Shown piece after piece: positions 1-64,000 of a stretch of DNA of 64,000 nt (position 1 is the stretch's first letter; the number at the start of each line of letters is the position of its first letter). The DNA comes from Opitutia bacterium (GTDB lineage: Bacteria; Verrucomicrobiota; Verrucomicrobiia; Opitutales; Opitutaceae): the NCBI GenBank assembly GCA_947478395.1, contig CANJVR010000004.1:260864-324863 (forward strand). Direction: 5' to 3'. The translations under genes were made by a program, and so were the position numbers. The notes under the pieces are model-generated. The model made no database searches. It saw nothing but the letters and a program-made list of their open reading frames with translations, and had not been told where the DNA came from.

Positions 1-162
1 ATGCTGATGGTGGGTCGCGCGGTGATTTATTCTTCCAACGCCAAGGGCCGAAATCAGAGCGACGTGAACTTTCTGGCGGTTTGGCGGGAAGAGCAGGGCC
101 GCTGGCGCTTCCTCTCGTGGCTCGCGTCCAAAAATCCTCCGCTGGACGGCGGGGCAAAGTGA
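1..162 (+). CDS. 3' end of a probable NTF2-like (DUF4440-type) protein, truncated by the window edge
   Basis: Frame 1 reads MLMVGRAVIYSSNAKGRNQSDVNFLAVWREEQGRWRFLSWLASKNPPLDGGAK*. FLAVWRxExGxWRF is typical of the NTF2/DUF4440 C-terminal strand. Its TGA (160-162) overlaps the next ATG (162). Confidence 0.55.
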   Translation: MLMVGRAVIYSSNAKGRNQSDVNFLAVWREEQGRWRFLSWLASKNPPLDGGAK

Positions 163-1925
163 TGCGCCCTCGATTACCCCATTCATTCGCGATGAAATTT
201 ATTCAATTTTTAGTTTTGGCGGTGGTGCTCGTGAGCGCACGACTGCACGGCGCCGGCGCGCCGCGGCCTAACTTTGTTATCATACTTTCGGATGACATGG
301 GCTATTCGGATCTCGGTAGCTATGGCAGCGAGATCGCGACGCCCCATCTTGACGCCCTTGCGACGAAGGGCGTGCGTTTCACTCAATTCTATAACAACGC
401 ACGCTGTTGCCCGTCGCGGGCCTCGCTGCTCACCGGGTTGTATCCCCACCAAGCTGGCGTCGGCCACATGGTGGAAGATCGTGGGTTCGATGCCTACCGC
501 GGCGAACTGAATGATCGCTGTGTGACGTTGGCTGAAGCGGTGAAACCTGCCGGCTACCGCAACTACGCCGTGGGCAAATGGCACGTGGTTCCGGGCAAGG
601 ACGCCGAGTCTCTCACGCACAAACAAAACTGGCCGCTGCAGCGGGGATTCGACCGCTTCTACGGTACGATCAATGGGTCGGGGAGTTTTTGGGATCCCAA
701 TTCCCTGATCCGCGACAACCGCGAGATCACCATCGCCAACGACCCGGAATATCGCCCGGCGGAATATTACTACACCGATGCCATCAGCGATCAGGCGACG
801 CGTTTTATTGCCGAACACGCGCGAGATCACGCCGACGAGCCCTTCCTGCTTTATGTGGCTTATACCGCGGCCCACTGGCCCATGCACGCGCGTGAGAGCG
901 ACATCGCAAAATATCGCGGGCGTTACGATGCCGGGTATGGTCCGATCGCCGCGGCCCGCTGGGCCAAGCAAAAACAATTGGGCGTTGCTCAGGCGGCCTG
1001 GGGCCTGCCGCCGCCGGCGGAGGATTGGTCCAAAGTAAAGAATCAGGCCTTTGAAGCCAGGGGGATGGAAGTTTACGCCGCGATGGTCGAAGTGATGGAT
1101 GCGGGGATCGGTCGCATCGTCGCCGAGCTGAAAGCCCGCGGTCAGCTCGACAACACCGTTATCTGTTTCATGCAAGACAACGGCGGTTGCGCCGAGACGA
1201 ACGGTCGTATCGGCGAAGCGACGCCCCGCGCCGATCATCCCACGCTGGCCCCGCTCAGCGTCGACACCGCGCAATACGGCAACCAACCGACGCAGACTCG
1301 TGACGGCTGGCCGATTCGCAGCGGCTATGGCGTCATGCCCGGTCCCGCGGACACGTTTGTCGCTTACGGCCGGGGCTGGGCGAATGTCAGCAACACTCCC
1401 TTCCGTGAATATAAACATTGGGTCCAAGAAGGCGGCATTTCGACTCCGCTCATTGTCCATTGGCCCGCTGGCATCGCCCCCGCGCGGCGTGGTCAGCTTG
1501 AGCCGCAGCCCGGTCATTTAATCGATCTGATGGCGACGTGCGTCGATTTGGCTGGCGCGAAATATCCCGCGCAGTTCGGCGGGCACACGATTCAACCCAT
1601 GGAAGGAGTGAGCCTTCGGCCCGCGCTCGCAGGTGAGCCGCTGCCGCGCTCGCAGCCCATCTTTTGGGAGCACGAGGGCAACCGCGCGGTGCGCGATGGA
1701 AAATGGAAACTGGTCTCCAAGTACCCCGAGTCGTGGGCGCTTTATGATATCGAGGCCGACCGCACGGAGCAGCACGACCTTGCCGCTCGTGAATCGGAAC
1801 GGGTGCGCACGATGTCGGCGCAATGGAACGGTTGGGCCGAGCGAATCGGAGTTCAGCCTTGGGCGGCGATCGAAGCGAACGCACCAGGAAAAGCGAACGC
1901 ATCCGGTCGACCGCGCACTCAGTAA
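162..1925 (+). CDS. Arylsulfatase (S1 family, Cys-type), secreted
   Basis: PNFVIILSDDMG, CCPSRASLLTG (CxPxR), GKWH, DNG motifs and an N-terminal signal peptide. Start is 162 (TGATG coupling) or 192 (MKFIQF). Confidence 0.93.
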   Translation: MRPRLPHSFAMKFIQFLVLAVVLVSARLHGAGAPRPNFVIILSDDMGYSDLGSYGSEIATPHLDALATKGVRFTQFYNNARCCPSRASLLTGLYPHQAGVGHMVEDRGFDAYRGELNDRCVTLAEAVKPAGYRNYAVGKWHVVPGKDAESLTHKQNWPLQRGFDRFYGTINGSGSFWDPNSLIRDNREITIANDPEYRPAEYYYTDAISDQATRFIAEHARDHADEPFLLYVAYTAAHWPMHARESDIAKYRGRYDAGYGPIAAARWAKQKQLGVAQAAWGLPPPAEDWSKVKNQAFEARGMEVYAAMVEVMDAGIGRIVAELKARGQLDNTVICFMQDNGGCAETNGRIGEATPRADHPTLAPLSVDTAQYGNQPTQTRDGWPIRSGYGVMPGPADTFVAYGRGWANVSNTPFREYKHWVQEGGISTPLIVHWPAGIAPARRGQLEPQPGHLIDLMATCVDLAGAKYPAQFGGHTIQPMEGVSLRPALAGEPLPRSQPIFWEHEGNRAVRDGKWKLVSKYPESWALYDIEADRTEQHDLAARESERVRTMSAQWNGWAERIGVQPWAAIEANAPGKANASGRPRTQ

Positions 1926-1935
1926 TTTTTATCGC

Positions 1936-3240
1936 ATGAATTTCCCCCTCCTCATCAACGCTGCAGATCCATCGGGCACCGCGGAGGCGTCATGCCCTCC
2001 TCGTAGTTTTTGGCGGCGCCCGCGTTCTTCGTGGCAGCGATTCATTGCCGGCGTCCTGGTCGTTGCGACCGGGCTCAGCCTCGCGGAGGAAAAGGTCGCG
2101 GCCGCCGCCGATTCTAGTCCGCCGCTGCGCGCGGTGATCGCCCAGGCCCTCACCCAATCTGCCGACCAGTACACTTGGATGCTGGCGCATCTTCCGGACC
2201 AAAATCGAATGCCCCGCACCATCGAGAAGGGGAAATTGGTGACCATCTTGGAGCGTGATTGGACCGCGGGATTTTTTCCGGGTTCGTTGTGGTACCTCTT
2301 CGAAGCTACCGGGGACTCCAAGTGGCGAGCGGCTGCCCAGCACTTCACTCAACTGCTCGAGGGAGAACGCCTCAATCGCACGACTCACGATGTCGGCTTC
2401 ATCTTGAACAGCAGTTTTGGGAATGGCCTCCGTCTGACCCAGAATCCGGCCTACCGCTTGGTCCTGCTCGAGGGCGCTGAATCCCTGAGCACGCGCTATT
2501 CCCCCGTGGTCCGCAGCATCAAGTCATGGGACCGCAGTCCCACCGAATACACGTATCCCGTTATCATCGACAACATGATGAACTTGGAACTGCTCCTGTG
2601 GGCGGCGCGTTCCGGCGGGAATTCCCGGCTGCGGGAAATTGCGGTCGCGCACGCCGACACCACTCTGGCGAATCACTTTCGGCCGGACGGCAGTACCTTT
2701 CACGTGGTCGATTACGATACGGCGACGGGCCGGGTATTGAGACGCATCACGCATCAAGGCACGGCGGACAGTTCTGCTTGGGCCCGGGGGCAATCTTGGA
2801 GCCTATATGGATTCACGATGATGTACCGGGAAACCAAGGACGTCCGGTATTTGCAGGCAGCCGAAAAGGTGGCGGAATTTCTCATGAATCACCCGCGTCT
2901 GCCCGCGGACAAAGTTCCCTATTGGGATTATGATGCGCCGGGACAGCCGAACGCGCCGCGCGATTCGTCCGCCGCGGCCATCATGTGCTCGGGCCTCTTT
3001 GAGCTCGCCCGCTTCGCCGCGGCCGCGCCGGCGGCTCGCTATCTGGCTTTTGCCGAAGCTCAGCTGCGCTCGCTGGCGTCGGATGCTTATCTGGCTGAGC
3101 CCGGGACCAACGGTGGTTTTCTGCTCAAGCACGCCACCGGTAATTTCCCGAAAAACACCGAGGTTGATGGCCCGATTGACTACGCGGATTACTATTTTAT
3201 CGAGGCGCTGATGCGGGCCCGGGAGGTCGCCGCCAAATGA
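1936..3240 (+). CDS. Unsaturated glucuronyl hydrolase (GH88)
   Basis: WTAGFFPGSLW, THDVGF, SWD, IIDNMMNLELL, WARGQSW, DSSAAAI and YADYYFIEAL motifs. Start moved to ATG 1936 because the ORF-track extension overlaps the upstream sulfatase. Confidence 0.9.
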   Translation: MNFPLLINAADPSGTAEASCPPRSFWRRPRSSWQRFIAGVLVVATGLSLAEEKVAAAADSSPPLRAVIAQALTQSADQYTWMLAHLPDQNRMPRTIEKGKLVTILERDWTAGFFPGSLWYLFEATGDSKWRAAAQHFTQLLEGERLNRTTHDVGFILNSSFGNGLRLTQNPAYRLVLLEGAESLSTRYSPVVRSIKSWDRSPTEYTYPVIIDNMMNLELLLWAARSGGNSRLREIAVAHADTTLANHFRPDGSTFHVVDYDTATGRVLRRITHQGTADSSAWARGQSWSLYGFTMMYRETKDVRYLQAAEKVAEFLMNHPRLPADKVPYWDYDAPGQPNAPRDSSAAAIMCSGLFELARFAAAAPAARYLAFAEAQLRSLASDAYLAEPGTNGGFLLKHATGNFPKNTEVDGPIDYADYYFIEALMRAREVAAK

Positions 3241-4703
3241 GCGCGCGAACGAATTTTTTGTTTTGGCGGTCGGTGATGCTCGCTTTCGCCGGCGTGATGC
3301 TCGGCCGGCCCGACGGGAGAGCCGAAGCGGCTGGAGCGCGGGTGAATGTCCTCCTGATCGTGGTCGACGATCTCAATCTGTCGCTCGGGTGCTACGGAAA
3401 CACGACCGTCAAGACGCCCAACATTGACCGCCTCGCGGCCCGCGGTGCGCGATTTGATCGCTCCTACTGCCAATACCCGCTTTGCAATCCAAGCCGGGTA
3501 TCGTTCCTGAGTGGACGCCGGCCGGAAACCACGGGCGTATACGTGTTGACGACCACCGCTCGCGAGGCGGTTCCCGCCGCCACGATGTTGCCGCAATTTT
3601 TTCGTGGGCACGGCTACTTCAGCGCTGGCGCCGGCAAAGTATTTCATAACGCCAAGGTCAGCGACGCCGCATCATGGGATTTCTACGAAGACCTTCCGCC
3701 CGAGGACGCAGAGGAAAAGGCCGCGATCGAAACTCGTTATGGCGGCGGTGACGGCCGCCCTCGTGCCTACCGGCTCACCACCGATGGATCCCTCACGCGC
3801 GACGGAAAAAACGTGCGCACCATTTTAGGCCTGATGGCGGAGAAGTCCGCCGCTGGTCAGCCGTTTTTCCTGGCGGCAGGTTTCCACAAGCCGCACCTGC
3901 CGTGGACGGCGCCCGGAAAATTCTTCGATCTTTACCCCGCCGGAAGCATGGTGCCGCCGAACGAGCCGGCGCTCGAAGGCGTGCCCCTGATCGCGCAGCA
4001 AACGGAGCTCTCGGGTTTCGCGCAGCCGGATTCGCGGGAGGAGGCGATGCGAGGCTATTACGCGTGCGTATCGTTTACCGATGCGCATGTGGGCATGCTG
4101 CTCGATCAGCTCGACCGGCTTGATCTCTGGAAATCGACCGTCGTCGTGCTGATGGGGGACAACGGATTTCACCTCGGGGACCACGGCGGGTTGTGGGCGA
4201 AGCTCAGTGCGTTCGACGCCTCGACCCACGTCCCGCTCTTGATCGCCGGCGCCGGCGTTGAACGCGGCCGAGTGATTAGCGCCCCGGTCGAACTATTGGA
4301 CGTATATCCGACTCTCGCCGCGCTCGCCGGGCTGAAGGCGCCCGACGGTTTGGAGGGACGGTCGCTCGTTCCATTGCTGCAAGGTCGCGCTCAGCCGGAT
4401 ACGCGCACGGCCTCGAGTTTGGTTTTTCATTATGACGTCGCGCGACAGACCGATGTGATGGGGCGCACGGTCATCACCGACCAGTGGCGTTTCACCGAAT
4501 GGGATGAGGGACGCGCCGGGAGCGAACTCTATTGGCGCACCGACGATCCCTTGGAGTACCACAACCGCTACGCGGATTCCGATTCGCGCTTTGCTGCGGC
4601 CCGAAGGGCGGGCGTGGCGCTGCTGCATGCCACGCCGGCACCCAAGGCGGGCCCCGCCGAGCGTCCCCGCGCCCTCTTGCCCGCGGCAGCTAAAGCGCCC
4701 TAA
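3237..4703 (+). CDS. Sulfatase, iduronate-2-sulfatase-like
   Basis: NVLLIVVDDL, LCNPSRVSFLSG, GKVFH, GFHKPHLP and GDNGFHLGDHG motifs; ATGA overlap with GH88. Confidence 0.92.
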   Translation: MSARTNFLFWRSVMLAFAGVMLGRPDGRAEAAGARVNVLLIVVDDLNLSLGCYGNTTVKTPNIDRLAARGARFDRSYCQYPLCNPSRVSFLSGRRPETTGVYVLTTTAREAVPAATMLPQFFRGHGYFSAGAGKVFHNAKVSDAASWDFYEDLPPEDAEEKAAIETRYGGGDGRPRAYRLTTDGSLTRDGKNVRTILGLMAEKSAAGQPFFLAAGFHKPHLPWTAPGKFFDLYPAGSMVPPNEPALEGVPLIAQQTELSGFAQPDSREEAMRGYYACVSFTDAHVGMLLDQLDRLDLWKSTVVVLMGDNGFHLGDHGGLWAKLSAFDASTHVPLLIAGAGVERGRVISAPVELLDVYPTLAALAGLKAPDGLEGRSLVPLLQGRAQPDTRTASSLVFHYDVARQTDVMGRTVITDQWRFTEWDEGRAGSELYWRTDDPLEYHNRYADSDSRFAAARRAGVALLHATPAPKAGPAERPRALLPAAAKAP

Positions 4704-4737
4704 CCGTCGCCCTGTTCGCACGACCTCCATCGTTCCC

Positions 4738-6654
4738 GTGAAAATCTTTGCTGAACTATCTTCTGATATTGCCGGGGCTCATTCGGGCCCACGCGCTCGG
4801 GGTAGATGGCGCGTGAGCACGGCACTTTGGATGGGCGTATTGGTCGCATCGATCGTTCAGGGCGCGGTGCCGTCGACAGAAAACGAATTTCGGAAAACAG
4901 ATCCGGTCGTCGCCGTGCACCTCACGTTGCCGCAGGGTATCACTCAGGTGGAACTACGCTTCCGCAGCGCGCGAAATCAGCCGATGAGTAAGATTTCCGA
5001 TATCTCACCGCGGCACCCGGCGCCCGAAACCGTTTTGCCGAATCCGAAACCCGATCGAGAAGTGTGGTATCCGGTGGTCGATCTCGCGTTGAACGCGGGC
5101 ATGGCCGGTGCGCTCACGTGGCGAGTCGCGCCACGCGTGGTGGCCGTCAACCACCACTTCCACAATCAGACGGAAAACGTCGCCCGGGAAATGACGGTCG
5201 ATGCCGGACTGCTGGAGTCCTGGGAAAATAATGTGTACTGCGAGCCGGCAGTTGCCCTTGAGGATTTTTATCTCCGGGCGGTGGTGCCGGTCGTTGACGG
5301 TCGGCTCAACTATGCTGTGCAAGCGCTCGGTTCGGCGTGGGCTGGTACCGTGACGATGGTTGAGGCGGGGACCGGCCAGGAGGCCGTCGTCGCCCGTTTC
5401 GAAGCTGCGTTGCCCAGCCCGTCCGCATCCCGCCCCGAAGTTCGTCCCGTCTTGGCCAAAGAACGCTTGGAAGAATCGCTCGTGGCCTCCGTCGAATATC
5501 TTTTGCGGTCGCAGAACCGAAATTTGGCGAGTCCAACTTTCGGGGGGTTGCACCTCTTCTATGATCTCGAGGCCCAGACCTACCGCTCCTCGTACTGGAT
5601 ATGGGGCGGTGGACCAGCCGTCTCCGCTCTACTCGCGGCGGAAAAGATTCCTGCCGTCACGCGCCTGTTCCCCCCGCAATATTTAACGGCTCGGGCCGAC
5701 GAAGTGGGGCGCAGCACGTTGGCGCTGCGCATCATGGAACCGGGTCATCCCGCGTATGGAATCCCTATTTCGCGCTGGCGCCGGGCGATCGATCTGCCGT
5801 TCGGATTCGAGCAGTGTGCGGCTCCGTCGGACGCAAATTTTCTATCGGGTTGGTCTTGGCTGCCCCTTTATCGCGCGACCGGAAACAGCGAATACCTCAA
5901 GGCCGCCGAACTTTTGGCCGAGTCGACGGCGCGCTTGATGAAAGAGTACGAGTTGATCCCGCAGGATTACTACGTCGATCGGCGCGAATGGTCCGAGCAT
6001 ACGATCGATGAATCCGGTTTCGGCGTGGAGGGTCTGCGCGCGCTCTATGAAACCACCGGCGATAAGCGTTACCAGCAACAGGTCGTGGATTACATGGCGC
6101 AGCACCTGGCCAAGCTCGCGCGAACCGACGGCTTGTGGGAACGCGGTTGGAATCGCCGCACGGGTGTGATGCCGACGATCCGCATGACGCGGGGTCTTGG
6201 CTGGGCGATGGAGGGCTTGCTCGCTGCTCACGAAGCGGTGCCCACCGGAAATTATTTGGAGTCAGCGAAAAAACTGGCGGAGCAGATGGCCCAATGGCAG
6301 CGCGCCGACGGCAGCTGGGTTTTCATCGCGGACCAGACCGTGGAGAAGCAGGGAATCAGCGAAAAAGGGACCGCGCTGTGGTCGCTGCTCCACTACCGGC
6401 TATATCGCGCGACGGGCGATCAGCGCCATCTCGCCGTTGCCCGCAAAGCGCTCGGGTGGTGTGTCGCCAATCAATATCACGGTCCAGATCCCGCAGCGGC
6501 GGGCGGGATTGTGGGCATGACGGAACACTCGGCGGTCGGCGCCGGGCACCGCGCCTGGTTCAGGGTGACTTGCGCCTACACCACCGCGTTCGCCGCGCTG
6601 GCGATCATCGAAGAGTTAAACCTGCAGGCGCTCGGCCAAGGAGTCACCGGATGA
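4738..6654 (+). CDS. Uncharacterised secreted protein with a probable C-terminal (alpha/alpha)6 toroid (glycosidase/lyase/epimerase-like)
   Basis: Helical repeats LYRATGNSEYL, LYETTGDKRY, LYRATGDQRHL; RGLGWAMEGL and QRADGSW; hydrophobic N-terminal segment. Start uncertain (GTG 4738 chosen). Confidence 0.65.
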   Translation: MKIFAELSSDIAGAHSGPRARGRWRVSTALWMGVLVASIVQGAVPSTENEFRKTDPVVAVHLTLPQGITQVELRFRSARNQPMSKISDISPRHPAPETVLPNPKPDREVWYPVVDLALNAGMAGALTWRVAPRVVAVNHHFHNQTENVAREMTVDAGLLESWENNVYCEPAVALEDFYLRAVVPVVDGRLNYAVQALGSAWAGTVTMVEAGTGQEAVVARFEAALPSPSASRPEVRPVLAKERLEESLVASVEYLLRSQNRNLASPTFGGLHLFYDLEAQTYRSSYWIWGGGPAVSALLAAEKIPAVTRLFPPQYLTARADEVGRSTLALRIMEPGHPAYGIPISRWRRAIDLPFGFEQCAAPSDANFLSGWSWLPLYRATGNSEYLKAAELLAESTARLMKEYELIPQDYYVDRREWSEHTIDESGFGVEGLRALYETTGDKRYQQQVVDYMAQHLAKLARTDGLWERGWNRRTGVMPTIRMTRGLGWAMEGLLAAHEAVPTGNYLESAKKLAEQMAQWQRADGSWVFIADQTVEKQGISEKGTALWSLLHYRLYRATGDQRHLAVARKALGWCVANQYHGPDPAAAGGIVGMTEHSAVGAGHRAWFRVTCAYTTAFAALAIIEELNLQALGQGVTG

Positions 6655-6760
6655 CGCTCAACGCTTTATTTCCGCGCCCGCTTTCCGCCGGCTGCCGAAT
6701 CGCTCCATGTGCGTAAGCTTGTCCCCGACCAAAATATTTTTTTAGAACCCAAACAACACT

Positions 6761-9199
6761 ATGACCACACACTACAGACTAAATTCCGACCGGTTGAAGC
6801 CGTTTGCTTTCCTTCTGGTCCTCGTTTCTTCCAGCTTGCTGGCTCAAACGCAGAAGCCGACGCCGCCCGATGCGGACCTCGTGACGCTCTCGCCGTTTGA
6901 AGTGAAGACGGAGCCCAACCGCGGTTATTCCGCTTCCGAAACCATGAGCGGTAGTCGCGTTAAGACTCCGATCGCCGATCTGCCCTACACGGTCAACGTT
7001 CTGACCAGCGAGTTCTTCTCGGACTTCGGTCTGTTTACGCTCTCCGACAATTTGACCCAAATCGGTAATTTCACCGGGCTGGATATCGGCGGAAACTTCA
7101 ATCTCCGGGGATTTTCGTCGTCGAATCAACTTCGTGACGGGTTTTTCCGGCTGGGCCGCTATGGCTCAAGCAACATCGACCGCCTCGAAATCATCAAGGG
7201 CTCCAACGCCGCCATCTACGGGCGCACATCGCCTGGTGGTATGGTCAACTTCATCTCCAAGCAGCCGAAAGCGGAGGCAAAGCAGACGTTGATTTTCAAC
7301 TATGGTGACTACGGGACCCAGCGGACCACGCTTGAGGCGACGGGACCTGTATTCCAGAGCGTCTTAGGCAAAACCAACTTTGTGCTGACCGGCAGTCTCT
7401 ACCAGCGGGATTTCGATCAGGAATACGCCCGGGACCGGAATCAGGAGTATTACTTCGCCGCCGATCACGTTTTCGGGGACGGCTCGAAAGTGTTTTTCTC
7501 CGCGGAATATTTCCTCCAACTGCGTCACTCCCCGCTGGCGGCGATCCCGCTCGTGACCGATCAGAAAGGCACCGCCACCACCACGGACGATGTGGCCGTT
7601 GGGTACGCGTTAAACTTGGGCAAGTATAACGCGTTCGGCCCGGTGACGGAGCTCAACCGGGGCAACATTTCCTACACCGGGATCTACGAAAAGAAGTTCA
7701 ATTCGATCTTCAGCGCGCGTTTCTCGGGCAACTATTCGCGGGCTCGTCGCTGGGATTACAATTTTAACACGGCGTGGGGCAGCATCTCTATTAATCCCGC
7801 GGTCGCGACCACCGCGGTGAGCACGTTGCGCGGTGCAACGCCGAACCGTGGCCGAATCTACGAGGACACCGGCGGCTTCCAAGGCGATCTGCTCGCCCAG
7901 TACCGCACGAACGGCGGAGCCATCGAACATCGCACGCTGCTGACGTTTGATATGAACGATTATTATCGCTGGGACCCGACGCGTTCTTACGCGGGCGCGA
8001 CCGATCCCGACATCATCGCCTGGAATACGGCGCGCCGCGTCATCCTCGACGCCAATCTTAACCCGGTAAGCGCCATCAGCTATTTTCCCAAGCGGAGTCA
8101 GGAATCGCCCGGCGAAGTTCAGACTCGCAACACCAAGCGCCGCACGACGGTCACCGGCGGTCTCCTGCGCCAGCAGTCGGCGTTCTTCCAAGGGCGTTTG
8201 CTCGCGTTCGCCGGCGTGCGCTACGATTCCGTTCGCTACCGCCATCATGACAATCTGGCCAGCGCCACGGCCAACACCGCGGACTACGCTCTCTTCCGCA
8301 CGTACGACCCGACGTACACCACGGGCAAGCTGATCGAGAAAAAGTTTACGCAGCTAAAACCCAACACCGGTTTGAACTTTAAGGTGACCCAGAATTTCCG
8401 GGTCTACGCGAGTTACAGCCAGAGCTTCTTCGTCGCCCAGGGCGACAACCCGGTCGACATCGCGGATCCGACCTACAAGTCCGAGCGGGCCGATGGTTAC
8501 GATTACGGCTTCAAGGGCTCGTTCCTCGACAACCGCCTCAATTACACCGTCAGCGGATTCTACGCTCGGCGCGAAAATGTTTCCGTGACCGATCTGGTGG
8601 AATCTCCGCTCGGCTCCGGCAATTTCGTCACACAGACGCGCCGCGACGGCAATCAACTCGTGCGCGGCTTCGAGGGCGATTTGAACTGGCTGATAACGGA
8701 TGAACTCTCGTTCCTCGTCAGTTACGGCCATGTGCACTCGATCTACACGGATTTCGGTGCGGCTTCTCCGCTCGCGATTGGCCGCTCGGTGGCATTCATG
8801 GCGCCGTACAACGGCAGCGTTAGCCTCAAATACGCCCCGCTGCGCCACGGCTTGAAAGGCTTCTCCGCCAACGTGGGCGTGACGTTTGTGGGTTCGACTC
8901 CGACTGAACTGCCCAATGCCGGCGACGTTTACACCACCACGTCCACGGGCGCGCGAGTTCTCACGAGCTCCACCTACCAATGGCGCTTGAGTGCGCCGTC
9001 CTACAATCTGTGGAGCGCGGGCGCGCGGTACAGTTTCGCGGCCGGCCCCAACTACACCCATACGGTCGCGCTGAACGTCAACAACGTGTTCGACAAATTC
9101 TACCTCCGCGCGGGCGCCGCGGCCGCCAACCGCCTCCTCGGCGAAAAACGTGCGTTCTACCTCACGTACACGCTCAGCCATAAAGGCACGAAGTTCTAA
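6761..9199 (+). CDS. TonB-dependent receptor
   Basis: Signal peptide, VTLSPFEV N-terminal motif, plug motifs (NLRGF, NIDRLEIIKGSNAAIYG, PGGMVN), LNVNNVFDK near the end and a C-terminal Phe. Confidence 0.93.
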   Translation: MTTHYRLNSDRLKPFAFLLVLVSSSLLAQTQKPTPPDADLVTLSPFEVKTEPNRGYSASETMSGSRVKTPIADLPYTVNVLTSEFFSDFGLFTLSDNLTQIGNFTGLDIGGNFNLRGFSSSNQLRDGFFRLGRYGSSNIDRLEIIKGSNAAIYGRTSPGGMVNFISKQPKAEAKQTLIFNYGDYGTQRTTLEATGPVFQSVLGKTNFVLTGSLYQRDFDQEYARDRNQEYYFAADHVFGDGSKVFFSAEYFLQLRHSPLAAIPLVTDQKGTATTTDDVAVGYALNLGKYNAFGPVTELNRGNISYTGIYEKKFNSIFSARFSGNYSRARRWDYNFNTAWGSISINPAVATTAVSTLRGATPNRGRIYEDTGGFQGDLLAQYRTNGGAIEHRTLLTFDMNDYYRWDPTRSYAGATDPDIIAWNTARRVILDANLNPVSAISYFPKRSQESPGEVQTRNTKRRTTVTGGLLRQQSAFFQGRLLAFAGVRYDSVRYRHHDNLASATANTADYALFRTYDPTYTTGKLIEKKFTQLKPNTGLNFKVTQNFRVYASYSQSFFVAQGDNPVDIADPTYKSERADGYDYGFKGSFLDNRLNYTVSGFYARRENVSVTDLVESPLGSGNFVTQTRRDGNQLVRGFEGDLNWLITDELSFLVSYGHVHSIYTDFGAASPLAIGRSVAFMAPYNGSVSLKYAPLRHGLKGFSANVGVTFVGSTPTELPNAGDVYTTTSTGARVLTSSTYQWRLSAPSYNLWSAGARYSFAAGPNYTHTVALNVNNVFDKFYLRAGAAAANRLLGEKRAFYLTYTLSHKGTKF

Positions 9200-9216
9200 C
9201 CGGCCGACATTTCTCC

Positions 9217-10752
9217 ATGAAACTCGCTTACTATCTCGCGCTCTTCGCGTGTCCGCTGGGTCTGACCCCGGGCCTGCGCGCGGCGTCGGAAGCGCCGACC
9301 CGGCCGAATATCGTGTTCATCGCCGTGGACGATCTCCGACCGGAGCTCGGCTGTTACGGCAAAGACTACATCAAGAGTCCGAACATCGACCGTCTCGCGA
9401 AATCCGGCATCACGTTCAACCATGCGTACTGCCAGCAGGCGGTTTGCTCACCGACGCGCTCCAGCCTGATGACCGGTACTCGTCCCGATACGACGAAAGT
9501 CTGGGATCTTGTTACGCACTTTCGTGCGGCCCTGCCTGACGTCGTCACGCTTGGTCAGCACTTCAAAAACAACGGCTACTTCGTCCAAGGGATGGGGAAG
9601 ATTTATCACGGCAATTACGACGATGCACCGAGCTGGTCCGTGCCGTGGGGCACACCGCAAGCGGTGAAATATGCGCTGCCGGAAAATCGGAAGCTCGACG
9701 GCCGGCAGTTCGAAGGCGAACCGGACGAAGACGCCAAGATGACCGCGGAAGCGAAAGCAGCCCGGGATGCGGCGGGACTGCCGACTTCGAAGATGAATTC
9801 GCGGGGACCGGCGTTTGAAGGCGCCGATGTGCCCGATAACACGTTCCAAGACGGCAAAGTCGCCGAGCTCGCGATCGCGACGTTGCAGTCGATGAGTCAG
9901 AAGAAGGAGCCGTTCTTCCTCGCGATTGGTTTTATCAAACCTCATCTGCCCTTCGTGGCGCCGAAGAAGTACTGGGATTTGTACGATCCGAAAAAAATCG
10001 AGCTGGCGCCGAACAAGTTTCGCGCCACCGACTCGCCCGACTACGCGGTGCAACCTGGCGGCGAATTGCGCAACTACGACGGGATTCCGTTGGGTTCTCT
10101 GCCCGATGACCTCGCCCGTCAGCTCAAGCATGGGTATTACGCGGCAGTGAGCTACACCGACGCGCAGGTTGGGAAAGTCATGGCGGAGTTGGATCGTCTG
10201 GGCTTGCGCAAGAATACCATCGTCATCCTTTGGGGCGACCACGGTTGGAAACTCGGCGAGCACGATGCGTGGTGCAAACACACCACCACCGAAAACGACA
10301 CCAATGCGCCTCTGATTCTGTCAGTGCCGGACATGAAGAACGCCGGAGCGCACACGAATTCCTTTGTGGAATTCGTCGATATCTATCCGACCCTCTCGGA
10401 ACTCGCCGGACTGCCGCTGCCGAAACATCTCGAAGGTCTCAGTTTCAAGCCGCTGCTCGAAAACCCGGAGCGCCCGTGGAAACAGGCGGCGTTCAGCCAG
10501 TACCCGCGCACGCAAAAAGGCGGGCTCATGGGCTACTCCATGCGCACCGATCGCTATCGGCTCACGGTGTGGGTCGCCCGCGACGATCACGCCAAGATCG
10601 ATGCGGTCGAATTGTACGACGAGCTCAAGGATCCGCAGGAGAACGCGAACATCGCCAACGATCCCAAAAACCGCGAACTCGTAGCGAAGCTCATGGCGCA
10701 ATGGCGCCAAGGTCCGGCCGGGGCGCTCCCGACGATCGCTCGAGTTCCGTAA
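9217..10752 (+). CDS. Sulfatase, iduronate-2-sulfatase-like
   Basis: PNIVFIAVDDLRPELG, VCSPTRSSLMTG, GKIYH, KPHLPF, WGDHGWKLGEH; signal peptide. Confidence 0.93.
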   Translation: MKLAYYLALFACPLGLTPGLRAASEAPTRPNIVFIAVDDLRPELGCYGKDYIKSPNIDRLAKSGITFNHAYCQQAVCSPTRSSLMTGTRPDTTKVWDLVTHFRAALPDVVTLGQHFKNNGYFVQGMGKIYHGNYDDAPSWSVPWGTPQAVKYALPENRKLDGRQFEGEPDEDAKMTAEAKAARDAAGLPTSKMNSRGPAFEGADVPDNTFQDGKVAELAIATLQSMSQKKEPFFLAIGFIKPHLPFVAPKKYWDLYDPKKIELAPNKFRATDSPDYAVQPGGELRNYDGIPLGSLPDDLARQLKHGYYAAVSYTDAQVGKVMAELDRLGLRKNTIVILWGDHGWKLGEHDAWCKHTTTENDTNAPLILSVPDMKNAGAHTNSFVEFVDIYPTLSELAGLPLPKHLEGLSFKPLLENPERPWKQAAFSQYPRTQKGGLMGYSMRTDRYRLTVWVARDDHAKIDAVELYDELKDPQENANIANDPKNRELVAKLMAQWRQGPAGALPTIARVP

Positions 10753-10798
10753 GGCGACACGGACGGCATGCCCCGCGCTGGTGTCGTCCATTCTCCCC

Positions 10799-12154
10799 AT
10801 GAAATTCGGCTTCGCTCTCGCTTCCGTGCTCGCCGTCGCCTCCGTCGGGTGGAGCGCCGGCGGGCCGGCGAAGCCGAATATTATCTTCATTCTCGCCGAT
10901 GACCTCGGCACGGGAGATGTGAGTTGTTACGGCGCGGATAATCGCCGGACGCCCAATATCGATCAGCTCGCACAGCGCGGAATCCGTTTCACCCACGCAT
11001 ACACGGCGCCGCTCTGCGGTCCATCGCGCGCCTGCATCATGACCGGGCGGTATGCGTTTCGCACGGGAGGCACGAACCAGGATCGAATCGTGGGCTGGGA
11101 TTCGGCGCATGAGAAACTCACGCCGGCCTACCTCAAGCCGGCGGGTTACGCGACGTCGATCGTCGGCAAGTGGAGCCAGTTCAGTTTTGATCCCGCCCAA
11201 GGAGGCTTCGATGACAGCCTCCGGTTTTTTGCCAGCGGCCGCTACTGGGCCGACGCCGCCGAAGACGACGACCAGCAATCCAGAAAGGGAATTTACCTCG
11301 TCAATGGGAAGACGGTGCAACAGGGCAAGACGGAGTACCTGCCCGACACCATGGAGCAGCACCTGTTCAACTTCATCGCACAACATCGCGCTGAACCTTT
11401 CTACGTGTATTACTCGATGTCCCACGTGCATGGGGAAATTGTCCGCACACCCGACAGCGCGCCCGACAGCAAGGATCTCTACGTCGATAATTGCGCGTAC
11501 ATGGATAAGTTGGTGGGCAACTTGGTCCACGAGCTTGACCGCCAAAAATTAAGCGAGAACACGATCCTGATTTTTTGCGGTGATAACGGAACGGCGAAAG
11601 CGCCTTCGGATACGTCGACCATCGGCGGCCGCCGGTTGATCGGCCAGAAGGGCACAATGCAAGAAGGCGGCGCGCTGGTGCCGCTGATCGTTTACTGGCC
11701 CGGAGTGACGCCGAAAGGAAAAGTCTCGGACGACTTGATCGATTCAACCGATTTTCTTCCAACGCTCGCTGAAATCGCGGGCGTAAAGTTGCCGAAAGAT
11801 ACCACGTTCGACGGCCGGAGTTTCGGGCCGCAGCTGCGCGGAGAAAAAGGCAATCCGCGTCGTTGGATTTTCATCGAGCTCGCCCGCAACTGGTATGTCC
11901 GCGAGGCCGGCTGGAAACTCAACGAGGCAGGTGAACTGTTCGACATGAGCGGCGCACCGTTTGCCGAAACATTGGTGTCAGCGTCCCAGCAAAGCGCCGA
12001 GGCCGCGTCCGCGCGTCACCGACTGCAGGCGGCGCTGGCCGAGCTGAATCCCGCCGGCGGAATTCTCGATGATGGCGACGGTACAGGCCGACACGCCAAC
12101 AAAGCCGAGAAAAAAGCGCAGAAAAAACTGAAGAAGGAGAAGTTGCCCCAGTGA
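10799..12154 (+). CDS. Sulfatase (S1 family, Cys-type)
   Basis: PNIIFILADDLG, LCGPSRACIMTG, GKW, GDNG; signal peptide from MKFGF. Confidence 0.92.
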   Translation: MKFGFALASVLAVASVGWSAGGPAKPNIIFILADDLGTGDVSCYGADNRRTPNIDQLAQRGIRFTHAYTAPLCGPSRACIMTGRYAFRTGGTNQDRIVGWDSAHEKLTPAYLKPAGYATSIVGKWSQFSFDPAQGGFDDSLRFFASGRYWADAAEDDDQQSRKGIYLVNGKTVQQGKTEYLPDTMEQHLFNFIAQHRAEPFYVYYSMSHVHGEIVRTPDSAPDSKDLYVDNCAYMDKLVGNLVHELDRQKLSENTILIFCGDNGTAKAPSDTSTIGGRRLIGQKGTMQEGGALVPLIVYWPGVTPKGKVSDDLIDSTDFLPTLAEIAGVKLPKDTTFDGRSFGPQLRGEKGNPRRWIFIELARNWYVREAGWKLNEAGELFDMSGAPFAETLVSASQQSAEAASARHRLQAALAELNPAGGILDDGDGTGRHANKAEKKAQKKLKKEKLPQ

Positions 12155-12858
12155 AGACGCTCCTTTGTTTCGTATGCGTTTTTCTGCCGGTGAAACTGGT
12201 GGTGGCGGCCGCCGCCACGTCAGTGCAGCCGAGCACCGAGCTCTTCCGGGACGAATTCGATCATGGTCTCGCGCAGTGGACTTCGGAGCAGGTGTCCGGT
12301 GGGAGTGTGGCGACGCGCGAGGGCGCGCTTGTGATTGAAGATGTGGGCGGGTCGACCATTTGGTTTCGCCGCCGGTTGACCGCGCCGGTTGAAATCTCGT
12401 ACGACGCCGAAGTGGTCGTCGCCGGCGGACCTCATGATCGCCTGTCGGATTTGAACTGCTTCTGGATGGCCCAAGATCCCGGCAAGCCGGACAACGCCGC
12501 TCCGGCCGGAAGGTCGGGCCGGTTTCCGGACTACGATTCGCTGCTGACGTACTACGTCGGGTACGGCGGCAACGAGAATACGACCACGCGGTTTCGCCGC
12601 TACGACGGGACCGCGGCGCGGCCGTTGCTCCCGGCGCACGATCTGCGTGCGCCTGAATTTCTGCTCCAGCCGAATCACGTTTACCACGTCCGGATTGTGG
12701 TCCGAGACGGCACCACGGAATTCTGGCGCGACGGTGTTCGGATTTTCTCGTTTATAGATCCCAGCCCGCTCGCGTCTGGCTATTTCGCCTTTCGGACGGT
12801 GCGTAGCCACCTGGCGATCCGGCATTTTGTCGTAGCGCGTCCCGCCCCGGCTTCCTGA
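12151..12858 (+). CDS. DUF6250/YesU-like beta-sandwich protein, secreted
   Basis: SDLNCFWMA, YYVGYGGNENTTTRFRRY and DPSPLASGYFAFRT motifs; GTGA overlap with the upstream gene. Confidence 0.7.
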   Translation: MKTLLCFVCVFLPVKLVVAAAATSVQPSTELFRDEFDHGLAQWTSEQVSGGSVATREGALVIEDVGGSTIWFRRRLTAPVEISYDAEVVVAGGPHDRLSDLNCFWMAQDPGKPDNAAPAGRSGRFPDYDSLLTYYVGYGGNENTTTRFRRYDGTAARPLLPAHDLRAPEFLLQPNHVYHVRIVVRDGTTEFWRDGVRIFSFIDPSPLASGYFAFRTVRSHLAIRHFVVARPAPAS

Positions 12859-12896
12859 ATTTTCCGCACTCCTCGTCGACTGCTTTTCTCAAAAAA

Positions 12897-14405
12897 GTGA
12901 ACGCCAAAACATTTCTCTTCCTTGCTGGTTCGATGGCTGCGGCTGGCTTGATCCGACCAAGTCTTTTGGCCCGGGAATTTTTGGTGCAAGACCGTGCCCA
13001 GCTTAAAATCGCGTTGCAAAGCGTGAAGGCCGGCGACGCGGTCGTGCTCAAAAACGGCGATTGGACGGACACGCAGATTTTGGTGTCGGCCGGCGGCGAG
13101 ACCGGGAAGCCGGTCGAGGTCCGGGCGGAAACGCCCGGAGGGGTGGTGTTACGCGGGTCTTCGTCCCTGGCGATTAATGCGCCGTACGTGACCGTCGATG
13201 GGCTCCTTTTCCTCGGCGGAGCGATCGCCTCCGATGCCGTGATCCAGTTTAATTCGCACCACGGCATCGTGCGCGCCACGGCGGTCGTCGATTACAATCC
13301 CGCCGATTTCGCGACCAAGTATTATTGGGTTTTCTTTCGCGGCGACGACAACGTCCTCGAGCGCTGCTATTTCAAGGGTAAGAACCATCTTGAGCCGGTG
13401 GTGGGGAACGAACTCGACGACAGCCGGCGCAATCGTGTGACGGGTTGTTATTTCAAGGACATCCCTTTCGCGCAGCAAAACGGCCGGGAAATCATCCGCG
13501 TGTGGGGCTCCGGGAAATACGAGGGCCGGGATGATGACGGCGCGTTTTTCACCATCGAGGGCAACCTCTTCGACCACGCTGACGGCGAAGGCGCGGAGAT
13601 CATTTCGCTCAAGTCTAATCACAACCAAGTGCTCCGTAACACGGTCGTCGCCACGCTGGGCTGCATCAATATCCGGCGCGGTAATTTCAATACCGTGCAG
13701 GGTAACATCCTGTTGGGTCAGGGCCGGGCCGGTGCGATGGGCTTTAGAATGTCCGGGGAGCACAATCTCGTGCAGGGCAATCTCGCGTGGGGCTGCGCGT
13801 ACGGGATCACGGTTTCGTGCGGCGAGTATATCGCCGATGCGTTGACCAGCGGGTACCAGCCAAATCTAAAATCGCGGGGCACGGCGAAACAGAACAGTCG
13901 CGTGCCGACTTACCCGCAAAATCGGGATGTTACCATCGCCGATAATCTCATGATCGGAAATGCCGGCCCCGATCTCGAAATCGGCTCCAGCTACAAAAAT
14001 CACTGGCCGGAATCCCAGCAAGTGCTGCTCCCCGAGGCGTGTGTGATCAGGAACAACCGGTTTGTGCGTCCGGCGGGCGGCGTTTCGGTCGCGGGGACCG
14101 TTCCCGAAACCGCGCCGCCGTTCGAGCGCTTTAAATTTCAGCCAAACCGGTTTGACGGAAACCTGCTTGTTGGCGGCCAGAATAGTTACGCGCCAGCCGC
14201 GGCGGGATGCGTTCCGCTCAAACTGCCGCTGGATTGGTCGGCTGTACTGGAGACGGCCAAATTCAAACCACTGACGCCGGACGAGGTCGGCCCGAGCTGG
14301 GTCATCGCGCGTCGGAAAGCCGGCGATACCTCGCTGGAAAAGCCATCCGTGATCTCTGCGCCTACGACGATCTCTCCAAAGAAAAAAGCCAAAGCAGGGA
14401 ACTGA
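12897..14405 (+). CDS. Polysaccharide lyase family 6 (chondroitinase B/alginate lyase-like beta-helix)
   Basis: GDAVVLKNG, AETPGGV, NGREIIR, EIISLKS (catalytic Lys region) and Asn-rich beta-helix repeats; signal peptide. Confidence 0.85.
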   Translation: MNAKTFLFLAGSMAAAGLIRPSLLAREFLVQDRAQLKIALQSVKAGDAVVLKNGDWTDTQILVSAGGETGKPVEVRAETPGGVVLRGSSSLAINAPYVTVDGLLFLGGAIASDAVIQFNSHHGIVRATAVVDYNPADFATKYYWVFFRGDDNVLERCYFKGKNHLEPVVGNELDDSRRNRVTGCYFKDIPFAQQNGREIIRVWGSGKYEGRDDDGAFFTIEGNLFDHADGEGAEIISLKSNHNQVLRNTVVATLGCINIRRGNFNTVQGNILLGQGRAGAMGFRMSGEHNLVQGNLAWGCAYGITVSCGEYIADALTSGYQPNLKSRGTAKQNSRVPTYPQNRDVTIADNLMIGNAGPDLEIGSSYKNHWPESQQVLLPEACVIRNNRFVRPAGGVSVAGTVPETAPPFERFKFQPNRFDGNLLVGGQNSYAPAAAGCVPLKLPLDWSAVLETAKFKPLTPDEVGPSWVIARRKAGDTSLEKPSVISAPTTISPKKKAKAGN

Positions 14406-14459
14406 AGAATCCAAACGCTGGCCGCCGCTTTTTTTGTTCTCGCCGAAATCTCATTCCCT

Positions 14460-16010
14460 ATGAAATCGCTCCTTCGCCTTGCTCCGGGCCTACTGGCCAT
14501 CGCGTGCGTTCCTGCCGCCGTCGCCGCTGCGCCGCGCCCGAACATTCTTTTTATCGCGGTCGACGATTTGCGGCCGGAGCTGGGATGCTACGGTAAGACC
14601 TACATCAAGAGCCCGAACATCGACGCGCTGGCAAAGTCCGGCATCGTGTTCAATCGCGCGTATGTTCAGCAAGCGGTGTGTTCGCCATCGCGAACCGCGG
14701 TGATGACGGGCGTGCGCCCCGACACCTCGAAAGTTTGGGACTTGTTGACGTCGTTTCGGACCGCATTGCCGAACGTGGTCACGCTCGGTGAGCAGTTCAA
14801 AAAAAGCGGGTACTTCGTTCAAGGGGTGGGGAAGATTTATCATCCGGGCCTGAACGACGAAGCGACGTGGTCGGTGCCGTGGATCGATCCCAAGGCCCCC
14901 GTCTATGCGTTGCCGGAAAACGAAGCGTTCAGCAAAGCGCCGGTGGACGATGATGCACCGTTGGTGGCCGACGCGGAGCCCAAGGTCAAAAAGGGCGCGA
15001 AAGGTGCAGATAAAAACAAAGTCCCGAAAGCGGCGAGCGTGGCGAACTCGCGCGGCCCCGTTTCTGAATGCGCCGATGTGCCGGATAATTTTTATGAAGA
15101 CGGCAAGATTGCCGATCTTGCGATCAGCGACTTGCAGGCGATGAGTAAACAGGCGGGCCCGTTCTTCCTCGCGGTGGGCTTCCGCAAACCGCATCTGCCG
15201 TGGGTGGCGCCGAAGAAATATTGGGATCTCTACCGGCCGGCGGAAATCGATCTCGCTCCCAATCCATTTCTGCCCACCGACGCTCCGGGCTACGCGATCA
15301 ACCCCAACGACGGTGAGATGCGCGCTTACAAAGGTGTGCCGCCGACGGGTCCGATCGCGCCGGAGCTGGCCCGTACGTTGAAGCAGGCTTACTTCGCCAA
15401 CGTGAGCTACACCGACGCTCAGATCGGCAAGGTGCTGGCCGAGCTGGATCGGCTGGGTCTGCGTCAAAACACGATCATCGTGCTTTGGGGCGATCACGGC
15501 TGGAAACTCGGCGAGCACGCCGCGTGGGGCAAACACACCAACACCGAGAATGATACCAACGCGCCTTTGCTCGTCTCCGTCCCTGGCATGAAAAACGCCG
15601 GTGCGCATGCCGATGGTTTGGTCGAGTTCGTCGATATCTATCCGACGCTATGCGACCTCGCGGGCGTGCCGTTGCCGAAGGAACTCGAAGGCCTGAGCTT
15701 TAAGCCGCTGCTCTCCGAGCCCACGAAGCCGTGGAAGCAGGCCGCGTTTAGCCAGTACCCGCGCAACGGCGGGAAAACCGGCGTCGGCCAGCTCATGGGC
15801 TATTCGATGCGCACCGATCGCTACCGGCTCACCGTTTGGGTCGCGCGGGACAATCACGTCAACGTCGACGCCGTAGAGCTCTACGATCATCAGACCGATC
15901 CGCAGGAAAACGTAAACATCGCCAAACTCCCCGCCAACGCCCCGCTCGTGGAGCAACTGCTGGCGCAGTGGCGCAGCGGCTGGCAGGCCGCATTGCCGCA
16001 GCGTTCTTGA
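14460..16010 (+). CDS. Sulfatase, iduronate-2-sulfatase-like (paralog of 9217..10752)
   Basis: PNILFIAVDDLRPELG, VCSPSRTAVMTG, KPHLP, WGDHGWKLGEH. Confidence 0.93.
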   Translation: MKSLLRLAPGLLAIACVPAAVAAAPRPNILFIAVDDLRPELGCYGKTYIKSPNIDALAKSGIVFNRAYVQQAVCSPSRTAVMTGVRPDTSKVWDLLTSFRTALPNVVTLGEQFKKSGYFVQGVGKIYHPGLNDEATWSVPWIDPKAPVYALPENEAFSKAPVDDDAPLVADAEPKVKKGAKGADKNKVPKAASVANSRGPVSECADVPDNFYEDGKIADLAISDLQAMSKQAGPFFLAVGFRKPHLPWVAPKKYWDLYRPAEIDLAPNPFLPTDAPGYAINPNDGEMRAYKGVPPTGPIAPELARTLKQAYFANVSYTDAQIGKVLAELDRLGLRQNTIIVLWGDHGWKLGEHAAWGKHTNTENDTNAPLLVSVPGMKNAGAHADGLVEFVDIYPTLCDLAGVPLPKELEGLSFKPLLSEPTKPWKQAAFSQYPRNGGKTGVGQLMGYSMRTDRYRLTVWVARDNHVNVDAVELYDHQTDPQENVNIAKLPANAPLVEQLLAQWRSGWQAALPQRS

Positions 16011-16026
16011 ATTACACTACTAAATT

Positions 16027-17268
16027 ATGAGATCAGTAACCTTCGTCATCACTTGGTTTGCCGTGGTCGGGCTTATCGCTGCGCGCGCCGCAGACGCCCC
16101 GCGCACTTTTCTTTTGTCCGCCCCGGCGCTCGTCGCGGCGAAAGCGAGTCTCGACCGGGGTGAACCCGGCTTGCAGCCCGCACTCGTGGCATTGCGGGCC
16201 GAGGCTGATCGCGCTCTCGCGCGGCCGGCGCGCTCGGTCATGGACAAAACCACGACGGCCTCGACCGGAGACAAACACGATTATTTCAGCTATGGTCCGT
16301 ACTGGTGGCCCGACCCCGCGAAACCGAACGGACTTCCTTACATCCGGCGCGACGGCGAGATCAACCCGGCCGCCCGGCAAGGTTGCGACGATCAGGAGTT
16401 CAGCCGCCTGACCACCGCGGTCGACACCCTGAGCCTCGCGTATTGGTTTACGCGGGACGAACGGTACGCGGAGCAAGCGGCTAAATTAGCCCGGGTATGG
16501 TTTCTCGAACCGGCCACGCGCATGAATCCCAATCTTGAGCACGCGCAGGCGATCCCGGGAATCAATGATGGCCGTGGCATCGGCATCATCGAATCCCGGC
16601 GGTTGGCGACGATCGCGGAAAGTCTGTCACTGCTGGCGGGTTCGCGCGCCTGGGCTTCCGCCGATCAGGAGGCGTTCCGCACCTGGCTCGCCGCGTTCTA
16701 TTCCTGGCTCACGACCAGCAAAAATGGCCGCGACGAACACGGGGAGCTAAACAATCACGGCTCCTGGTACGATTTCCAATCCGCGCACCTCGCGCTCCAA
16801 CTTGATCGCCGCGATGACGTCAAAAAGATCCTGACGGAAGGCCTCACACTTCGACTCGCCAGTCAGGTTCAGCCCGACGGTTCGCAACCGCGGGAACTCG
16901 CCCGCACCAAGTCGTTCGACTATTCATTGTTCAACCTCGAGGCGTTGTTTGGGTGTGCGCAACTGGCGCGTCACGTGGGAGTGGATTGGTGGTCGTTCGC
17001 CACGCCTGACGGTCGGAGTCTTCGCGCTGCGCTCAATTACGTGGCGCCGTATATGGATCCGCACTTGGAGTGGCCGAAGAAGGATTTGCACGACGCCGAC
17101 CGCACACGGTTGGTGCCCTTGGTCGATCTCATGCTCCAGCACGGCGAAGACGCCTCGTTGCGCCGCGTCTACGAAAAATTTTCGGAAACTTCGGGTGCGG
17201 ATGCTCGCTGGCGTCTGACTGAGAACCGGCCGTTTGCCCGCGCGGCCGCGCGGCCCGCGGGTCCGTGA
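16027..17268 (+). CDS. Alginate_lyase (PF05426)-domain polysaccharide lyase, PL38-like
   Basis: GDKHDYFSYGPYWWPDP, PYIRRDG, TRMNPNL, NNHGSWYD, QPRELARTKSFDYSLFNL. Confidence 0.85.
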   Translation: MRSVTFVITWFAVVGLIAARAADAPRTFLLSAPALVAAKASLDRGEPGLQPALVALRAEADRALARPARSVMDKTTTASTGDKHDYFSYGPYWWPDPAKPNGLPYIRRDGEINPAARQGCDDQEFSRLTTAVDTLSLAYWFTRDERYAEQAAKLARVWFLEPATRMNPNLEHAQAIPGINDGRGIGIIESRRLATIAESLSLLAGSRAWASADQEAFRTWLAAFYSWLTTSKNGRDEHGELNNHGSWYDFQSAHLALQLDRRDDVKKILTEGLTLRLASQVQPDGSQPRELARTKSFDYSLFNLEALFGCAQLARHVGVDWWSFATPDGRSLRAALNYVAPYMDPHLEWPKKDLHDADRTRLVPLVDLMLQHGEDASLRRVYEKFSETSGADARWRLTENRPFARAAARPAGP

Positions 17269-17393
17269 TCGGCCGTTTGAGGGCAATTGTTGGCGGAACT
17301 GGGGCGACTCGGTTTTTTCCCTTCGCCGTGGACGCGTTGGTTGAGTTTCGATGCGGTTGCTCGCCGTAGAGCAACCGCTTCCCAGCTAATCTC

Positions 17394-19655
17394 GTGACCA
17401 TTTCAAAGATTTTTTCCGGCAAATATCGGTGGTGGAGAATCGTGGCCGGCCTCGCAGTGGCCTATTCGCTTTCGGTTTCGATTTGGTATTTCTCGCACGC
17501 GACGCGGGGCGGAAACCCAACTAAACTTGCTTCCACGGGTGCCGCACGAGCCAGCGGCGAGATGGCGAAATCGACCGATTGCCGAAAGTGTCACGAGGAA
17601 ATTTTCAAAACATGGTCTGCGTCGGACCACGCCTTGGCCCATCGTCCGGTCGACGCAAAGTCCGATGCCGATGCGTTTCAACCGACCAGCGCATTTGAAC
17701 TTCACGGCGTAAATTACCGGACCGGCTGGGAAAACGGCCGGCCGGCGCTTTCGGAATCTCAGCCTGGCGCGTCGGCCCACCGTTTCACCGCCGAATTCGT
17801 CATGGGGTACAAACCGTTGCGGCAGTATATCGCTCCGACCGAGGGCGGGAGGTACCAAGCGGTGGAGCTCGCCTTCGATCCGCTTAAAAAAGAATGGTTC
17901 GACGTGTTCGGCGACGAACGGCGTCGCCCGGGCGAATGGGGCCATTGGACGGGTCGGGGCATGAACTGGAACTCGATGTGCGCCGTCTGCCATCTCACGA
18001 ATTTCCAGAAGAACTACAGCGCGGCGACGGATACCTATGCGTCGACGTGGAGCGAACACGGAATCGGTTGCGCCCAGTGTCATGGTGAGATCGCCGCGGA
18101 CCACGGTCGGGGTCTTCCCGCGATTTCGACGAATCCTGAAATCGTGGCGGCGCGAAAGCTGCGTGCGCAGGAAACATGCGCTCCGTGTCACGCGCGCAAC
18201 GAAATGCTGACGGGCGATATTCAACCCGGCCGCAGCTATTCCGATCACTACCGGCTCGCCTTGCCGGTGGAGGCGGGAGTGTTTTACGCCGACGGCCAGA
18301 TGAGGGAGGAGGATTTTAACTACACGTCATTTCTCACGAGCAGAATGGGCGGCAAGGCCGGGGTCACCTGCCTCGATTGCCATGATTCCCACAGCGGCAA
18401 GCCGCGGTTGCCCGTGGAAAATAATGCGCTCTGCCTGCAGTGCCACACCACGCCGGGCACCATGAATGCTCCGGTGATCGATCCGACCGCGCATTCCCAC
18501 CATGCTTCCGAAAGCACCGGCAATCGTTGCGTCTCATGTCACATGCCGACGACGGTTTTCATGCAGCGTGATCCGCGTCACGATCATGGCTTTCTCCGGC
18601 CGGATCCGCTGCTGACGAAGGAGCTGGGCATCCCCAACGCCTGCAACCGGTGTCACGCGGACCAATCCACCGACTGGGCGATCGCCGCGACCACGAACTG
18701 GTACGGGGGCAAGATGGAGTCTCGCCAGCGCGAACGAACGCGGGCGGTCGCCGCTGCTCAGGCGGCGGCGCCGGACGGAGCCGCGAAACTATTGGCGTTG
18801 GCCGCCTCGGAACAAGTCCCCGCGTGGAAAGCGACGTTGCTTTCGTTGACCCGCGCGTACGAAACCGAAACCGAAGTCGTCGCGGCTGCGGCTCAGGCGC
18901 TCAACGACGGCGAGCCGCTCGTTCGTTCGGCTGCGGTTCAGGTGCTCGCCGCGCGAGGAGACCAATCGTCGCAATTGCGGCCCCGGTTGAAGGATCCCTC
19001 CCGTCTGGTGCGCCTCGATGCGGAATTCGCGCTGTCGAATGAGCTCCCGGAAAATTCGGTGGAGCGCCGCGAACTTGACGCCTACTTGGCGACGTCGGCC
19101 GATCAGCCCGCGGGCCGCATGCGGTGGGGGCAGGACCTGTTCAATCGTGGCCGCGCGGCCGAAGGTGAGGCGCAGCTGCGTCAGGCGATCGCCTGGGACC
19201 CGAATTCTCCGGGCATTCACGATGCGCTGGGCGCTGGACTCCATTCGCTCAACCGTGAAAAAGAGGCGGCGGGGGAATTCTGGCGCGCCGCGCAACTTCA
19301 ACCCGCCGACGGGGACGCCGCCTTTCGCGCGGCTTTGGCGTTTGCCGGGGCGGGACAATTGTCCGACGCCGAACTCGCCCTGCGTGAGACGATCCGGCGC
19401 GACGCGCGGCACGATCGCGCGTGGTATAATCTTGGCCTGCTCCTCGCGCAAACCGATCGGGTCCCGGCTGCGCTCGATGCGTTGCACTCGGCTGAAGCCA
19501 TCGCGCCGACGGTCCCCGATTACCCGTACGCGGAAGCGACGATAAAGTGGGAGCGCCGGGATCGGGTGGGTGCAGCGGCGGCGGCGCGCCGGGTGCTGGC
19601 GATCGATCCGAATCACCGGTTGGCGCGCGAGCTTTTGCGGGCGACCGGCGGTTGA
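17394..19655 (+). CDS. Membrane-anchored octaheme c-type cytochrome with HEAT and TPR repeats
   Basis: Eight CxxCH motifs (CRKCH, CAVCH, CAQCH, CAPCH, CLDCH, CLQCH, CVSCH, CNRCH), N-terminal TM helix, HEAT-like (DGEPLVRSAA, DPSRLVRLDA) and TPR-like (AWYNLGLLL) segments. Confidence 0.88.
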   Translation: MTISKIFSGKYRWWRIVAGLAVAYSLSVSIWYFSHATRGGNPTKLASTGAARASGEMAKSTDCRKCHEEIFKTWSASDHALAHRPVDAKSDADAFQPTSAFELHGVNYRTGWENGRPALSESQPGASAHRFTAEFVMGYKPLRQYIAPTEGGRYQAVELAFDPLKKEWFDVFGDERRRPGEWGHWTGRGMNWNSMCAVCHLTNFQKNYSAATDTYASTWSEHGIGCAQCHGEIAADHGRGLPAISTNPEIVAARKLRAQETCAPCHARNEMLTGDIQPGRSYSDHYRLALPVEAGVFYADGQMREEDFNYTSFLTSRMGGKAGVTCLDCHDSHSGKPRLPVENNALCLQCHTTPGTMNAPVIDPTAHSHHASESTGNRCVSCHMPTTVFMQRDPRHDHGFLRPDPLLTKELGIPNACNRCHADQSTDWAIAATTNWYGGKMESRQRERTRAVAAAQAAAPDGAAKLLALAASEQVPAWKATLLSLTRAYETETEVVAAAAQALNDGEPLVRSAAVQVLAARGDQSSQLRPRLKDPSRLVRLDAEFALSNELPENSVERRELDAYLATSADQPAGRMRWGQDLFNRGRAAEGEAQLRQAIAWDPNSPGIHDALGAGLHSLNREKEAAGEFWRAAQLQPADGDAAFRAALAFAGAGQLSDAELALRETIRRDARHDRAWYNLGLLLAQTDRVPAALDALHSAEAIAPTVPDYPYAEATIKWERRDRVGAAAAARRVLAIDPNHRLARELLRATGG

Positions 19656-19690
19656 CGCGACGCCCGCGGCGTAGGTCACAACCATTATTT

Positions 19691-19774
19691 TGGTGCCCGG
19701 GACAGGACTCGAACCTGCACACCTTACGGCAAAGGCTTCTAAGACCTTCGTGTCTGCCATTCCACCACCCGGGC
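19691..19774 (-). tRNA. tRNA-Leu (anticodon TAG)
   Basis: Reverse complement GCCCGGGTGGTGGAATGGCAGACACGAAGGTCT-TAG-AAGCCTTTGCCGTAAGGTGTGCAGGTTCGAGTCCTGTCCCGGGCACCA: acceptor stem, long variable arm, TTCGA T-loop and encoded CCA. Confidence 0.97.
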
Positions 19775-20240
19775 GAGACGGGAGAGAGTGCCGAGCCGGC
19801 CGCGGCAGACGCAAGCGGGGAAATCTGCCCTAAGAACGCGCGGATGTTCGGGCCGGCCAAGCGCGCTTATGGCTCCTCGCGTCCATGCCTGGGTTTAAAA
19901 TTTTTTCGCATGCGTCCGACCGCTGGACCGCCGACCTTCTCGGCGATTTCCAGCTTTTCAAGCGGGCCATTGGCGTGGTTTGGCCGGCGATTTTGAGCCG
20001 AAACAATGCTCCGGTTAGCCTCAAGGCGCCGCCACACTCGTCGAGCAAGGCGTGCGGCTTACGCCCGAGGGCGCGGTTCGCGCGGGGATTGAGGTGTTGA
20101 GGGCCGGGCTTGCCCTCGACCCCGCGAGCCGCACCAGCGGCGCCGGGAAAAGCGAAATCTTGAACCTACTTGTCTACGGCCGTCGGCTGACGAAGGTATT
20201 CTGCTGAAGCCCCGCGCTACTGATAAATTATTTTCCCCCT

Positions 20241-20555
20241 ATGATTCGCAAAGCCTTTGTCATGTCAGTCCACGCCGGCCACGAGGCCGAGTACGCCCGC
20301 CGGCACCAGCCGATCTGGGCCGAACTCGAAGCCGTGCTCAAAGCGCATGGCGTGCATAACTACTCCATCTTCCTGCATCCGGAAACGCGCCAGCTTTTCG
20401 GTTACGCCGAAATCGAGAGCGAAGCGCGCTGGGCGTCGATCGCGCAGACCGACGTTTGCCAGCGTTGGTGGAAACACATGGGCGATGTCATGCCCAGCAA
20501 TCCCGATCACAGTCCGGTGTCGCGCGGCCTGGATGAAGTTTTCCATATCGATTGA
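20241..20555 (+). CDS. rhaM: L-rhamnose mutarotase
   Basis: [39 protein letters not shown]; 104 aa. Confidence 0.93.
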
Positions 20556-20583
20556 GCGCGGGCGCGCCGCCGACGTTGCCGCC

Positions 20584-23500
20584 ATGAAATTTTACTCCCC
20601 CGTTTTTTGCGCGGCACTGTTTGCGGCGACCGTCGTCGGATCGGCGCAGACGCCCGCGGCGCTCAGGGTCACACCCAACCTCTCCGGCCAAATTGAGCAT
20701 CCGCTGCGGTATCGCCCGGAAAACGGGGCGTTCGTAATTGAAAATGGCACGGAGACGTTCAACCGCCCGCTCTACGGCGGTAACACCGCCTTCCGCGTCG
20801 ACGGTGGCGACAAGCCGGAGTTTGTTCTCTATCTCCCCGGTCGCGGCGGTAACTTGCGCCTGGGGCTGTCCGGCGCGGCCGGCGCGAAGTGGCTGCTCGA
20901 TGCGGCGCGCGTGACGACGAGTTACGTGCCCGGCGAATTGCGTTACGAGATCCGTGATCCGCTGTTGGGGGCCGATGGCGTCTTGCGCCTAGCGGTCATC
21001 GCCTACGCGCAGACGGAAGGCGTGATCGTCCGGGCTGAATTGGAAGGGAGCCCGAGAACGGCTCCGCTCGAATTGGTCTGGGCCTACGGCGGCGTGAACG
21101 GCCAGCGCGGCACGCGCGACGGAGATATCGGCACGGAGCGCGTGCCGATCAGCGAATGGTTTCAGTTGCTGCCGGAATTTTGTCGTGACGATCGCATCGA
21201 GCTCGCCGCCGCCGGGGGATTTACGCTGCGCGCGAAAGCGGCGACGATCGTAGGCGTGGCGCCGGGCGCGCAAGCTGGTCTCGGCGACGCTAATCTCTGG
21301 CGTGATTTGCCGGCGCTGCTCGCATCGGTCTCGAACGCCCCGCTGACGTCGCTACCGGCCGATGCCTTGCGCGTGGTCGTCGGCCGGGCGCCGCTTGTCG
21401 CGCGAGAACCATTGTTGATTTCGTTGCAGCGCGTGGAGACCGCGGGGGCTGCACCGCAGGATCTTGAAACCTATCGCGAGGTCACGGCCGAGCGCCCGGG
21501 TGCGGTGAAGCGCGCTCCGACGAAGGTCGCGTTGCCGCCGGTGTTCCAGCCGGCCGATCTGCCGCGCGTCTTCGCCGAAAGCGCGGCGTATTTCCAAGCG
21601 TTGCGCACGCGCGTGACGATTGAAACGCCCGACGCCTACATCAACGCGGCGGCCGCGGCGCTGAATGTCGCTGCCGATGCGGTTTGGGATGAGGCGCAGG
21701 GCGGCATCATGCACGGTGCGATCGCGTGGCGCACGCAGTTGCTCGGGTGGCGCGGGCCTTATTCGCTCGATGCGCTCGGCTGGAGCGATCGCGCCCGCAA
21801 AAATTTGCTGCACTGGTCAGCCCGGCAAAACACCGATGCGATCCCGGCGAAACTTCCGCCGGCCGATGCCAACGCCAATCTCGCGCGCAGCGAAACGGCG
21901 CTGCACAGCAACGGCGACATGTCGAATTCCCACTACGACATGAACGCCGTTTTTATCGACGGGCTTTTCCGCCATCTGCGCTGGACGGGCGACGTGGAGT
22001 TCGCCCGCACGATGTGGCCAGTGATCGAGCGGCATCTGGCGTGGGAACGCCGACTTTTCCGGCGCGAATTTGGCGCCCAAAAGTTGCCGCTCTACGAAGC
22101 GTACGCCGTCATTTGGGCGAGCGACGACTTGCAGTACAGCGGCGGCGGGGCGGCCCACGCCTCGGCCTACAATTATTATCATAACCGCGAGGCCGCGCGA
22201 CTGGCCCGATGGCTCGGCGTTGACGCGATTCCGTACGAGCGCGAAGCCCAAGCGATCGCCCAGGCGATGCGCGAGCTGCTGTGGATGCCGGAGCGAGGCA
22301 CGTTCGCGGAGTCGAAGGATTTACTGGGCCGGCAGCTCGTGCATCCGAGCGCGGCGCTCTGGACGATTTACCACACGATTGATTCCGAAGTGACTACGCC
22401 CGCGGAGGCGTGGGCGATGACGAGGTACGTGGAGGCGAATCTTCCGCAATTGCCCGTGCGCGGTCCGGGCGTGCCGGCCGACGCGGACTATCACATGTAC
22501 GCGTCGTCGGACTGGATGCCGTATTCATGGTCGATCAACAACGTCGTCATGGGTGAAAACGTACACACGGCGCTGGCGTTTTGGGAAGCGGGCCGGTCCG
22601 AGGCGGCTTTCGAACTCACCAAAAGTTCGCTGCTCGCCTCCATGTTCATGGGCATTTGTCCGGGTAACGTCGGCTCGATGAACTACCTCGATGTTTACCG
22701 TCGCGAGTCGCAGCGCGATTTTGCCGACGGTAGCGGCGTGCTGTCGCGCGCGTTGATCGAGGGACTTTTCGGTGTGCGGCCGGACGCGCTCGCCGGCGAA
22801 CTGAAAATTGCGCCGGGCTTTCCGGTCGCTTGGAACGACGCGAAGCTGCGGCACCCGCAGGTCGGTTTTGAATTCCATCGCAACGCGCGAGCGGACACCT
22901 ACGTCGTCGAGCCGCACTTCGCGAAACCGATGCAGGTGCGTTTCCAGCTGCCCGTGCTGGCGGCGACCGCGCAGGCCACGGTGAACGGAAAAGCGGTGAC
23001 GGTGACTCGCCTGACCGGCCCGGCGGGCGCGGAGCGCATCGAGATCACGTGTCCGGCGGCGTCACGGTCGGAGATCGCGGTGACCTGGTCGGGCGCGCGG
23101 GTGACTCCTCCGGCCGAGGTCGATCCCCGCCGGCGTTTCGCGAACCGATCGACGGCCGCCTCCGATCAGCCGGGGTCAGCCGTCCCGGCGAATTACGAAA
23201 CGGTTGATTTGACGAAAACGTTCAACGATCGCGTGACCGAAATTTTCCGCTTGGGGAAATACGTTTCGCCGCGTTCGCCGTATGTGTCGCTCGCGTTGCC
23301 GGCGCAAGGCATCGGAGCGTGGGCTGGCCACATGAACGAAATGGCGGAGATCGACGATCGCGGTTTGCGCGCGGTGGCGGCGGCCAACGGCGGGAAGCTG
23401 ACGCTGCCGAATGGCGTCCCTTTCGCGACGCCCGCGGCGGCGGATGCCAAGAACATCATTTTTGCGTCGCAGTGGGATAATTATCCGCGTGACGCGTCCG

Positions 23501-23916
23501 TGGCGCTGTCCGGTCGGGCGCGGCGATTGCACCTGCTGATGGCGGGCTCGACGAATCATATGCAGAGCCGGATCGACAATGGGGAAATCGTCGTGACGTA
23601 CACCGACGGATCGACGGCGCGTCTGGCCCTGAGCAATCCGGAGACGTGGTGGCCGATTGAGCAGGACTATTTTATCGACGACTATCAGTTCCGGTTGGAT
23701 GGGCCGTTGCCCGCGCGGGTGGACCTTGCGAGCGGAAAAGTACGGGTGCTCGATCGCGAAAAATTTAAAGGCCGCGGTGGCGCGATCAAAGGCGGCGCGG
23801 CGACCGTGTTGGAGCTGACGTTGGATCCGGCAAAAACGCTGCAATCGCTCACGGTGCGTGCGCTCGCGAACGACGTCGTGATCGGCCTGATGAGCGCGAC
23901 GTTGGCGCGGGAGTGA
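20584..23916 (+). CDS. Large secreted DUF4450-type glycoside hydrolase (probably GH139-related)
   Basis: FNRPLYG, FRVDGGDKPEF, HGAIAWR, LGWRGPY, HYDMNAVFID, WASDDLQYSGG motifs; signal peptide from MKFYSP; co-oriented just downstream of rhaM. Confidence 0.7.
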   Translation: MKFYSPVFCAALFAATVVGSAQTPAALRVTPNLSGQIEHPLRYRPENGAFVIENGTETFNRPLYGGNTAFRVDGGDKPEFVLYLPGRGGNLRLGLSGAAGAKWLLDAARVTTSYVPGELRYEIRDPLLGADGVLRLAVIAYAQTEGVIVRAELEGSPRTAPLELVWAYGGVNGQRGTRDGDIGTERVPISEWFQLLPEFCRDDRIELAAAGGFTLRAKAATIVGVAPGAQAGLGDANLWRDLPALLASVSNAPLTSLPADALRVVVGRAPLVAREPLLISLQRVETAGAAPQDLETYREVTAERPGAVKRAPTKVALPPVFQPADLPRVFAESAAYFQALRTRVTIETPDAYINAAAAALNVAADAVWDEAQGGIMHGAIAWRTQLLGWRGPYSLDALGWSDRARKNLLHWSARQNTDAIPAKLPPADANANLARSETALHSNGDMSNSHYDMNAVFIDGLFRHLRWTGDVEFARTMWPVIERHLAWERRLFRREFGAQKLPLYEAYAVIWASDDLQYSGGGAAHASAYNYYHNREAARLARWLGVDAIPYEREAQAIAQAMRELLWMPERGTFAESKDLLGRQLVHPSAALWTIYHTIDSEVTTPAEAWAMTRYVEANLPQLPVRGPGVPADADYHMYASSDWMPYSWSINNVVMGENVHTALAFWEAGRSEAAFELTKSSLLASMFMGICPGNVGSMNYLDVYRRESQRDFADGSGVLSRALIEGLFGVRPDALAGELKIAPGFPVAWNDAKLRHPQVGFEFHRNARADTYVVEPHFAKPMQVRFQLPVLAATAQATVNGKAVTVTRLTGPAGAERIEITCPAASRSEIAVTWSGARVTPPAEVDPRRRFANRSTAASDQPGSAVPANYETVDLTKTFNDRVTEIFRLGKYVSPRSPYVSLALPAQGIGAWAGHMNEMAEIDDRGLRAVAAANGGKLTLPNGVPFATPAAADAKNIIFASQWDNYPRDASVALSGRARRLHLLMAGSTNHMQSRIDNGEIVVTYTDGSTARLALSNPETWWPIEQDYFIDDYQFRLDGPLPARVDLASGKVRVLDREKFKGRGGAIKGGAATVLELTLDPAKTLQSLTVRALANDVVIGLMSATLARE

Positions 23917-23922
23917 GAGTGG

Positions 23923-24014
23923 AGGTAGGGCGCGTTATCCTTAACGCGCCGGTATGGCCCGCTTTTCTGGTGAGCAGTGTCGCAGCGGCGGGTTAAGGAT
24001 AACCCGCCCTACCT
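23923..24014. repeat. Inverted pair of GTAG-type REP-like hairpin elements (REPIN-like)
   Basis: AGGTAGGGCGCGTTATCCTTAACGCGCC (23923-23950) and the reverse-complement copy AGGTAGGGCGGGTTATCCTTAACCCGCC (23987-24014), 36-nt spacer, between convergent genes. Confidence 0.8.
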
Positions 24015-24029
24015 TTAAATGCCCGCCAC

Positions 24030-25190
24030 CTACATCCCTGCGCCGTCGCGGAGGGTGTCGGCTGAGCAGGTGCGCCGGTAAAAATCGACGTAGTGCGAGA
24101 CGATCGGCTCGGCGGAAAACATTTCTTTCGCCCGAAGCCGGGCCGCGGCGCCGAGCGCGGCTCGGCGGGTGGGATCGGCGATCAACGCATCGACGGCGCG
24201 GGCGAGCGCAGCCGTATCGCCGAGCGGTACGAGCACGCCGCTTTCGCCGTCGACGATCACTTCCGGCACACCGCCGACACTGGTCGAAACGCTGGGACAG
24301 CCAAACGCCATCGCCTCGAGAATGCTCAGACAAAAACTTTCGCTCTCCGAAGCGAAGAAGCCGAGATCCGCGGCTTGAAGGTAATCTTCGATCGCAATGA
24401 CGTTTTCGCGGACGATCACGCGGCCATGGAGGCCCAGGCGTTCAACGCTGGCTGCGTACGGTGAAAAATCTCCACCGGCTAGAATGAGCAGCTTGCAGGT
24501 GGAGCGCGCCTGCAGCCGGGCAAACGCCTCGATCAGGCTGTCGACCCGTTTCACGGGTCGAAGATTGGAAGCGTGCAGCAGGAGGAATTCGTCGTCCGCG
24601 ACCCCCAGTTCCCGACGGACTTCGGCGCGCGTGCGAGTGGGCGCGCGCGGCTCGAAGAAATTGTGGATCACCTCGATCGGTCGTTTGACGGCGATCAGGC
24701 GCTGGGTTTCCCGCCGGAGAAATGCCGAGACCGTGGTGATTCCATCGGCGTGTTCGAGGGCGTGGCGGATGGCGGGACCGTAGCCGGCATCGCGTCCGAG
24801 GAGCGTGGTATCCGTGCCGTGCAACGTAGTCACGACCTTCGGCCGCCGGTGGGCGGGCAGCATGTCGCGCGCGAGAATGGCGGCGGTTGCATGCGGCACG
24901 GCATAGTGTGCGTGGAGGACGTCGAGTTCGTGTTCGCGGGCGACCTCGGCGAGTTTGACGGAAAGCGGCAGCGTGTAGTCCGGATATTTGAACAGCTCGT
25001 AGGCGTTGATCTCGACTGGATGGAAATGAATGCGCGGGGCGTCGAGCGGCAGGCGAAAGGGGCGCTCGTAGCTGATGAAGTGAACTTCGTGGCCGCGGCG
25101 TGCGAGTTCCTCGCCGAGCGCGGAGGCGAGGATGCCGCTGCCGCCGACGCTGGGATAGCAGGTGATGCCGATTTTTAGAGAATGGGTCAT
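24030..25190 (-). CDS. bshA: N-acetyl-alpha-D-glucosaminyl L-malate synthase BshA (GT4)
   Basis: KIGITCYPSVGGSG, HEVHFISY..PFRL, HYAVPHA, TTLHGTD, SNLRPVKRV, ESFCLSILEAMA. Confidence 0.88.
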   Translation of the reverse strand: MTHSLKIGITCYPSVGGSGILASALGEELARRGHEVHFISYERPFRLPLDAPRIHFHPVEINAYELFKYPDYTLPLSVKLAEVAREHELDVLHAHYAVPHATAAILARDMLPAHRRPKVVTTLHGTDTTLLGRDAGYGPAIRHALEHADGITTVSAFLRRETQRLIAVKRPIEVIHNFFEPRAPTRTRAEVRRELGVADDEFLLLHASNLRPVKRVDSLIEAFARLQARSTCKLLILAGGDFSPYAASVERLGLHGRVIVRENVIAIEDYLQAADLGFFASESESFCLSILEAMAFGCPSVSTSVGGVPEVIVDGESGVLVPLGDTAALARAVDALIADPTRRAALGAAARLRAKEMFSAEPIVSHYVDFYRRTCSADTLRDGAGM

Positions 25191-25263
25191 GGATAAGACC
25201 TATGGAATTTGTAGGGCTTATGAGCCGCGGAGAAACGAAAGACTCCGCTGGGCGTGCCTATCT

Positions 25264-25974
25264 TTAGAACCGTCGGGCGGAGCGGACCATCGGCGCGAGG
25301 GAATCGACGACAAGGGGATCGGCGGGCCAGAGCGGAATGGCGTGAGCGACGCCCGCGCTGAGACCGTGCAGATGGGCGCGCGTCAGCTGGAGCTCGACGT
25401 AATCGCGCGTGGCGGCTTGCGAGGCGTGGGCTTTCATCGCCGCGGACCACGGGGCGACGAAATCGGAGACGTTGACGACGAGGGCGGCTTGGTTGCGCGG
25501 TTCGGCCTCGGGTGTGATCGCGTAGAAAAACAGTGCGCCGATGGCATGCGCCGGGGTGTCGCGCAATTCCGGGACGCCGCCGTAGCGGGCAAGGCGGGCC
25601 GCGTTGCGGACGAGGTTTCCCAGCGTGTAGTGATCGGGGTGCTGGTTTTCGACCAACGTCGGCGCGAGCACCACGGCGGGGCGGATGCGGCGGATGATCG
25701 CCGCGAGTTTGAGGGTGTACGGGAGCGACGGGACGAAGTGGGCATCGCCGCCGAGGTCAGCAAATTCAAGCGAGGCGCCGAGAAGTTGGGCCCCTTTCTC
25801 GGCTTCGACGGTGCGCTGGGCGGGTGTGCCGTTGGTCCCGGATTCGCCCTTGGAGCAGACGACGAAATGAGTGGGCCGGCCCGCGGCGGTTTCGCAGGCG
25901 ATGATGCCGCCGGCTCCGAATTCGATGTCGTCGGGATGGGCGCCGAAAACAAGCAGGGTGTTGGTATCAGACAT
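25264..25974 (-). CDS. bshB1: BshB1-like PIG-L family deacetylase
   Basis: FGAHPDDIEFGAGG, KGESGTNGT...R..EA, HPDH; start reset to MSDTN (ATG 25974); adjacent to bshA. Confidence 0.85.
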   Translation of the reverse strand: MSDTNTLLVFGAHPDDIEFGAGGIIACETAAGRPTHFVVCSKGESGTNGTPAQRTVEAEKGAQLLGASLEFADLGGDAHFVPSLPYTLKLAAIIRRIRPAVVLAPTLVENQHPDHYTLGNLVRNAARLARYGGVPELRDTPAHAIGALFFYAITPEAEPRNQAALVVNVSDFVAPWSAAMKAHASQAATRDYVELQLTRAHLHGLSAGVAHAIPLWPADPLVVDSLAPMVRSARRF

Positions 25975-26737
25975 CGGTGTAGGCTTCGTCGGAACGATCG
26001 ATGGTTTCACGCATGACGAATTCGATCTCGGGTGCGTCGGCTTTGTTGAGATAGGCCTGTTCGCCGGCGCCGGAGATGTAGTGCGTGCAATGCAGCACGG
26101 ATTGCATCCAGCGCAAACGGCTGTCGCGCGAGGGGCTGATTTGAGCGGAGTCGAACGGCACGGGAGGAAGCGTGATAAACGAACTGCCCCCTTCGTGAAG
26201 CTGCAACGCACCATCGACGTGGCGGGCGCGGACGATTTCGCCCTCGTAGGGGACGTCGACAAAGAAATCCGAAATCGCGCAGGCGGTCCGGCGGAAGTCT
26301 GGATCGCCCGAGCGCGCGACGCGGATGCCCTCGAGCAATCCCATGGCGCGGTACATCTCGAGGCAGAAATCCGCGACGTTGTCGGCGGCGACTTTCTTAA
26401 AAGCGTCGACCCACTTCGCGTCGACGAAAGCGGGAAGCTGGCGCGCGGTGTTGTCCGGCCAGCCCGCGGGAATGCGTTTGGCGTAGAGCGGGGAAAATTT
26501 CCGCTGCAGCTTGTTTGCGAACGCGAAGTTCAGGGTGAGCGGCGCGTCGGTTTTACGGTGACGGACGGTGGTCTGGGTTTCGCGGCAGTCGTGGTCGCTG
26601 TCGTGATAAAAGAAAACGATCTCGCCGCCAATCTCGGCCTGGAGCCGCCGGGCGGTTTGAAATTTGGCGAAGAGAAAACGCCGCGGAAAAAAACCGCACG
26701 GTTGTTGTCCGAAGCAGATGACGGGGCTGGTGCTCAT
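25967..26737 (-). CDS. Compact (256 aa) BshC-like protein
   Basis: GQQ...K, VFF.HDSDHD, SP...R..MQ and YISGAGEQAY match the BshC motifs TGQQ...K, VFW.AGEDHD, SP/N...RP.Q and GPGE.AY; stop overlaps the bshB1 start. Confidence 0.7.
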   Translation of the reverse strand: MSTSPVICFGQQPCGFFPRRFLFAKFQTARRLQAEIGGEIVFFYHDSDHDCRETQTTVRHRKTDAPLTLNFAFANKLQRKFSPLYAKRIPAGWPDNTARQLPAFVDAKWVDAFKKVAADNVADFCLEMYRAMGLLEGIRVARSGDPDFRRTACAISDFFVDVPYEGEIVRARHVDGALQLHEGGSSFITLPPVPFDSAQISPSRDSRLRWMQSVLHCTHYISGAGEQAYLNKADAPEIEFVMRETIDRSDEAYTDV

Positions 26738-26897
26738 CGGCGGCCGGGGCCAGCAGGTGACGGGGCGGAAGGATTGGAGATTTGGCCGCAAAAACGCGCG
26801 AAAATTTCCGGGGCGGCGGCGGGACCGTGAAGGCTTCTATAGGCGCGCGGGAGACGAGCGTCGGAGCCGGAGATAATATGGCGCCTTTTTGCGGCCA

Positions 26898-28616
26898 TCA
26901 CGGTTTGAGGTCGGCCGATTTCGGCAGTGCGGCTTGGAGGGCGAGGGCGAAGAGCACGCAGACGGCGCAACCGATCGGGTTCAACCACAGGTAGCCGATT
27001 TCGTGGGCCGGGTATGCTTTGCCGAGAAAGTAAATCGCGATGACGACTCCCTGTGCGGCCACTGCCGCCCAGAAAACCGCGGTGCCTTTCACGTGTTTCA
27101 GGAAGAACGCGACCATGAAGACCCCGAGCAACGTGGGATAGAAAATCGAAGCCACGATATTCAGCGCCTCGATCAGGTTTTCCGCGAAACTCACGAAGAG
27201 CGCGAAGCCGATCGCGAAAAGGCCCCAGAGGCCGGTGAACCATTTTGCGACGCGAACGTTGCGGGCCTCGTCGTGCGCGGCGAGCGGCCGGAAGTTGCGC
27301 CAGAGATCGATCGTAGTCGTGGTGGCGAGGGCGTTGAGCTCGCCGGCCTTGGACGAAAGGGCGGACGCAAACATCACGGCGAGCAACAGCCCGATCGCGC
27401 CGTGGGGCAGCTGGGTTAAAATGAAAGTGATGAAAACGTAGTCGGAGTCCTTGGTTTTCTTCGTGGACGGATCGGCGGCTTGCAGCGCGGTGAGGGCTTC
27501 GCCGCGGAGCGCGTTCGAGGCCTTTTGGGCGGCGAGCATCTCGACGCGGGCGGCGGCTTCGAGGCCGGAGTCGGCGCGGGGACTTTCGCGCGCGGCCACC
27601 CACGCGCGAATCTTTGCTTGTTTGTCGGCGTGGAGCGCGGCGTGTTTTTGCTCGAGCTCGCGGAATTTGGCCCCGTCGGGTCCCTCGGCGGCGTGGCGCC
27701 ACTGGGTTTGGTTGAACAGGACCGGCGTGTTGGGCTGCGACTGAAAAAACACGAAGAGCAGCGCGCCGAGGACCACGATGAAGAACTGCATCGGGATCTT
27801 GAGGACCGCGTTGAACATCAAGCCGAGCCGGCCCTCGCGCAGCTGCGCGCCGCCGATGTAGCGCTGAACCTGGGATTGATCAGTGCCGAAATAGGAGAGC
27901 GAAAGAAAGAAGCCGCCGAGGATGCCGCTCCACACGGTGTAGCGAATCTTGAGGTCAGGCGTGTAGTTGACGGCCTCGAGTTTGCCGAGGGCGCCCGCGA
28001 TGTGGAAGGCGTCGCTCGGGAGTTTGTGCAGCAACACGACAAAGGCGGTGACCATGCCGCCGAAGATCACGCCCATCTGCCATTTCTGGGTGAGATTCAC
28101 TGCGGCGCTGCCGCCGGTGACGGTGTAGACGATCGCGACGAGGCCGGTGCAAACGATGGTCAGATCGAGCCGCCAGCCGAGCATGGTCGAGAGGATGATC
28201 GCGGGGGCGTAGATGGTGATGCCGGCTTGTATGCCGCGCTGGAGTACGAAGAGACCGGCGCCGAGCAGGCGGGTTTTTTTATCGAAGCGCTGGCCGAGAT
28301 ATTCGTAGGCGGTGTAGACGCCGAGCTTGCGGTAAATCGGCAGGAACACCACGCACACGACAATCAAGGCGAGCGGCAGGCCGAAATAATTTTGGATGAA
28401 CGCGATCCCGTTCTCGCTGGCTTGGCCCGGGAGCGAAAGGTACGTGATCGTGCTCGCTTGCGTGGCCATGACGGAGAGCCCGATCGTGCCCCACTTGGTC
28501 GTGCTGTTCCCCTTGAGGTAGGTGGCGAGGTTGTCGGTGTGGCGCGTGCGCCACGCGCCGTAGGCGGCGATGCCTACGATGGTTCCGAGGAGCACGAGCC
28601 AGTCGAAGGCGTTCAT
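26898..28616 (-). CDS. Sodium:solute symporter (SLC5/SSS family)
   Basis: Multiple TM helices; SVMATQAS, TAYEYLGQRFD, YFGTDQSQVQRY, KDSDYVFITF. Confidence 0.92.
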   Translation of the reverse strand: MNAFDWLVLLGTIVGIAAYGAWRTRHTDNLATYLKGNSTTKWGTIGLSVMATQASTITYLSLPGQASENGIAFIQNYFGLPLALIVVCVVFLPIYRKLGVYTAYEYLGQRFDKKTRLLGAGLFVLQRGIQAGITIYAPAIILSTMLGWRLDLTIVCTGLVAIVYTVTGGSAAVNLTQKWQMGVIFGGMVTAFVVLLHKLPSDAFHIAGALGKLEAVNYTPDLKIRYTVWSGILGGFFLSLSYFGTDQSQVQRYIGGAQLREGRLGLMFNAVLKIPMQFFIVVLGALLFVFFQSQPNTPVLFNQTQWRHAAEGPDGAKFRELEQKHAALHADKQAKIRAWVAARESPRADSGLEAAARVEMLAAQKASNALRGEALTALQAADPSTKKTKDSDYVFITFILTQLPHGAIGLLLAVMFASALSSKAGELNALATTTTIDLWRNFRPLAAHDEARNVRVAKWFTGLWGLFAIGFALFVSFAENLIEALNIVASIFYPTLLGVFMVAFFLKHVKGTAVFWAAVAAQGVVIAIYFLGKAYPAHEIGYLWLNPIGCAVCVLFALALQAALPKSADLKP

Positions 28617-28759
28617 GCGAACACAAAGGAAAACACCGTCAGCGCGACCACGGTGGCGACGAAGACCACGAAGACGAAAATGTAGACGCCCCTCCAGGTG
28701 TGGAAGAACGGAACGCCGGGCGACTCGTCGCCGGATTTATCGTCAGGGCGGGGCGTCAT
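28613..28759 (-). CDS. 48-aa single-pass membrane protein (not in the ORF track)
   Basis: MTPRPDDKSGDESPGVPFFHTWRGVYIFVFVVFVATVVALTVFSFVFA*. ATGA overlaps at both ends (with the PIG-L stop at 28756 and the SSS start at 28616). Confidence 0.82.
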   Translation of the reverse strand: MTPRPDDKSGDESPGVPFFHTWRGVYIFVFVVFVATVVALTVFSFVFA

Positions 28760-31296
28760 TCCTGCCCCAGCGAGAGGAGATTCGCGAACAGCCGGTAGGC
28801 TCCGGGCACGCCCGCGGGAAGTTGCCGGAAGAAACCAAGGCCGGTGTAGACGTAGTGGCCTTTGCCGTATTTCGCGACGAGCACGCTGCCTTGCAGCGGA
28901 GCTTCACCGGGATCGTTCATGGCGAACAAAGGTGTGTAGTGTTCCTCGTCCCACGAGCTCGGAAAATAGGCGCCGCGCTCCTGCACCCAGCCGTCGAAGT
29001 CGGAGGGCGCGATGTGATTGGGCGCGTTGAGGGCGCGATGATCGGGCGAGAGAAACGACACGGGCGATTTTTCGTCGGTCACGCGGAAAGCGGGGGCGTT
29101 GCCCTGAATCGAAAGTTTGTACGGCCCGAGCTGCTGGGTCTTCAGGGCGTTGGGCCGGTTGTACTGCGCGATGACCGTGCCGCCGGCTTCGACGTAGGCG
29201 AGGAGGCCGGGGAAATTGTCTTTGAGATCGGTGCGCTCGTTGAAGGCGCGGACGCCGATGACGACGGCGTCGAAGCGTTTCAAATTGGCGGGAGTGAGAT
29301 CGGCGCCCGTGAGCTCGGTGACGGCGTAACCCATCTGCGCGAGATTTTCCGCGACGCTGTCGCCGGCGCCGGGCAGATAGCCGACGGTGCGGCCGCGGAT
29401 CGAGAGATCGAGCGCGACGACCTTCAAGCGGGTCGGAGGCTGGAGCAGTTGCACGGGAAGATGCTCGTAGCGGATCAGCGAGCGGCTGTTGTCGAAATGC
29501 GCGCCGTTGATGTCGGCGACAGCGCGGAGGCTGGCGGAGGCTTTCTCGGCCGGGGCGTTGACGGTGAAGATGAGCCGCGCCTTGTCGCCGATCGCGGCCA
29601 GCTTGAACGGTTGGGTGGCCGGCGAGATTTTCCAGCCGGCGGGTGTTTCCAGATGGATCGTGCCGGTGGCGCCCGCGCGAGCGGCGGTGACTTCGACGGT
29701 GGCCGTTTTTGAGGCGCCGGGGGCGAAGAGCTCGACTTCGACGCCGAAGCTGAGCGAGACGGGCGGGATGACTTCGAGATGGCGGCGGGCTTGGGCTTCG
29801 GGCGCGCCGGCAACGATCTGCACGGGTTCGTCGGCGACGATCAGGGTTTGGCCGCCCACTTCGAATACGAACTCGACGGGAAAGGCCGGAGGATTTTCCG
29901 GTCGGCCGATGAGCGACGGGTTGTCGACGCGGAACATGCCCGCGGTACCTTCGAGGCGGAGCCAGTAGGGCTGGGTGGGCACGGTGGTCGCGGGAAGAAT
30001 GGTTTTCTGTTCACGACGAACCGCCTGGCCTGCGGTGAAAGCGGTGCTGAATTTGATTTCGTCGCTCTTCGATGGGTAACGCAATCCGGTCCAACGGACG
30101 GGGACTTTGGACGCGACGGTGGCCGTGTGACTGAGTGCGAGCGATTCGCCGGGGACGACCTCGGCTTGCGGAAGCGTCGTTTCGACGGCGAGGCCGAGGC
30201 AGTGCGTAAGGATGCGGTCGAGCTGGCGGCGTTTTTCGTCAATCACGCGATCGGCGGGCAGCGCGGCCACGCGGCTGCGGATGGCGAGAAGAGCGGGGAC
30301 GTTGGCCGCAGGATCAGCGGAATTGAACGCGGCGATGGCGGCATCGGTGAGGCGGGCGATCTCGGCCCCGTTGGGGAAACGAGCCCAGGTGAGGTCGATG
30401 CCGTCCATGATGTCATTGGTGGCGGGTTCGCCGTCGATCAGCGTGAATGATTCGACGCGCGAGCCGCCGCCGCCGGCGCCAAAATTGCCGAAGCCCTGCG
30501 TCTTGTGCATGGCGCGGCTGCGGCCGGCGATGGAGCCGAAAGATTCGCCGGTGACGGGATCGTTGCCGCCCATTTCCATGCGGACCGTGCCGGTGGGAGG
30601 AGCAGCCGGGGCCGCCGTTGGGGCGTTGCCCCCGCGGCCGGGGCCGCTGCCGTTGAGGAGAATCCGCTTGGGCTGCCAGACGGTGAGCTCCTTGAGCTGT
30701 TCGGGGAAGGCCTTGGGGTCCCCGGCGAGCTTGAACGCTTCGAGGGCGAGGACGGCGGACGTGTTGTGCTGGCCGTGATTGCCGGGTTGGGGCACGGGCG
30801 CGAAGCGGGTCACGATCACGTCGGGCCGGAAAGTCCGGATGACGCGAACGACGTCACCGACCAATTGCTGGCGGTCCCAGAGGCCGAGGGTTTCGTTGAC
30901 GCTCTTCGTATAGCCAAAATCGAGAGCCCGGGTAAAAAACTGTTGGCCGCCGTCGAGCCGTCGGGCGGCGAGCAGTTCCTGGGTGCGGGCGAGGCCGAGT
31001 TTTTCGCCGAACTCGGGGCCGAGTTCGTTTTGCCCGCCGTCGCCGCGGGTGACCGAGAGATAGGCGGCGCGATAGCCGCGGCCGCGGGCGAGGTACGTGA
31101 TGAGCTGGGTGTTTTCGTCGTCGGGGTGAGCGGCGACGTGCAGTACGCTCCCGAGCGTACTGAAGCTCTTCAAATCTTGCAGAATGGCGGCGGGGCTGGG
31201 CGGCGCTTCGGCGGCGGAGGCCGAAGCGGATGCGAAGCCAAAAGAAACCGTCCCGGCCCAGAGGCCGAGGTACCGCCGCCAGTGCAAGCGAGGCAT
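28756..31296 (-). CDS. Exported LmbE/PIG-L family deacetylase/amidase with a central Ig-like region and a C-terminal class I glutamine-amidotransferase-like domain
   Basis: Signal peptide; AAHPDDEN, TRGDGGQN, RTQELLAARRLDG, DFGYTK, HGQH; C-terminal GYLPGAGD...YVEAGGTVIAQY...FFRQLPAGVPGAYRL. Confidence 0.85.
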   Translation of the reverse strand: MPRLHWRRYLGLWAGTVSFGFASASASAAEAPPSPAAILQDLKSFSTLGSVLHVAAHPDDENTQLITYLARGRGYRAAYLSVTRGDGGQNELGPEFGEKLGLARTQELLAARRLDGGQQFFTRALDFGYTKSVNETLGLWDRQQLVGDVVRVIRTFRPDVIVTRFAPVPQPGNHGQHNTSAVLALEAFKLAGDPKAFPEQLKELTVWQPKRILLNGSGPGRGGNAPTAAPAAPPTGTVRMEMGGNDPVTGESFGSIAGRSRAMHKTQGFGNFGAGGGGSRVESFTLIDGEPATNDIMDGIDLTWARFPNGAEIARLTDAAIAAFNSADPAANVPALLAIRSRVAALPADRVIDEKRRQLDRILTHCLGLAVETTLPQAEVVPGESLALSHTATVASKVPVRWTGLRYPSKSDEIKFSTAFTAGQAVRREQKTILPATTVPTQPYWLRLEGTAGMFRVDNPSLIGRPENPPAFPVEFVFEVGGQTLIVADEPVQIVAGAPEAQARRHLEVIPPVSLSFGVEVELFAPGASKTATVEVTAARAGATGTIHLETPAGWKISPATQPFKLAAIGDKARLIFTVNAPAEKASASLRAVADINGAHFDNSRSLIRYEHLPVQLLQPPTRLKVVALDLSIRGRTVGYLPGAGDSVAENLAQMGYAVTELTGADLTPANLKRFDAVVIGVRAFNERTDLKDNFPGLLAYVEAGGTVIAQYNRPNALKTQQLGPYKLSIQGNAPAFRVTDEKSPVSFLSPDHRALNAPNHIAPSDFDGWVQERGAYFPSSWDEEHYTPLFAMNDPGEAPLQGSVLVAKYGKGHYVYTGLGFFRQLPAGVPGAYRLFANLLSLGQE

Positions 31297-31303
31297 GGCA
31301 GAA

Positions 31304-31897
31304 TTATTTCGCGGTCGTGAACGCCGCGGAGAACTTCGTCTTTTCCCAGGCGATGACCAGGGTGCCGCCGGCGGGAGGATTGGTTTCGATGCCGATCTGG
31401 AGCTGGTCGAGCTGGGTTTCCAGCGTGTCTTTTTTCAAATCGATCCGCGCGACGTCGTGGGTTTCATCGACTGGGATACCCCATTTGGCGACGTGGCTGC
31501 TGAACGCGAGTTTGCTGGTGCCGTTTTCCGAAGGGACAATGTAGAGGGTATAAACGCCGGCCGGGATCGTGGTCGCACCGAATACGAGCGACTGGTGGGT
31601 GAGGATCGTCGTGGCTTCGTCTGCGCCCATGCGTTCGGCCTTATCCCATTTCACCAAGCCGCCCCAGATTTTACGGATTTCGCCGGACTTCGGATCCTTG
31701 GAGTATGGCCGGCCATAGATGATCGTGATCAAGCTGGCATTCCGATCGGTGCCGACGCGCGCGTAGGTCGTTTCGTGGGGACTGACGCGGTTGTTGGACG
31801 GCGGGACGGCGGGTTTCGGCCCGGCGGGAGGCTGGGCGGTCAAGGTCGTGACGAGAGCGAGCGTGAGGGAAGCGAGGACGAGTTGGGAGCGGTTCAT
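31304..31897 (-). CDS. DUF2911 domain protein, secreted
   Basis: SP, YGRPY, IWGGLV, RMGADEAT, IPAGVYTLY, IAWE; signal peptide from MNRSQ. Confidence 0.8.
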   Translation of the reverse strand: MNRSQLVLASLTLALVTTLTAQPPAGPKPAVPPSNNRVSPHETTYARVGTDRNASLITIIYGRPYSKDPKSGEIRKIWGGLVKWDKAERMGADEATTILTHQSLVFGATTIPAGVYTLYIVPSENGTSKLAFSSHVAKWGIPVDETHDVARIDLKKDTLETQLDQLQIGIETNPPAGGTLVIAWEKTKFSAAFTTAK

Positions 31898-32254
31898 AAT
31901 AAGTTGTCTCCTTTTGTGAGGTGGACGGTGGGGGTGGATTGGGATCAGACGAACGGACACTAACGAAAATAAATGGGTGGCTGACGGTCGCGGGGAGCGG
32001 GAGCGAATTTTGGGGCCAGACGTGAAGGCGAATCGATGGTTGCGACCAAAGCAAGCGCGGGCACGAGGGTGTAAGGGCGAGCGGGCTTTTCAAGCGGGGG
32101 CCGCGTACGTCGAGGAAATATCGTCCGCGCCGTGCGATTGGTCAGTCGTCGCTGGAAATCAGGGCGCTCATTCGAGGATCCAGGCGCGATGGGCGGCTGC
32201 CTTTTCTTACTGCATGCTTTCTTTTTTTCCGCCGGAGCATCAACGTCGTGCCTC

Positions 32255-33571
32255 ATGGCGAACGCTGACGGTGCGGCTGCACCGCCCATCACTCTCACGG
32301 ATTTCAAACCCGAAACCATTCGGGGCACGCCGGGATTTTTCCGGGTGGGCCAGACCCACGCCGGCGTGTGGTGGTTGATCGATCCGGATGACAGCGCCTT
32401 TTTCAGCCGCGGGGTGAATGCGGTGGCGCGTGGCGTGGAGTCCCCGGCGGCGCCGGGTGAAGTACCGGCGGAGGAAATGGAATCGGCGGAACGGGACCTG
32501 GTGAAACGCACGCAGGCGAGTTTGCGGTCCTGGCACGTCAACACGCTTGGGCCCCGGAGCGCGCCGGAATTCGCGGGGCGCGGATTCGCGGAGACGGATA
32601 ACTTGGAATTTATCAACGTCGCCCCGCAGGCCGCGCTTCGCCTCGGTGGTGCGCGCGTGCCGGACGTTTTCGATCCAAAATGGGTTGAGGCGGTCGAGCG
32701 TCGTGCGGCTGAGCGCTGTGTATGGCGGGGCGCGAGCGCGGCCTTGATCGGTTATTTCACGGATGAGGGGCTGAACTGGGCGCAACTCCCGCCCGAAAAC
32801 GAGCCCGCGCGCGTGGAGCGTCCGTCATTGCTCCAGATTTGTCTGAGCCTTGAACCTAGTTTCCCCGCCTATCATGCGGCGTGGGAATTTGTCCTTGCTG
32901 CGCACGGGAGCGACTGGGCGATGCTCATGCGCGCCTGGGACGTCGACCTGCCCAACAAAGAAGCGTTGCGCCAGCTCACGCTCGCCGAACGCGCGCTCAC
33001 GAGTGCCGGCTACCGGCGCGATCAAGAGCGGTTTTCGCGCGAATTCGCCCGGCGGTATTTTGCCGCGACGGCCGGCGCGATTCGCCGGTACGATCCGCAT
33101 CACCTGATCTTGGGTTGTAATTTCGGCTTGGCGCCGGCGGCTGCGGTCATCGCTGAATGCGTCTCGCCGCACGTCGACGTGCTGGCGCTGAGTCTGCCGG
33201 ATCCGGCGATGGGCGAACGGATCGATCGTGACTCCCGCGTGCAGGGCATGCCGGTATTAGCGTCCGATTTTTCTTGGGCGCACGAATCATTCACGATTCC
33301 GGTCGGGCCGGACGAAGCGGAGGAACTCACCAGCGTCGAACGCATGCTGAGTCGCGGGCGTAGGGCGCTCGAGCGGGCTTTCACGCACCCGGCGCTGATC
33401 GGTTGCGCGTGGGCTGACTGGTCCGATGCGCCGGGGGATGTGCCGCCGTTTGGCCGCGGCCTCGTGCACGTTGACGGCCGCGAAGCGCGGGAACATACCG
33501 AACTTCTGTCTCATCTTTACGCCCGCGCCGAAACCCTTCGGGCGACTCGTCCATACTTCAATTCACCATGA
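32255..33571 (+). CDS. GH50 (agarase-like) fold protein with divergent catalytic motifs
   Basis: GFFRV...WWLIDP...FFSRGVN, PDVFDPKW, LIGYFTD, AIRRYDPHHLILG; no signal peptide. Confidence 0.65.
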   Translation: MANADGAAAPPITLTDFKPETIRGTPGFFRVGQTHAGVWWLIDPDDSAFFSRGVNAVARGVESPAAPGEVPAEEMESAERDLVKRTQASLRSWHVNTLGPRSAPEFAGRGFAETDNLEFINVAPQAALRLGGARVPDVFDPKWVEAVERRAAERCVWRGASAALIGYFTDEGLNWAQLPPENEPARVERPSLLQICLSLEPSFPAYHAAWEFVLAAHGSDWAMLMRAWDVDLPNKEALRQLTLAERALTSAGYRRDQERFSREFARRYFAATAGAIRRYDPHHLILGCNFGLAPAAAVIAECVSPHVDVLALSLPDPAMGERIDRDSRVQGMPVLASDFSWAHESFTIPVGPDEAEELTSVERMLSRGRRALERAFTHPALIGCAWADWSDAPGDVPPFGRGLVHVDGREAREHTELLSHLYARAETLRATRPYFNSP

Positions 33572-33990
33572 AAATATCCCTCGGTTTTTTTCTCCCGCTC
33601 GCGGGCGTCTTCGCCTTTTTTACGGGCTGCGCCCAGCTCGCCGTTCCTCTGCCCGATCTTAACCGGGTGATTTCCGGCACGGTCACGTTCGCTGAGCCGG
33701 CGACGGTGCCCGCGGGCGCCCAAATGGTCATCCGGGTGCTCGACAGTACGCGGGCTGACGGGATGGCGAAGATCGTCGCCCAGGAAGTTTTCAAAATCAG
33801 CGGGCCGTCGCCGATCGCCTACAAGATCGAGTTTCGCGCAGAGGATGCATTGGTCCAACGCGGATTGAGCATCGAGGCCCGGATCGATTTCGAGGGGAAG
33901 GTGCAGCTTTTCAACGGCAACAGGTACGCCATCACGACCGCCAACATCGCGGGCCCGCACGAAATCGTGGTCGAAAAAATGTCGCGGTAA
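33568..33990 (+). CDS. YbaY family lipoprotein
   Basis: Lipobox FTGC; ISGTV...VPAGA...VLD..RAD; ARI...GK..F; ATGA overlap. Confidence 0.75.
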   Translation: MKISLGFFLPLAGVFAFFTGCAQLAVPLPDLNRVISGTVTFAEPATVPAGAQMVIRVLDSTRADGMAKIVAQEVFKISGPSPIAYKIEFRAEDALVQRGLSIEARIDFEGKVQLFNGNRYAITTANIAGPHEIVVEKMSR

Positions 33991-34072
33991 AACGACGGCG
34001 ACCGCGATCGCGGCGGTCGTACTCCGGCCTTGCCGCGGATGGTTGTGATCGTCCTCATCCCGGCTTTTCCTC

Positions 34073-34624
34073 ATGTCGACGCCCGCCCTTGCCCCGTTCC
34101 TAAAAGCTCGTGTCCGAACGATCCGGGGCTGGCCGAAACCGGGCGTTAATTTCCGCGACGTCACCACGCTGTTTCAGGACCCTGAGGCCTTTCGCGTGAT
34201 GGTCGAGGCGTTCGCGCTCGATTGTACTTCGCAGAATATCGGGATCATCGCGGCGGTGGATGCGCGCGGCTTTATCCTCGGCGGCGCGCTCGCTTATCAG
34301 CTGCACAAGCCCTTCGTCCTTGTGCGCAAGAAGGGCAAGCTGCCGCATAAGACCATTTTTGCGGACTACGCGCTCGAATACGGCACCGCCACGGTCGAGA
34401 TCCACGCGGACGCGTGCAAACCCGGCGATCGCGTACTGATCGTGGATGATCTCATCGCCACCGGCGGCACGCTGCTGGCGGCGGCACAACTTTTCCGCCA
34501 GCTCGGCGCCGAGGTCGTTGGCGTGGCGGCGGCAATCGATCTGCCCGAGCTCGGTGGCTCGGCCAAACTTCGCGCCGCGGGGCTGAAGGTGCACGCGCTC
34601 TGCGAGTTTTCCGAGACGGAGTGA
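34073..34624 (+). CDS. apt: Adenine phosphoribosyltransferase
   Basis: WPKPGVNFRDVT, DARGFILG, RKKGKLP, YALEYG, VLIVDDLIATGGT. Confidence 0.96.
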   Translation: MSTPALAPFLKARVRTIRGWPKPGVNFRDVTTLFQDPEAFRVMVEAFALDCTSQNIGIIAAVDARGFILGGALAYQLHKPFVLVRKKGKLPHKTIFADYALEYGTATVEIHADACKPGDRVLIVDDLIATGGTLLAAAQLFRQLGAEVVGVAAAIDLPELGGSAKLRAAGLKVHALCEFSETE

Positions 34625-34725
34625 GGCTGCGGCGTGGGCGCCGGGCGCGGCAGGTTAAGTCGCGGGCCCCCATGATTGCTCAGTGCTTGCCACCGGGATA
34701 ATTACGGCCGAAAAAAATCCTCCCC

Positions 34726-35697
34726 ATGCCCTACACTATCTGGAGCAACACCAAGTTTTCACCTGAGGCCACCCGTCTGCTGCACGAAGGCCTAAAGGCC
34801 CATCGGTTTGTCGCGGGTGCCTCGGCGAGCACGTCCGTGCTGGCCCAAGGCGAGCCCGATCCTGCGCTGGCCACCGCGGACATCGCGTTTGGCCAGCCCG
34901 ACCCGAGCGATTGCCTGCGCCATGCTAATGTGCGGTGGGTCGAGGTTTCGACCGCGGGCTACACGCGTTACGACACGCCTGAATTCAAGGACGCTTTTCG
35001 AGCGCGCGGATCCGTGTTGACCACGGCGTCGGGAGTTTTCTCGGACCCGTGCGCACAGCACGTGCTCGCGATGATGCTCGCCATGGGCCGGCAACTATTG
35101 CCGTCGCATCGCGATCAAGTGACGGACCATTCGTGGCACTACGAGAAACGGCGTTACGATTCACGGCTGCTTACGGGTCAGACAGTGGTGATGCTCGGCT
35201 ACGGAGCCATCGGCCGGCGGTTGACCGAGCTGCTCGCGCCTTTCGGGATGAAAATCTACGCGGTGCGGCGCCAGACCCGCAGCGAGACAGGCGTTGAAGT
35301 CGTGCCCGAGAGCGAGCTGACGCGCGTGCTGCCGCTGGCCGATCACGTGGTGAATATTCTTCCGGCGAACGACGCGACCACCCGCTACGTGAACGCCCGC
35401 CGTCTGGCATGCTGCCGGCCCACGGCGCGTTTCTACAACGTGGGTCGCGGTTCTACGGTGGATCAGATCGCCCTAGCCGAGGCGTTGCGCGCCGGCGTGA
35501 TCGGCGCGGCGTTTCTCGATGTGACGGACCCCGAGCCCTTGCCCCCGGCGCACGAACTTTGGACGACGCCGAATTGCTATATTACGCCGCACACGGCCGG
35601 CGGGCGGCACGATCAGGATGAAACCATCGTGCGGCATTTCTTGAAGAATCTAGAGGCGTTCGAGCGTCGCGGCGCCTTGGTCGATCAAGTGGTGTAG
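34726..35697 (+). CDS. D-2-hydroxyacid dehydrogenase
   Basis: GYGAIG, NVGRG, LDVTDPEPL, ITPHTAG. Confidence 0.9.
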   Translation: MPYTIWSNTKFSPEATRLLHEGLKAHRFVAGASASTSVLAQGEPDPALATADIAFGQPDPSDCLRHANVRWVEVSTAGYTRYDTPEFKDAFRARGSVLTTASGVFSDPCAQHVLAMMLAMGRQLLPSHRDQVTDHSWHYEKRRYDSRLLTGQTVVMLGYGAIGRRLTELLAPFGMKIYAVRRQTRSETGVEVVPESELTRVLPLADHVVNILPANDATTRYVNARRLACCRPTARFYNVGRGSTVDQIALAEALRAGVIGAAFLDVTDPEPLPPAHELWTTPNCYITPHTAGGRHDQDETIVRHFLKNLEAFERRGALVDQVV

Positions 35698-35784
35698 GAC
35701 GTGGTCGATTTGAGGTCGGGTTGGATCCCTCGGCCCGACCTCCGACCGCGGGCTTGCACAGATTTTTTCCCGCGTGGGAGTAAT

Positions 35785-36096
35785 TTTATCGGTCGTTGCC
35801 CCGTCCTCAACCGTTGCGCGTCGGCCAAAAAATTCACGCGGTTCATCGAGGCGTATCTGACGAAATATCCGTCGCGTTCCTTCACGCCGCGCAATCTTGG
35901 CGCGCGTCTCCCGCAATTCGTGCACGAGATGCCGGCGCTGACCGCACCACATACCGCGCTCGCCATGGATATCGCGCGTTTTGAGTGGTCGCGGACGGTT
36001 GCGTTTGAAGAGGCCGGAGGACGCCGCGTCACCGCCGCGCAGGTGCGAGGGTGGTTTGCGACGTGGATGGAACTAGGCTGGCTCTGCCAAAGGTAG
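35785..36096 (+). pseudogene. Remnant of a DUF2063 (HvfC/BufC-like) gene: 5'-truncated with an internal deletion
   Basis: AYLTKYPSRSFTPRNLGARL and DIARFEWSRTVAF are joined directly to a C-terminal WFATWMELGWL motif; no credible start. Confidence 0.6.
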
Positions 36097-36167
36097 GGCT
36101 GGCCTTCCTTAACCCGCCGCCGCGACTCGGCGTACGACCGGGAGGAACGGCCTGCCTTGTGCCGGCG

Positions 36168-36887
36168 TCACACCTTTACGACTTTCGTGTCGGCCATGAG
36201 ATCGTGGATGCAGCGTCGGTTGGCGCCGAAGATAAAACAAATGTCCACGAGCGAGAAGATGGATCCGGCTACTGGAACCAAGCCGATGATGCCGATCAAG
36301 CAGCTGCGCAGCAGCCATCCATGCACAAAGCCTGGCAGCGCGCCGGTGCTGCATCGCACGATGCGAATGCCGACGATGCGTTTGCCGATGGTTTGACCGC
36401 GCGTGCTGATCATCACGATCTGGACAATCGCGAGCGCGAACGTGGCCGACCCGAGCAGCGCGAACCCCAGCAGCATCTGTCCGGCGTCGATCGCACTTAG
36501 ATCCGGCGGCTGGCCCCGGCTGGCGGCGAGTACGATTCCGAGGAACCCGGTGCCGAGTGAAAAAAGTCCAGGCAGCGCACAGATGCTGGTAACGAGCCCG
36601 TCGAGTAGAACTGCGACCAGTCGCAGGCCGCGATCGGCGGTGACGACTTCAATGGTGCGAGCCGTGGCTGGCATGGGCTCAGGCGGCACATACGGAGAAT
36701 CCAAGCGCGGGGGCGTCGGGTTGCCATTGAACTCCGGAAGATCGCCGAGCCGTTTCCAGTCATCGGAACTGCCGGCGGGTTTCGCCTTGGTATCGAGATT
36801 CGCGCGGCCCGCCGCGATCCACTCGCGAATTTGTTCCAATGTGACCGGGCCGTATTCTTTGCCGTCGCCGCCGATGATGGTGAACAT
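36168..36887 (-). CDS. RDD family protein with an N-terminal GYF_2 domain
   Basis: IIGGDGKEYGPV...IREWIAAGR (GYF_2); RLVAVLLD, GQTIGKRIVGIRIV, IHDLMADTKVV (RDD). Confidence 0.88.
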   Translation of the reverse strand: MFTIIGGDGKEYGPVTLEQIREWIAAGRANLDTKAKPAGSSDDWKRLGDLPEFNGNPTPPRLDSPYVPPEPMPATARTIEVVTADRGLRLVAVLLDGLVTSICALPGLFSLGTGFLGIVLAASRGQPPDLSAIDAGQMLLGFALLGSATFALAIVQIVMISTRGQTIGKRIVGIRIVRCSTGALPGFVHGWLLRSCLIGIIGLVPVAGSIFSLVDICFIFGANRRCIHDLMADTKVVKV

Positions 36888-37122
36888 GGCCGCGAATAGA
36901 ACAAGCGCACCGATTCCGGTCAACGCCGGCCGCGGGATGCAGCGCGAGTTCGCCGGTAGGCGTGGAGGAAGTACACCGGCCGGGGAACGTCGGTGCAGAA
37001 CGACCGCGAGCGAAGCCACGCGCAGGTGGGGAGAGATGAATGGGACGGCGGGCGAGTTTATCGGCGCAAGAGCAGGCATCGATTTCAATGCCGCGTTATG
37101 AGCCACGTCTTCGGGCGAATTT

Positions 37123-37559
37123 TTATCTCCTGGGCCTGAGCATGTTCGCTCCAAATTTAAAATGGCCGGTCGGCGGGAAGATTGAGCCCCTCCTGCAATC
37201 GCTCTTTTTCAGGGCCCAGTCTGCCGTGGAAACAGAATTTGGCGGGATGACCATCGTCCGAGATTTTCGGCGAACTTCGTCCCGTCTGTCGGCCGTAGTC
37301 GGGCTTCGGGGCGCCGGCACGATCAAGGTCGAGCCGGGGAATATTCGCGGGCGCACTGGCGAGGAAGAAGCCGCCGCTCATGCTCTTTTTCGGCCCTGAC
37401 CAGCCGAGTTTTTGTGAGCGCGGAAAGCAAACGGCGGATGACGAGCGGATCGGTGGCCGTGGTTGCGGTAATCTCGGACGCTGGCGCTGCAGCTCCCTGC
37501 TGGTAGAGCAAATAGCACGGCATGTGAACGCTGACGGCAAATCGTGAATTTTCGGTCAT
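37123..37559 (-). pseudogene. Rrf2-family regulator pseudogene with frameshifts and an internal inversion
   Basis: N-terminus (SRFAVSVH...DPLVIRRLLSAL...GGFFLA) is on the minus strand; C-terminus (FAPNLKWPVGGKIEPLL...AQSAVETE) is on the plus strand at 37137-37290. Confidence 0.75.
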
Positions 37560-37695
37560 GTTGTAATGCAACTGACTGTTTCACTGTAGGGTAAGCTGGC
37601 AGCGATCGGGCCGGAGTCATGGCGTTGTGGAGAGCGATCTCCGAGGTTGCAAAGCCGGTCGATTCCGCGAGCTTCGACGGTTTACACGTCCCATC

Positions 37696-39351
37696 ATGCT
37701 CAGAAAAATTCTCGCGAAGCTCCGCGACACGATCTCGCGGAAGCGCGAATCGAAACCAGCCGCCTCTTCCTCCTCCGTCAAACCTGCTCACCGGCCCCAC
37801 GCGAAAAGCGCGGCGGCGTCCGCTGCGTCGCGCCCGGAGCGCGGTCAAGGTGGCGGTGGTTCCCGCGGCCACGGCCCGCGTTCGCAGGGCGAGTCTCGCT
37901 CCGGCCAAGGCCAGGAATCGCGCGGCGGGCAGGGTTTTGAGTCGCGTTCGCGGCGGGACGATGGCGGCCAGCGGGGCGGGCGAGGACGCTACGAAGACGG
38001 CCAGGGTGGCGGCGGACGCCGGGGCGAAACTTTCGGCGCCGGCCCGGTGAAACGGGAACGCCCGGCCACCGACAAAACGTACGATCATCCGCGCAAGGCT
38101 CCGGTGAAGCCTTTGGTCCCGATCGAGGTGCCAAAGATGGATACGGCGTTTTCCAAACTCGGGCTTTCAGACGCGCTGGCGTTCGGCGTGCAGGAAATGG
38201 GATACGTTGAGCCCACGCCGATTCAGGCTCAGGGCATTCCGGTTGTGCTGGCCGGCCGCGACTTGATCGGGTCAGCCCAGACGGGCACCGGGAAAACAGC
38301 GGCGTTTGCGCTGCCGATTATTCAAAAACTCGGCACGCACGGAAAGCTGCGCTGCCTCATTCTCGAGCCGACGCGCGAGCTGGCGTTGCAAGTCGAGGAG
38401 GCATTTCAGAAATTTTCGAAATTCACCGATTTACGCGTGACGATTGTGTATGGCGGCGTTGGTTACGGCAAGCAGCTGGAAGATTTGAAGGCGGGGATGG
38501 ACATTCTCGCCGCGACGCCCGGGCGGTTGCTGGATCACATGGAGCAGGGGAATATTTCGTTGAAGGACATCGACATCCTCGTCCTCGATGAAGTCGACCG
38601 CATGCTCGACATGGGCTTCCTGCCCGACGTGAAGCGTATCGTGCAACAGACGCCCAAGGCGCGGCAGACGTTATTTTTCACGGCAACGGTGCCCCCGGAA
38701 ATCGCCTCGCTTGCCAGCTGGGCGCTGCGGGATCCGGCGCGCGTTGAGATCGGCCGCCAACGTTCTGTCGCGGAAACGATCGCGCACGCGTTCTATCCGG
38801 TGGTGGCGTCGCAAAAATTTGAGCTCCTGCAGTTGCTGCTCGAGCAGACTGATTTCAAGAGCGTGATTATTTTCTCCCGCACGCGCATGGGCGCGGACCG
38901 GATCGCTGATCGGCTGCAACGCAAAGGGCATACCGTCGGCGTGCTGCACTCCGATCGCAGCCAGCGCGAGCGCATCGAGGCGCTGGATGGTTTCAAGTCC
39001 GGCAGGTTCGAGGTGCTCGTGGCGACCGACATCGCGGCGCGTGGACTCGACATCGCGGGGGTCTCGCACGTGATCAATTACGACGTGCCGGAAAACGCCG
39101 AGGACTACGTGCACCGGATCGGCCGCACCGGCCGCGCCCAGAATACGGGTGATGCATTCACGCTCGTGACCGAAGACGATGTGCGCGACGCGCGCAGTAT
39201 TGAGCGCTTTACGGGCATGGCGATCGAGCGGAAGAAGATCGAAGGCTTTCCTTATATTTATTCCGCGCTCTTTGATGAAAAGGCGCAGGCGGAAGTCGCG
39301 GCCGCGGCCGTAAAACCGACAAGCCGCCTCCATCGCGGGATGCGCCGGTAA
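37696..39351 (+). CDS. DEAD-box RNA helicase (RhlE-like) with a G/R-rich N-terminal extension
   Basis: Q motif (GYVEPTPIQ), AQTGTGKT, PTRELA, TPGRLLD, DEVD, ARGLD, HRIGRTGR. Confidence 0.95.
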   Translation: MLRKILAKLRDTISRKRESKPAASSSSVKPAHRPHAKSAAASAASRPERGQGGGGSRGHGPRSQGESRSGQGQESRGGQGFESRSRRDDGGQRGGRGRYEDGQGGGGRRGETFGAGPVKRERPATDKTYDHPRKAPVKPLVPIEVPKMDTAFSKLGLSDALAFGVQEMGYVEPTPIQAQGIPVVLAGRDLIGSAQTGTGKTAAFALPIIQKLGTHGKLRCLILEPTRELALQVEEAFQKFSKFTDLRVTIVYGGVGYGKQLEDLKAGMDILAATPGRLLDHMEQGNISLKDIDILVLDEVDRMLDMGFLPDVKRIVQQTPKARQTLFFTATVPPEIASLASWALRDPARVEIGRQRSVAETIAHAFYPVVASQKFELLQLLLEQTDFKSVIIFSRTRMGADRIADRLQRKGHTVGVLHSDRSQRERIEALDGFKSGRFEVLVATDIAARGLDIAGVSHVINYDVPENAEDYVHRIGRTGRAQNTGDAFTLVTEDDVRDARSIERFTGMAIERKKIEGFPYIYSALFDEKAQAEVAAAAVKPTSRLHRGMRR

Positions 39352-39774
39352 AGATTTGGACCAGAATGTAGGCGAGGAGCCCGCACCCCGCGGCAACATG
39401 GGAGGTTTTTCCCGCGCGATGGGGCCTCGCCTCGGCCTGGTCCGGCCCGTGCCGCGCACGCCCCTGGAGCGCGTTACGCTGGGGTTGAATTGGCTGCCAG
39501 AAACATGACCACCGGCGAAGATCAGGACGGTGCGCGCGGCGCCGCCGGCGATGGCCGCGAACGCACGTGTGCCTACCTAGAGCCATGACCGCGCGGCCGA
39601 TGGTGCCGACGATGAAAAAATGGGTGGATGAACTCGACGCGGTATTTTTTATGTCAGAAGGGTTGAACGGATAGGACCGGATCAATCTGGGGGCTGGGCG
39701 TTCAACGCCGGCGGGAACGTGACAAAAATGAAACCGCGCGAAACGGCTCTTGATTTATATTCTCAATAAGGAAT

Positions 39775-40185
39775 ATGAAAACCACGGTGAAACTGACCGA
39801 CATCTATGAATGCTTTTGCGATGCGACACGGTTGCGCATCCTGCGCGTGCTGGCGCAGGGTCCGTTGTGCGTCTGCCATTTTCAGGCGGTGTTGCGGGAG
39901 CCGCAGGTGAAAATATCGAAGCACCTCGCTTATCTCCGGGCGCGCGGCCTGGTCGAGGTGGAGCGGTCGGGCAAATGGATGATCTACGAATTGCCGACGA
40001 GACCAGCGGCAGAACTCCGCGCTAATCTGGCGTGCTTGCATGACTGCGTGGCGGAGCAGCCGGTATTTCAACGTGATTTGGAGCGGCTGACAAAACTTGC
40101 TCCGGCGCTCGCCGAGAGTGGCGCGGGGTGCTGCGGCCCGGTGCGGCGGAGGGTCGGAAGGGCCACCGTTCGAGCGGTCCCGTGA
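39775..40185 (+). CDS. arsR: ArsR family metalloregulator
   Basis: DATRLRIL, LCVCH, SKHLAYLR..GLV, GKWMIY; C-terminal CC pair. Confidence 0.88.
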   Translation: MKTTVKLTDIYECFCDATRLRILRVLAQGPLCVCHFQAVLREPQVKISKHLAYLRARGLVEVERSGKWMIYELPTRPAAELRANLACLHDCVAEQPVFQRDLERLTKLAPALAESGAGCCGPVRRRVGRATVRAVP

Positions 40186-40203
40186 AAGGCGTAAAATTTT
40201 ACC

Positions 40204-40716
40204 ATGAACCAGAAAACTCCGTATAAAGTTTTGATTCTCTGCACCGGCAACTCGGCGCGTTCGATCATCGGCGAGTATCTGCTCCGCGCCAAAGGCAAAG
40301 GGCGCTTCGAGGTACACAGTGCCGGCTCCAAGCCGACCGGTCGGGTGAACCCGCTGGCAATCCGCGTGCTGGCGGAGAAGTACGGGCTCGACGCGAGCGC
40401 CGGCCGCTCGAAATCGTGGGACGAGTTCAAAGACGTGAAGTTCGATTTCGTGATCACGGTGTGTGACAACGCAAAAGAGGCGTGTCCGGTGTGGCCGGGG
40501 CAGCCGATGATTGCGCATTGGGGTTCGCCGGACCCGGCGGGAGCCGAAGGCACCGAGCAGGAAAAATATGCGGAGTTCGTGCGCGTGGCCTCGCAGGTCG
40601 CGCGGCGGGTGGAACTATTCTGTGCGTTTCCCGACGAGAAATTAGTCGACGTTGCGGCCGTACGTGCGGTGGGCGACCAATTTAAACTGGCAGGTGAGGA
40701 GGCGATGAAACGATGA
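40204..40716 (+). CDS. arsC: Arsenate reductase (LMW-PTP fold, thioredoxin-type)
   Basis: CTGNSARS P-loop, SAGSKP, ITVCDNAKEACP, HWG.PDP. Confidence 0.9.
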   Translation: MNQKTPYKVLILCTGNSARSIIGEYLLRAKGKGRFEVHSAGSKPTGRVNPLAIRVLAEKYGLDASAGRSKSWDEFKDVKFDFVITVCDNAKEACPVWPGQPMIAHWGSPDPAGAEGTEQEKYAEFVRVASQVARRVELFCAFPDEKLVDVAAVRAVGDQFKLAGEEAMKR

Positions 40717-41240
40717 GCGCGGCCGAAAACGATCCCGCGTCTTGGGCTGCAACCAGCGCCGCCGAGCCGGCCCCTGCGATGACGGTTTCAGCCCTGAAAC
40801 GCGCTCTCGCGGAGGCGCCGGAGCTTTCGTTGTCGGTGCTTTGGCCAGACGGCGATCCGATCGAGGCGCATTTTCATGTGACCGAGGTCGGGCGCGTGCA
40901 GAAAGATTTCGTCGACTGCGGTGGCACGGTGCGGCGAAGCGTGACGTGTCTTTTGCAGACGTGGGTCGGCCAGGATGTGGCCCACCGCATCACCGCGGGA
41001 AAGTTGTTGAAAGCACTCGAGCATGCGGCGCTGGTGCTGGGCAGCGAAGATCTCCCCGTCGAACTCGAATACGAGGCCTGTAACGTGATTCAATTCAGGG
41101 TGGTCGCGATCGAGCGCGACGCGCAGCGGTGGTCGGTGCGGCTCGGTGGCAAGCACACGGATTGTCTCGCGAAGGAATTGTGCGGCGTCGCCGTCACGGC
41201 TGAGGCCGGGGGCTGCTGCGGTAGCGGCGGATGTGGCTAA
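40713..41240 (+). CDS. DUF6428 family Cys-rich protein
   Basis: HFHVTEVG...FVDCGG, LQTWV, EYE, KHTDCLAKELCG, C-terminal GGCCGSGGCG; ATGA coupling to arsC. Confidence 0.8.
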   Translation: MSAAENDPASWAATSAAEPAPAMTVSALKRALAEAPELSLSVLWPDGDPIEAHFHVTEVGRVQKDFVDCGGTVRRSVTCLLQTWVGQDVAHRITAGKLLKALEHAALVLGSEDLPVELEYEACNVIQFRVVAIERDAQRWSVRLGGKHTDCLAKELCGVAVTAEAGGCCGSGGCG

Positions 41241-41252
41241 GCAATTCGCGCG

Positions 41253-42080
41253 ATGAGAATCCCGGCATGGGTGGTGGGAGAATTTTTTGGCACGTTTCTA
41301 CTCGTATTTTTCGGGTGTGGATCGGTTGCGGCAGCAATTTTGACGGGGGCGCAGGTGGGAATTTTCCAAGTGGCCACCGTTTGGGGGTTAGGAATCGCGA
41401 CGGCAATTTTCCTGACGGCCTCGCTCAGCGGGGCGCACTTGAATCCCGCGGTGACGTGTGCGCTCGCGACGTGCGGGAATTTTCCGGCGCGACGCGTGGT
41501 GCCTTACATCACAGTGCAGTTGGCCGGGGCTTTTGTGGCGGCGGCGGTGTTGCACGGGGTTTTTGCCGGCTCGTTGGCCGCTTACGAGACGACCCACGCG
41601 CTCGTCCGGGGCGCGCCGGGGAGCGAGGCGACGGCGATGATCTTTGGCGAATTCTTCCCGAATCCCGGTGGCAAACCGCTGACGGACGCAGGACGCGCGC
41701 TGGTCTCAATGGGCGCGGCGTTTGGCATCGAGTTGCTCGGCACGGCGGTGCTGGCGTTCATAATTTTTGGGCTCACGGATGAGCGCAACTCCGCGCGGCC
41801 CCGCGAGCTGACGGCGATTACGATCGGGCTGACGGTGACCATGTTGATCTCGCTGCTGGCGCCGCTGACGCAGGCTGGGTTCAATCCGGCGCGGGATCTC
41901 GGACCGCGGCTGTGGAGTGCGATTTTTGGCGGTTGGGGCACCGTGCCATTTTCCGCGAATGGATCAGGTTGGTTTTGGGTGTACGTCGTCGCTCCGCTAG
42001 TGGGTGGGCAAATCGGCGGAATTCTGTACCGGGTGCTTTTGCGCCCGGGGTACAGAGCGGAACAATCGAACGGCGTTTGA
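41253..42080 (+). CDS. MIP family aquaglyceroporin (GlpF/AqpS-like)
   Basis: EFFGT, SGAHLNPAVT and FNPARDLGPR motifs. Confidence 0.92.
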   Translation: MRIPAWVVGEFFGTFLLVFFGCGSVAAAILTGAQVGIFQVATVWGLGIATAIFLTASLSGAHLNPAVTCALATCGNFPARRVVPYITVQLAGAFVAAAVLHGVFAGSLAAYETTHALVRGAPGSEATAMIFGEFFPNPGGKPLTDAGRALVSMGAAFGIELLGTAVLAFIIFGLTDERNSARPRELTAITIGLTVTMLISLLAPLTQAGFNPARDLGPRLWSAIFGGWGTVPFSANGSGWFWVYVVAPLVGGQIGGILYRVLLRPGYRAEQSNGV

Positions 42081-42107
42081 GCGTTGGACGCGTGAAACCG
42101 ATTTGGG

Positions 42108-43001
42108 TTAAACGTGAACTGTTTCGCTCGCTTGGGCTCGGAGCAGCGCGAGGAATTGTTCGGCGCCGCGGCTTTGGTAGCGCTGCAGGTGACGCGCGAT
42201 GACCAGATCGCGTTGGGGTGAGCCGTCTTCGATTTCTAAGTAGACGATCGTTTTCTTATCCTCTGCGAGTCGCACCGCGCGCGGTAAAATGGTGACGCCT
42301 AGGTTAAGGGCCACGAGCGCTTTCACGGTGGCGATTTGGGCGCAGCGAAAACCGATGCGCGGATCCACGCGCATATCCCCGAAGTACGCGTGGACCTTTT
42401 CGGTGAGCGAACTGGCGTTCCCGAGCATCACAAAAGTCTGATGGGCGATTTCGGCAATTTTCACGCTCTTACGTCCGGCCAACGGATGGTCTTTCCCCAC
42501 CGCCAAGAGCAACGGCTCGGTCAGTAACGGTTCGACGGAGAGCCGGGCGTCTTTGACCGGCGAGGATACGATCGCGAGATCCAGTTCACCCTCGAGCACA
42601 CCACGCAGGAGCTGGCTGCGAAAATCCTCCCGGACAAAGATTTCGAGATTCGGGTGACGCTCGCGACACGTGGCAATCAGGGTCGGAAGCGCGTAGGGGG
42701 CGAAGGTTTGGATCGCACCGACGGTGATCCTTCGGCCGAGAGCGGGATGGTCGCTCAGTTCCTTGGTGGCGTTTTCAACCTCGAAGAGAATGCGTTTGGC
42801 CCGCTCGAGGAAGACGGTGCCAGCTTCCGTGACGACGGCCTTGCGTCCCAAACGATGGAATAGTTTGTGGCCGACCTCCTTCTCCAAATTAAGGATCTGC
42901 TGACTCAAAGAAGGCTGTGTCACATGATTGCGTTCGGCGGCACGCGTAAAGTTTCCGGTCTCGGCCACGGCGACGGCGTAGCGTAGTTGGTTCAATTCCA
43001 T
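42108..43001 (-). CDS. LysR family transcriptional regulator
   Basis: QLRY..AVAETGNFTRAAER.HVTQPSLSQQI..LE.EVG..LF.R; GELDLAI. Confidence 0.93.
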   Translation of the reverse strand: MELNQLRYAVAVAETGNFTRAAERNHVTQPSLSQQILNLEKEVGHKLFHRLGRKAVVTEAGTVFLERAKRILFEVENATKELSDHPALGRRITVGAIQTFAPYALPTLIATCRERHPNLEIFVREDFRSQLLRGVLEGELDLAIVSSPVKDARLSVEPLLTEPLLLAVGKDHPLAGRKSVKIAEIAHQTFVMLGNASSLTEKVHAYFGDMRVDPRIGFRCAQIATVKALVALNLGVTILPRAVRLAEDKKTIVYLEIEDGSPQRDLVIARHLQRYQSRGAEQFLALLRAQASETVHV

Positions 43002-43036
43002 AGGATTTTACTATGCATACGATAGGAAACATCAAT
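43000..43036. promoter_or_regulatory. LysR operator with OxyR-like ATAG-N7-CTAT-N7-ATAG-N7-CAAT spacing
   Basis: ATAG 43000, CTAT 43011, ATAG 43022, CAAT 43033 (another CTAT at 43042); overlaps the LysR start codon in the divergent intergenic region. Confidence 0.7.
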
Positions 43037-43116
43037 TTCAACTATTGATAAATATGCAGTATTATCTCCGCGTCGGCTTCAACCGGGGCCGCACAAATCT
43101 GAAAGAACCAAATACC

Positions 43117-43299
43117 ATGAAATCCAACCAACTCGTTATTGCGGTCATCCCTGGCGTTATCGTCGCGGCCGCCCTTGTGCTTTCCTTTCGTTCCCCGGTT
43201 TCAGCGGAATCGCTGGTAGGCTTCGGCGCTGTTTTTGCGCTGATCGCCCTCCTCGCGCTCGAATACCGCTTTAACTGGAAAAACCTGCTCGGCCGCTAA
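43117..43299 (+). CDS. 60-aa membrane protein with two TM helices, divergent from LysR
   Basis: MKSNQLVIAVIPGVIVAAALVLSF...LVGFGAVFALIALLALEYR; A-rich leader and a terminator downstream. Confidence 0.75.
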   Translation: MKSNQLVIAVIPGVIVAAALVLSFRSPVSAESLVGFGAVFALIALLALEYRFNWKNLLGR

Positions 43300-43330
43300 C
43301 CGGCCAACAGCGTAAAATCCAACCCTCCAA

Positions 43331-43361
43331 CGGGGCCGGAGCAATCCGGCCCCGTTTTTTT
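43331..43361 (+). terminator. Rho-independent terminator
   Basis: CGGGGCCGGA-GCAA-TCCGGCCCCG followed by TTTTTTT. Confidence 0.9.
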
Positions 43362-43470
43362 GCGCCAGCAAGATTGGCGGTAAATCCCGCTGAGGGCGGA
43401 TCCTAATACCCGCCACCCCGAGGCTAGCGCGTGAGGGCGCTGGCCCTTCGGTGGAGAGTCGGATCGGCTC

Positions 43471-44724
43471 TTAACGCAGCGCAGTGCGTACCAGGCGATC
43501 GTCGCCGTCGTTCGGCGCGGGTCGCAATTGCAGCGCTGCGCAAAGCAAATTGTAGATGTGAATATTCTCGAACTCGTCGAGTACCACGCCACCGGTTTTG
43601 AACGAAGGGCCGTTCGCGATGAAGATACCGTGCATTTCGGGCATCGCGGGATCGTAGCCGTGATCGCCTTTGAGCTCATCGTCCTTCCCCGCTAGAAAGG
43701 TGCTGCGGCGTTGAATGCGCCAGCTCGCCTCCGGCACGATCCACACGGGAGGAATGCGCGGATTGTCCCTGAGATGCCAGCGAGCAGGCAGGTCCTCGGC
43801 CCGGTAAACCTGGTAGTGCGCTGCGGGGAGACGGGCGCGGAGCGATTGCACGAGCGCGTCGACCTGGCCGTTGTTGGGCCGCAAGCCCGCCACCGCCCCG
43901 TCGAAGTCCACCTGCACCGCGTCGAAATCGATGGAGTCGTCGAGCATCGCTGTTTTCAACTGACCCTGGGTCGCGATGAAGCCGTGGTCGGAAACGATCA
44001 CGAGATTAAGCGGGAGATTCTCCGCCTTGGCTCGCTCCACGATTTGGCCGATCTGGTTATCGAGGAGTTTGATGGCGGCCAGGACCTCCGGCGAATCAGG
44101 TCCGAACCGGTGACCGGCGAAATTCGTTTCTTCAAAATAGAACGTCGTGATCGACGGCCGTTGGCCCGCCGGTAGATGGAGCCAGCCGAAAAGTTCATCG
44201 ATCCGTTGCGCGAAGGGCACGCTGTAATCGTAGGGTTTTGAAATCGTGGCCCGCAGCGGCCCGAAGTTCACCTCGGAACCTGGCCAGAAGTAGCAGGCGG
44301 CCGTGCGGCCCTGTTTAACGGCTGTGATCCAGATCGGCTCGCCGCCCCACCAGCGTGAGTCGCGGTTGGCAGCGGGCAATTTGTAGCGGAAATATTCGCC
44401 GAATTGCGGATCGAAAAAGACGTTGCTGATGATCCCGTGATGCGCCGGGTACAGCCCCGTCGCGATCGAGTAGTGATTCGCGAATGTCTGCGACGGAAAC
44501 ATCGGGATCAGTCCGCGCGCCGTCACCCCGTCGCGGATCAGCGCCCTCAGGTGGGGTGTTTCGGCCGGATGCAAAGCGCAGTAATCCCAGCGAAATCCAT
44601 CCATCGAAATCAGCACCAGCGGCGGCGGCGCGGCTTTTGATTTGGGCGAGACGACACAACCGGCGAAAAAAAGCGCGAGCAGACCCAGCGCCGCAGCGAA
44701 GAAACGGGGCAACGGTTTGTTCAT
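43471..44724 (-). CDS. Nucleotide pyrophosphatase/phosphodiesterase (alkaline phosphatase superfamily) lipoprotein
   Basis: LISMDGFRWDY, FPSQTFANHYSIATG, WWGGEPIW, SDHG, GDHGYDP; lipobox FAGC. Confidence 0.92.
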   Translation of the reverse strand: MNKPLPRFFAAALGLLALFFAGCVVSPKSKAAPPPLVLISMDGFRWDYCALHPAETPHLRALIRDGVTARGLIPMFPSQTFANHYSIATGLYPAHHGIISNVFFDPQFGEYFRYKLPAANRDSRWWGGEPIWITAVKQGRTAACYFWPGSEVNFGPLRATISKPYDYSVPFAQRIDELFGWLHLPAGQRPSITTFYFEETNFAGHRFGPDSPEVLAAIKLLDNQIGQIVERAKAENLPLNLVIVSDHGFIATQGQLKTAMLDDSIDFDAVQVDFDGAVAGLRPNNGQVDALVQSLRARLPAAHYQVYRAEDLPARWHLRDNPRIPPVWIVPEASWRIQRRSTFLAGKDDELKGDHGYDPAMPEMHGIFIANGPSFKTGGVVLDEFENIHIYNLLCAALQLRPAPNDGDDRLVRTALR

Positions 44725-45008
44725 GGATGGAGCGTTACAATGGTGGCGCCCCATGAGCCGGAGCGTTCATCACCTAGGCGAAAATCAGCGACGTGCGGCG
44801 ACCGGCGCAGCCATGCATGCACCGTGGTGCGCAGCGTGCCAGTGCCCTTGCCGTGAACAACTCGGACATCGCGCAATCCCTGGCAGACGCAGGCCTCCAG
44901 GTACGCGGGGATAAGGTCCCGCAAATCCTTTGGATGAAACATGTGCAAATCCAATTCGGCGGTGATCGGCAGCGGCAAGGGAGCGACGTTGGGCGGGGTC
45001 GACTCCAT
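44721..45008 (-). CDS. Smr domain protein
   Basis: ELDLH, VVHGKGTGTLR, GSWGATIV. Confidence 0.9.
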   Translation of the reverse strand: MESTPPNVAPLPLPITAELDLHMFHPKDLRDLIPAYLEACVCQGLRDVRVVHGKGTGTLRTTVHAWLRRSPHVADFRLGDERSGSWGATIVTLHP

Positions 45009-45028
45009 GCTCGTTCTGCCTGGCGGAT

Positions 45029-45499
45029 TTATACGTCAGCCCGGCCGCGCTGCCGCGTGACGCTCATGGGAACTGAAGGCGGGGTCGACGGCAGGGGCGG
45101 CGCGACGCCCAGGTCGGCCTCAGCGGGCGGGGCCGGAACGGCGGCAGAAGATTCGATCGCGGCCACAGGATCTGCGGAGATCGCAGGGGTGGCGGTGATA
45201 TCAGTTATTCCGGCGTTTTCCGGCGTTGCGGCGGGGGGCAAAGCTGCGTCCGGGGTTGAAGGCTCCAACGAAATCTTGGGGATGATTTTCTTGATCTCGT
45301 CCTCCTCGATGGCGCGTTTGAATTCTTCCTCGACGCCGGCCGCGGCTTTTTTGAACTCGCGGATCGATTTACCGAGCCCCCGGGCAAATCCCGGGAGTTT
45401 GTCTCCGCCAAAAAGCACGAGCACGATCATGCCAATTACCACCATTTCCGGCATGCCGAGGCCGTCGATGAATGAGAACGCGTGAAACGGGAAAAGCAT
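45029..45499 (-). CDS. tatA: Twin-arginine translocase TatA/E family subunit with a Pro/Ala-rich tail
   Basis: GMPE...LVLFGGDKLP..ARGLGKSIREFKKA. Confidence 0.8.
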   Translation of the reverse strand: MLFPFHAFSFIDGLGMPEMVVIGMIVLVLFGGDKLPGFARGLGKSIREFKKAAAGVEEEFKRAIEEDEIKKIIPKISLEPSTPDAALPPAATPENAGITDITATPAISADPVAAIESSAAVPAPPAEADLGVAPPLPSTPPSVPMSVTRQRGRADV

Positions 45500-45575
45500 G
45501 GAGGTAATAGATTCGTACTCGGGAAAAATGTAACGGCAAAATTCGCCCCGCCGCACTCGCGCCCGGATCGCGCGG

Positions 45576-46499
45576 CTATTGCACGCCCACGCTCACGGTA
45601 AAGCGTTCTGTGCTGCCAGGCTTCACCCAGTGGAGTCCCACCTTGTGTTCGGCGGCGTTGGGCGGGCCCATCCACGGCTCGACGCAATAGAATGGCGCGG
45701 CTTCGTCCAGGGTCCACGTGACAAACGTGGCCTGCGGCGGCGGGACTTTTTCCGCGCTGACCCGCACCGTAACATCGCCCGAGCGGTCGCGTTCGCCGAA
45801 CACGATTTCGCTGCTGGCGAGGTTGGTGTGCAGCGTGTCGATCAGATTGGGATTCGAGAGCGGCTCGGTGGTTTGCAGCACCGGACCGGGCATGAGCTGC
45901 CCGTTGGTCATGTCCTGCTTCAGCCGTTTCCCGGCCGGCAGCCGGATGACGTAATCCGACCGCTTGGCGCCGTCGCTCCACGGCACGGTGAAATAAAAAT
46001 GATGGCCCGAGCTCCAAGGGATGGGTTCTTGGCCATGATTCGTCAGCGCAAACTCGCAACTGAGGCCGAGCGGCAGAAAACGGTAGGTCACGGTAAACTC
46101 GAATTCATACGGGTAACATGCGCGGATTTCGTCGTTCGGAATCATCGCTGCGGCGAAGCCATTGGCGTCGAGTCGGGTCACTTTGAAGTCCGCCTGCCGC
46201 GCCAGCCCGTGCATCGGCATTGGTCGGCGCACCCCATCGGCCGCGCGCCAGAAATGGATGTCGCCGCGATCGAACGTGCGGGCGTTGAAGGGAAAGAGAA
46301 TGGGGTTCCCGCCCCGCACCTTGAAAAAACCGTCGAAGGTTGTGAGTTCGGGCCAGTAAACGACATCGCGCACGCTCCCATCGCCAAGCGTGAGATTCCA
46401 GTTCATGAGCCGCGCGCCCTTTTCCGGCAGGGCGAGGAAAGTCGAACGGCCGACGCGCCACCGGGTGAGCGTCTCGCCGAGATGTGAGATCTTTTCCAT
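45576..46499 (-). CDS. Aldose 1-epimerase family protein
   Basis: RGGNPILFP, MHGLAR, YPYEF, GHHFYF, FYCVEPW; start at MEKIS. Confidence 0.87.
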   Translation of the reverse strand: MEKISHLGETLTRWRVGRSTFLALPEKGARLMNWNLTLGDGSVRDVVYWPELTTFDGFFKVRGGNPILFPFNARTFDRGDIHFWRAADGVRRPMPMHGLARQADFKVTRLDANGFAAAMIPNDEIRACYPYEFEFTVTYRFLPLGLSCEFALTNHGQEPIPWSSGHHFYFTVPWSDGAKRSDYVIRLPAGKRLKQDMTNGQLMPGPVLQTTEPLSNPNLIDTLHTNLASSEIVFGERDRSGDVTVRVSAEKVPPPQATFVTWTLDEAAPFYCVEPWMGPPNAAEHKVGLHWVKPGSTERFTVSVGVQ

Positions 46500-46649
46500 G
46501 ACGGTGAAGCAAGCACGCGGCTCGTGGCGGGGAAAAGGATTTTCGGAGCAAGATGGACGCGTTCGTTCGAAATAGGGAATTGACGGTTTGGGGCACGCTG
46601 CGGGTACGGCGCTTGCATGACGCCGCGGTCGCCCTATCACTGACCGACG

Positions 46650-48077
46650 ATGTCTCTGCGTTGGTTGATCCTTTTTGCCGGCATGCTGGTGGGCGCTGCG
46701 CGGCTGTCCGCTGCACCGGCTGCGCCGGAACGGACGTTGGCGCCGACTAAAGTTGTCGTGGTCCCGGTGCAGGACGAGATTTCCTCGTCGGTTTTGTATA
46801 TTTTGCGGCGGGGCCTCAAGCAGGCCATCGAGGAGAAGGCGGATGTGGTGGTGCTCGACATGAAAACGCCCGGAGGAGCGCTCGATGTGACGTTCGATAT
46901 CATGGAGGCGCTGGCGAAGTTTCCGGGACAGACCGTAACATTCGTGAACAACGAGGCGATGTCGGCCGGAGCTTTCATCGCCGCGACCACGGGCGAAATT
47001 TGGTTCACCCCGGATGGAATCATCGGCGCGGCGGCACCGGTGCAATCGACGGGGAAGGACGTCGATGCGACGATGAAATTAAAAATCACGAGTTACCTGA
47101 AGGCGCGGATGCGGGCGATCTCCGAGGGCAAGGGAGAGCGCGGTCCGGTGATCTCTGCGATGCTCGACTCCGAGTACGAACTCAAAGTCGGCGATGTAGT
47201 GCTCAAGCCGAAGGGCGAACTGCTTTCGCTGACTGCGACCGAGGCGATGAAGACCTACGGCGATCCGGCGCGGCCGCTGCTCGCGACGGGGATTGTGAAG
47301 TCCGTTGATGAATTGCTGATCAAGAAATTCGGGGTGAGCGGCTACTCGGTTCGCCTACTCGAAATCACGTGGTCGGAGCATCTGGCGGTGCTGTTGAATC
47401 GGATTTCACCGTTGCTGCTGGGCCTCGGACTCCTGGCGCTCTTCATCGAATTCAAGACTCCCGGCTTCGGGCTCTTCGGGATCGCCGGCATCGTCTGTCT
47501 CGGCGTCGTGTTCCTCGCGAGTTACGCTGCAGGCATGTCGGGACATGAGCCGGCGCTGGTGTTTGCGCTCGGATTGCTGCTCGTGGCGATCGAAGTATTT
47601 TTCCTTCCCGGCGTGGCGATCGTCGCGTTGGTGGGGCTCATCATGATGCTAGGCTCGCTCGTGTGGGCGATGGCGGATCTTTGGCCTGGGGTTCCGCTGA
47701 CAGTCGAGTGGTCGGGCGATGCTTTTGTGGCGCCGTTGCGCGACCTGGGGCTCGGTTTGGCGCTCGCGCTGGGGCTCGGTTTGGCGCTCGCGCGGTTTCT
47801 GCCGCGCGGCTGGGTGTGGGACCGTCTGGTCCTTGGCACGGTCGTCGGTGGCGCCGCGCAGTTTTCCGGTGGGGCGCCCGATGGCGCGAATGCGCTGGCG
47901 TCGCTGGTCGGCTCGTGTGGCGTCGCGGTGACGGCGTTGCGTCCGGGCGGCCAGGTCGAAATCGGCGGACGCCGTTATGAAGCGCAGGTGGCGGTCGGAG
48001 CGATTGACGCGGGGGACCGAATCATCGTCAGCGGTCGCGCGAGTTTTGGCCTCGTGGTGGAAAAGATGGACGCATGA
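46650..48077 (+). CDS. NfeD family protein (ClpP-like N-domain, TM region, OB fold)
   Basis: MKTPGG, AMSAGAFIA, IGAAAPV, EFKTPGFG, LRPGG. Confidence 0.88.
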   Translation: MSLRWLILFAGMLVGAARLSAAPAAPERTLAPTKVVVVPVQDEISSSVLYILRRGLKQAIEEKADVVVLDMKTPGGALDVTFDIMEALAKFPGQTVTFVNNEAMSAGAFIAATTGEIWFTPDGIIGAAAPVQSTGKDVDATMKLKITSYLKARMRAISEGKGERGPVISAMLDSEYELKVGDVVLKPKGELLSLTATEAMKTYGDPARPLLATGIVKSVDELLIKKFGVSGYSVRLLEITWSEHLAVLLNRISPLLLGLGLLALFIEFKTPGFGLFGIAGIVCLGVVFLASYAAGMSGHEPALVFALGLLLVAIEVFFLPGVAIVALVGLIMMLGSLVWAMADLWPGVPLTVEWSGDAFVAPLRDLGLGLALALGLGLALARFLPRGWVWDRLVLGTVVGGAAQFSGGAPDGANALASLVGSCGVAVTALRPGGQVEIGGRRYEAQVAVGAIDAGDRIIVSGRASFGLVVEKMDA

Positions 48078-48541
48078 ACGGGATCACGATCCTTTTTCTC
48101 ATGGGAGCCGTGCTGCTCGCCGCGGAAGTTTTTCTGCCCGGCGCGATTGCGGGAATTTTCGGCGGCGTGGCGATGCTCGCCGGTTGTGTGCGGGCGTTTC
48201 AGGTCTTTGGTTCCGGCGGTGGCGCGATGGCGGTGCTGGTCGCGCTTGGTTTGCTCGCGATTACTTTTTATTTCGAACTGGTCTGGCTGCCGCAGACGCG
48301 TTTCGGGAAAAAGCTTATCGTGCAGTCGGCGATTGATGCGACCAGCCAGCCGCCGATCGCCCTAGCGGCCGAAGTGATCGGCCAGTCGGCGGAGGCGGTC
48401 ACGCCGCTCGCGCCCAGCGGATATGTGCGTGTCGCCGGGCGCCGCTACGAAGCATTTTGTGAGACCGGACACGTTGCGGTGGGAGAAACCTTGCGCGTAG
48501 TCGGACTCGATAATTTTCGTTTGATCGTCTCCCAATCCTAA
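48074..48541 (+). CDS. Short NfeD family protein
   Basis: AEVFLPG TM region; TPLAPSGYV...GRRYEA OB-fold motif. Confidence 0.85.
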
Positions 48542-48545
48542 ATTT

Positions 48546-49550
48546 ATGCCCACCACCACCACCATCCTTCTCGTCGTGATCGGTATCCCGGCGCTGATCG
48601 TCATCTTCATCTTTTTCTCGTTCCTGAACACATGGCTAAAGGCCTTCATGAATGGAGCGGCCGTGAGCCCATTCAATCTGCTCGGCATGCGGCTCGGCGG
48701 CGTGCCCTACAACCTCGTGGTCGATGCGCGCATCACCGCGGTGAAAGCGGGTATTGAGGTTTCCACGGATAAAATCGCCGCGCACTATCTCGCGGGCGGT
48801 AATGTTGTCCCGACGGTGCAGGCGATCATCGCCGCGCAAAAAGCGGGTATCGAACTTGGCTGGGACCGCGCGTGTGCGATCGACTTGGCGACGAAAGGCT
48901 CCGGCAAATCCGTGCTTGAGGCGGTGCGGACTTCCGTGGATCCGAAGGTAATCGACTGCCCGAATCCGGAGAGCGGGCGCGCGACGATCGACGGCGTGGC
49001 GAAGGACGGCATTCAGGTGAAAGTTAAAGCACGGGTGACGGTACGCACCCACCTCGACCGTTTCGTCGGCGGCGCGAAAGAAGAGACGATCATTGCACGT
49101 GTGGGCGAGGGCATCGTGTCGACCATCGGTACGTCCGACAGCTACAAGCACGTGCTCGAGTCGCCCGACCGCATTTCGAAAACCGTGCTGGCGCGCGGAC
49201 TCGATGTCGGCACGGCGTTTGAAATTCTTTCCATCGACATCGCGGACGTGGACGTGGGTGAAAACGTTGGCGCGAAGTTGCAGGAAGCGCAGGCCGAGGC
49301 GAACAAGAGCATAGCGCAGGCGCAGGCGGAAATCCGGCGCGCCGCGGCCGTTGCAGTCGAGCAGGAGATGAAGGCGCGGGTGCAGGAGATGCAGGCGAAG
49401 GTCGTCGAGGCGCAGGCGCAGGTGCCGCTCGCGATGGCGGAGGCGTTTCGCTCCGGTCGCCTCGGCGTGATGGATTACTACAAAATGGAAAACGTGCAGG
49501 CCGACACCGCGATGCGGCAGAGCATCGCCCAGCCCGAAGGGAAAAAATAA
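48546..49550 (+). CDS. floA: Flotillin-like protein FloA (YqfA/UPF0365)
   Basis: [66 protein letters not shown]. Confidence 0.93.
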
Positions 49551-49565
49551 TTCCAGGGGCCGACG

Positions 49566-50192
49566 ATGGATTGGATTCTTCAGCACTTGCAGTTGGTCCT
49601 CGCGATCGGCGGAGCCTTTGTGGTGTGGCTGCAGCAGCGCCAAGCGAAGGCGGCGGCCGGGTCTTCGTCGGACGAAGCGACGCGACCCGTTCAGCCTGCG
49701 ACCGTCGCGGAGGCCGATGATGTCGAGCGGGCGAGACGTATCCGCGAGGAAATCCTGCGCAAGATCGCCGAGCGGCGAGGCGGTGCCATCCCGGCGGCGC
49801 CGGCCCGGCCGGAAGTCACTGCCGAGGAAAAGAAATATAAGTTCCCGCCGCTGATGCGACCGACGGCGCCGGTGGACCCGTTTGGTGGTCCCACGCAGAC
49901 AACGGTGTTCACGCGCCCGGAACCGATGCCGCCGCCGGTAATGGTGAAGACCGAAAGCAACGAAGCGGTGTTGGCCCGACAGGAAAAACTCGCGCAACAG
50001 ATGCGAGATCTCGAAGCACAACGCGCGGTGGTGCTGCGTCGAACCGCGGCCGCGACCGCGGCCACGGTTGCGGCGGAAGGCGTGCGCTGGCGCGCGGCCT
50101 CGAGTGTGCGCGAAGATTTGCGCGAACCGCGCACGCTTCGTCATGCGATGATTTTGCGCGAGGTCTTGGGCGCGCCGGTGGGACTGAGATAG
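49566..50192 (+). CDS. Hypothetical membrane-anchored protein (last gene of the floA operon)
   Basis: N-terminal TM helix and a C-terminal LRHAMILREVLGAPVGLR motif. Confidence 0.7.
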   Translation: MDWILQHLQLVLAIGGAFVVWLQQRQAKAAAGSSSDEATRPVQPATVAEADDVERARRIREEILRKIAERRGGAIPAAPARPEVTAEEKKYKFPPLMRPTAPVDPFGGPTQTTVFTRPEPMPPPVMVKTESNEAVLARQEKLAQQMRDLEAQRAVVLRRTAAATAATVAAEGVRWRAASSVREDLREPRTLRHAMILREVLGAPVGLR

Positions 50193-50331
50193 CTAGATCG
50201 GGCCCGGCTCGGGGAGTTCTATGGCCTGAGTTCAGCTGACTGCGATCCGACTGACCCTCACGCCCGTAGGTCGGTGCGCGCAGGCGCACGGGCCGACTCC
50301 GATCATCCCACTCGGCTATTCTGATCGTCGC

Positions 50332-51150
50332 TTACAACGCGCCAGGTGCCGGCAGGATTCCGCGATTATACCCTTTGAAGCCGAGGCCAAAGCGTTTGCC
50401 GGCAGCCTCGATCTGGAGATTTTCGCCGACTGAAGCCGTGATGTACAATTGTCCGGGCCACGGAAGCACCGTGGTTTGGCCACGTACGAGGGTGGTATTG
50501 GCGAGGAGCACCCGGCCGTCAGAGACGGTGACGACTTGAACTTGAAGTGTATCCAGCGCGATCAGCTTGATCGTATTCTCCACCACGGGAGCGACGGTTG
50601 TCCCGGGAGTAGTCCGAGCAGCCGGGCTGACGGATTTTTCACCACTGAAAAACAGCGACTTCACCGTCCACGTCACGGCCACGATCGCCACGACGACGAG
50701 CGCAATCTTGCCGAACTTCAGGACAAACGCCGGATCGAGGAGGGGCGCTGCGGGCAGGTTGGTACGGCTGCGCGAATATTTCGGCTGGGAACGTTGGTTG
50801 TCGCCGGATGGTTCGTCGCCCGGTGGCGTGCTCCGGTCGCCGCGATCGTCGGCGGACGCGACGGACACATCCATGCGACCATAAATTTCGCGACTGGGCT
50901 GGCGCGCGCGAGGCTCGTCGTTGCCCAGCGCCGCGTAGTCGTTGAGGATGCGTTCGGCTGGGAGCTTAAGAAAGTTGGAGTACGTCCGCAGGAAACCGCG
51001 CACGTAAATGTTGCTCAGCCCGATGTCGAAATGGTTGCTCTCAAACTTCTGCAGATATTCGCCGCGGATCTTGGTGGACTCGGCGGCCTCGCGGATGGAG
51101 ATGCCTTTTTGTTTACGGGCGTCTTCGAGGCGTTCGCCGATGGTCTGCAT
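50332..51150 (-). CDS. RodZ-like helix-turn-helix membrane protein
   Basis: IGERL..AR...GIS......TKIR..YL..FE, YVRGFLRTY; single TM helix. Confidence 0.85.
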   Translation of the reverse strand: MQTIGERLEDARKQKGISIREAAESTKIRGEYLQKFESNHFDIGLSNIYVRGFLRTYSNFLKLPAERILNDYAALGNDEPRARQPSREIYGRMDVSVASADDRGDRSTPPGDEPSGDNQRSQPKYSRSRTNLPAAPLLDPAFVLKFGKIALVVVAIVAVTWTVKSLFFSGEKSVSPAARTTPGTTVAPVVENTIKLIALDTLQVQVVTVSDGRVLLANTTLVRGQTTVLPWPGQLYITASVGENLQIEAAGKRFGLGFKGYNRGILPAPGAL

Positions 51151-51299
51151 GGGGCTGAGTTAGGGAGTTTGCGAACGAAGGGGAAGAAGGATTTTAGCCG
51201 CGGATTTTTTTGTCACGACCATCTCGACCGGCGAAATGGGAAACACGGCGACATCGCAGGAGACTTTCGGTGGATTCGAACAACCGGTGGCGTGCCGAC

Positions 51300-53783
51300 T
51301 TAGAGCGCCTCAAGATCGACGAGGATTTCGCGTGGACTGGAACCGTTTTCGGGGCCAACGATGCCCTTTTCTTCCATCAAATCCATGATGCGGGCGGCGC
51401 GATTGTAGCCGATGCGCAGGCGGCGCTGAATCATCGACGTGCTGGCGCGTTTGGTTGATTTCAACACGTCGAGCGCCTGTGCGTAGAGTTCGCCGTCGTC
51501 GCCCATATCGTCGTCGCCTTCGCCGTCGTCGCCCTCGTCCTCCTCTTTCGCATCGCGATCGATTTGCTGCTGGACGGCTTGGGCGTATTGCGGCGGGCCG
51601 TTGACCTTTAGGAATTCGACCATGCCCATGACTTCCTCATCCGATACGAATGCGCCCTGGGAGCGGACGAGACGTGACGTGCCGGGCGGGGAAAACAACA
51701 TGTCGCCTCGTCCGATCAGCGTGTCGGCGCCCTTCGTGTCGAGAATGGTGCGGGAGTCGACCTGCGAGGCCACCTGGAACGCGATGCGCGAGGGGAGGTT
51801 GGCTTTGATGACGCCGGTGATGACGTTCACCGAAGGACGCTGCGTGGCGATGATGAGATGGATGCCGGCGGCGCGGGCGAGCTGCGCGAGACGCGCGATG
51901 GAGGTCTCAATCTCGGCGGGCGCCACCATCATGAGGTCGGCCAGTTCATCGATGATGGCCACGATATAGGGCAGGCGGTCGGGCACCTCGATGCCGTCGT
52001 CGAGCAACGGGTCGACGCCGGTGAGCGAGCCCTGTGTGGGAACGGCGGCGGGTTCGGGCTTGGCGGTTTTTTTGCGGGTGTTGAAGCCGACGATGTTGCG
52101 GACGTTGACCTTCGCGAAGAGCTGGTAGCGCTGCTCCATTTCCCCGAGCAACCACTTTAGAGCGGCGGGGACTTTCTTCGGCTCCGTCACCACGGGAATC
52201 AACATGTGCGGGAGCGAATTGAAAATTTTCAGCTCCACGACTTTCGGATCCACCATGATCAGCCGGAGATCCTTCGGGCTTTTCGAGTAGAGAATGGAAG
52301 CTACGATGGAATTGATGCAGACGGATTTGCCCGAGCCGGTGGCGCCTGCGATGAGCAGATGCGGCATCTTGGCGAGGTCGGAGATGAGGGGTTTGCCGGA
52401 GACGTCTTTGCCGAGTGCGATGGGAATTTCGGCTTTTGCGTCGGCCCAATCCTCGCTCTCGAGCAGTTCGCGCATGCCGACTGGCGTGGGATTTTGATTG
52501 GGTACTTCGACGCCGACCGCGGCCTTGCCGGGGATCGGGGCGAGGATACGGACCGACTGCGCGCGCATGCCGAGCGCGATGTTCTTATCGAGGCCGGCGA
52601 TTTTCTCGACTCGTACGCCGGCGGCGGGCACGACCTCATAACGGGTGATCACGGGCCCCACGTGAATTTCGCCGAGGGTTACCTCGACGCCAAATTCCCC
52701 GAGAATGCGCAGGAGATTTCCCGCGTTCACGCGATGTTCCTCCTCGGTGTTGCCGGCGGTTGGTTTGACCTGCTCCTTCAGCAAGTGAAGGGGAGGAAAT
52801 TGGTACGCGGCGTCTTTGCTCTGGGGGAGACTGATTTTGGCGGCTTTTTTCGGCTCTTCGGGTTTGACGATATTCAGCTCGAGCTTGCCGGTGGTCGCGG
52901 CGACGAGTGCTTTGGTGTCGGTCGCCGGTGCGGTGGCCGTAGACGCACCGCTGGCCTGCTCGAAAGGAGCGGTGGGTTTTCCGGCGATTTTCGGCGGTGG
53001 TGCGGAGACGGGTGCCGGTCGCACTGGCTTGGCGACCGGATCCTCGGCGGATTTGGGAACGAAGGTTTTTTTGGTCCCGCTGGGCTCCACCGGCGGAGAA
53101 GGGGGCGAGGCAACGACTGGCGCGGCTTTTTGCCGGGATTTTGCCTCCCGCTCTTTTTGTTTTGCAGCGAGTGCCGCCGCTTTTTTCTGCGCACGCTCCT
53201 CCCGCCAACCGGAGAAATTCGTAAAGATCTTCTCGATCTCGGCCCCGATGTCCCGGGTGCCGATAAAAATCAGCGCGACCGCGTAGACCGTGCCCAATAG
53301 TAAGCCGGAACCAAACGAGCCCAGCGCCTCCTGCAGAAATCGTTCGTAGATTAGGCGACCGAGGTAGCCGCCCGGCCCGTTCGGGAAATAATTACTCTCT
53401 TTGATGCTATCGACCATGGCCGCTAGGCCGGCCAGCGACATTACGGCGACCGCCATCGCAGTCAGGCGCGTGCCTGTTAGATGCCGGGCTGAACGGACCG
53501 AGGTATAAAGCATCCACACTAGGAAAACCGGCAGCAGCCAAGTGCTTGCGCCGATGGCGAACAAAAGGAAGTAGATGCAGTCGGCCCCGATCCATCCCAT
53601 CATGTTTTTCAACTGTGGGTCGGTCCCGAGCTGGCGCGTCTGGGCCGGATCGTAATCAAGAAGCGCGACCGTAATGAACACGCCCAGGACAAAGCACACA
53701 ATGGCGACAGACCAGTTCGGACGGTAGCGTGGGACTTTGAAAGATGGCCCGTCGATTGAGTTTGAAGTCTCTGGCTTGGGCAT
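51300..53783 (-). CDS. ftsK: DNA translocase FtsK
   Basis: N-terminal TM domain, PHLLIAGATGSGKS, IIDELADLM, ATQRPS, gamma domain (QRRLRIGYNRAAR). Confidence 0.97.
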   Translation of the reverse strand: MPKPETSNSIDGPSFKVPRYRPNWSVAIVCFVLGVFITVALLDYDPAQTRQLGTDPQLKNMMGWIGADCIYFLLFAIGASTWLLPVFLVWMLYTSVRSARHLTGTRLTAMAVAVMSLAGLAAMVDSIKESNYFPNGPGGYLGRLIYERFLQEALGSFGSGLLLGTVYAVALIFIGTRDIGAEIEKIFTNFSGWREERAQKKAAALAAKQKEREAKSRQKAAPVVASPPSPPVEPSGTKKTFVPKSAEDPVAKPVRPAPVSAPPPKIAGKPTAPFEQASGASTATAPATDTKALVAATTGKLELNIVKPEEPKKAAKISLPQSKDAAYQFPPLHLLKEQVKPTAGNTEEEHRVNAGNLLRILGEFGVEVTLGEIHVGPVITRYEVVPAAGVRVEKIAGLDKNIALGMRAQSVRILAPIPGKAAVGVEVPNQNPTPVGMRELLESEDWADAKAEIPIALGKDVSGKPLISDLAKMPHLLIAGATGSGKSVCINSIVASILYSKSPKDLRLIMVDPKVVELKIFNSLPHMLIPVVTEPKKVPAALKWLLGEMEQRYQLFAKVNVRNIVGFNTRKKTAKPEPAAVPTQGSLTGVDPLLDDGIEVPDRLPYIVAIIDELADLMMVAPAEIETSIARLAQLARAAGIHLIIATQRPSVNVITGVIKANLPSRIAFQVASQVDSRTILDTKGADTLIGRGDMLFSPPGTSRLVRSQGAFVSDEEVMGMVEFLKVNGPPQYAQAVQQQIDRDAKEEDEGDDGEGDDDMGDDGELYAQALDVLKSTKRASTSMIQRRLRIGYNRAARIMDLMEEKGIVGPENGSSPREILVDLEAL

Positions 53784-53882
53784 TTGTGTGGCCGACCTTA
53801 GTCGACGCGGATTGCACGCTATCTGTCCGGCCGGTCAAATGTAAATGCCCTGCAGCTATTTTCATAAAAAACTATCTGTCGC

Positions 53883-54833
53883 ATGATGCGGGACATTATT
53901 CTTTTTCAGCCGATTTATCAGGAACGCGTGTGGGGCGGACGCGCCCTCGAGACGAATTTATCTCGCACTTTGCCGCCCTCTGCCCCGATCGGTGAAAGCT
54001 GGGAAATCGTTGATCGTGCCGAGGCCCAGTCTGTGGTGCGCGGGGGCAAGTACGCCGGGCTGACGTTTCGTGCGCTGCTGGCCAAGGAGGGTGCGGCCGT
54101 GATGGGCCCGGACTGGCCCGCGACGAAATCGTTTCCGATTCTCATCAAGTGGCTCGATTGTCGCGAGCGCCTGAGTTTGCAGGTGCATCCGCCGGCGGGC
54201 GTCGCAGGCGAACTGGGCGGCGAGCCGAAGACCGAGAACTGGTACATCGCGGACACCCGCCCGGGCGCAAAATTGATCGTAGGTCTGAAGCGCGGGATGA
54301 CGCGCGCCCGTTTCGAACAGGCGGTGACGGACCAGACGCTCGAGGCCTGTGTTCACCGGTTTCCGGTCACGGCGGGCGACTCCATTTTGGTTCACAGCGG
54401 ACAGGTGCACGCCATCGACGCGGGTAACCTCATTCTGGAGATTCAGCAGAACTCCGATACGATCTACCGCGTGTACGATTGGGGCCGGGTCGGCCTCGAC
54501 GGCAAGCCGCGGCAGATGCATCTGGCGCAGTCCTTGCGTTCCATCGATTGGAAGGATTTTGAGCCGAAGCCCGTGCGGGGCGCGCCCACCTCGGGCGTGA
54601 TCGCGGACTGCCCGGAGTTTTCAATTCGGCGGCTGGTGCTCGGGGCCGGCGAACGGAATCATATTTCGGGCGGACAACAGCCGCGACTACTGAGCGTGGT
54701 GAGCGGCAGTGTGCGTTGCGGCGGAACACTGCTCAACCGCGGCGACAACGCTTTGCTGCCGTACGCGGCCGCTTTCGCGCTCATCGCAGAAACCACGGCG
54801 ATCGTGCTGGTGACGGAAAATTTTGCGGGATGA
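53883..54833 (+). CDS. manA: Type I mannose-6-phosphate isomerase (cupin)
   Basis: VWGG, IGESWE, FPILIK, LSLQVHP, KTENWY, HAI, EIQQNSD..YR.YDW. Confidence 0.9.
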   Translation: MMRDIILFQPIYQERVWGGRALETNLSRTLPPSAPIGESWEIVDRAEAQSVVRGGKYAGLTFRALLAKEGAAVMGPDWPATKSFPILIKWLDCRERLSLQVHPPAGVAGELGGEPKTENWYIADTRPGAKLIVGLKRGMTRARFEQAVTDQTLEACVHRFPVTAGDSILVHSGQVHAIDAGNLILEIQQNSDTIYRVYDWGRVGLDGKPRQMHLAQSLRSIDWKDFEPKPVRGAPTSGVIADCPEFSIRRLVLGAGERNHISGGQQPRLLSVVSGSVRCGGTLLNRGDNALLPYAAAFALIAETTAIVLVTENFAG

Positions 54834-55612
54834 AAGGGCTCGCGCTGCGACGCCGAAATCGCGGCGGGTGCCTCGTCAAGCTGCTCGTGCTGGCGACGTT
54901 TTTCGCTGCGGCGTTCGCGCTTGCTTGGATGCTTTTCCTGCCGGTCGTCCTCACGCAGCAACTGCGAAGTCGGACGGGCTTCGACGCGGAGGTGACGAAT
55001 TTCGCCGTCAATCCTATCACGGGCCACGTGGTACTCCGCGGCCTGGTGCTTTCTAATCCGGCGGCATTCGGCATGAAGGATGGCCTGCAATTGCGAACAT
55101 TCGAGGCGGACGCGGACGTGGGTTCGTATTTCGGCGATAAGCTCATTTTCGACGATCTTACGATCGATGTGCAGCGGCTCACGCTGGTGAAACGCGCTGA
55201 CGGGCGGACAAACCTCGAGTTTTTCCAGCATGGTCTGGTCGGGATGATGCCCGGTCCTCCGTCGGCGAAGTCCGGTATGCTGGTGCGGAGGCTCCATTTG
55301 CGTTTCGATACGCTGGGGCTGGCCGATCTGAGCAATGCCCAAGGTCTGCGCGTGAGCGAGTACCAGCTGGGATTGGATCAAACGTTTACGAACGTCTCCG
55401 AGTTGAGGCAGCTGCTCGGGCCTGACGTGTTGCGCACGCTGCTGGCAAATGACCTGCTGAACGGACTCGCGCCGTTTTTGTCGGGGGATTTCGGGCGGAC
55501 GCTGACAGAAACCGCGCGCGCCGCTGGCAGTGCACCACCGCCGGCCGGGAGTAAGGCAACGGACCTGTTTCGAGGGTTTCTCGACAAGCTTGAAGAAAAG
55601 CGGAAGCCGTAG
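54830..55612 (+). CDS. AsmA-like membrane-anchored protein
   Basis: N-terminal TM helix, GLVLSNP..F, DGRTN; ATGA overlap with PMI. Confidence 0.65.
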   Translation: MKGLALRRRNRGGCLVKLLVLATFFAAAFALAWMLFLPVVLTQQLRSRTGFDAEVTNFAVNPITGHVVLRGLVLSNPAAFGMKDGLQLRTFEADADVGSYFGDKLIFDDLTIDVQRLTLVKRADGRTNLEFFQHGLVGMMPGPPSAKSGMLVRRLHLRFDTLGLADLSNAQGLRVSEYQLGLDQTFTNVSELRQLLGPDVLRTLLANDLLNGLAPFLSGDFGRTLTETARAAGSAPPPAGSKATDLFRGFLDKLEEKRKP

Positions 55613-55636
55613 TTGGTTCAGCTCCTTCGTTTTTCC

Positions 55637-56179
55637 ATGAGCCCATCCGATTCTCCCGTTCAACCCACTCCTTCTGCCGAAGAATCGGCTCAGGCCAATC
55701 CGCCCGTCGATGGCACCGTAGCGCTCGCCGCAGCCAAGAAGGAAGCCGCGGATAACTACGAGCGCTTCATGCGGATCGCCGCTGATCTGGAAAATCTGCG
55801 CAAACGTACCGTGCGTGAAAAGGAAGAGCTCCGGTTGTTCGCCGCCTCACGCGTGCTGGAAGACCTGATGCCGGTCCTTGACAATCTCGCGCTCGGGCTC
55901 GCGGCGGCAAAGCAGCCGAACGCCGACCTTAAAATGCTCACGGGCGGGGTCGATATGGTGCTTACGCAGTTCAAGACCGCGCTTTCGAACCACGGCCTGA
56001 AGGAAATCAATCCCGTTGGCTTGGCGTTCGATCCGCACCAACATGAGGCGATTTCACACGCGCCGAGCGCCGACGTGAAAGCGGAGCATGTCCTCACCGT
56101 CGTCCGCACGGGCTACGCGCTCAACGGACGCCTCCTGCGGCCCGCCGCGGTGGTCGTCTCAAGCGGCGCGGCCAAATAA
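55637..56179 (+). CDS. grpE: Nucleotide exchange factor GrpE
   Basis: [35 protein letters not shown]. Confidence 0.95.
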
Positions 56180-56202
56180 GCGTCAACGTTCCCGCGATCC
56201 TC

Positions 56203-57366
56203 ATGGCTAAGGAAGACTACTACGAACTGCTCGGCGTCCAGAAAGGCGTGTCCGAGGAAGAGTTGAAAAAAGCGTACCGCAAAAAAGCGGTTCAGTTTCA
56301 TCCGGATAAAAACCCGGGCAACAAAGAGGCGGAGGAAACGTTCAAGAAAGTTTCCGAGGCTTACGAGGTGCTCAAGGATGCGGACAAACGCGCAGCCTAC
56401 GACCGCTACGGTCACGCCGCGTTTCAAGGTCCGGGCGGCGGTGCCGCGGCGCGCGGTCCGGCGGGTGGCGGTGGCGGCTTCCACGATCCCTTCGATATTT
56501 TTCGCGAGGTGTTTGGCCAGCAAGCAGGCGGCGGTGGCGGTGGTGGCGGCATTTTTGACGAAATGTTCGGCGGCGGTCGTGGCGGCGGACCTGATCGCGA
56601 CGGGGCCGACCTGCGTTACGATCTGGAAATCACCCTCGAGGAAGCGGCGCGCGGCGTGGAAAAGGAAATCTCTTTCCGTAAAGCGATGACGTGCGAACGC
56701 TGCACCGGGTCCGGGGCGGAGCCCGGATCCAAGCGCGTCACGTGTCCGACCTGTCGCGGCGCCGGCCAGATTCGCCGCTCGGGCGGTATCATCACGTTTA
56801 CCCAAGCCTGTCCGACGTGCAGCGGCTCGGGCCAAAAAATCGAAAAACCTTGTACCGCGTGTCACGGCGAAGGCCGCACCGCGCAAACGACTAAACTCAA
56901 CGTCCGCATTCCTGCGGGAGTGGAAACGGGTTCGCGCCTCCGCTCCAGCGGCAACGGCGAATCCGGGGGACCAGGCGGATCGGCGGGCGATCTCTACATC
57001 GTCCTGGCGGTGAAGGATCACGAGCTGTTCGAGCGGCAGGCCGACGCGCTCTTCTGCGAAATTCCGCTCAAGTTCACGCTCGCGACGCTTGGTGGCACGA
57101 TCGAGGTGCCGACGCTTTTCGGCAAAGCCGCGTTGAAAATTCCATCGGGCACCCAAAGCGGCACCACGTTCCGCCTGCGAGAAAAAGGCATGCCGTCGCT
57201 GCGCGGCGGCCGGCAGGGCGATCAACTCGTGCGCGTGCACGTGGAAGTTCCGACTTCGCTGAGCGCCGAGCAGCGCAAGCTGCTGGAGGACTTTGCGCGC
57301 ATCAGCGGCGACGCCGCGGAACCGACGTCGAAAAGTTTCTTCGAAAAAGCGAAGAAGTTTTTCTGA
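56203..57366 (+). CDS. dnaJ: Chaperone DnaJ
   Basis: J domain with HPD, G/F region, four CxxCxGxG repeats. Confidence 0.97.
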
Positions 57367-57386
57367 GGGGAAACGACACGGCTTGA

Positions 57387-57464
57387 ATGGAGGCGGGGTG
57401 CCCTCACCCCGCTTGGGAGCGACGCCCAAAGAGCAATTGCCGGGTGCTGACACCTGGCCTCCAT
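57387..57464. repeat. Inverted pair of GGAG-type REP-like hairpins
   Basis: ATGGAGGCGGGGTG-CCCT-CACCCCGC (57387-57412) and reverse-complement ATGGAGGCCAGGTG-TCAG-CACCCGGC (57439-57464). Confidence 0.55.
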
Positions 57465-57535
57465 CGAACGATTGATTTCGCCCCGCGCGGATAAAAACTT
57501 CCTTCCCCGGTAATCCCTGTTTATCGGTCTGATCT

Positions 57536-58042
57536 GTGGTTAAAACAGACTTGGAAAATCCCAAACTGGTGGCGATCGATGTCGCGGTGGAGCGCCGGAT
57601 GGCGTTGCGCGCCGCCGGGAAAAAAGTGGTTCTGACCAACGGCGTTTTCGATCTGCTGCACACGGGCCACCTTTTTTACCTGCAAAAGGCGAGGGCGTTG
57701 GGCGACGCGCTCTTCATTGCCCTCAACGGCGACGTGAGCGTGCGGGCGCTGAAAGGCCCGCTGCGACCGGTTCAATCTGAAGAACAACGAGCCTACGCGC
57801 TGGCGGCCCTCGCGTGCGTCGACGCGGTGTTCTTTTTCAACACACCGCGGCTCGACACCGAGATTCGCGCGCTGCAGCCGGATGTTTACTGCAAGGCCGG
57901 CGACTACACGTTGGAGAAGCTCGATCCCGGTGAACGCGTGGCGCTGCAAGGCTTTGGATCGCGCATCGAATTCATGCCTTTTCTCGCGGGCTTCAGCACC
58001 ACGGCGCTGATTGCGAAGATCAAGGCGGCGGGCGAAATCTGA
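57536..58042 (+). CDS. ADP-heptose synthase-type nucleotidyltransferase (RfaE domain II)
   Basis: TNGVFDLLHTGH, LNGD.SV..LKG..RP, KAGDY, STT. Confidence 0.88.
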   Translation: MVKTDLENPKLVAIDVAVERRMALRAAGKKVVLTNGVFDLLHTGHLFYLQKARALGDALFIALNGDVSVRALKGPLRPVQSEEQRAYALAALACVDAVFFFNTPRLDTEIRALQPDVYCKAGDYTLEKLDPGERVALQGFGSRIEFMPFLAGFSTTALIAKIKAAGEI

Positions 58043-58048
58043 ATCACC

Positions 58049-58624
58049 ATGCGTGTCGTCATTCTCGGTTCCGGTCGCGGCTCGAATGCCGAGTCGATTC
58101 TCGTCGCTCAACAAGCGGGCCGCTTGAGCAGGGCGCGGGTCGTCGGAATTTTTTCGGATCAACCGGAAGCAGGGATTCTGTCGTTGGGTCTGCGTTTCAA
58201 TGTGCCGGCGATGTTCATTGATCCCGCGCCGTTCAAGACGAAGCTCGAGGGCGAAGGCGAGACGCGGTTTATTGCCGCAGTACAAGCGGCCCGGCCGGAT
58301 TTGGTGGTGCTGGCGGGTTTCATGCGGGTGTTGAAGCCAGGATTTCTCAACGCGTTCGCCGGGAAAATTATCAACCTGCACCCGAGTCTGCTGCCGAGCT
58401 TTCCTGGGCTCGATGGTATCGGGCAGGCGTTTCGTCGCGGCGTAAAATTTGCGGGATGCACGGTGCACGGGGTCACCGCTGAGGTGGACGGCGGACCGAT
58501 CCTCGATCAGGCCGCGGTGCGCGTGGCGCCGGGCGAGACCTTGGATTCGCTGACGGCGCGGATTCATGCGCTGGAACACACGCTGCTGCCGACGGTGATT
58601 GCGCGTTTGAGCGAGGTGGAGTGA
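58049..58624 (+). CDS. purN: Phosphoribosylglycinamide formyltransferase
   Basis: SGRGSN, LAGFMRVL, INLHPSLLP.FPG, GCTVH, DGGPI, EH. Confidence 0.95.
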   Translation: MRVVILGSGRGSNAESILVAQQAGRLSRARVVGIFSDQPEAGILSLGLRFNVPAMFIDPAPFKTKLEGEGETRFIAAVQAARPDLVVLAGFMRVLKPGFLNAFAGKIINLHPSLLPSFPGLDGIGQAFRRGVKFAGCTVHGVTAEVDGGPILDQAAVRVAPGETLDSLTARIHALEHTLLPTVIARLSEVE

Positions 58625-58860
58625 GCGGCCGGCTTGAGCGCGCGGGCGCCCTTCTGATTTGGCCGAGGGAAAAGACCGACGAACTAACGCCGGAGGCGTT
58701 GGTGCGTTTGTGGGTAGAGCAGGGGAGCGACAAGTGCCAGGCCCCTGATTTTCGGTGCGTGCAACAGACACGCGCGGAAACTGTTGCTGAACGCAGGCGC
58801 CCTTAGGGCCTCGCGGCAATTCCCTTGCCCGCAATGCGTGGGCCGGAAACGGTGGAAGGA

Positions 58861-59745
58861 ATGGAATTATTTGAAATCAAGGCCGAGATTTCCCCGGCGG
58901 TGACCAATGGAGTGGACGATCTCTTGCTTGAGCTGGGGGTGGGGGGCTGGAGCATTCTCGAGGATGCCATCGCTAAGCGCGCGTGGGTGGTGGGCATTTT
59001 CGAGGGCGAGAATGTGGCCAAGGCACGGTGGGCACTGCTCGAGCCTCTGCTGACGAATCTAGAGGTTGCAGTGATAGGCAAGGTGGAGGAGCGGCCGCTG
59101 GGCGACCAGGATTGGAAGGATAGCTATAAGATTCATTTTCACGCCTGGCGCTTCGGGCGGTTACACTGGGTGCCGGTTTGGGAGCGCTCCACGTTTGTAC
59201 TGCCGCCGGGCAACGCCGTGCTCTGGCTTGACCCGGGATTGGCGTTTGGCACGGGCAATCATGAAACCACCCGGTTGTGTGTGGAGCGTCTCGTTGAGAT
59301 TGCGGAGCAGCAGAAGCCGGTCGGTCGTGTGATCGATGCCGGCTGCGGATCGGGCATCTTGGCTCTTTCGGCGGCTTTACTCGGTTTTCGTGATGTCGTT
59401 GGCTTCGATTTAGATGCCGAAGCGGTGAGAATCAGCAAGGAGAACGCAGCGCTGAACAAGCTGACCGCCCACGCCGAATTTTTCACCGGTGATTTGATCA
59501 GTGGATTGGCGGGTTGCCAAGCCGACGTGCTCCTCGCGAACATCCAAGCCGACGTTCTAATGCGCTTTGCCGGCGAACTGGTGGCCGCGGTGCGACCGGG
59601 CGGTCACCTCGTGCTGAGCGGCATTCTAGCCGCGGAACTGGGGGCTGTGAGGGCGGTATTCGCTAAAGCGGCGATGGGCTGGACGATCGATTCGCGCGTG
59701 ATGGGCGAATGGAGCGACTTGGCTTTGAAACGCCCTCTAATTTAG
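58861..59745 (+). CDS. prmA: Ribosomal protein L11 methyltransferase
   Basis: DW...YK..F, LDPGLAFGTGNHETT, DAGCGSGIL, ANI, LSGIL. Confidence 0.93.
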   Translation: MELFEIKAEISPAVTNGVDDLLLELGVGGWSILEDAIAKRAWVVGIFEGENVAKARWALLEPLLTNLEVAVIGKVEERPLGDQDWKDSYKIHFHAWRFGRLHWVPVWERSTFVLPPGNAVLWLDPGLAFGTGNHETTRLCVERLVEIAEQQKPVGRVIDAGCGSGILALSAALLGFRDVVGFDLDAEAVRISKENAALNKLTAHAEFFTGDLISGLAGCQADVLLANIQADVLMRFAGELVAAVRPGGHLVLSGILAAELGAVRAVFAKAAMGWTIDSRVMGEWSDLALKRPLI

Positions 59746-59800
59746 CCGCGGGCAAACCCCGAAGGCATGGGGCGATGGCTGGCGTTCAACCCAAACGCTC

Positions 59801-61165
59801 CTAGGAAAACAAATCCGTCGGGGTACGACTCATAAACTCTTCCATGTAAGCAGTAGTGGCTTTCCCTTCGATGAAAACGGGATCGGCCATGATCGCCTTT
59901 TGGAGAGGGATGGTGGTCTTAATGCCGCGGATCAAATATTCGCTTAGGGCGCGATACATGCGTTCCAGCGCCGTTTTTCGATTTGGGCCATACGTGATGA
60001 GCTTGCCGATCATCGAATCGTAATAAGGGGGGATGGTGTAGCCTGAGTACGCGTGGGAATCGACTCGTACGCCGTGTCCACCGGGCGAATAGTAAAGGCC
60101 AATAGTGCCGGGAGAAGGGATGAAGTTACGCGCGGGATCCTCGGCGTTGATTCGGCATTCGATGGCGTGCTTCTCAAATTTGATATCGCCTTGGTCGAAA
60201 TCCAGTTTTTCCCCGTTCGCCACGCGAATCTGTTGTTTAATCAGGTCGATGCCCGTGACTTCCTCCGTAACAGGATGCTCCACCTGAATTCGGGTGTTCA
60301 TCTCGATAAAGTAATAGTTACCCTTGGCATCGACAAGAAACTCGATGGTTCCGGCGTTTTCGTATTCGGCCGCTTCCGCCGCGCGAATGGCGGCTTTCCC
60401 CATCTTTTTTCGAAGATCCGACGTGAGAAAGGGGGACGGAGATTCTTCGATAAGCTTTTGATGACGACGTTGCACCGAACAATCGCGCTCGCCCAAGTGC
60501 AGGATTTTCCCGTGTGAATCGGCCAGAATTTGGAATTCGATATGCCGGGGTTTTTCGATGTATTTCTCGATGTAAACTTGTCCGTTCCCGAATGCTTTTT
60601 CCGCCTCGCCGCGGGCCACGTGATATTCTTTAGCGAATGAAACATCGTTATGCGCGATCCTCATCCCGCGACCTCCACCACCTGCGACAGCTTTGATAAT
60701 GACAGGATAGCCGATTTTTCGGGCGACCTTAACCGCTTCCCGCTCAGAATCCACGGGACCGTCTGATCCCGGCACGATTGGTACACCGGCTTTCCTTACG
60801 GTGTCTTTGGCCACCGCTTTATCGCCCATCATTTTTATGGAGCGAGATTTCGGCCCGATAAACTTGATGTTACATGATTCGCACTGCTCAGCGAATTTCG
60901 CGTTCTCTGAGAGAAATCCATAGCCCGGATGGATTGCGTCCACGTCGGCAATTTCAGCCGCGCTAATGATACGATCGGCTCGCAGATAGCTGTCGGAACT
61001 CTTTGGTCCTCCGATGCAAATCGCCTCGTCTGCGAGTTGAACGTGAAGCGATTGAACATCAGCTTCGGAGTAAACCGCCAGGGTTTTAATCCCAAGTTCA
61101 CGGCAGGCTCTTACAATGCGAAGGGCAATTTCACCGCGGTTGGCGATGAGGATTTTTTGAATCAT
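59801..61165 (-). CDS. accC: Acetyl-CoA carboxylase biotin carboxylase subunit
   Basis: [58 protein letters not shown]. Confidence 0.97.
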
Positions 61166-61252
61166 CGGAATATCTGGAGGACGATTGATCCCTCCTCCCT
61201 TCCTGGGTTCAGCGAGCTGAAAGGATGGAGGACTGAAGGATTACGGGATGAC

Positions 61253-61750
61253 CTACCCCTGTTTTACCTTAAAAAGGCGCTGGCCGTACTCCACGGGTTG
61301 GCCGTTTTCCACCAAGACTTCGACGACGGTTCCCTTGGTTTCGGCCTGGATTTCGTTCATGATCTTCATGGCCTCGATAATGCACACGGCGCTAGTCTCA
61401 ACGACTTTGGTTCCCGCTTCGGCGAACGCCTTGCTTTCGGGGTTTGGCGATCGGTAAAACGTACCAACCATTGGAGATTTTACGTAGGTTACGCCGACTT
61501 CCTCTTCCGGCGAAGACGCGATTAAGGAATTGTTGACCGGCTGAGCGCCTGCGCTCGGGGCTGTTGCTACGGGAAAGCTGCCATCTGCACTCGTAGCGGG
61601 AGGATTTGAGTTACGGCTGGACGTAACCAACGGCAGGCCATCAAGCCCCCGCCGAATTTTTAGCTTAAAGCCTTCTTCCTCGACCGCAAACTCGGTCAAT
61701 TCCGAGCGCTTCATAAGGTCGATGATTTGTTTGATCTGTTTTAGGTCCAA
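61253..61750 (-). CDS. accB: Biotin carboxyl carrier protein
   Basis: SPMVGTFY, IIEAMKIMNEI (biotinylated Lys), VEYGQ; TTG start. Confidence 0.96.
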   Translation of the reverse strand: MDLKQIKQIIDLMKRSELTEFAVEEEGFKLKIRRGLDGLPLVTSSRNSNPPATSADGSFPVATAPSAGAQPVNNSLIASSPEEEVGVTYVKSPMVGTFYRSPNPESKAFAEAGTKVVETSAVCIIEAMKIMNEIQAETKGTVVEVLVENGQPVEYGQRLFKVKQG

Positions 61751-63559
61751 GCTGTGCCTAGGGTTAAAGGTTTGCGACGTCAGGAGACTTAGGTGGAATT
61801 TAAGGTTTATCGTTCAAAAGAAATGATCTCCGGCTAGCAATCTTTGTTTTCCCTCGTCTCGAAAAATGCGCCAGAATCGGTAATTTCTCAGGAAAAATCG
61901 CTGTTTTGAATGAAAATCATGTTTTTTGGGGTAAAATTGCTCAATCTTAAAACTGCAATCTTTCGAACGCCGGCGGCTGGATCGACCCTCTAAAAGTAGT
62001 CTAGCGGTGCGCCACTATGTGCCACGGCGCCAGGATTCCGAGCTCGATTGAGAAGATAAAGTCGGATCAATAGCCAAGACTTGGAAAACTCGGGGGCCGG
62101 CATTGGTTTCTCCGACAGACGATGAAGGTTAATCAGCCGGTAAAAGTGGTAAGAACGGATGATTGCGGCGGGCTTCTAAGTAATCTTGCAAAGAAGGTTT
62201 CAGAGGCTCCATTCGCGGTTGTAGGTTTGGACTTAGGCGACCCAAAGCCGCCACAATTTCGGCCCGTTTGCGGTAGGTGCCGCCGTGTTTTCAAATATGG
62301 TGACCGAGGCACCAGCAGTCCGAGGCACCCGCAGTCGCAGCTATCCATCCCGGTGAATAACCACAGTTAGCCGTCGTCCACGGCCCATCTTTTCGCGCCA
62401 TCGCTGGCCCTGTGCGCATCAGGCGCGTCGATGGTGATCTGGCTTTCGCGTGCTTTGGCGGGAACTCGGACGGCGCGGCAAAAGTAGCCGGTGGACTCGC
62501 ATCGACCGTGGGATATTGTTGCTGCTCCCGCGGTGGCCACCCACCCAGCGCACCCGGCCAAAGACCTTGCCAAGCCCTTCGCCGAGGACAGGCGAACCCG
62601 ACCACGCCCAAGCAAATAAGCGTGAGATGGCCGGGGGATAGAGCGGTGCCTCCATCCCCCGTTTATCGGAGAAATGGCTTCGGGCGGAACGGCGGCGTTC
62701 GCTGCACAGTGCGGTGCGTTCGTATCAACGCTCGACGAAAGGCCCACGCTGTGCAGACGCGTTACACGCCGTAAACCCGGCCGGTAGCCGTGAGGTTTAG
62801 CGGACTTATGTGCGCGACCTCCACCAACCAGCCAGGACGGCCTCGTTCTTCGTAGCAGTAGAGACCCTCATCCACCTCGGCGGGATTTCGCAGCCCAGTC
62901 GGTTCGCCTAGCCGCCATATTCCCGCGCGGTATCGCCCAGCCCGGCCGATGTGCGGTGCGCGCTCCGTGTCGGCGCCCGCGATTCCCCGAGCAGCGGCGC
63001 GGACCACGGTACTCTAGCGTATGAGCGCATCAGGCGCATGCGTGCGCAGGAGGCTCGGCACGGGCAGGGTTTCGCGGATCGCCGCTCCCGAGCGCGGCCG
63101 GAGAAACTTCTAGGCCGTAGTCTGCGGGGTGCTGTGTTCGACGATGCGCTTCTCCGAGGCTTGTTCGATATCCGCTTCGCAGCGCTTTCGGCTTCAACCA
63201 AGCCGTGCCCAGCAAAAGCAGTGAAGTTACCTCGAGGGCAACCGACCCACAGAATCATCGCTCGTCGATCCGACAAACGAGGAGTTAACTGTTCGAACCC
63301 AGTAACGGCCAAACGACGAGATCAGGGGCAAGGCTTCGGACCGAAACACCGTTATTTCTGGTCCCACTAAGTGAGGCTTCTGTAATCGGTGTCGCGAATA
63401 CTGGTAATCTAAGCAACTGTTTCATAATCCTTTAAAATCGATCGATAGAATATTTATAAAAAAACCTTGATCCGCCGAGCTTCGCGCACATGTTCCGCCC
63501 TCCCTTCGATTCGCGACGTCAAAAAACGATGCGGATGGGAGGAGACCGATGTTCTTTTC

Positions 63560-63655
63560 TTCTAAATAATTTCTGAATTTTTCGGAAATGTGTTGACGAA
63601 GTAAAAATGAATTGGCTGGATGACACTCTTTCCCATGTGGAAAGGCTCTTTGAAA
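63560..63655 (+). promoter_or_regulatory. rRNA operon promoter/leader: AT-rich UP-like region, TTGACG -35 candidate and boxA-like antiterminator
   Basis: TTGACG at 63593 and GGCTCTTTGAAA at 63644, upstream of 16S. No canonical -10 at 17 bp. Confidence 0.5.
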
Positions 63656-63764
63656 ATTATTTTGTGCGATTGATTGGGACCCCCAATCAAAATTCAAGAA
63701 ACGAATTTAGCTTAGGCTAAGTTCAAGTATAAGTAGTTCATGAATCACTAGGTTCTGAACTCTC

Positions 63765-64000
<236 letters not shown>

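Follow-up and report, generated by a model that had tools for sequence, protein, structure and literature searches.

The window analysed here is a stretch of 64,000 nucleotides from an Opitutia bacterium. Its minus strand carries a self-contained cassette of seven genes in the order DUF2911, PIG-L, 48-aa peptide, SSS, 256-aa gene, BshB1-like and BshA, with the following features:

31304..31897, minus strand: DUF2911 protein, 197 aa (PF11138, E 2e-29; signal peptide, hydrophobic N-terminus)
28756..31296, minus strand: exported giant PIG-L/LmbE enzyme, 846 aa (PF02585, metal motif, fold)
28613..28759, minus strand: membrane peptide, 48 aa, with one hydrophobic helix
26898..28616, minus strand: SSS symporter, 572 aa (PF00474; TIGR00813 201.5 vs cut-off 184)
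26738..26897, minus strand: gap of 160 bp from SSS to mini-BshC, with a 54-codon frame touching both flanking genes
25967..26737, minus strand: mini-BshC, 256 aa (fold and motifs)
25264..25974, minus strand: BshB1-like cytoplasmic PIG-L deacetylase, 236 aa (TIGR04001 is the best match, below cut-off)
24030..25190, minus strand: BshA, GlcNAc-malate synthase, 386 aa (TIGR03999 412.5 bits vs cut-off 273.7)

The DUF2911 and PIG-L genes are separated by 7 bp, and the PIG-L/peptide and peptide/SSS boundaries are ATGA overlaps, all as given in the preliminary description. The same description placed this block 160 bp upstream of a bshC-like gene; the position holds, and the BshC identity comes from fold and motifs, there being no Pfam or NCBIfam match. 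The mini-BshC and BshB1-like genes overlap by 8 bp and a gap of 73 bp lies between the BshB1-like gene and BshA. The 160-bp gap is atypical, as relatives usually have a 4-bp overlap there. A promoter scan returned 0 sites, with nothing promoter-like in the 160-bp gap, and terminator-like sites occurred at a frequency expected by chance. In one RNA run (share 0.11) short contigs were found in DUF2911, the giant and bshA, and none spanned 26737-26898.

The 256-aa gene product has no match in Pfam or NCBIfam, PF10079 included, and its profile matched none of the sequences of solved structures; the fold search alone succeeded. The top fold match was the BshC structure 4WBD (Foldseek E 2e-9), with a Z of 20.1 and an rmsd of 2.6 over 237 aligned residues at ~16% identity, while the next best structure had a Z of 14.3. 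Alignment to five canonical BshC proteins with hhalign gave a probability of 89.9 (E 1.7e-6), and the motifs GQQP, K, DHDxxE and GxGExxY are common to both. On the strength of this fold and these motifs we call the protein mini-BshC, despite the absence of a Pfam or NCBIfam match. The Rossmann and connecting domains of BshC are retained; the coiled coil is missing, as the profile match stops at canonical residue ~355 and long helices are absent from the model. The QER motif of the C-terminus is likewise absent. No short BshC was found described in openly readable main texts. The neighboring BshB1-like protein scores 121.2 bits against TIGR04001, below the cut-off of 182.5, yet this is its best match.

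The giant contains a PIG-L domain (PF02585 at residues 52-187, 56.3 bits vs a gathering score of 28.2), a helical linker, two Ig-like domains and a C-terminal GATase1/ThuA-like domain that lacks cysteine and resembles 2GK3 (Z 16.0). LmbE/PIG-L enzymes are defined by an HXDD + H metal motif with a spacer of 97-148 in the available part of PMC4101496. In the giant, H57-x-D59-D60 and H177 are invariant across 63 sequences. The PIG-L domain has the Rossmann-like deacetylase fold (Z 19.9 and rmsd 4.0 over 241 aligned residues against MshB 1Q7T; Z 19.6 against 5BMO), and PF02585, the motif and the fold together place the giant in the LmbE/PIG-L family. A signal peptide had been claimed for it; in the window's own copy its hydrophobicity is low (1.23 as the best mean over 9 residues), while a clear hydrophobic N-terminal stretch is present in 66/66 close homologues examined. 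With its 846 aa, four domains and signal peptide, the giant does not fit the description of Mca and Bca as small, cytoplasmic, single-domain enzymes, and its scores lie under the equivalog cut-offs for Mca (34.5 vs 277), BshB2 (19.7 vs 195) and BshB1 (22.7 vs 182.5).

The symporter passes both the PF00474 and TIGR00813 cut-offs and has an additional loop of ~90 aa. Its nearest solved relatives are the anion carriers SMVT, SMCT1, 5NV9 and NIS, ahead of the sugar SGLTs. The 48-aa peptide combines the pattern P-G-x-P-x-F-x-T-W-x-x-V-Y with a helix, and is found with a -4 overlap in 40/68 loci (25 had no located ATG and 3 had none). SSS transporters of the ActP/YjcH type have small membrane partner peptides. 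As in that type, a tiny single-helix gene overlaps the symporter start in the cassette, although the peptide here has no Pfam or NCBIfam match; it is probably an accessory subunit of the symporter. DUF2911, a putative exported accessory protein, is present in 57/65 testable loci, and relatives often carry two copies. No account of its function was found in openly readable main texts.

The order of the cassette is beyond chance and is kept across families and phyla. Among 301 genomes sampled from the class to which the window belongs, the giant and mini-BshC share the same 42 and neither occurs in the other 259, and BshA is present in 41 of the 42 and 0/259 of the rest, these and all other counts being inflated by kin and by one spreading cassette. 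The link to the bsh genes raised in the preliminary description is real. Four genomes whose match to the giant covers no more than its N-terminal third (G141, G189, G201 and G285) were left out of the 42, and have no mini-BshC, BshA or close SSS. A close SSS orthologue was present in 6/6 cassette genomes and 0/24 others tested. The order is retained in 73 loci, including records titled Planctomycetota, Melainabacteria and Abditibacteriaceae; among the testable loci of the 73, SSS was found in 68/68, mini-BshC in 58/58 and BshA in 52/54. When L085 (titled Ca. Acidoferrum) was used as a query, the relatives drawn came from the window's own phylum. For this lineage, the earlier reservation that the link might be a coincidence is rejected on three grounds: by the perfect co-occurrence in the 301 genomes, by translational coupling of SSS to an overlapping mini-BshC in 39/58 loci and by G232 and G274, where the giant has relocated and the symporter remains with the bsh genes, in G232 together with the peptide. 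The operon was not found described in openly readable main texts.

Its patchy spread, about 14% of the class genomes sampled (42/301), and its variable flanks indicate a travelling cassette. These features could also be read as two unrelated modules that were fused once and co-spread by transfer, a very improbable account that is largely refuted already, as none of the 301 genomes lost only one of the two modules, SSS and peptide remain beside bsh where the giant has relocated, and the association also holds in a second phylum where BshC is canonical and the genes are mostly unlinked: BshA was found in 20/21 giant-positive vs 74/179 giant-negative genomes. In that phylum 92/201 genomes were over the BshA cut-off, and the SSS neighbor was kept at 5/18 giant loci examined.

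The BshB1-like gene is present in 36/42 cassette genomes and absent from 6/42, all six at least 95% complete. The loss corresponds to 4 parsimony changes on the mini-BshC+BshA tree, and in G282, G228 and G258 the sole PF02585 match is the exported giant. The cytoplasmic BshB1-like deacetylase is dispensable in some lineages. From this loss and the catabolic clusters described below, we infer that the substrate class of the giant is N-acyl-glucosaminyl-malate. Both also support the suggestion of GlcN-malate as the common core made in the preliminary description; its more specific proposal of a thiol S-conjugate substrate is not supported, as the giant scores far under the Mca/Bca cut-offs and BshB1 loss indicates deacetylation of GlcNAc-malate at least equally. 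The giant might even be chiefly a biosynthetic deacetylase, with GlcNAc-malate leaving the cytoplasm (perhaps via SSS as an exchanger), being deacetylated in the periplasm and returning, and with no part played by the giant in thiol-conjugate turnover. The repeated loss of BshB1-like with BshA, mini-BshC, SSS and giant retained, and the presence of the giant in all 42 cassette genomes, would fit. We consider this unlikely, since most cassette genomes keep the cytoplasmic deacetylase, an unrelated deacetylase could cover the BshB1 gap, and in the second phylum a giant match at E 1e-30 is missing from 74/94 genomes with BshA.

YpdA was found in 0/42 cassette genomes, and BrxA/B and BrxC in 0/5 each (controls positive), so that there is no sign of a classic bacillithiol redox network. 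This, the loss of the coiled coil and QER motif from mini-BshC with its low identity to 4WBD, and the fact that envelope genes make up 4/7 of the cassette could mean that the product is not bacillithiol: mini-BshC would add another acyl group, or a GlcN-malate derivative would act extracellularly as a metal chelator or osmolyte, with the giant releasing and SSS recovering the core. We give this little credence, as the shared motifs are those of canonical BshC, no canonical BshC was found either in the genome of the window or in five further genomes with the cassette, GshB was absent in 5/5 cassette genomes, and a full-length YpdA match (E below 1e-70) is also missing from 69/80 of the BshA-positive second-phylum genomes compared (80 of 94). 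The giant was also considered as a substitute BSSB reductase and rejected; full-length YpdA-like proteins occur in 6/20 giant-positive vs 5/60 giant-negative BshA genomes.

Distant full-length relatives of the giant, ~30% identical and cytoplasmic, occur in Alphaproteobacteria, Bacillus and Deinococcus, in the company of sugar ABC transporters, an ArgH-like lyase and genes for glucosamine catabolism. In 8/8 alphaproteobacterial loci read, the relative adjoins both an ArgH-like lyase and a sugar ABC system, the relative in Bacillus F19 adjoins an ArgH-like lyase, and NagK-like, nagB or ROK genes lie near these distant relatives. As these neighbors match the pieces of GlcN-malate, the clusters read as a breakdown route for bacillithiol/GlcN-malate. 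The lyases exceed the TIGR00838 cut-off (312.8, 352.1 and 294.6 vs 279.5), their nearest solved relatives are ArgH-type lyases, and they keep the aspartase/fumarase superfamily signature (SSxMPxKxN, TH), as do S-(2-succino)cysteine lyase and EDDS lyase, which are argininosuccinate-lyase-like without being ArgH. Unlike these, the cluster lyases have FTDMNDSE or FGDIVDTE (8/8) in place of the YNxDxQEDK-type segment (YNRDLQED in the ArgH of the window's genome), which we take to be arginine-binding, and belong to sugar ABC operons that also contain glucosamine genes. On this swap and context, we propose a fumarate-releasing sugar-malate C-O lyase. The lyase also occurs with no PIG-L in view in 5 alphaproteobacterial records and D. 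aetherius, and in Haladaptatus no sugar ABC system accompanies it. Scanning metagenomes with the Bacillus giant returned a single weak locus. The cluster lyase was absent from 5/5 cassette genomes tested, where only a ~30% housekeeping ArgH was found, which fits reuse rather than breakdown of GlcN-malate. No GlcN-malate lyase or such catabolic cluster was found in openly readable main texts. The Ig-like and GATase1-like accessory domains, typical of carbohydrate enzymes, and the chitobiose deacetylases among the solved relatives of the giant might instead point to deacetylation of other N-acetylated sugars such as cell-wall or chitin fragments, with SSS importing an amino sugar or the intact thiol and the bsh tie serving precursor supply. 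That is improbable, as the cassette is not regularly accompanied by a sugar kinase or nag gene and both BshB1 loss and the lyase-containing clusters would be left unexplained.

The reading we prefer, at a probability of roughly 55%, is that the cassette serves both to make a bacillithiol-type thiol and to regain the glucosaminyl-malate core of that thiol by periplasmic hydrolysis, symporter uptake and re-ligation. All substrates, the direction of transport and the export route are proposed here from the anatomy, folds, motifs, co-occurrence and coupling observed. In the cytoplasm, GlcNAc-malate would be produced by BshA and deacetylated by the BshB1-like enzyme, and mini-BshC, judging from family knowledge and the modelled fold, would ligate cysteine to GlcN-malate. 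Outside the cytoplasm, the Zn-dependent giant would split the N-acyl bond of N-acyl-GlcN-malates, the candidates being GlcNAc-malate, bacillithiol, bacillithiol disulfide and S-conjugates, leaked or exported, own or foreign. N-acyl cleavage is favored by the intact metal motif and by the N-acylglucosamine cores given as LmbE substrates in the available part of PMC4101496. GlcN-malate may then be imported by the symporter with its peptide partner, as the resemblance of SSS to anion carriers favors, and re-used by mini-BshC. Counting against this reading, neither the cassette nor its flanks have a conserved exporter or S-transferase, the giant falls far short of the Mca, BshB1 and BshB2 cut-offs, YpdA and bacilliredoxins were not found in the cassette genomes searched, few of the giant loci examined in the second phylum keep an SSS neighbor, most BshA genomes there have no giant match, and the lyase also occurs apart from PIG-L. 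Retrieval of the sugar-malate core beyond the cytoplasm, probably by the giant and the symporter, would be a first for this type of thiol. More tentatively, at less than even odds, bacillithiol may have an extracytoplasmic life cycle in which minimal-BshC producers recover the core (with BshB fully replaced in some lineages) and soil and marine non-producers use the giant family, a sugar ABC importer, the mis-annotated "ArgH" lyase, NagB and a sugar kinase to feed on bacillithiol, which would yield cysteine, fumarate and glucosamine. If true, the clusters would be the first breakdown route for bacillithiol/GlcN-malate, with a new C-O lyase hidden as argH.

The cassette has in common with the bacillithiol pathway of Bacillus subtilis and B. 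anthracis and of S. aureus (BshA/BshB1/BshB2(Bca)/BshC), as covered in the available part of PMC5790435, a BshA orthologue, a PIG-L deacetylase, a BshC-fold ligase and an LmbE enzyme that could in principle release GlcN-malate. That part of the source mentions glutathione export to the periplasm, treats BSH import and export as not established, and states that the BshC reaction, that of B. subtilis BshC included, has not been reconstituted; the cassette would supply a candidate importer of the bacillithiol core and an exported processing enzyme. Verrucomicrobia and Planctomycetes are listed without a documented or predicted thiol (PMC6282198), a list on which the cassette in ~14% of the sampled class and BshA in the second phylum bear. 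In contrast to the known pathway, mini-BshC is half the size of BshC and lacks the dimerizing coiled coil, and would define the minimal catalytic core. The second PIG-L enzyme is large, multidomain and exported where Bca and Mca are small enzymes of the cytoplasm, the operon also includes DUF2911, the peptide and a symporter of its own, and YpdA and bacilliredoxins were not found. The giant shares the HXDD+H metal site and Rossmann-like PIG-L domain with mycothiol MshB/Mca and LmbE-like enzymes (PMC4101496, available part). It differs from MshB and Mca in its signal peptide and three extra domains, and its scores fall well short of the cut-offs for Mca and MshB. In the glutathione cycle of Gram-negative bacteria, the thiol is exported, processed by a periplasmic gamma-glutamyl transpeptidase and taken up again. 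The proposed logic of the cassette would be the same, a thiol cut outside the cytoplasm and its parts re-imported, as a works-like analogy only in which the enzymes, the transporter class and the thiol are unrelated.

The cassette lies on the minus strand of the window, and its genes, overlaps and distances were exact in the preliminary description:

31897-31304, minus, DUF2911 (Pfam/NCBIfam confirmed)
31296-28756, minus, giant PIG-L/LmbE enzyme of 846 aa, 7 bp after DUF2911 (Pfam/NCBIfam confirmed)
28759-28613, minus, 48-aa single-helix peptide (no Pfam or NCBIfam match)
28616-26898, minus, SSS symporter (Pfam/NCBIfam confirmed)
26737-25967, minus, 256-aa gene (mini-BshC), 160 bp after SSS (no Pfam or NCBIfam match)
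25974-25264, minus, small PIG-L of 236 aa, nearest to BshB1 and below its cut-off
25190-24030, minus, bshA (BshA model 412.5 bits, cut-off 273.7)

Each gene is single-copy in the window genome (98.8% complete), with the exception of a 28% DUF2911 paralogue. A 54-codon frame (26734-26898, minus) lies in the 160-bp gap; its start codon shares bases with the stop of SSS (TGATG), and its stop codon with the start of mini-BshC (ATGA). This could be translational coupling preserved after insertion, or chance. A divergent 479-codon frame (32132-33571, plus) has no Pfam or NCBIfam match and carries motifs that we take to be reminiscent of agarase-like glycoside hydrolases. A convergent cluster (12897-23916, plus) encoding a chondroitinase-B-like lyase, a sulfatase, an alginate lyase, a multiheme cytochrome-TPR protein and a 1219-aa DUF4450 protein is not kept beside the cassette in other loci.

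The 256-aa product is predicted to be a minimal BshC. Its AlphaFold model (pLDDT 96) has B. subtilis BshC (4WBD) as the top Foldseek match (E 2e-9), with Z 20.1, rmsd 2.6 and 237 aligned residues (runner-up Z 14.3), and this fold match together with the BshC motifs bears out the label 'bshC-like' given to it earlier. Profile residues 5-232 align with canonical residues 85-355 (probability 89.9, E 1.7e-6), the canonical side being five BshC proteins from the phylum of G302, the second phylum sampled; GQQP, one lysine, DHDxxE and GxGExxY are common to both. Unlike canonical BshC, mini-BshC lacks the QER motif and the next helical region (about 380-500 in 4WBD). According to PMC5790435, BshC dimerizes through this coiled coil, and its reaction has not been reconstituted. 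PF10079 had no match in the window genome or five other cassette genomes (controls positive). The family of ~255-aa proteins gave 6856 matches (246 representatives); distant relatives with 31-45% identity include P0127, P0128, P0133, P0148 and P0173.

The link between the cassette and the bsh genes is not a coincidence, a possibility that had been left standing at first. When 301 genomes of the window's class were searched with the giant (E 1e-30), 46 matched, and the 42 with full-length matches are the cassette genomes, four with a match to the N-terminal third only being excluded. Mini-BshC is present in exactly the same 42/301 genomes (0/259 others) and BshA in 41 of the 42, absent only from G295, which is 77% complete (0/259 others). 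The giant lies <3.5 kb upstream of mini-BshC in 36/42 genomes, far away in one and on other contigs in five. In 73 species-genome loci from the best 80 of 602 matches, a sample that favours close relatives and shares some members with the class sample, the giant is followed by SSS in 68/68 testable loci, mini-BshC in 58/58, the BshB1-like gene in 52/56 and BshA in 52/54, and is preceded by DUF2911 in 57/65. Record titles among these 73 loci include Planctomycetota, Melainabacteria and Abditibacteriaceae. SSS and mini-BshC overlap by 4 bp in 39/58 of the loci, so the window's 160-bp gap is an exception. In G232 and G274 the giant is elsewhere and SSS remains beside the bsh genes, and a close SSS orthologue was found in 6/6 cassette genomes vs 0/24 others. 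No other conserved cassette neighbour was found, the commonest occurring in at most 7/45 loci. Because kin are not independent, the counts are patterns and not p-values. In at least 20 of the 73 loci DUF2911 occurs as a tandem pair ahead of the giant (L062, L063, L074-L076 and others), and in G232 one DUF2911 gene lies next to each separated cassette half.

In 200 genomes from the phylum of G302, a record titled Planctomycetaceae, with the seed G302 left out of the count, its bshA being fragmented and scoring no match, BshA was found in 20/21 giant-positive vs 74/179 giant-negative genomes. The giant and bsh genes are mostly unlinked in this phylum and the SSS neighbour is kept at just 5/18 giant loci examined. 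Although the 2018 paper PMC6282198 lists Verrucomicrobia and Planctomycetes without a predicted thiol, the BshA cut-off is passed by 92/201 genomes of the phylum of G302 and canonical BshC is present in 5/5 tested. YpdA is absent from most of its BshA genomes. Record L085/G301, whose phylum sample is the window's own phylum, is titled Candidatus Acidoferrum, in conflict with the genome taxonomy.

The giant is assigned to the LmbE superfamily, yet to neither Mca nor Bca, whose model cut-offs it does not reach. In its structure model (pLDDT 92) a PIG-L domain (fold matches MshB, Z 19.9; LnmX, 19.6; BC1534, 17.7) is followed by a linker of helices and by Ig-like domains; the C-terminal domain is GATase1/ThuA-like (2GK3, Z 16.0) and, having no cysteine, is probably non-catalytic. 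H57, D59, D60 and H177 do not vary across 63 sequences and fit the HXDD+H motif of PMC4101496, which gives an N-acylglucosamine core as a substrate feature of all known LmbE members. A hydrophobic leader is present in 66/66 close homologues. The window giant's own leader (31296-31200, minus) is weakly hydrophobic, and Tat export is possible given the RR pair in WRRYL, which is not universal among homologues. Atlas cluster labels show many members of the giant's family in Bacteroidota and Acidobacteriota. The solved SSS proteins nearest to the window symporter are SMVT, SMCT1 and 5NV9, which suggests an anion-type transporter. Residues ~300-390 of SSS (26898-28616) form an extra ~90-residue helical loop, missing from solved SSS alignments and constant in length over 32 homologues, where the giant or DUF2911 might dock.

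The BshB1-like gene is absent from 6/42 cassette genomes, each at least 95% complete, and there mini-BshC abuts bshA; its presence changes four times on a tree of 58 loci (one duplicate removed, G228 dropped by the length filter). For three of these genomes, G228, G258 and the single-contig G282, PF02585 matches the exported giant and nothing else (positive control detected), and the extra PF02585 matches in G060, G211 and G114 do not resemble BshB. Since BshA and mini-BshC are kept in these cells, GlcN-malate would have to be supplied by the giant with SSS or by an unrelated deacetylase. The best reading, with a probability of about 0.55, is that the thiol would be synthesized in the cytoplasm, its N-acyl bond hydrolysed outside, and the GlcN-malate imported by the anion-type SSS with its peptide and re-ligated by mini-BshC. 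Counting against this recycling are the failure to find an exporter for the cassette and the absence of YpdA (0/42 cassette genomes), BrxA/B (0/5) and BrxC (0/5); GshB was also found in 0/5. Of the alternatives, a detour of biosynthesis itself through the periplasm and a product other than bacillithiol are each unlikely, amino-sugar supply from unrelated substrates is less likely still, and mere hitch-hiking of these genes is very improbable. A test of whether the giant stands in for the reductase went against that idea. Import or export of bacillithiol (BSH) is described in PMC5790435 as not established.

Outside the cassette, full-length giant relatives (~30% identity) occur on plasmid records. 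In 8/8 alphaproteobacterial loci read (seven from annotation, one by tblastn) a relative without a signal peptide accompanies a ROK regulator, a sugar ABC system and an 'argininosuccinate lyase', with nagB in addition in Loktanella and a cysteine dioxygenase-family gene in Roseinatronobacter; in Bacillus F19 the giant is exported and is joined by the lyase and a NagK-like kinase. A search with the cluster lyase gave 37 records, and 8 further regions were read: D. wulumuqiensis (ROK, lyase, 707-aa PIG-L, sugar ABC, small PIG-L, kinase), Paroceanicella and Roseomonas (ROK with nagB or SIS, PIG-L absent), Shinella, Bosea, Terrarubrum and D. aetherius (sugar ABC only) and Haladaptatus (neither). 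The conserved make-up in Alphaproteobacteria, Bacillus and Deinococcus (plasmid records L134 814-9337, L135 2059-9400, L136, L143-L148, L245, L248 and L251) is sugar ABC, ArgH-like lyase, ROK/NagK and nagB/SIS, with or without the giant PIG-L. The cluster lyases exceed the ArgH model cut-off and retain the fumarate-eliminating signature, and the YNxDxQED segment of the window genome's ArgH, which has a role in arginine binding, is replaced; they are probably mis-annotated as argH. We infer that the cluster substrate would yield glucosamine and fumarate. The presence of a PIG-L enzyme suggests that the amine is acylated, which would leave oxygen as the best position for the succinyl unit, as in glucosaminyl-malate. 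The cluster is a candidate breakdown route for bacillithiol or GlcN-malate, and the lack of a cluster-type lyase in five cassette genomes tested is as expected if the GlcN-malate core is reused. The open-access literature searched contains no description of the operon, the short BshC or a GlcN-malate lyase.
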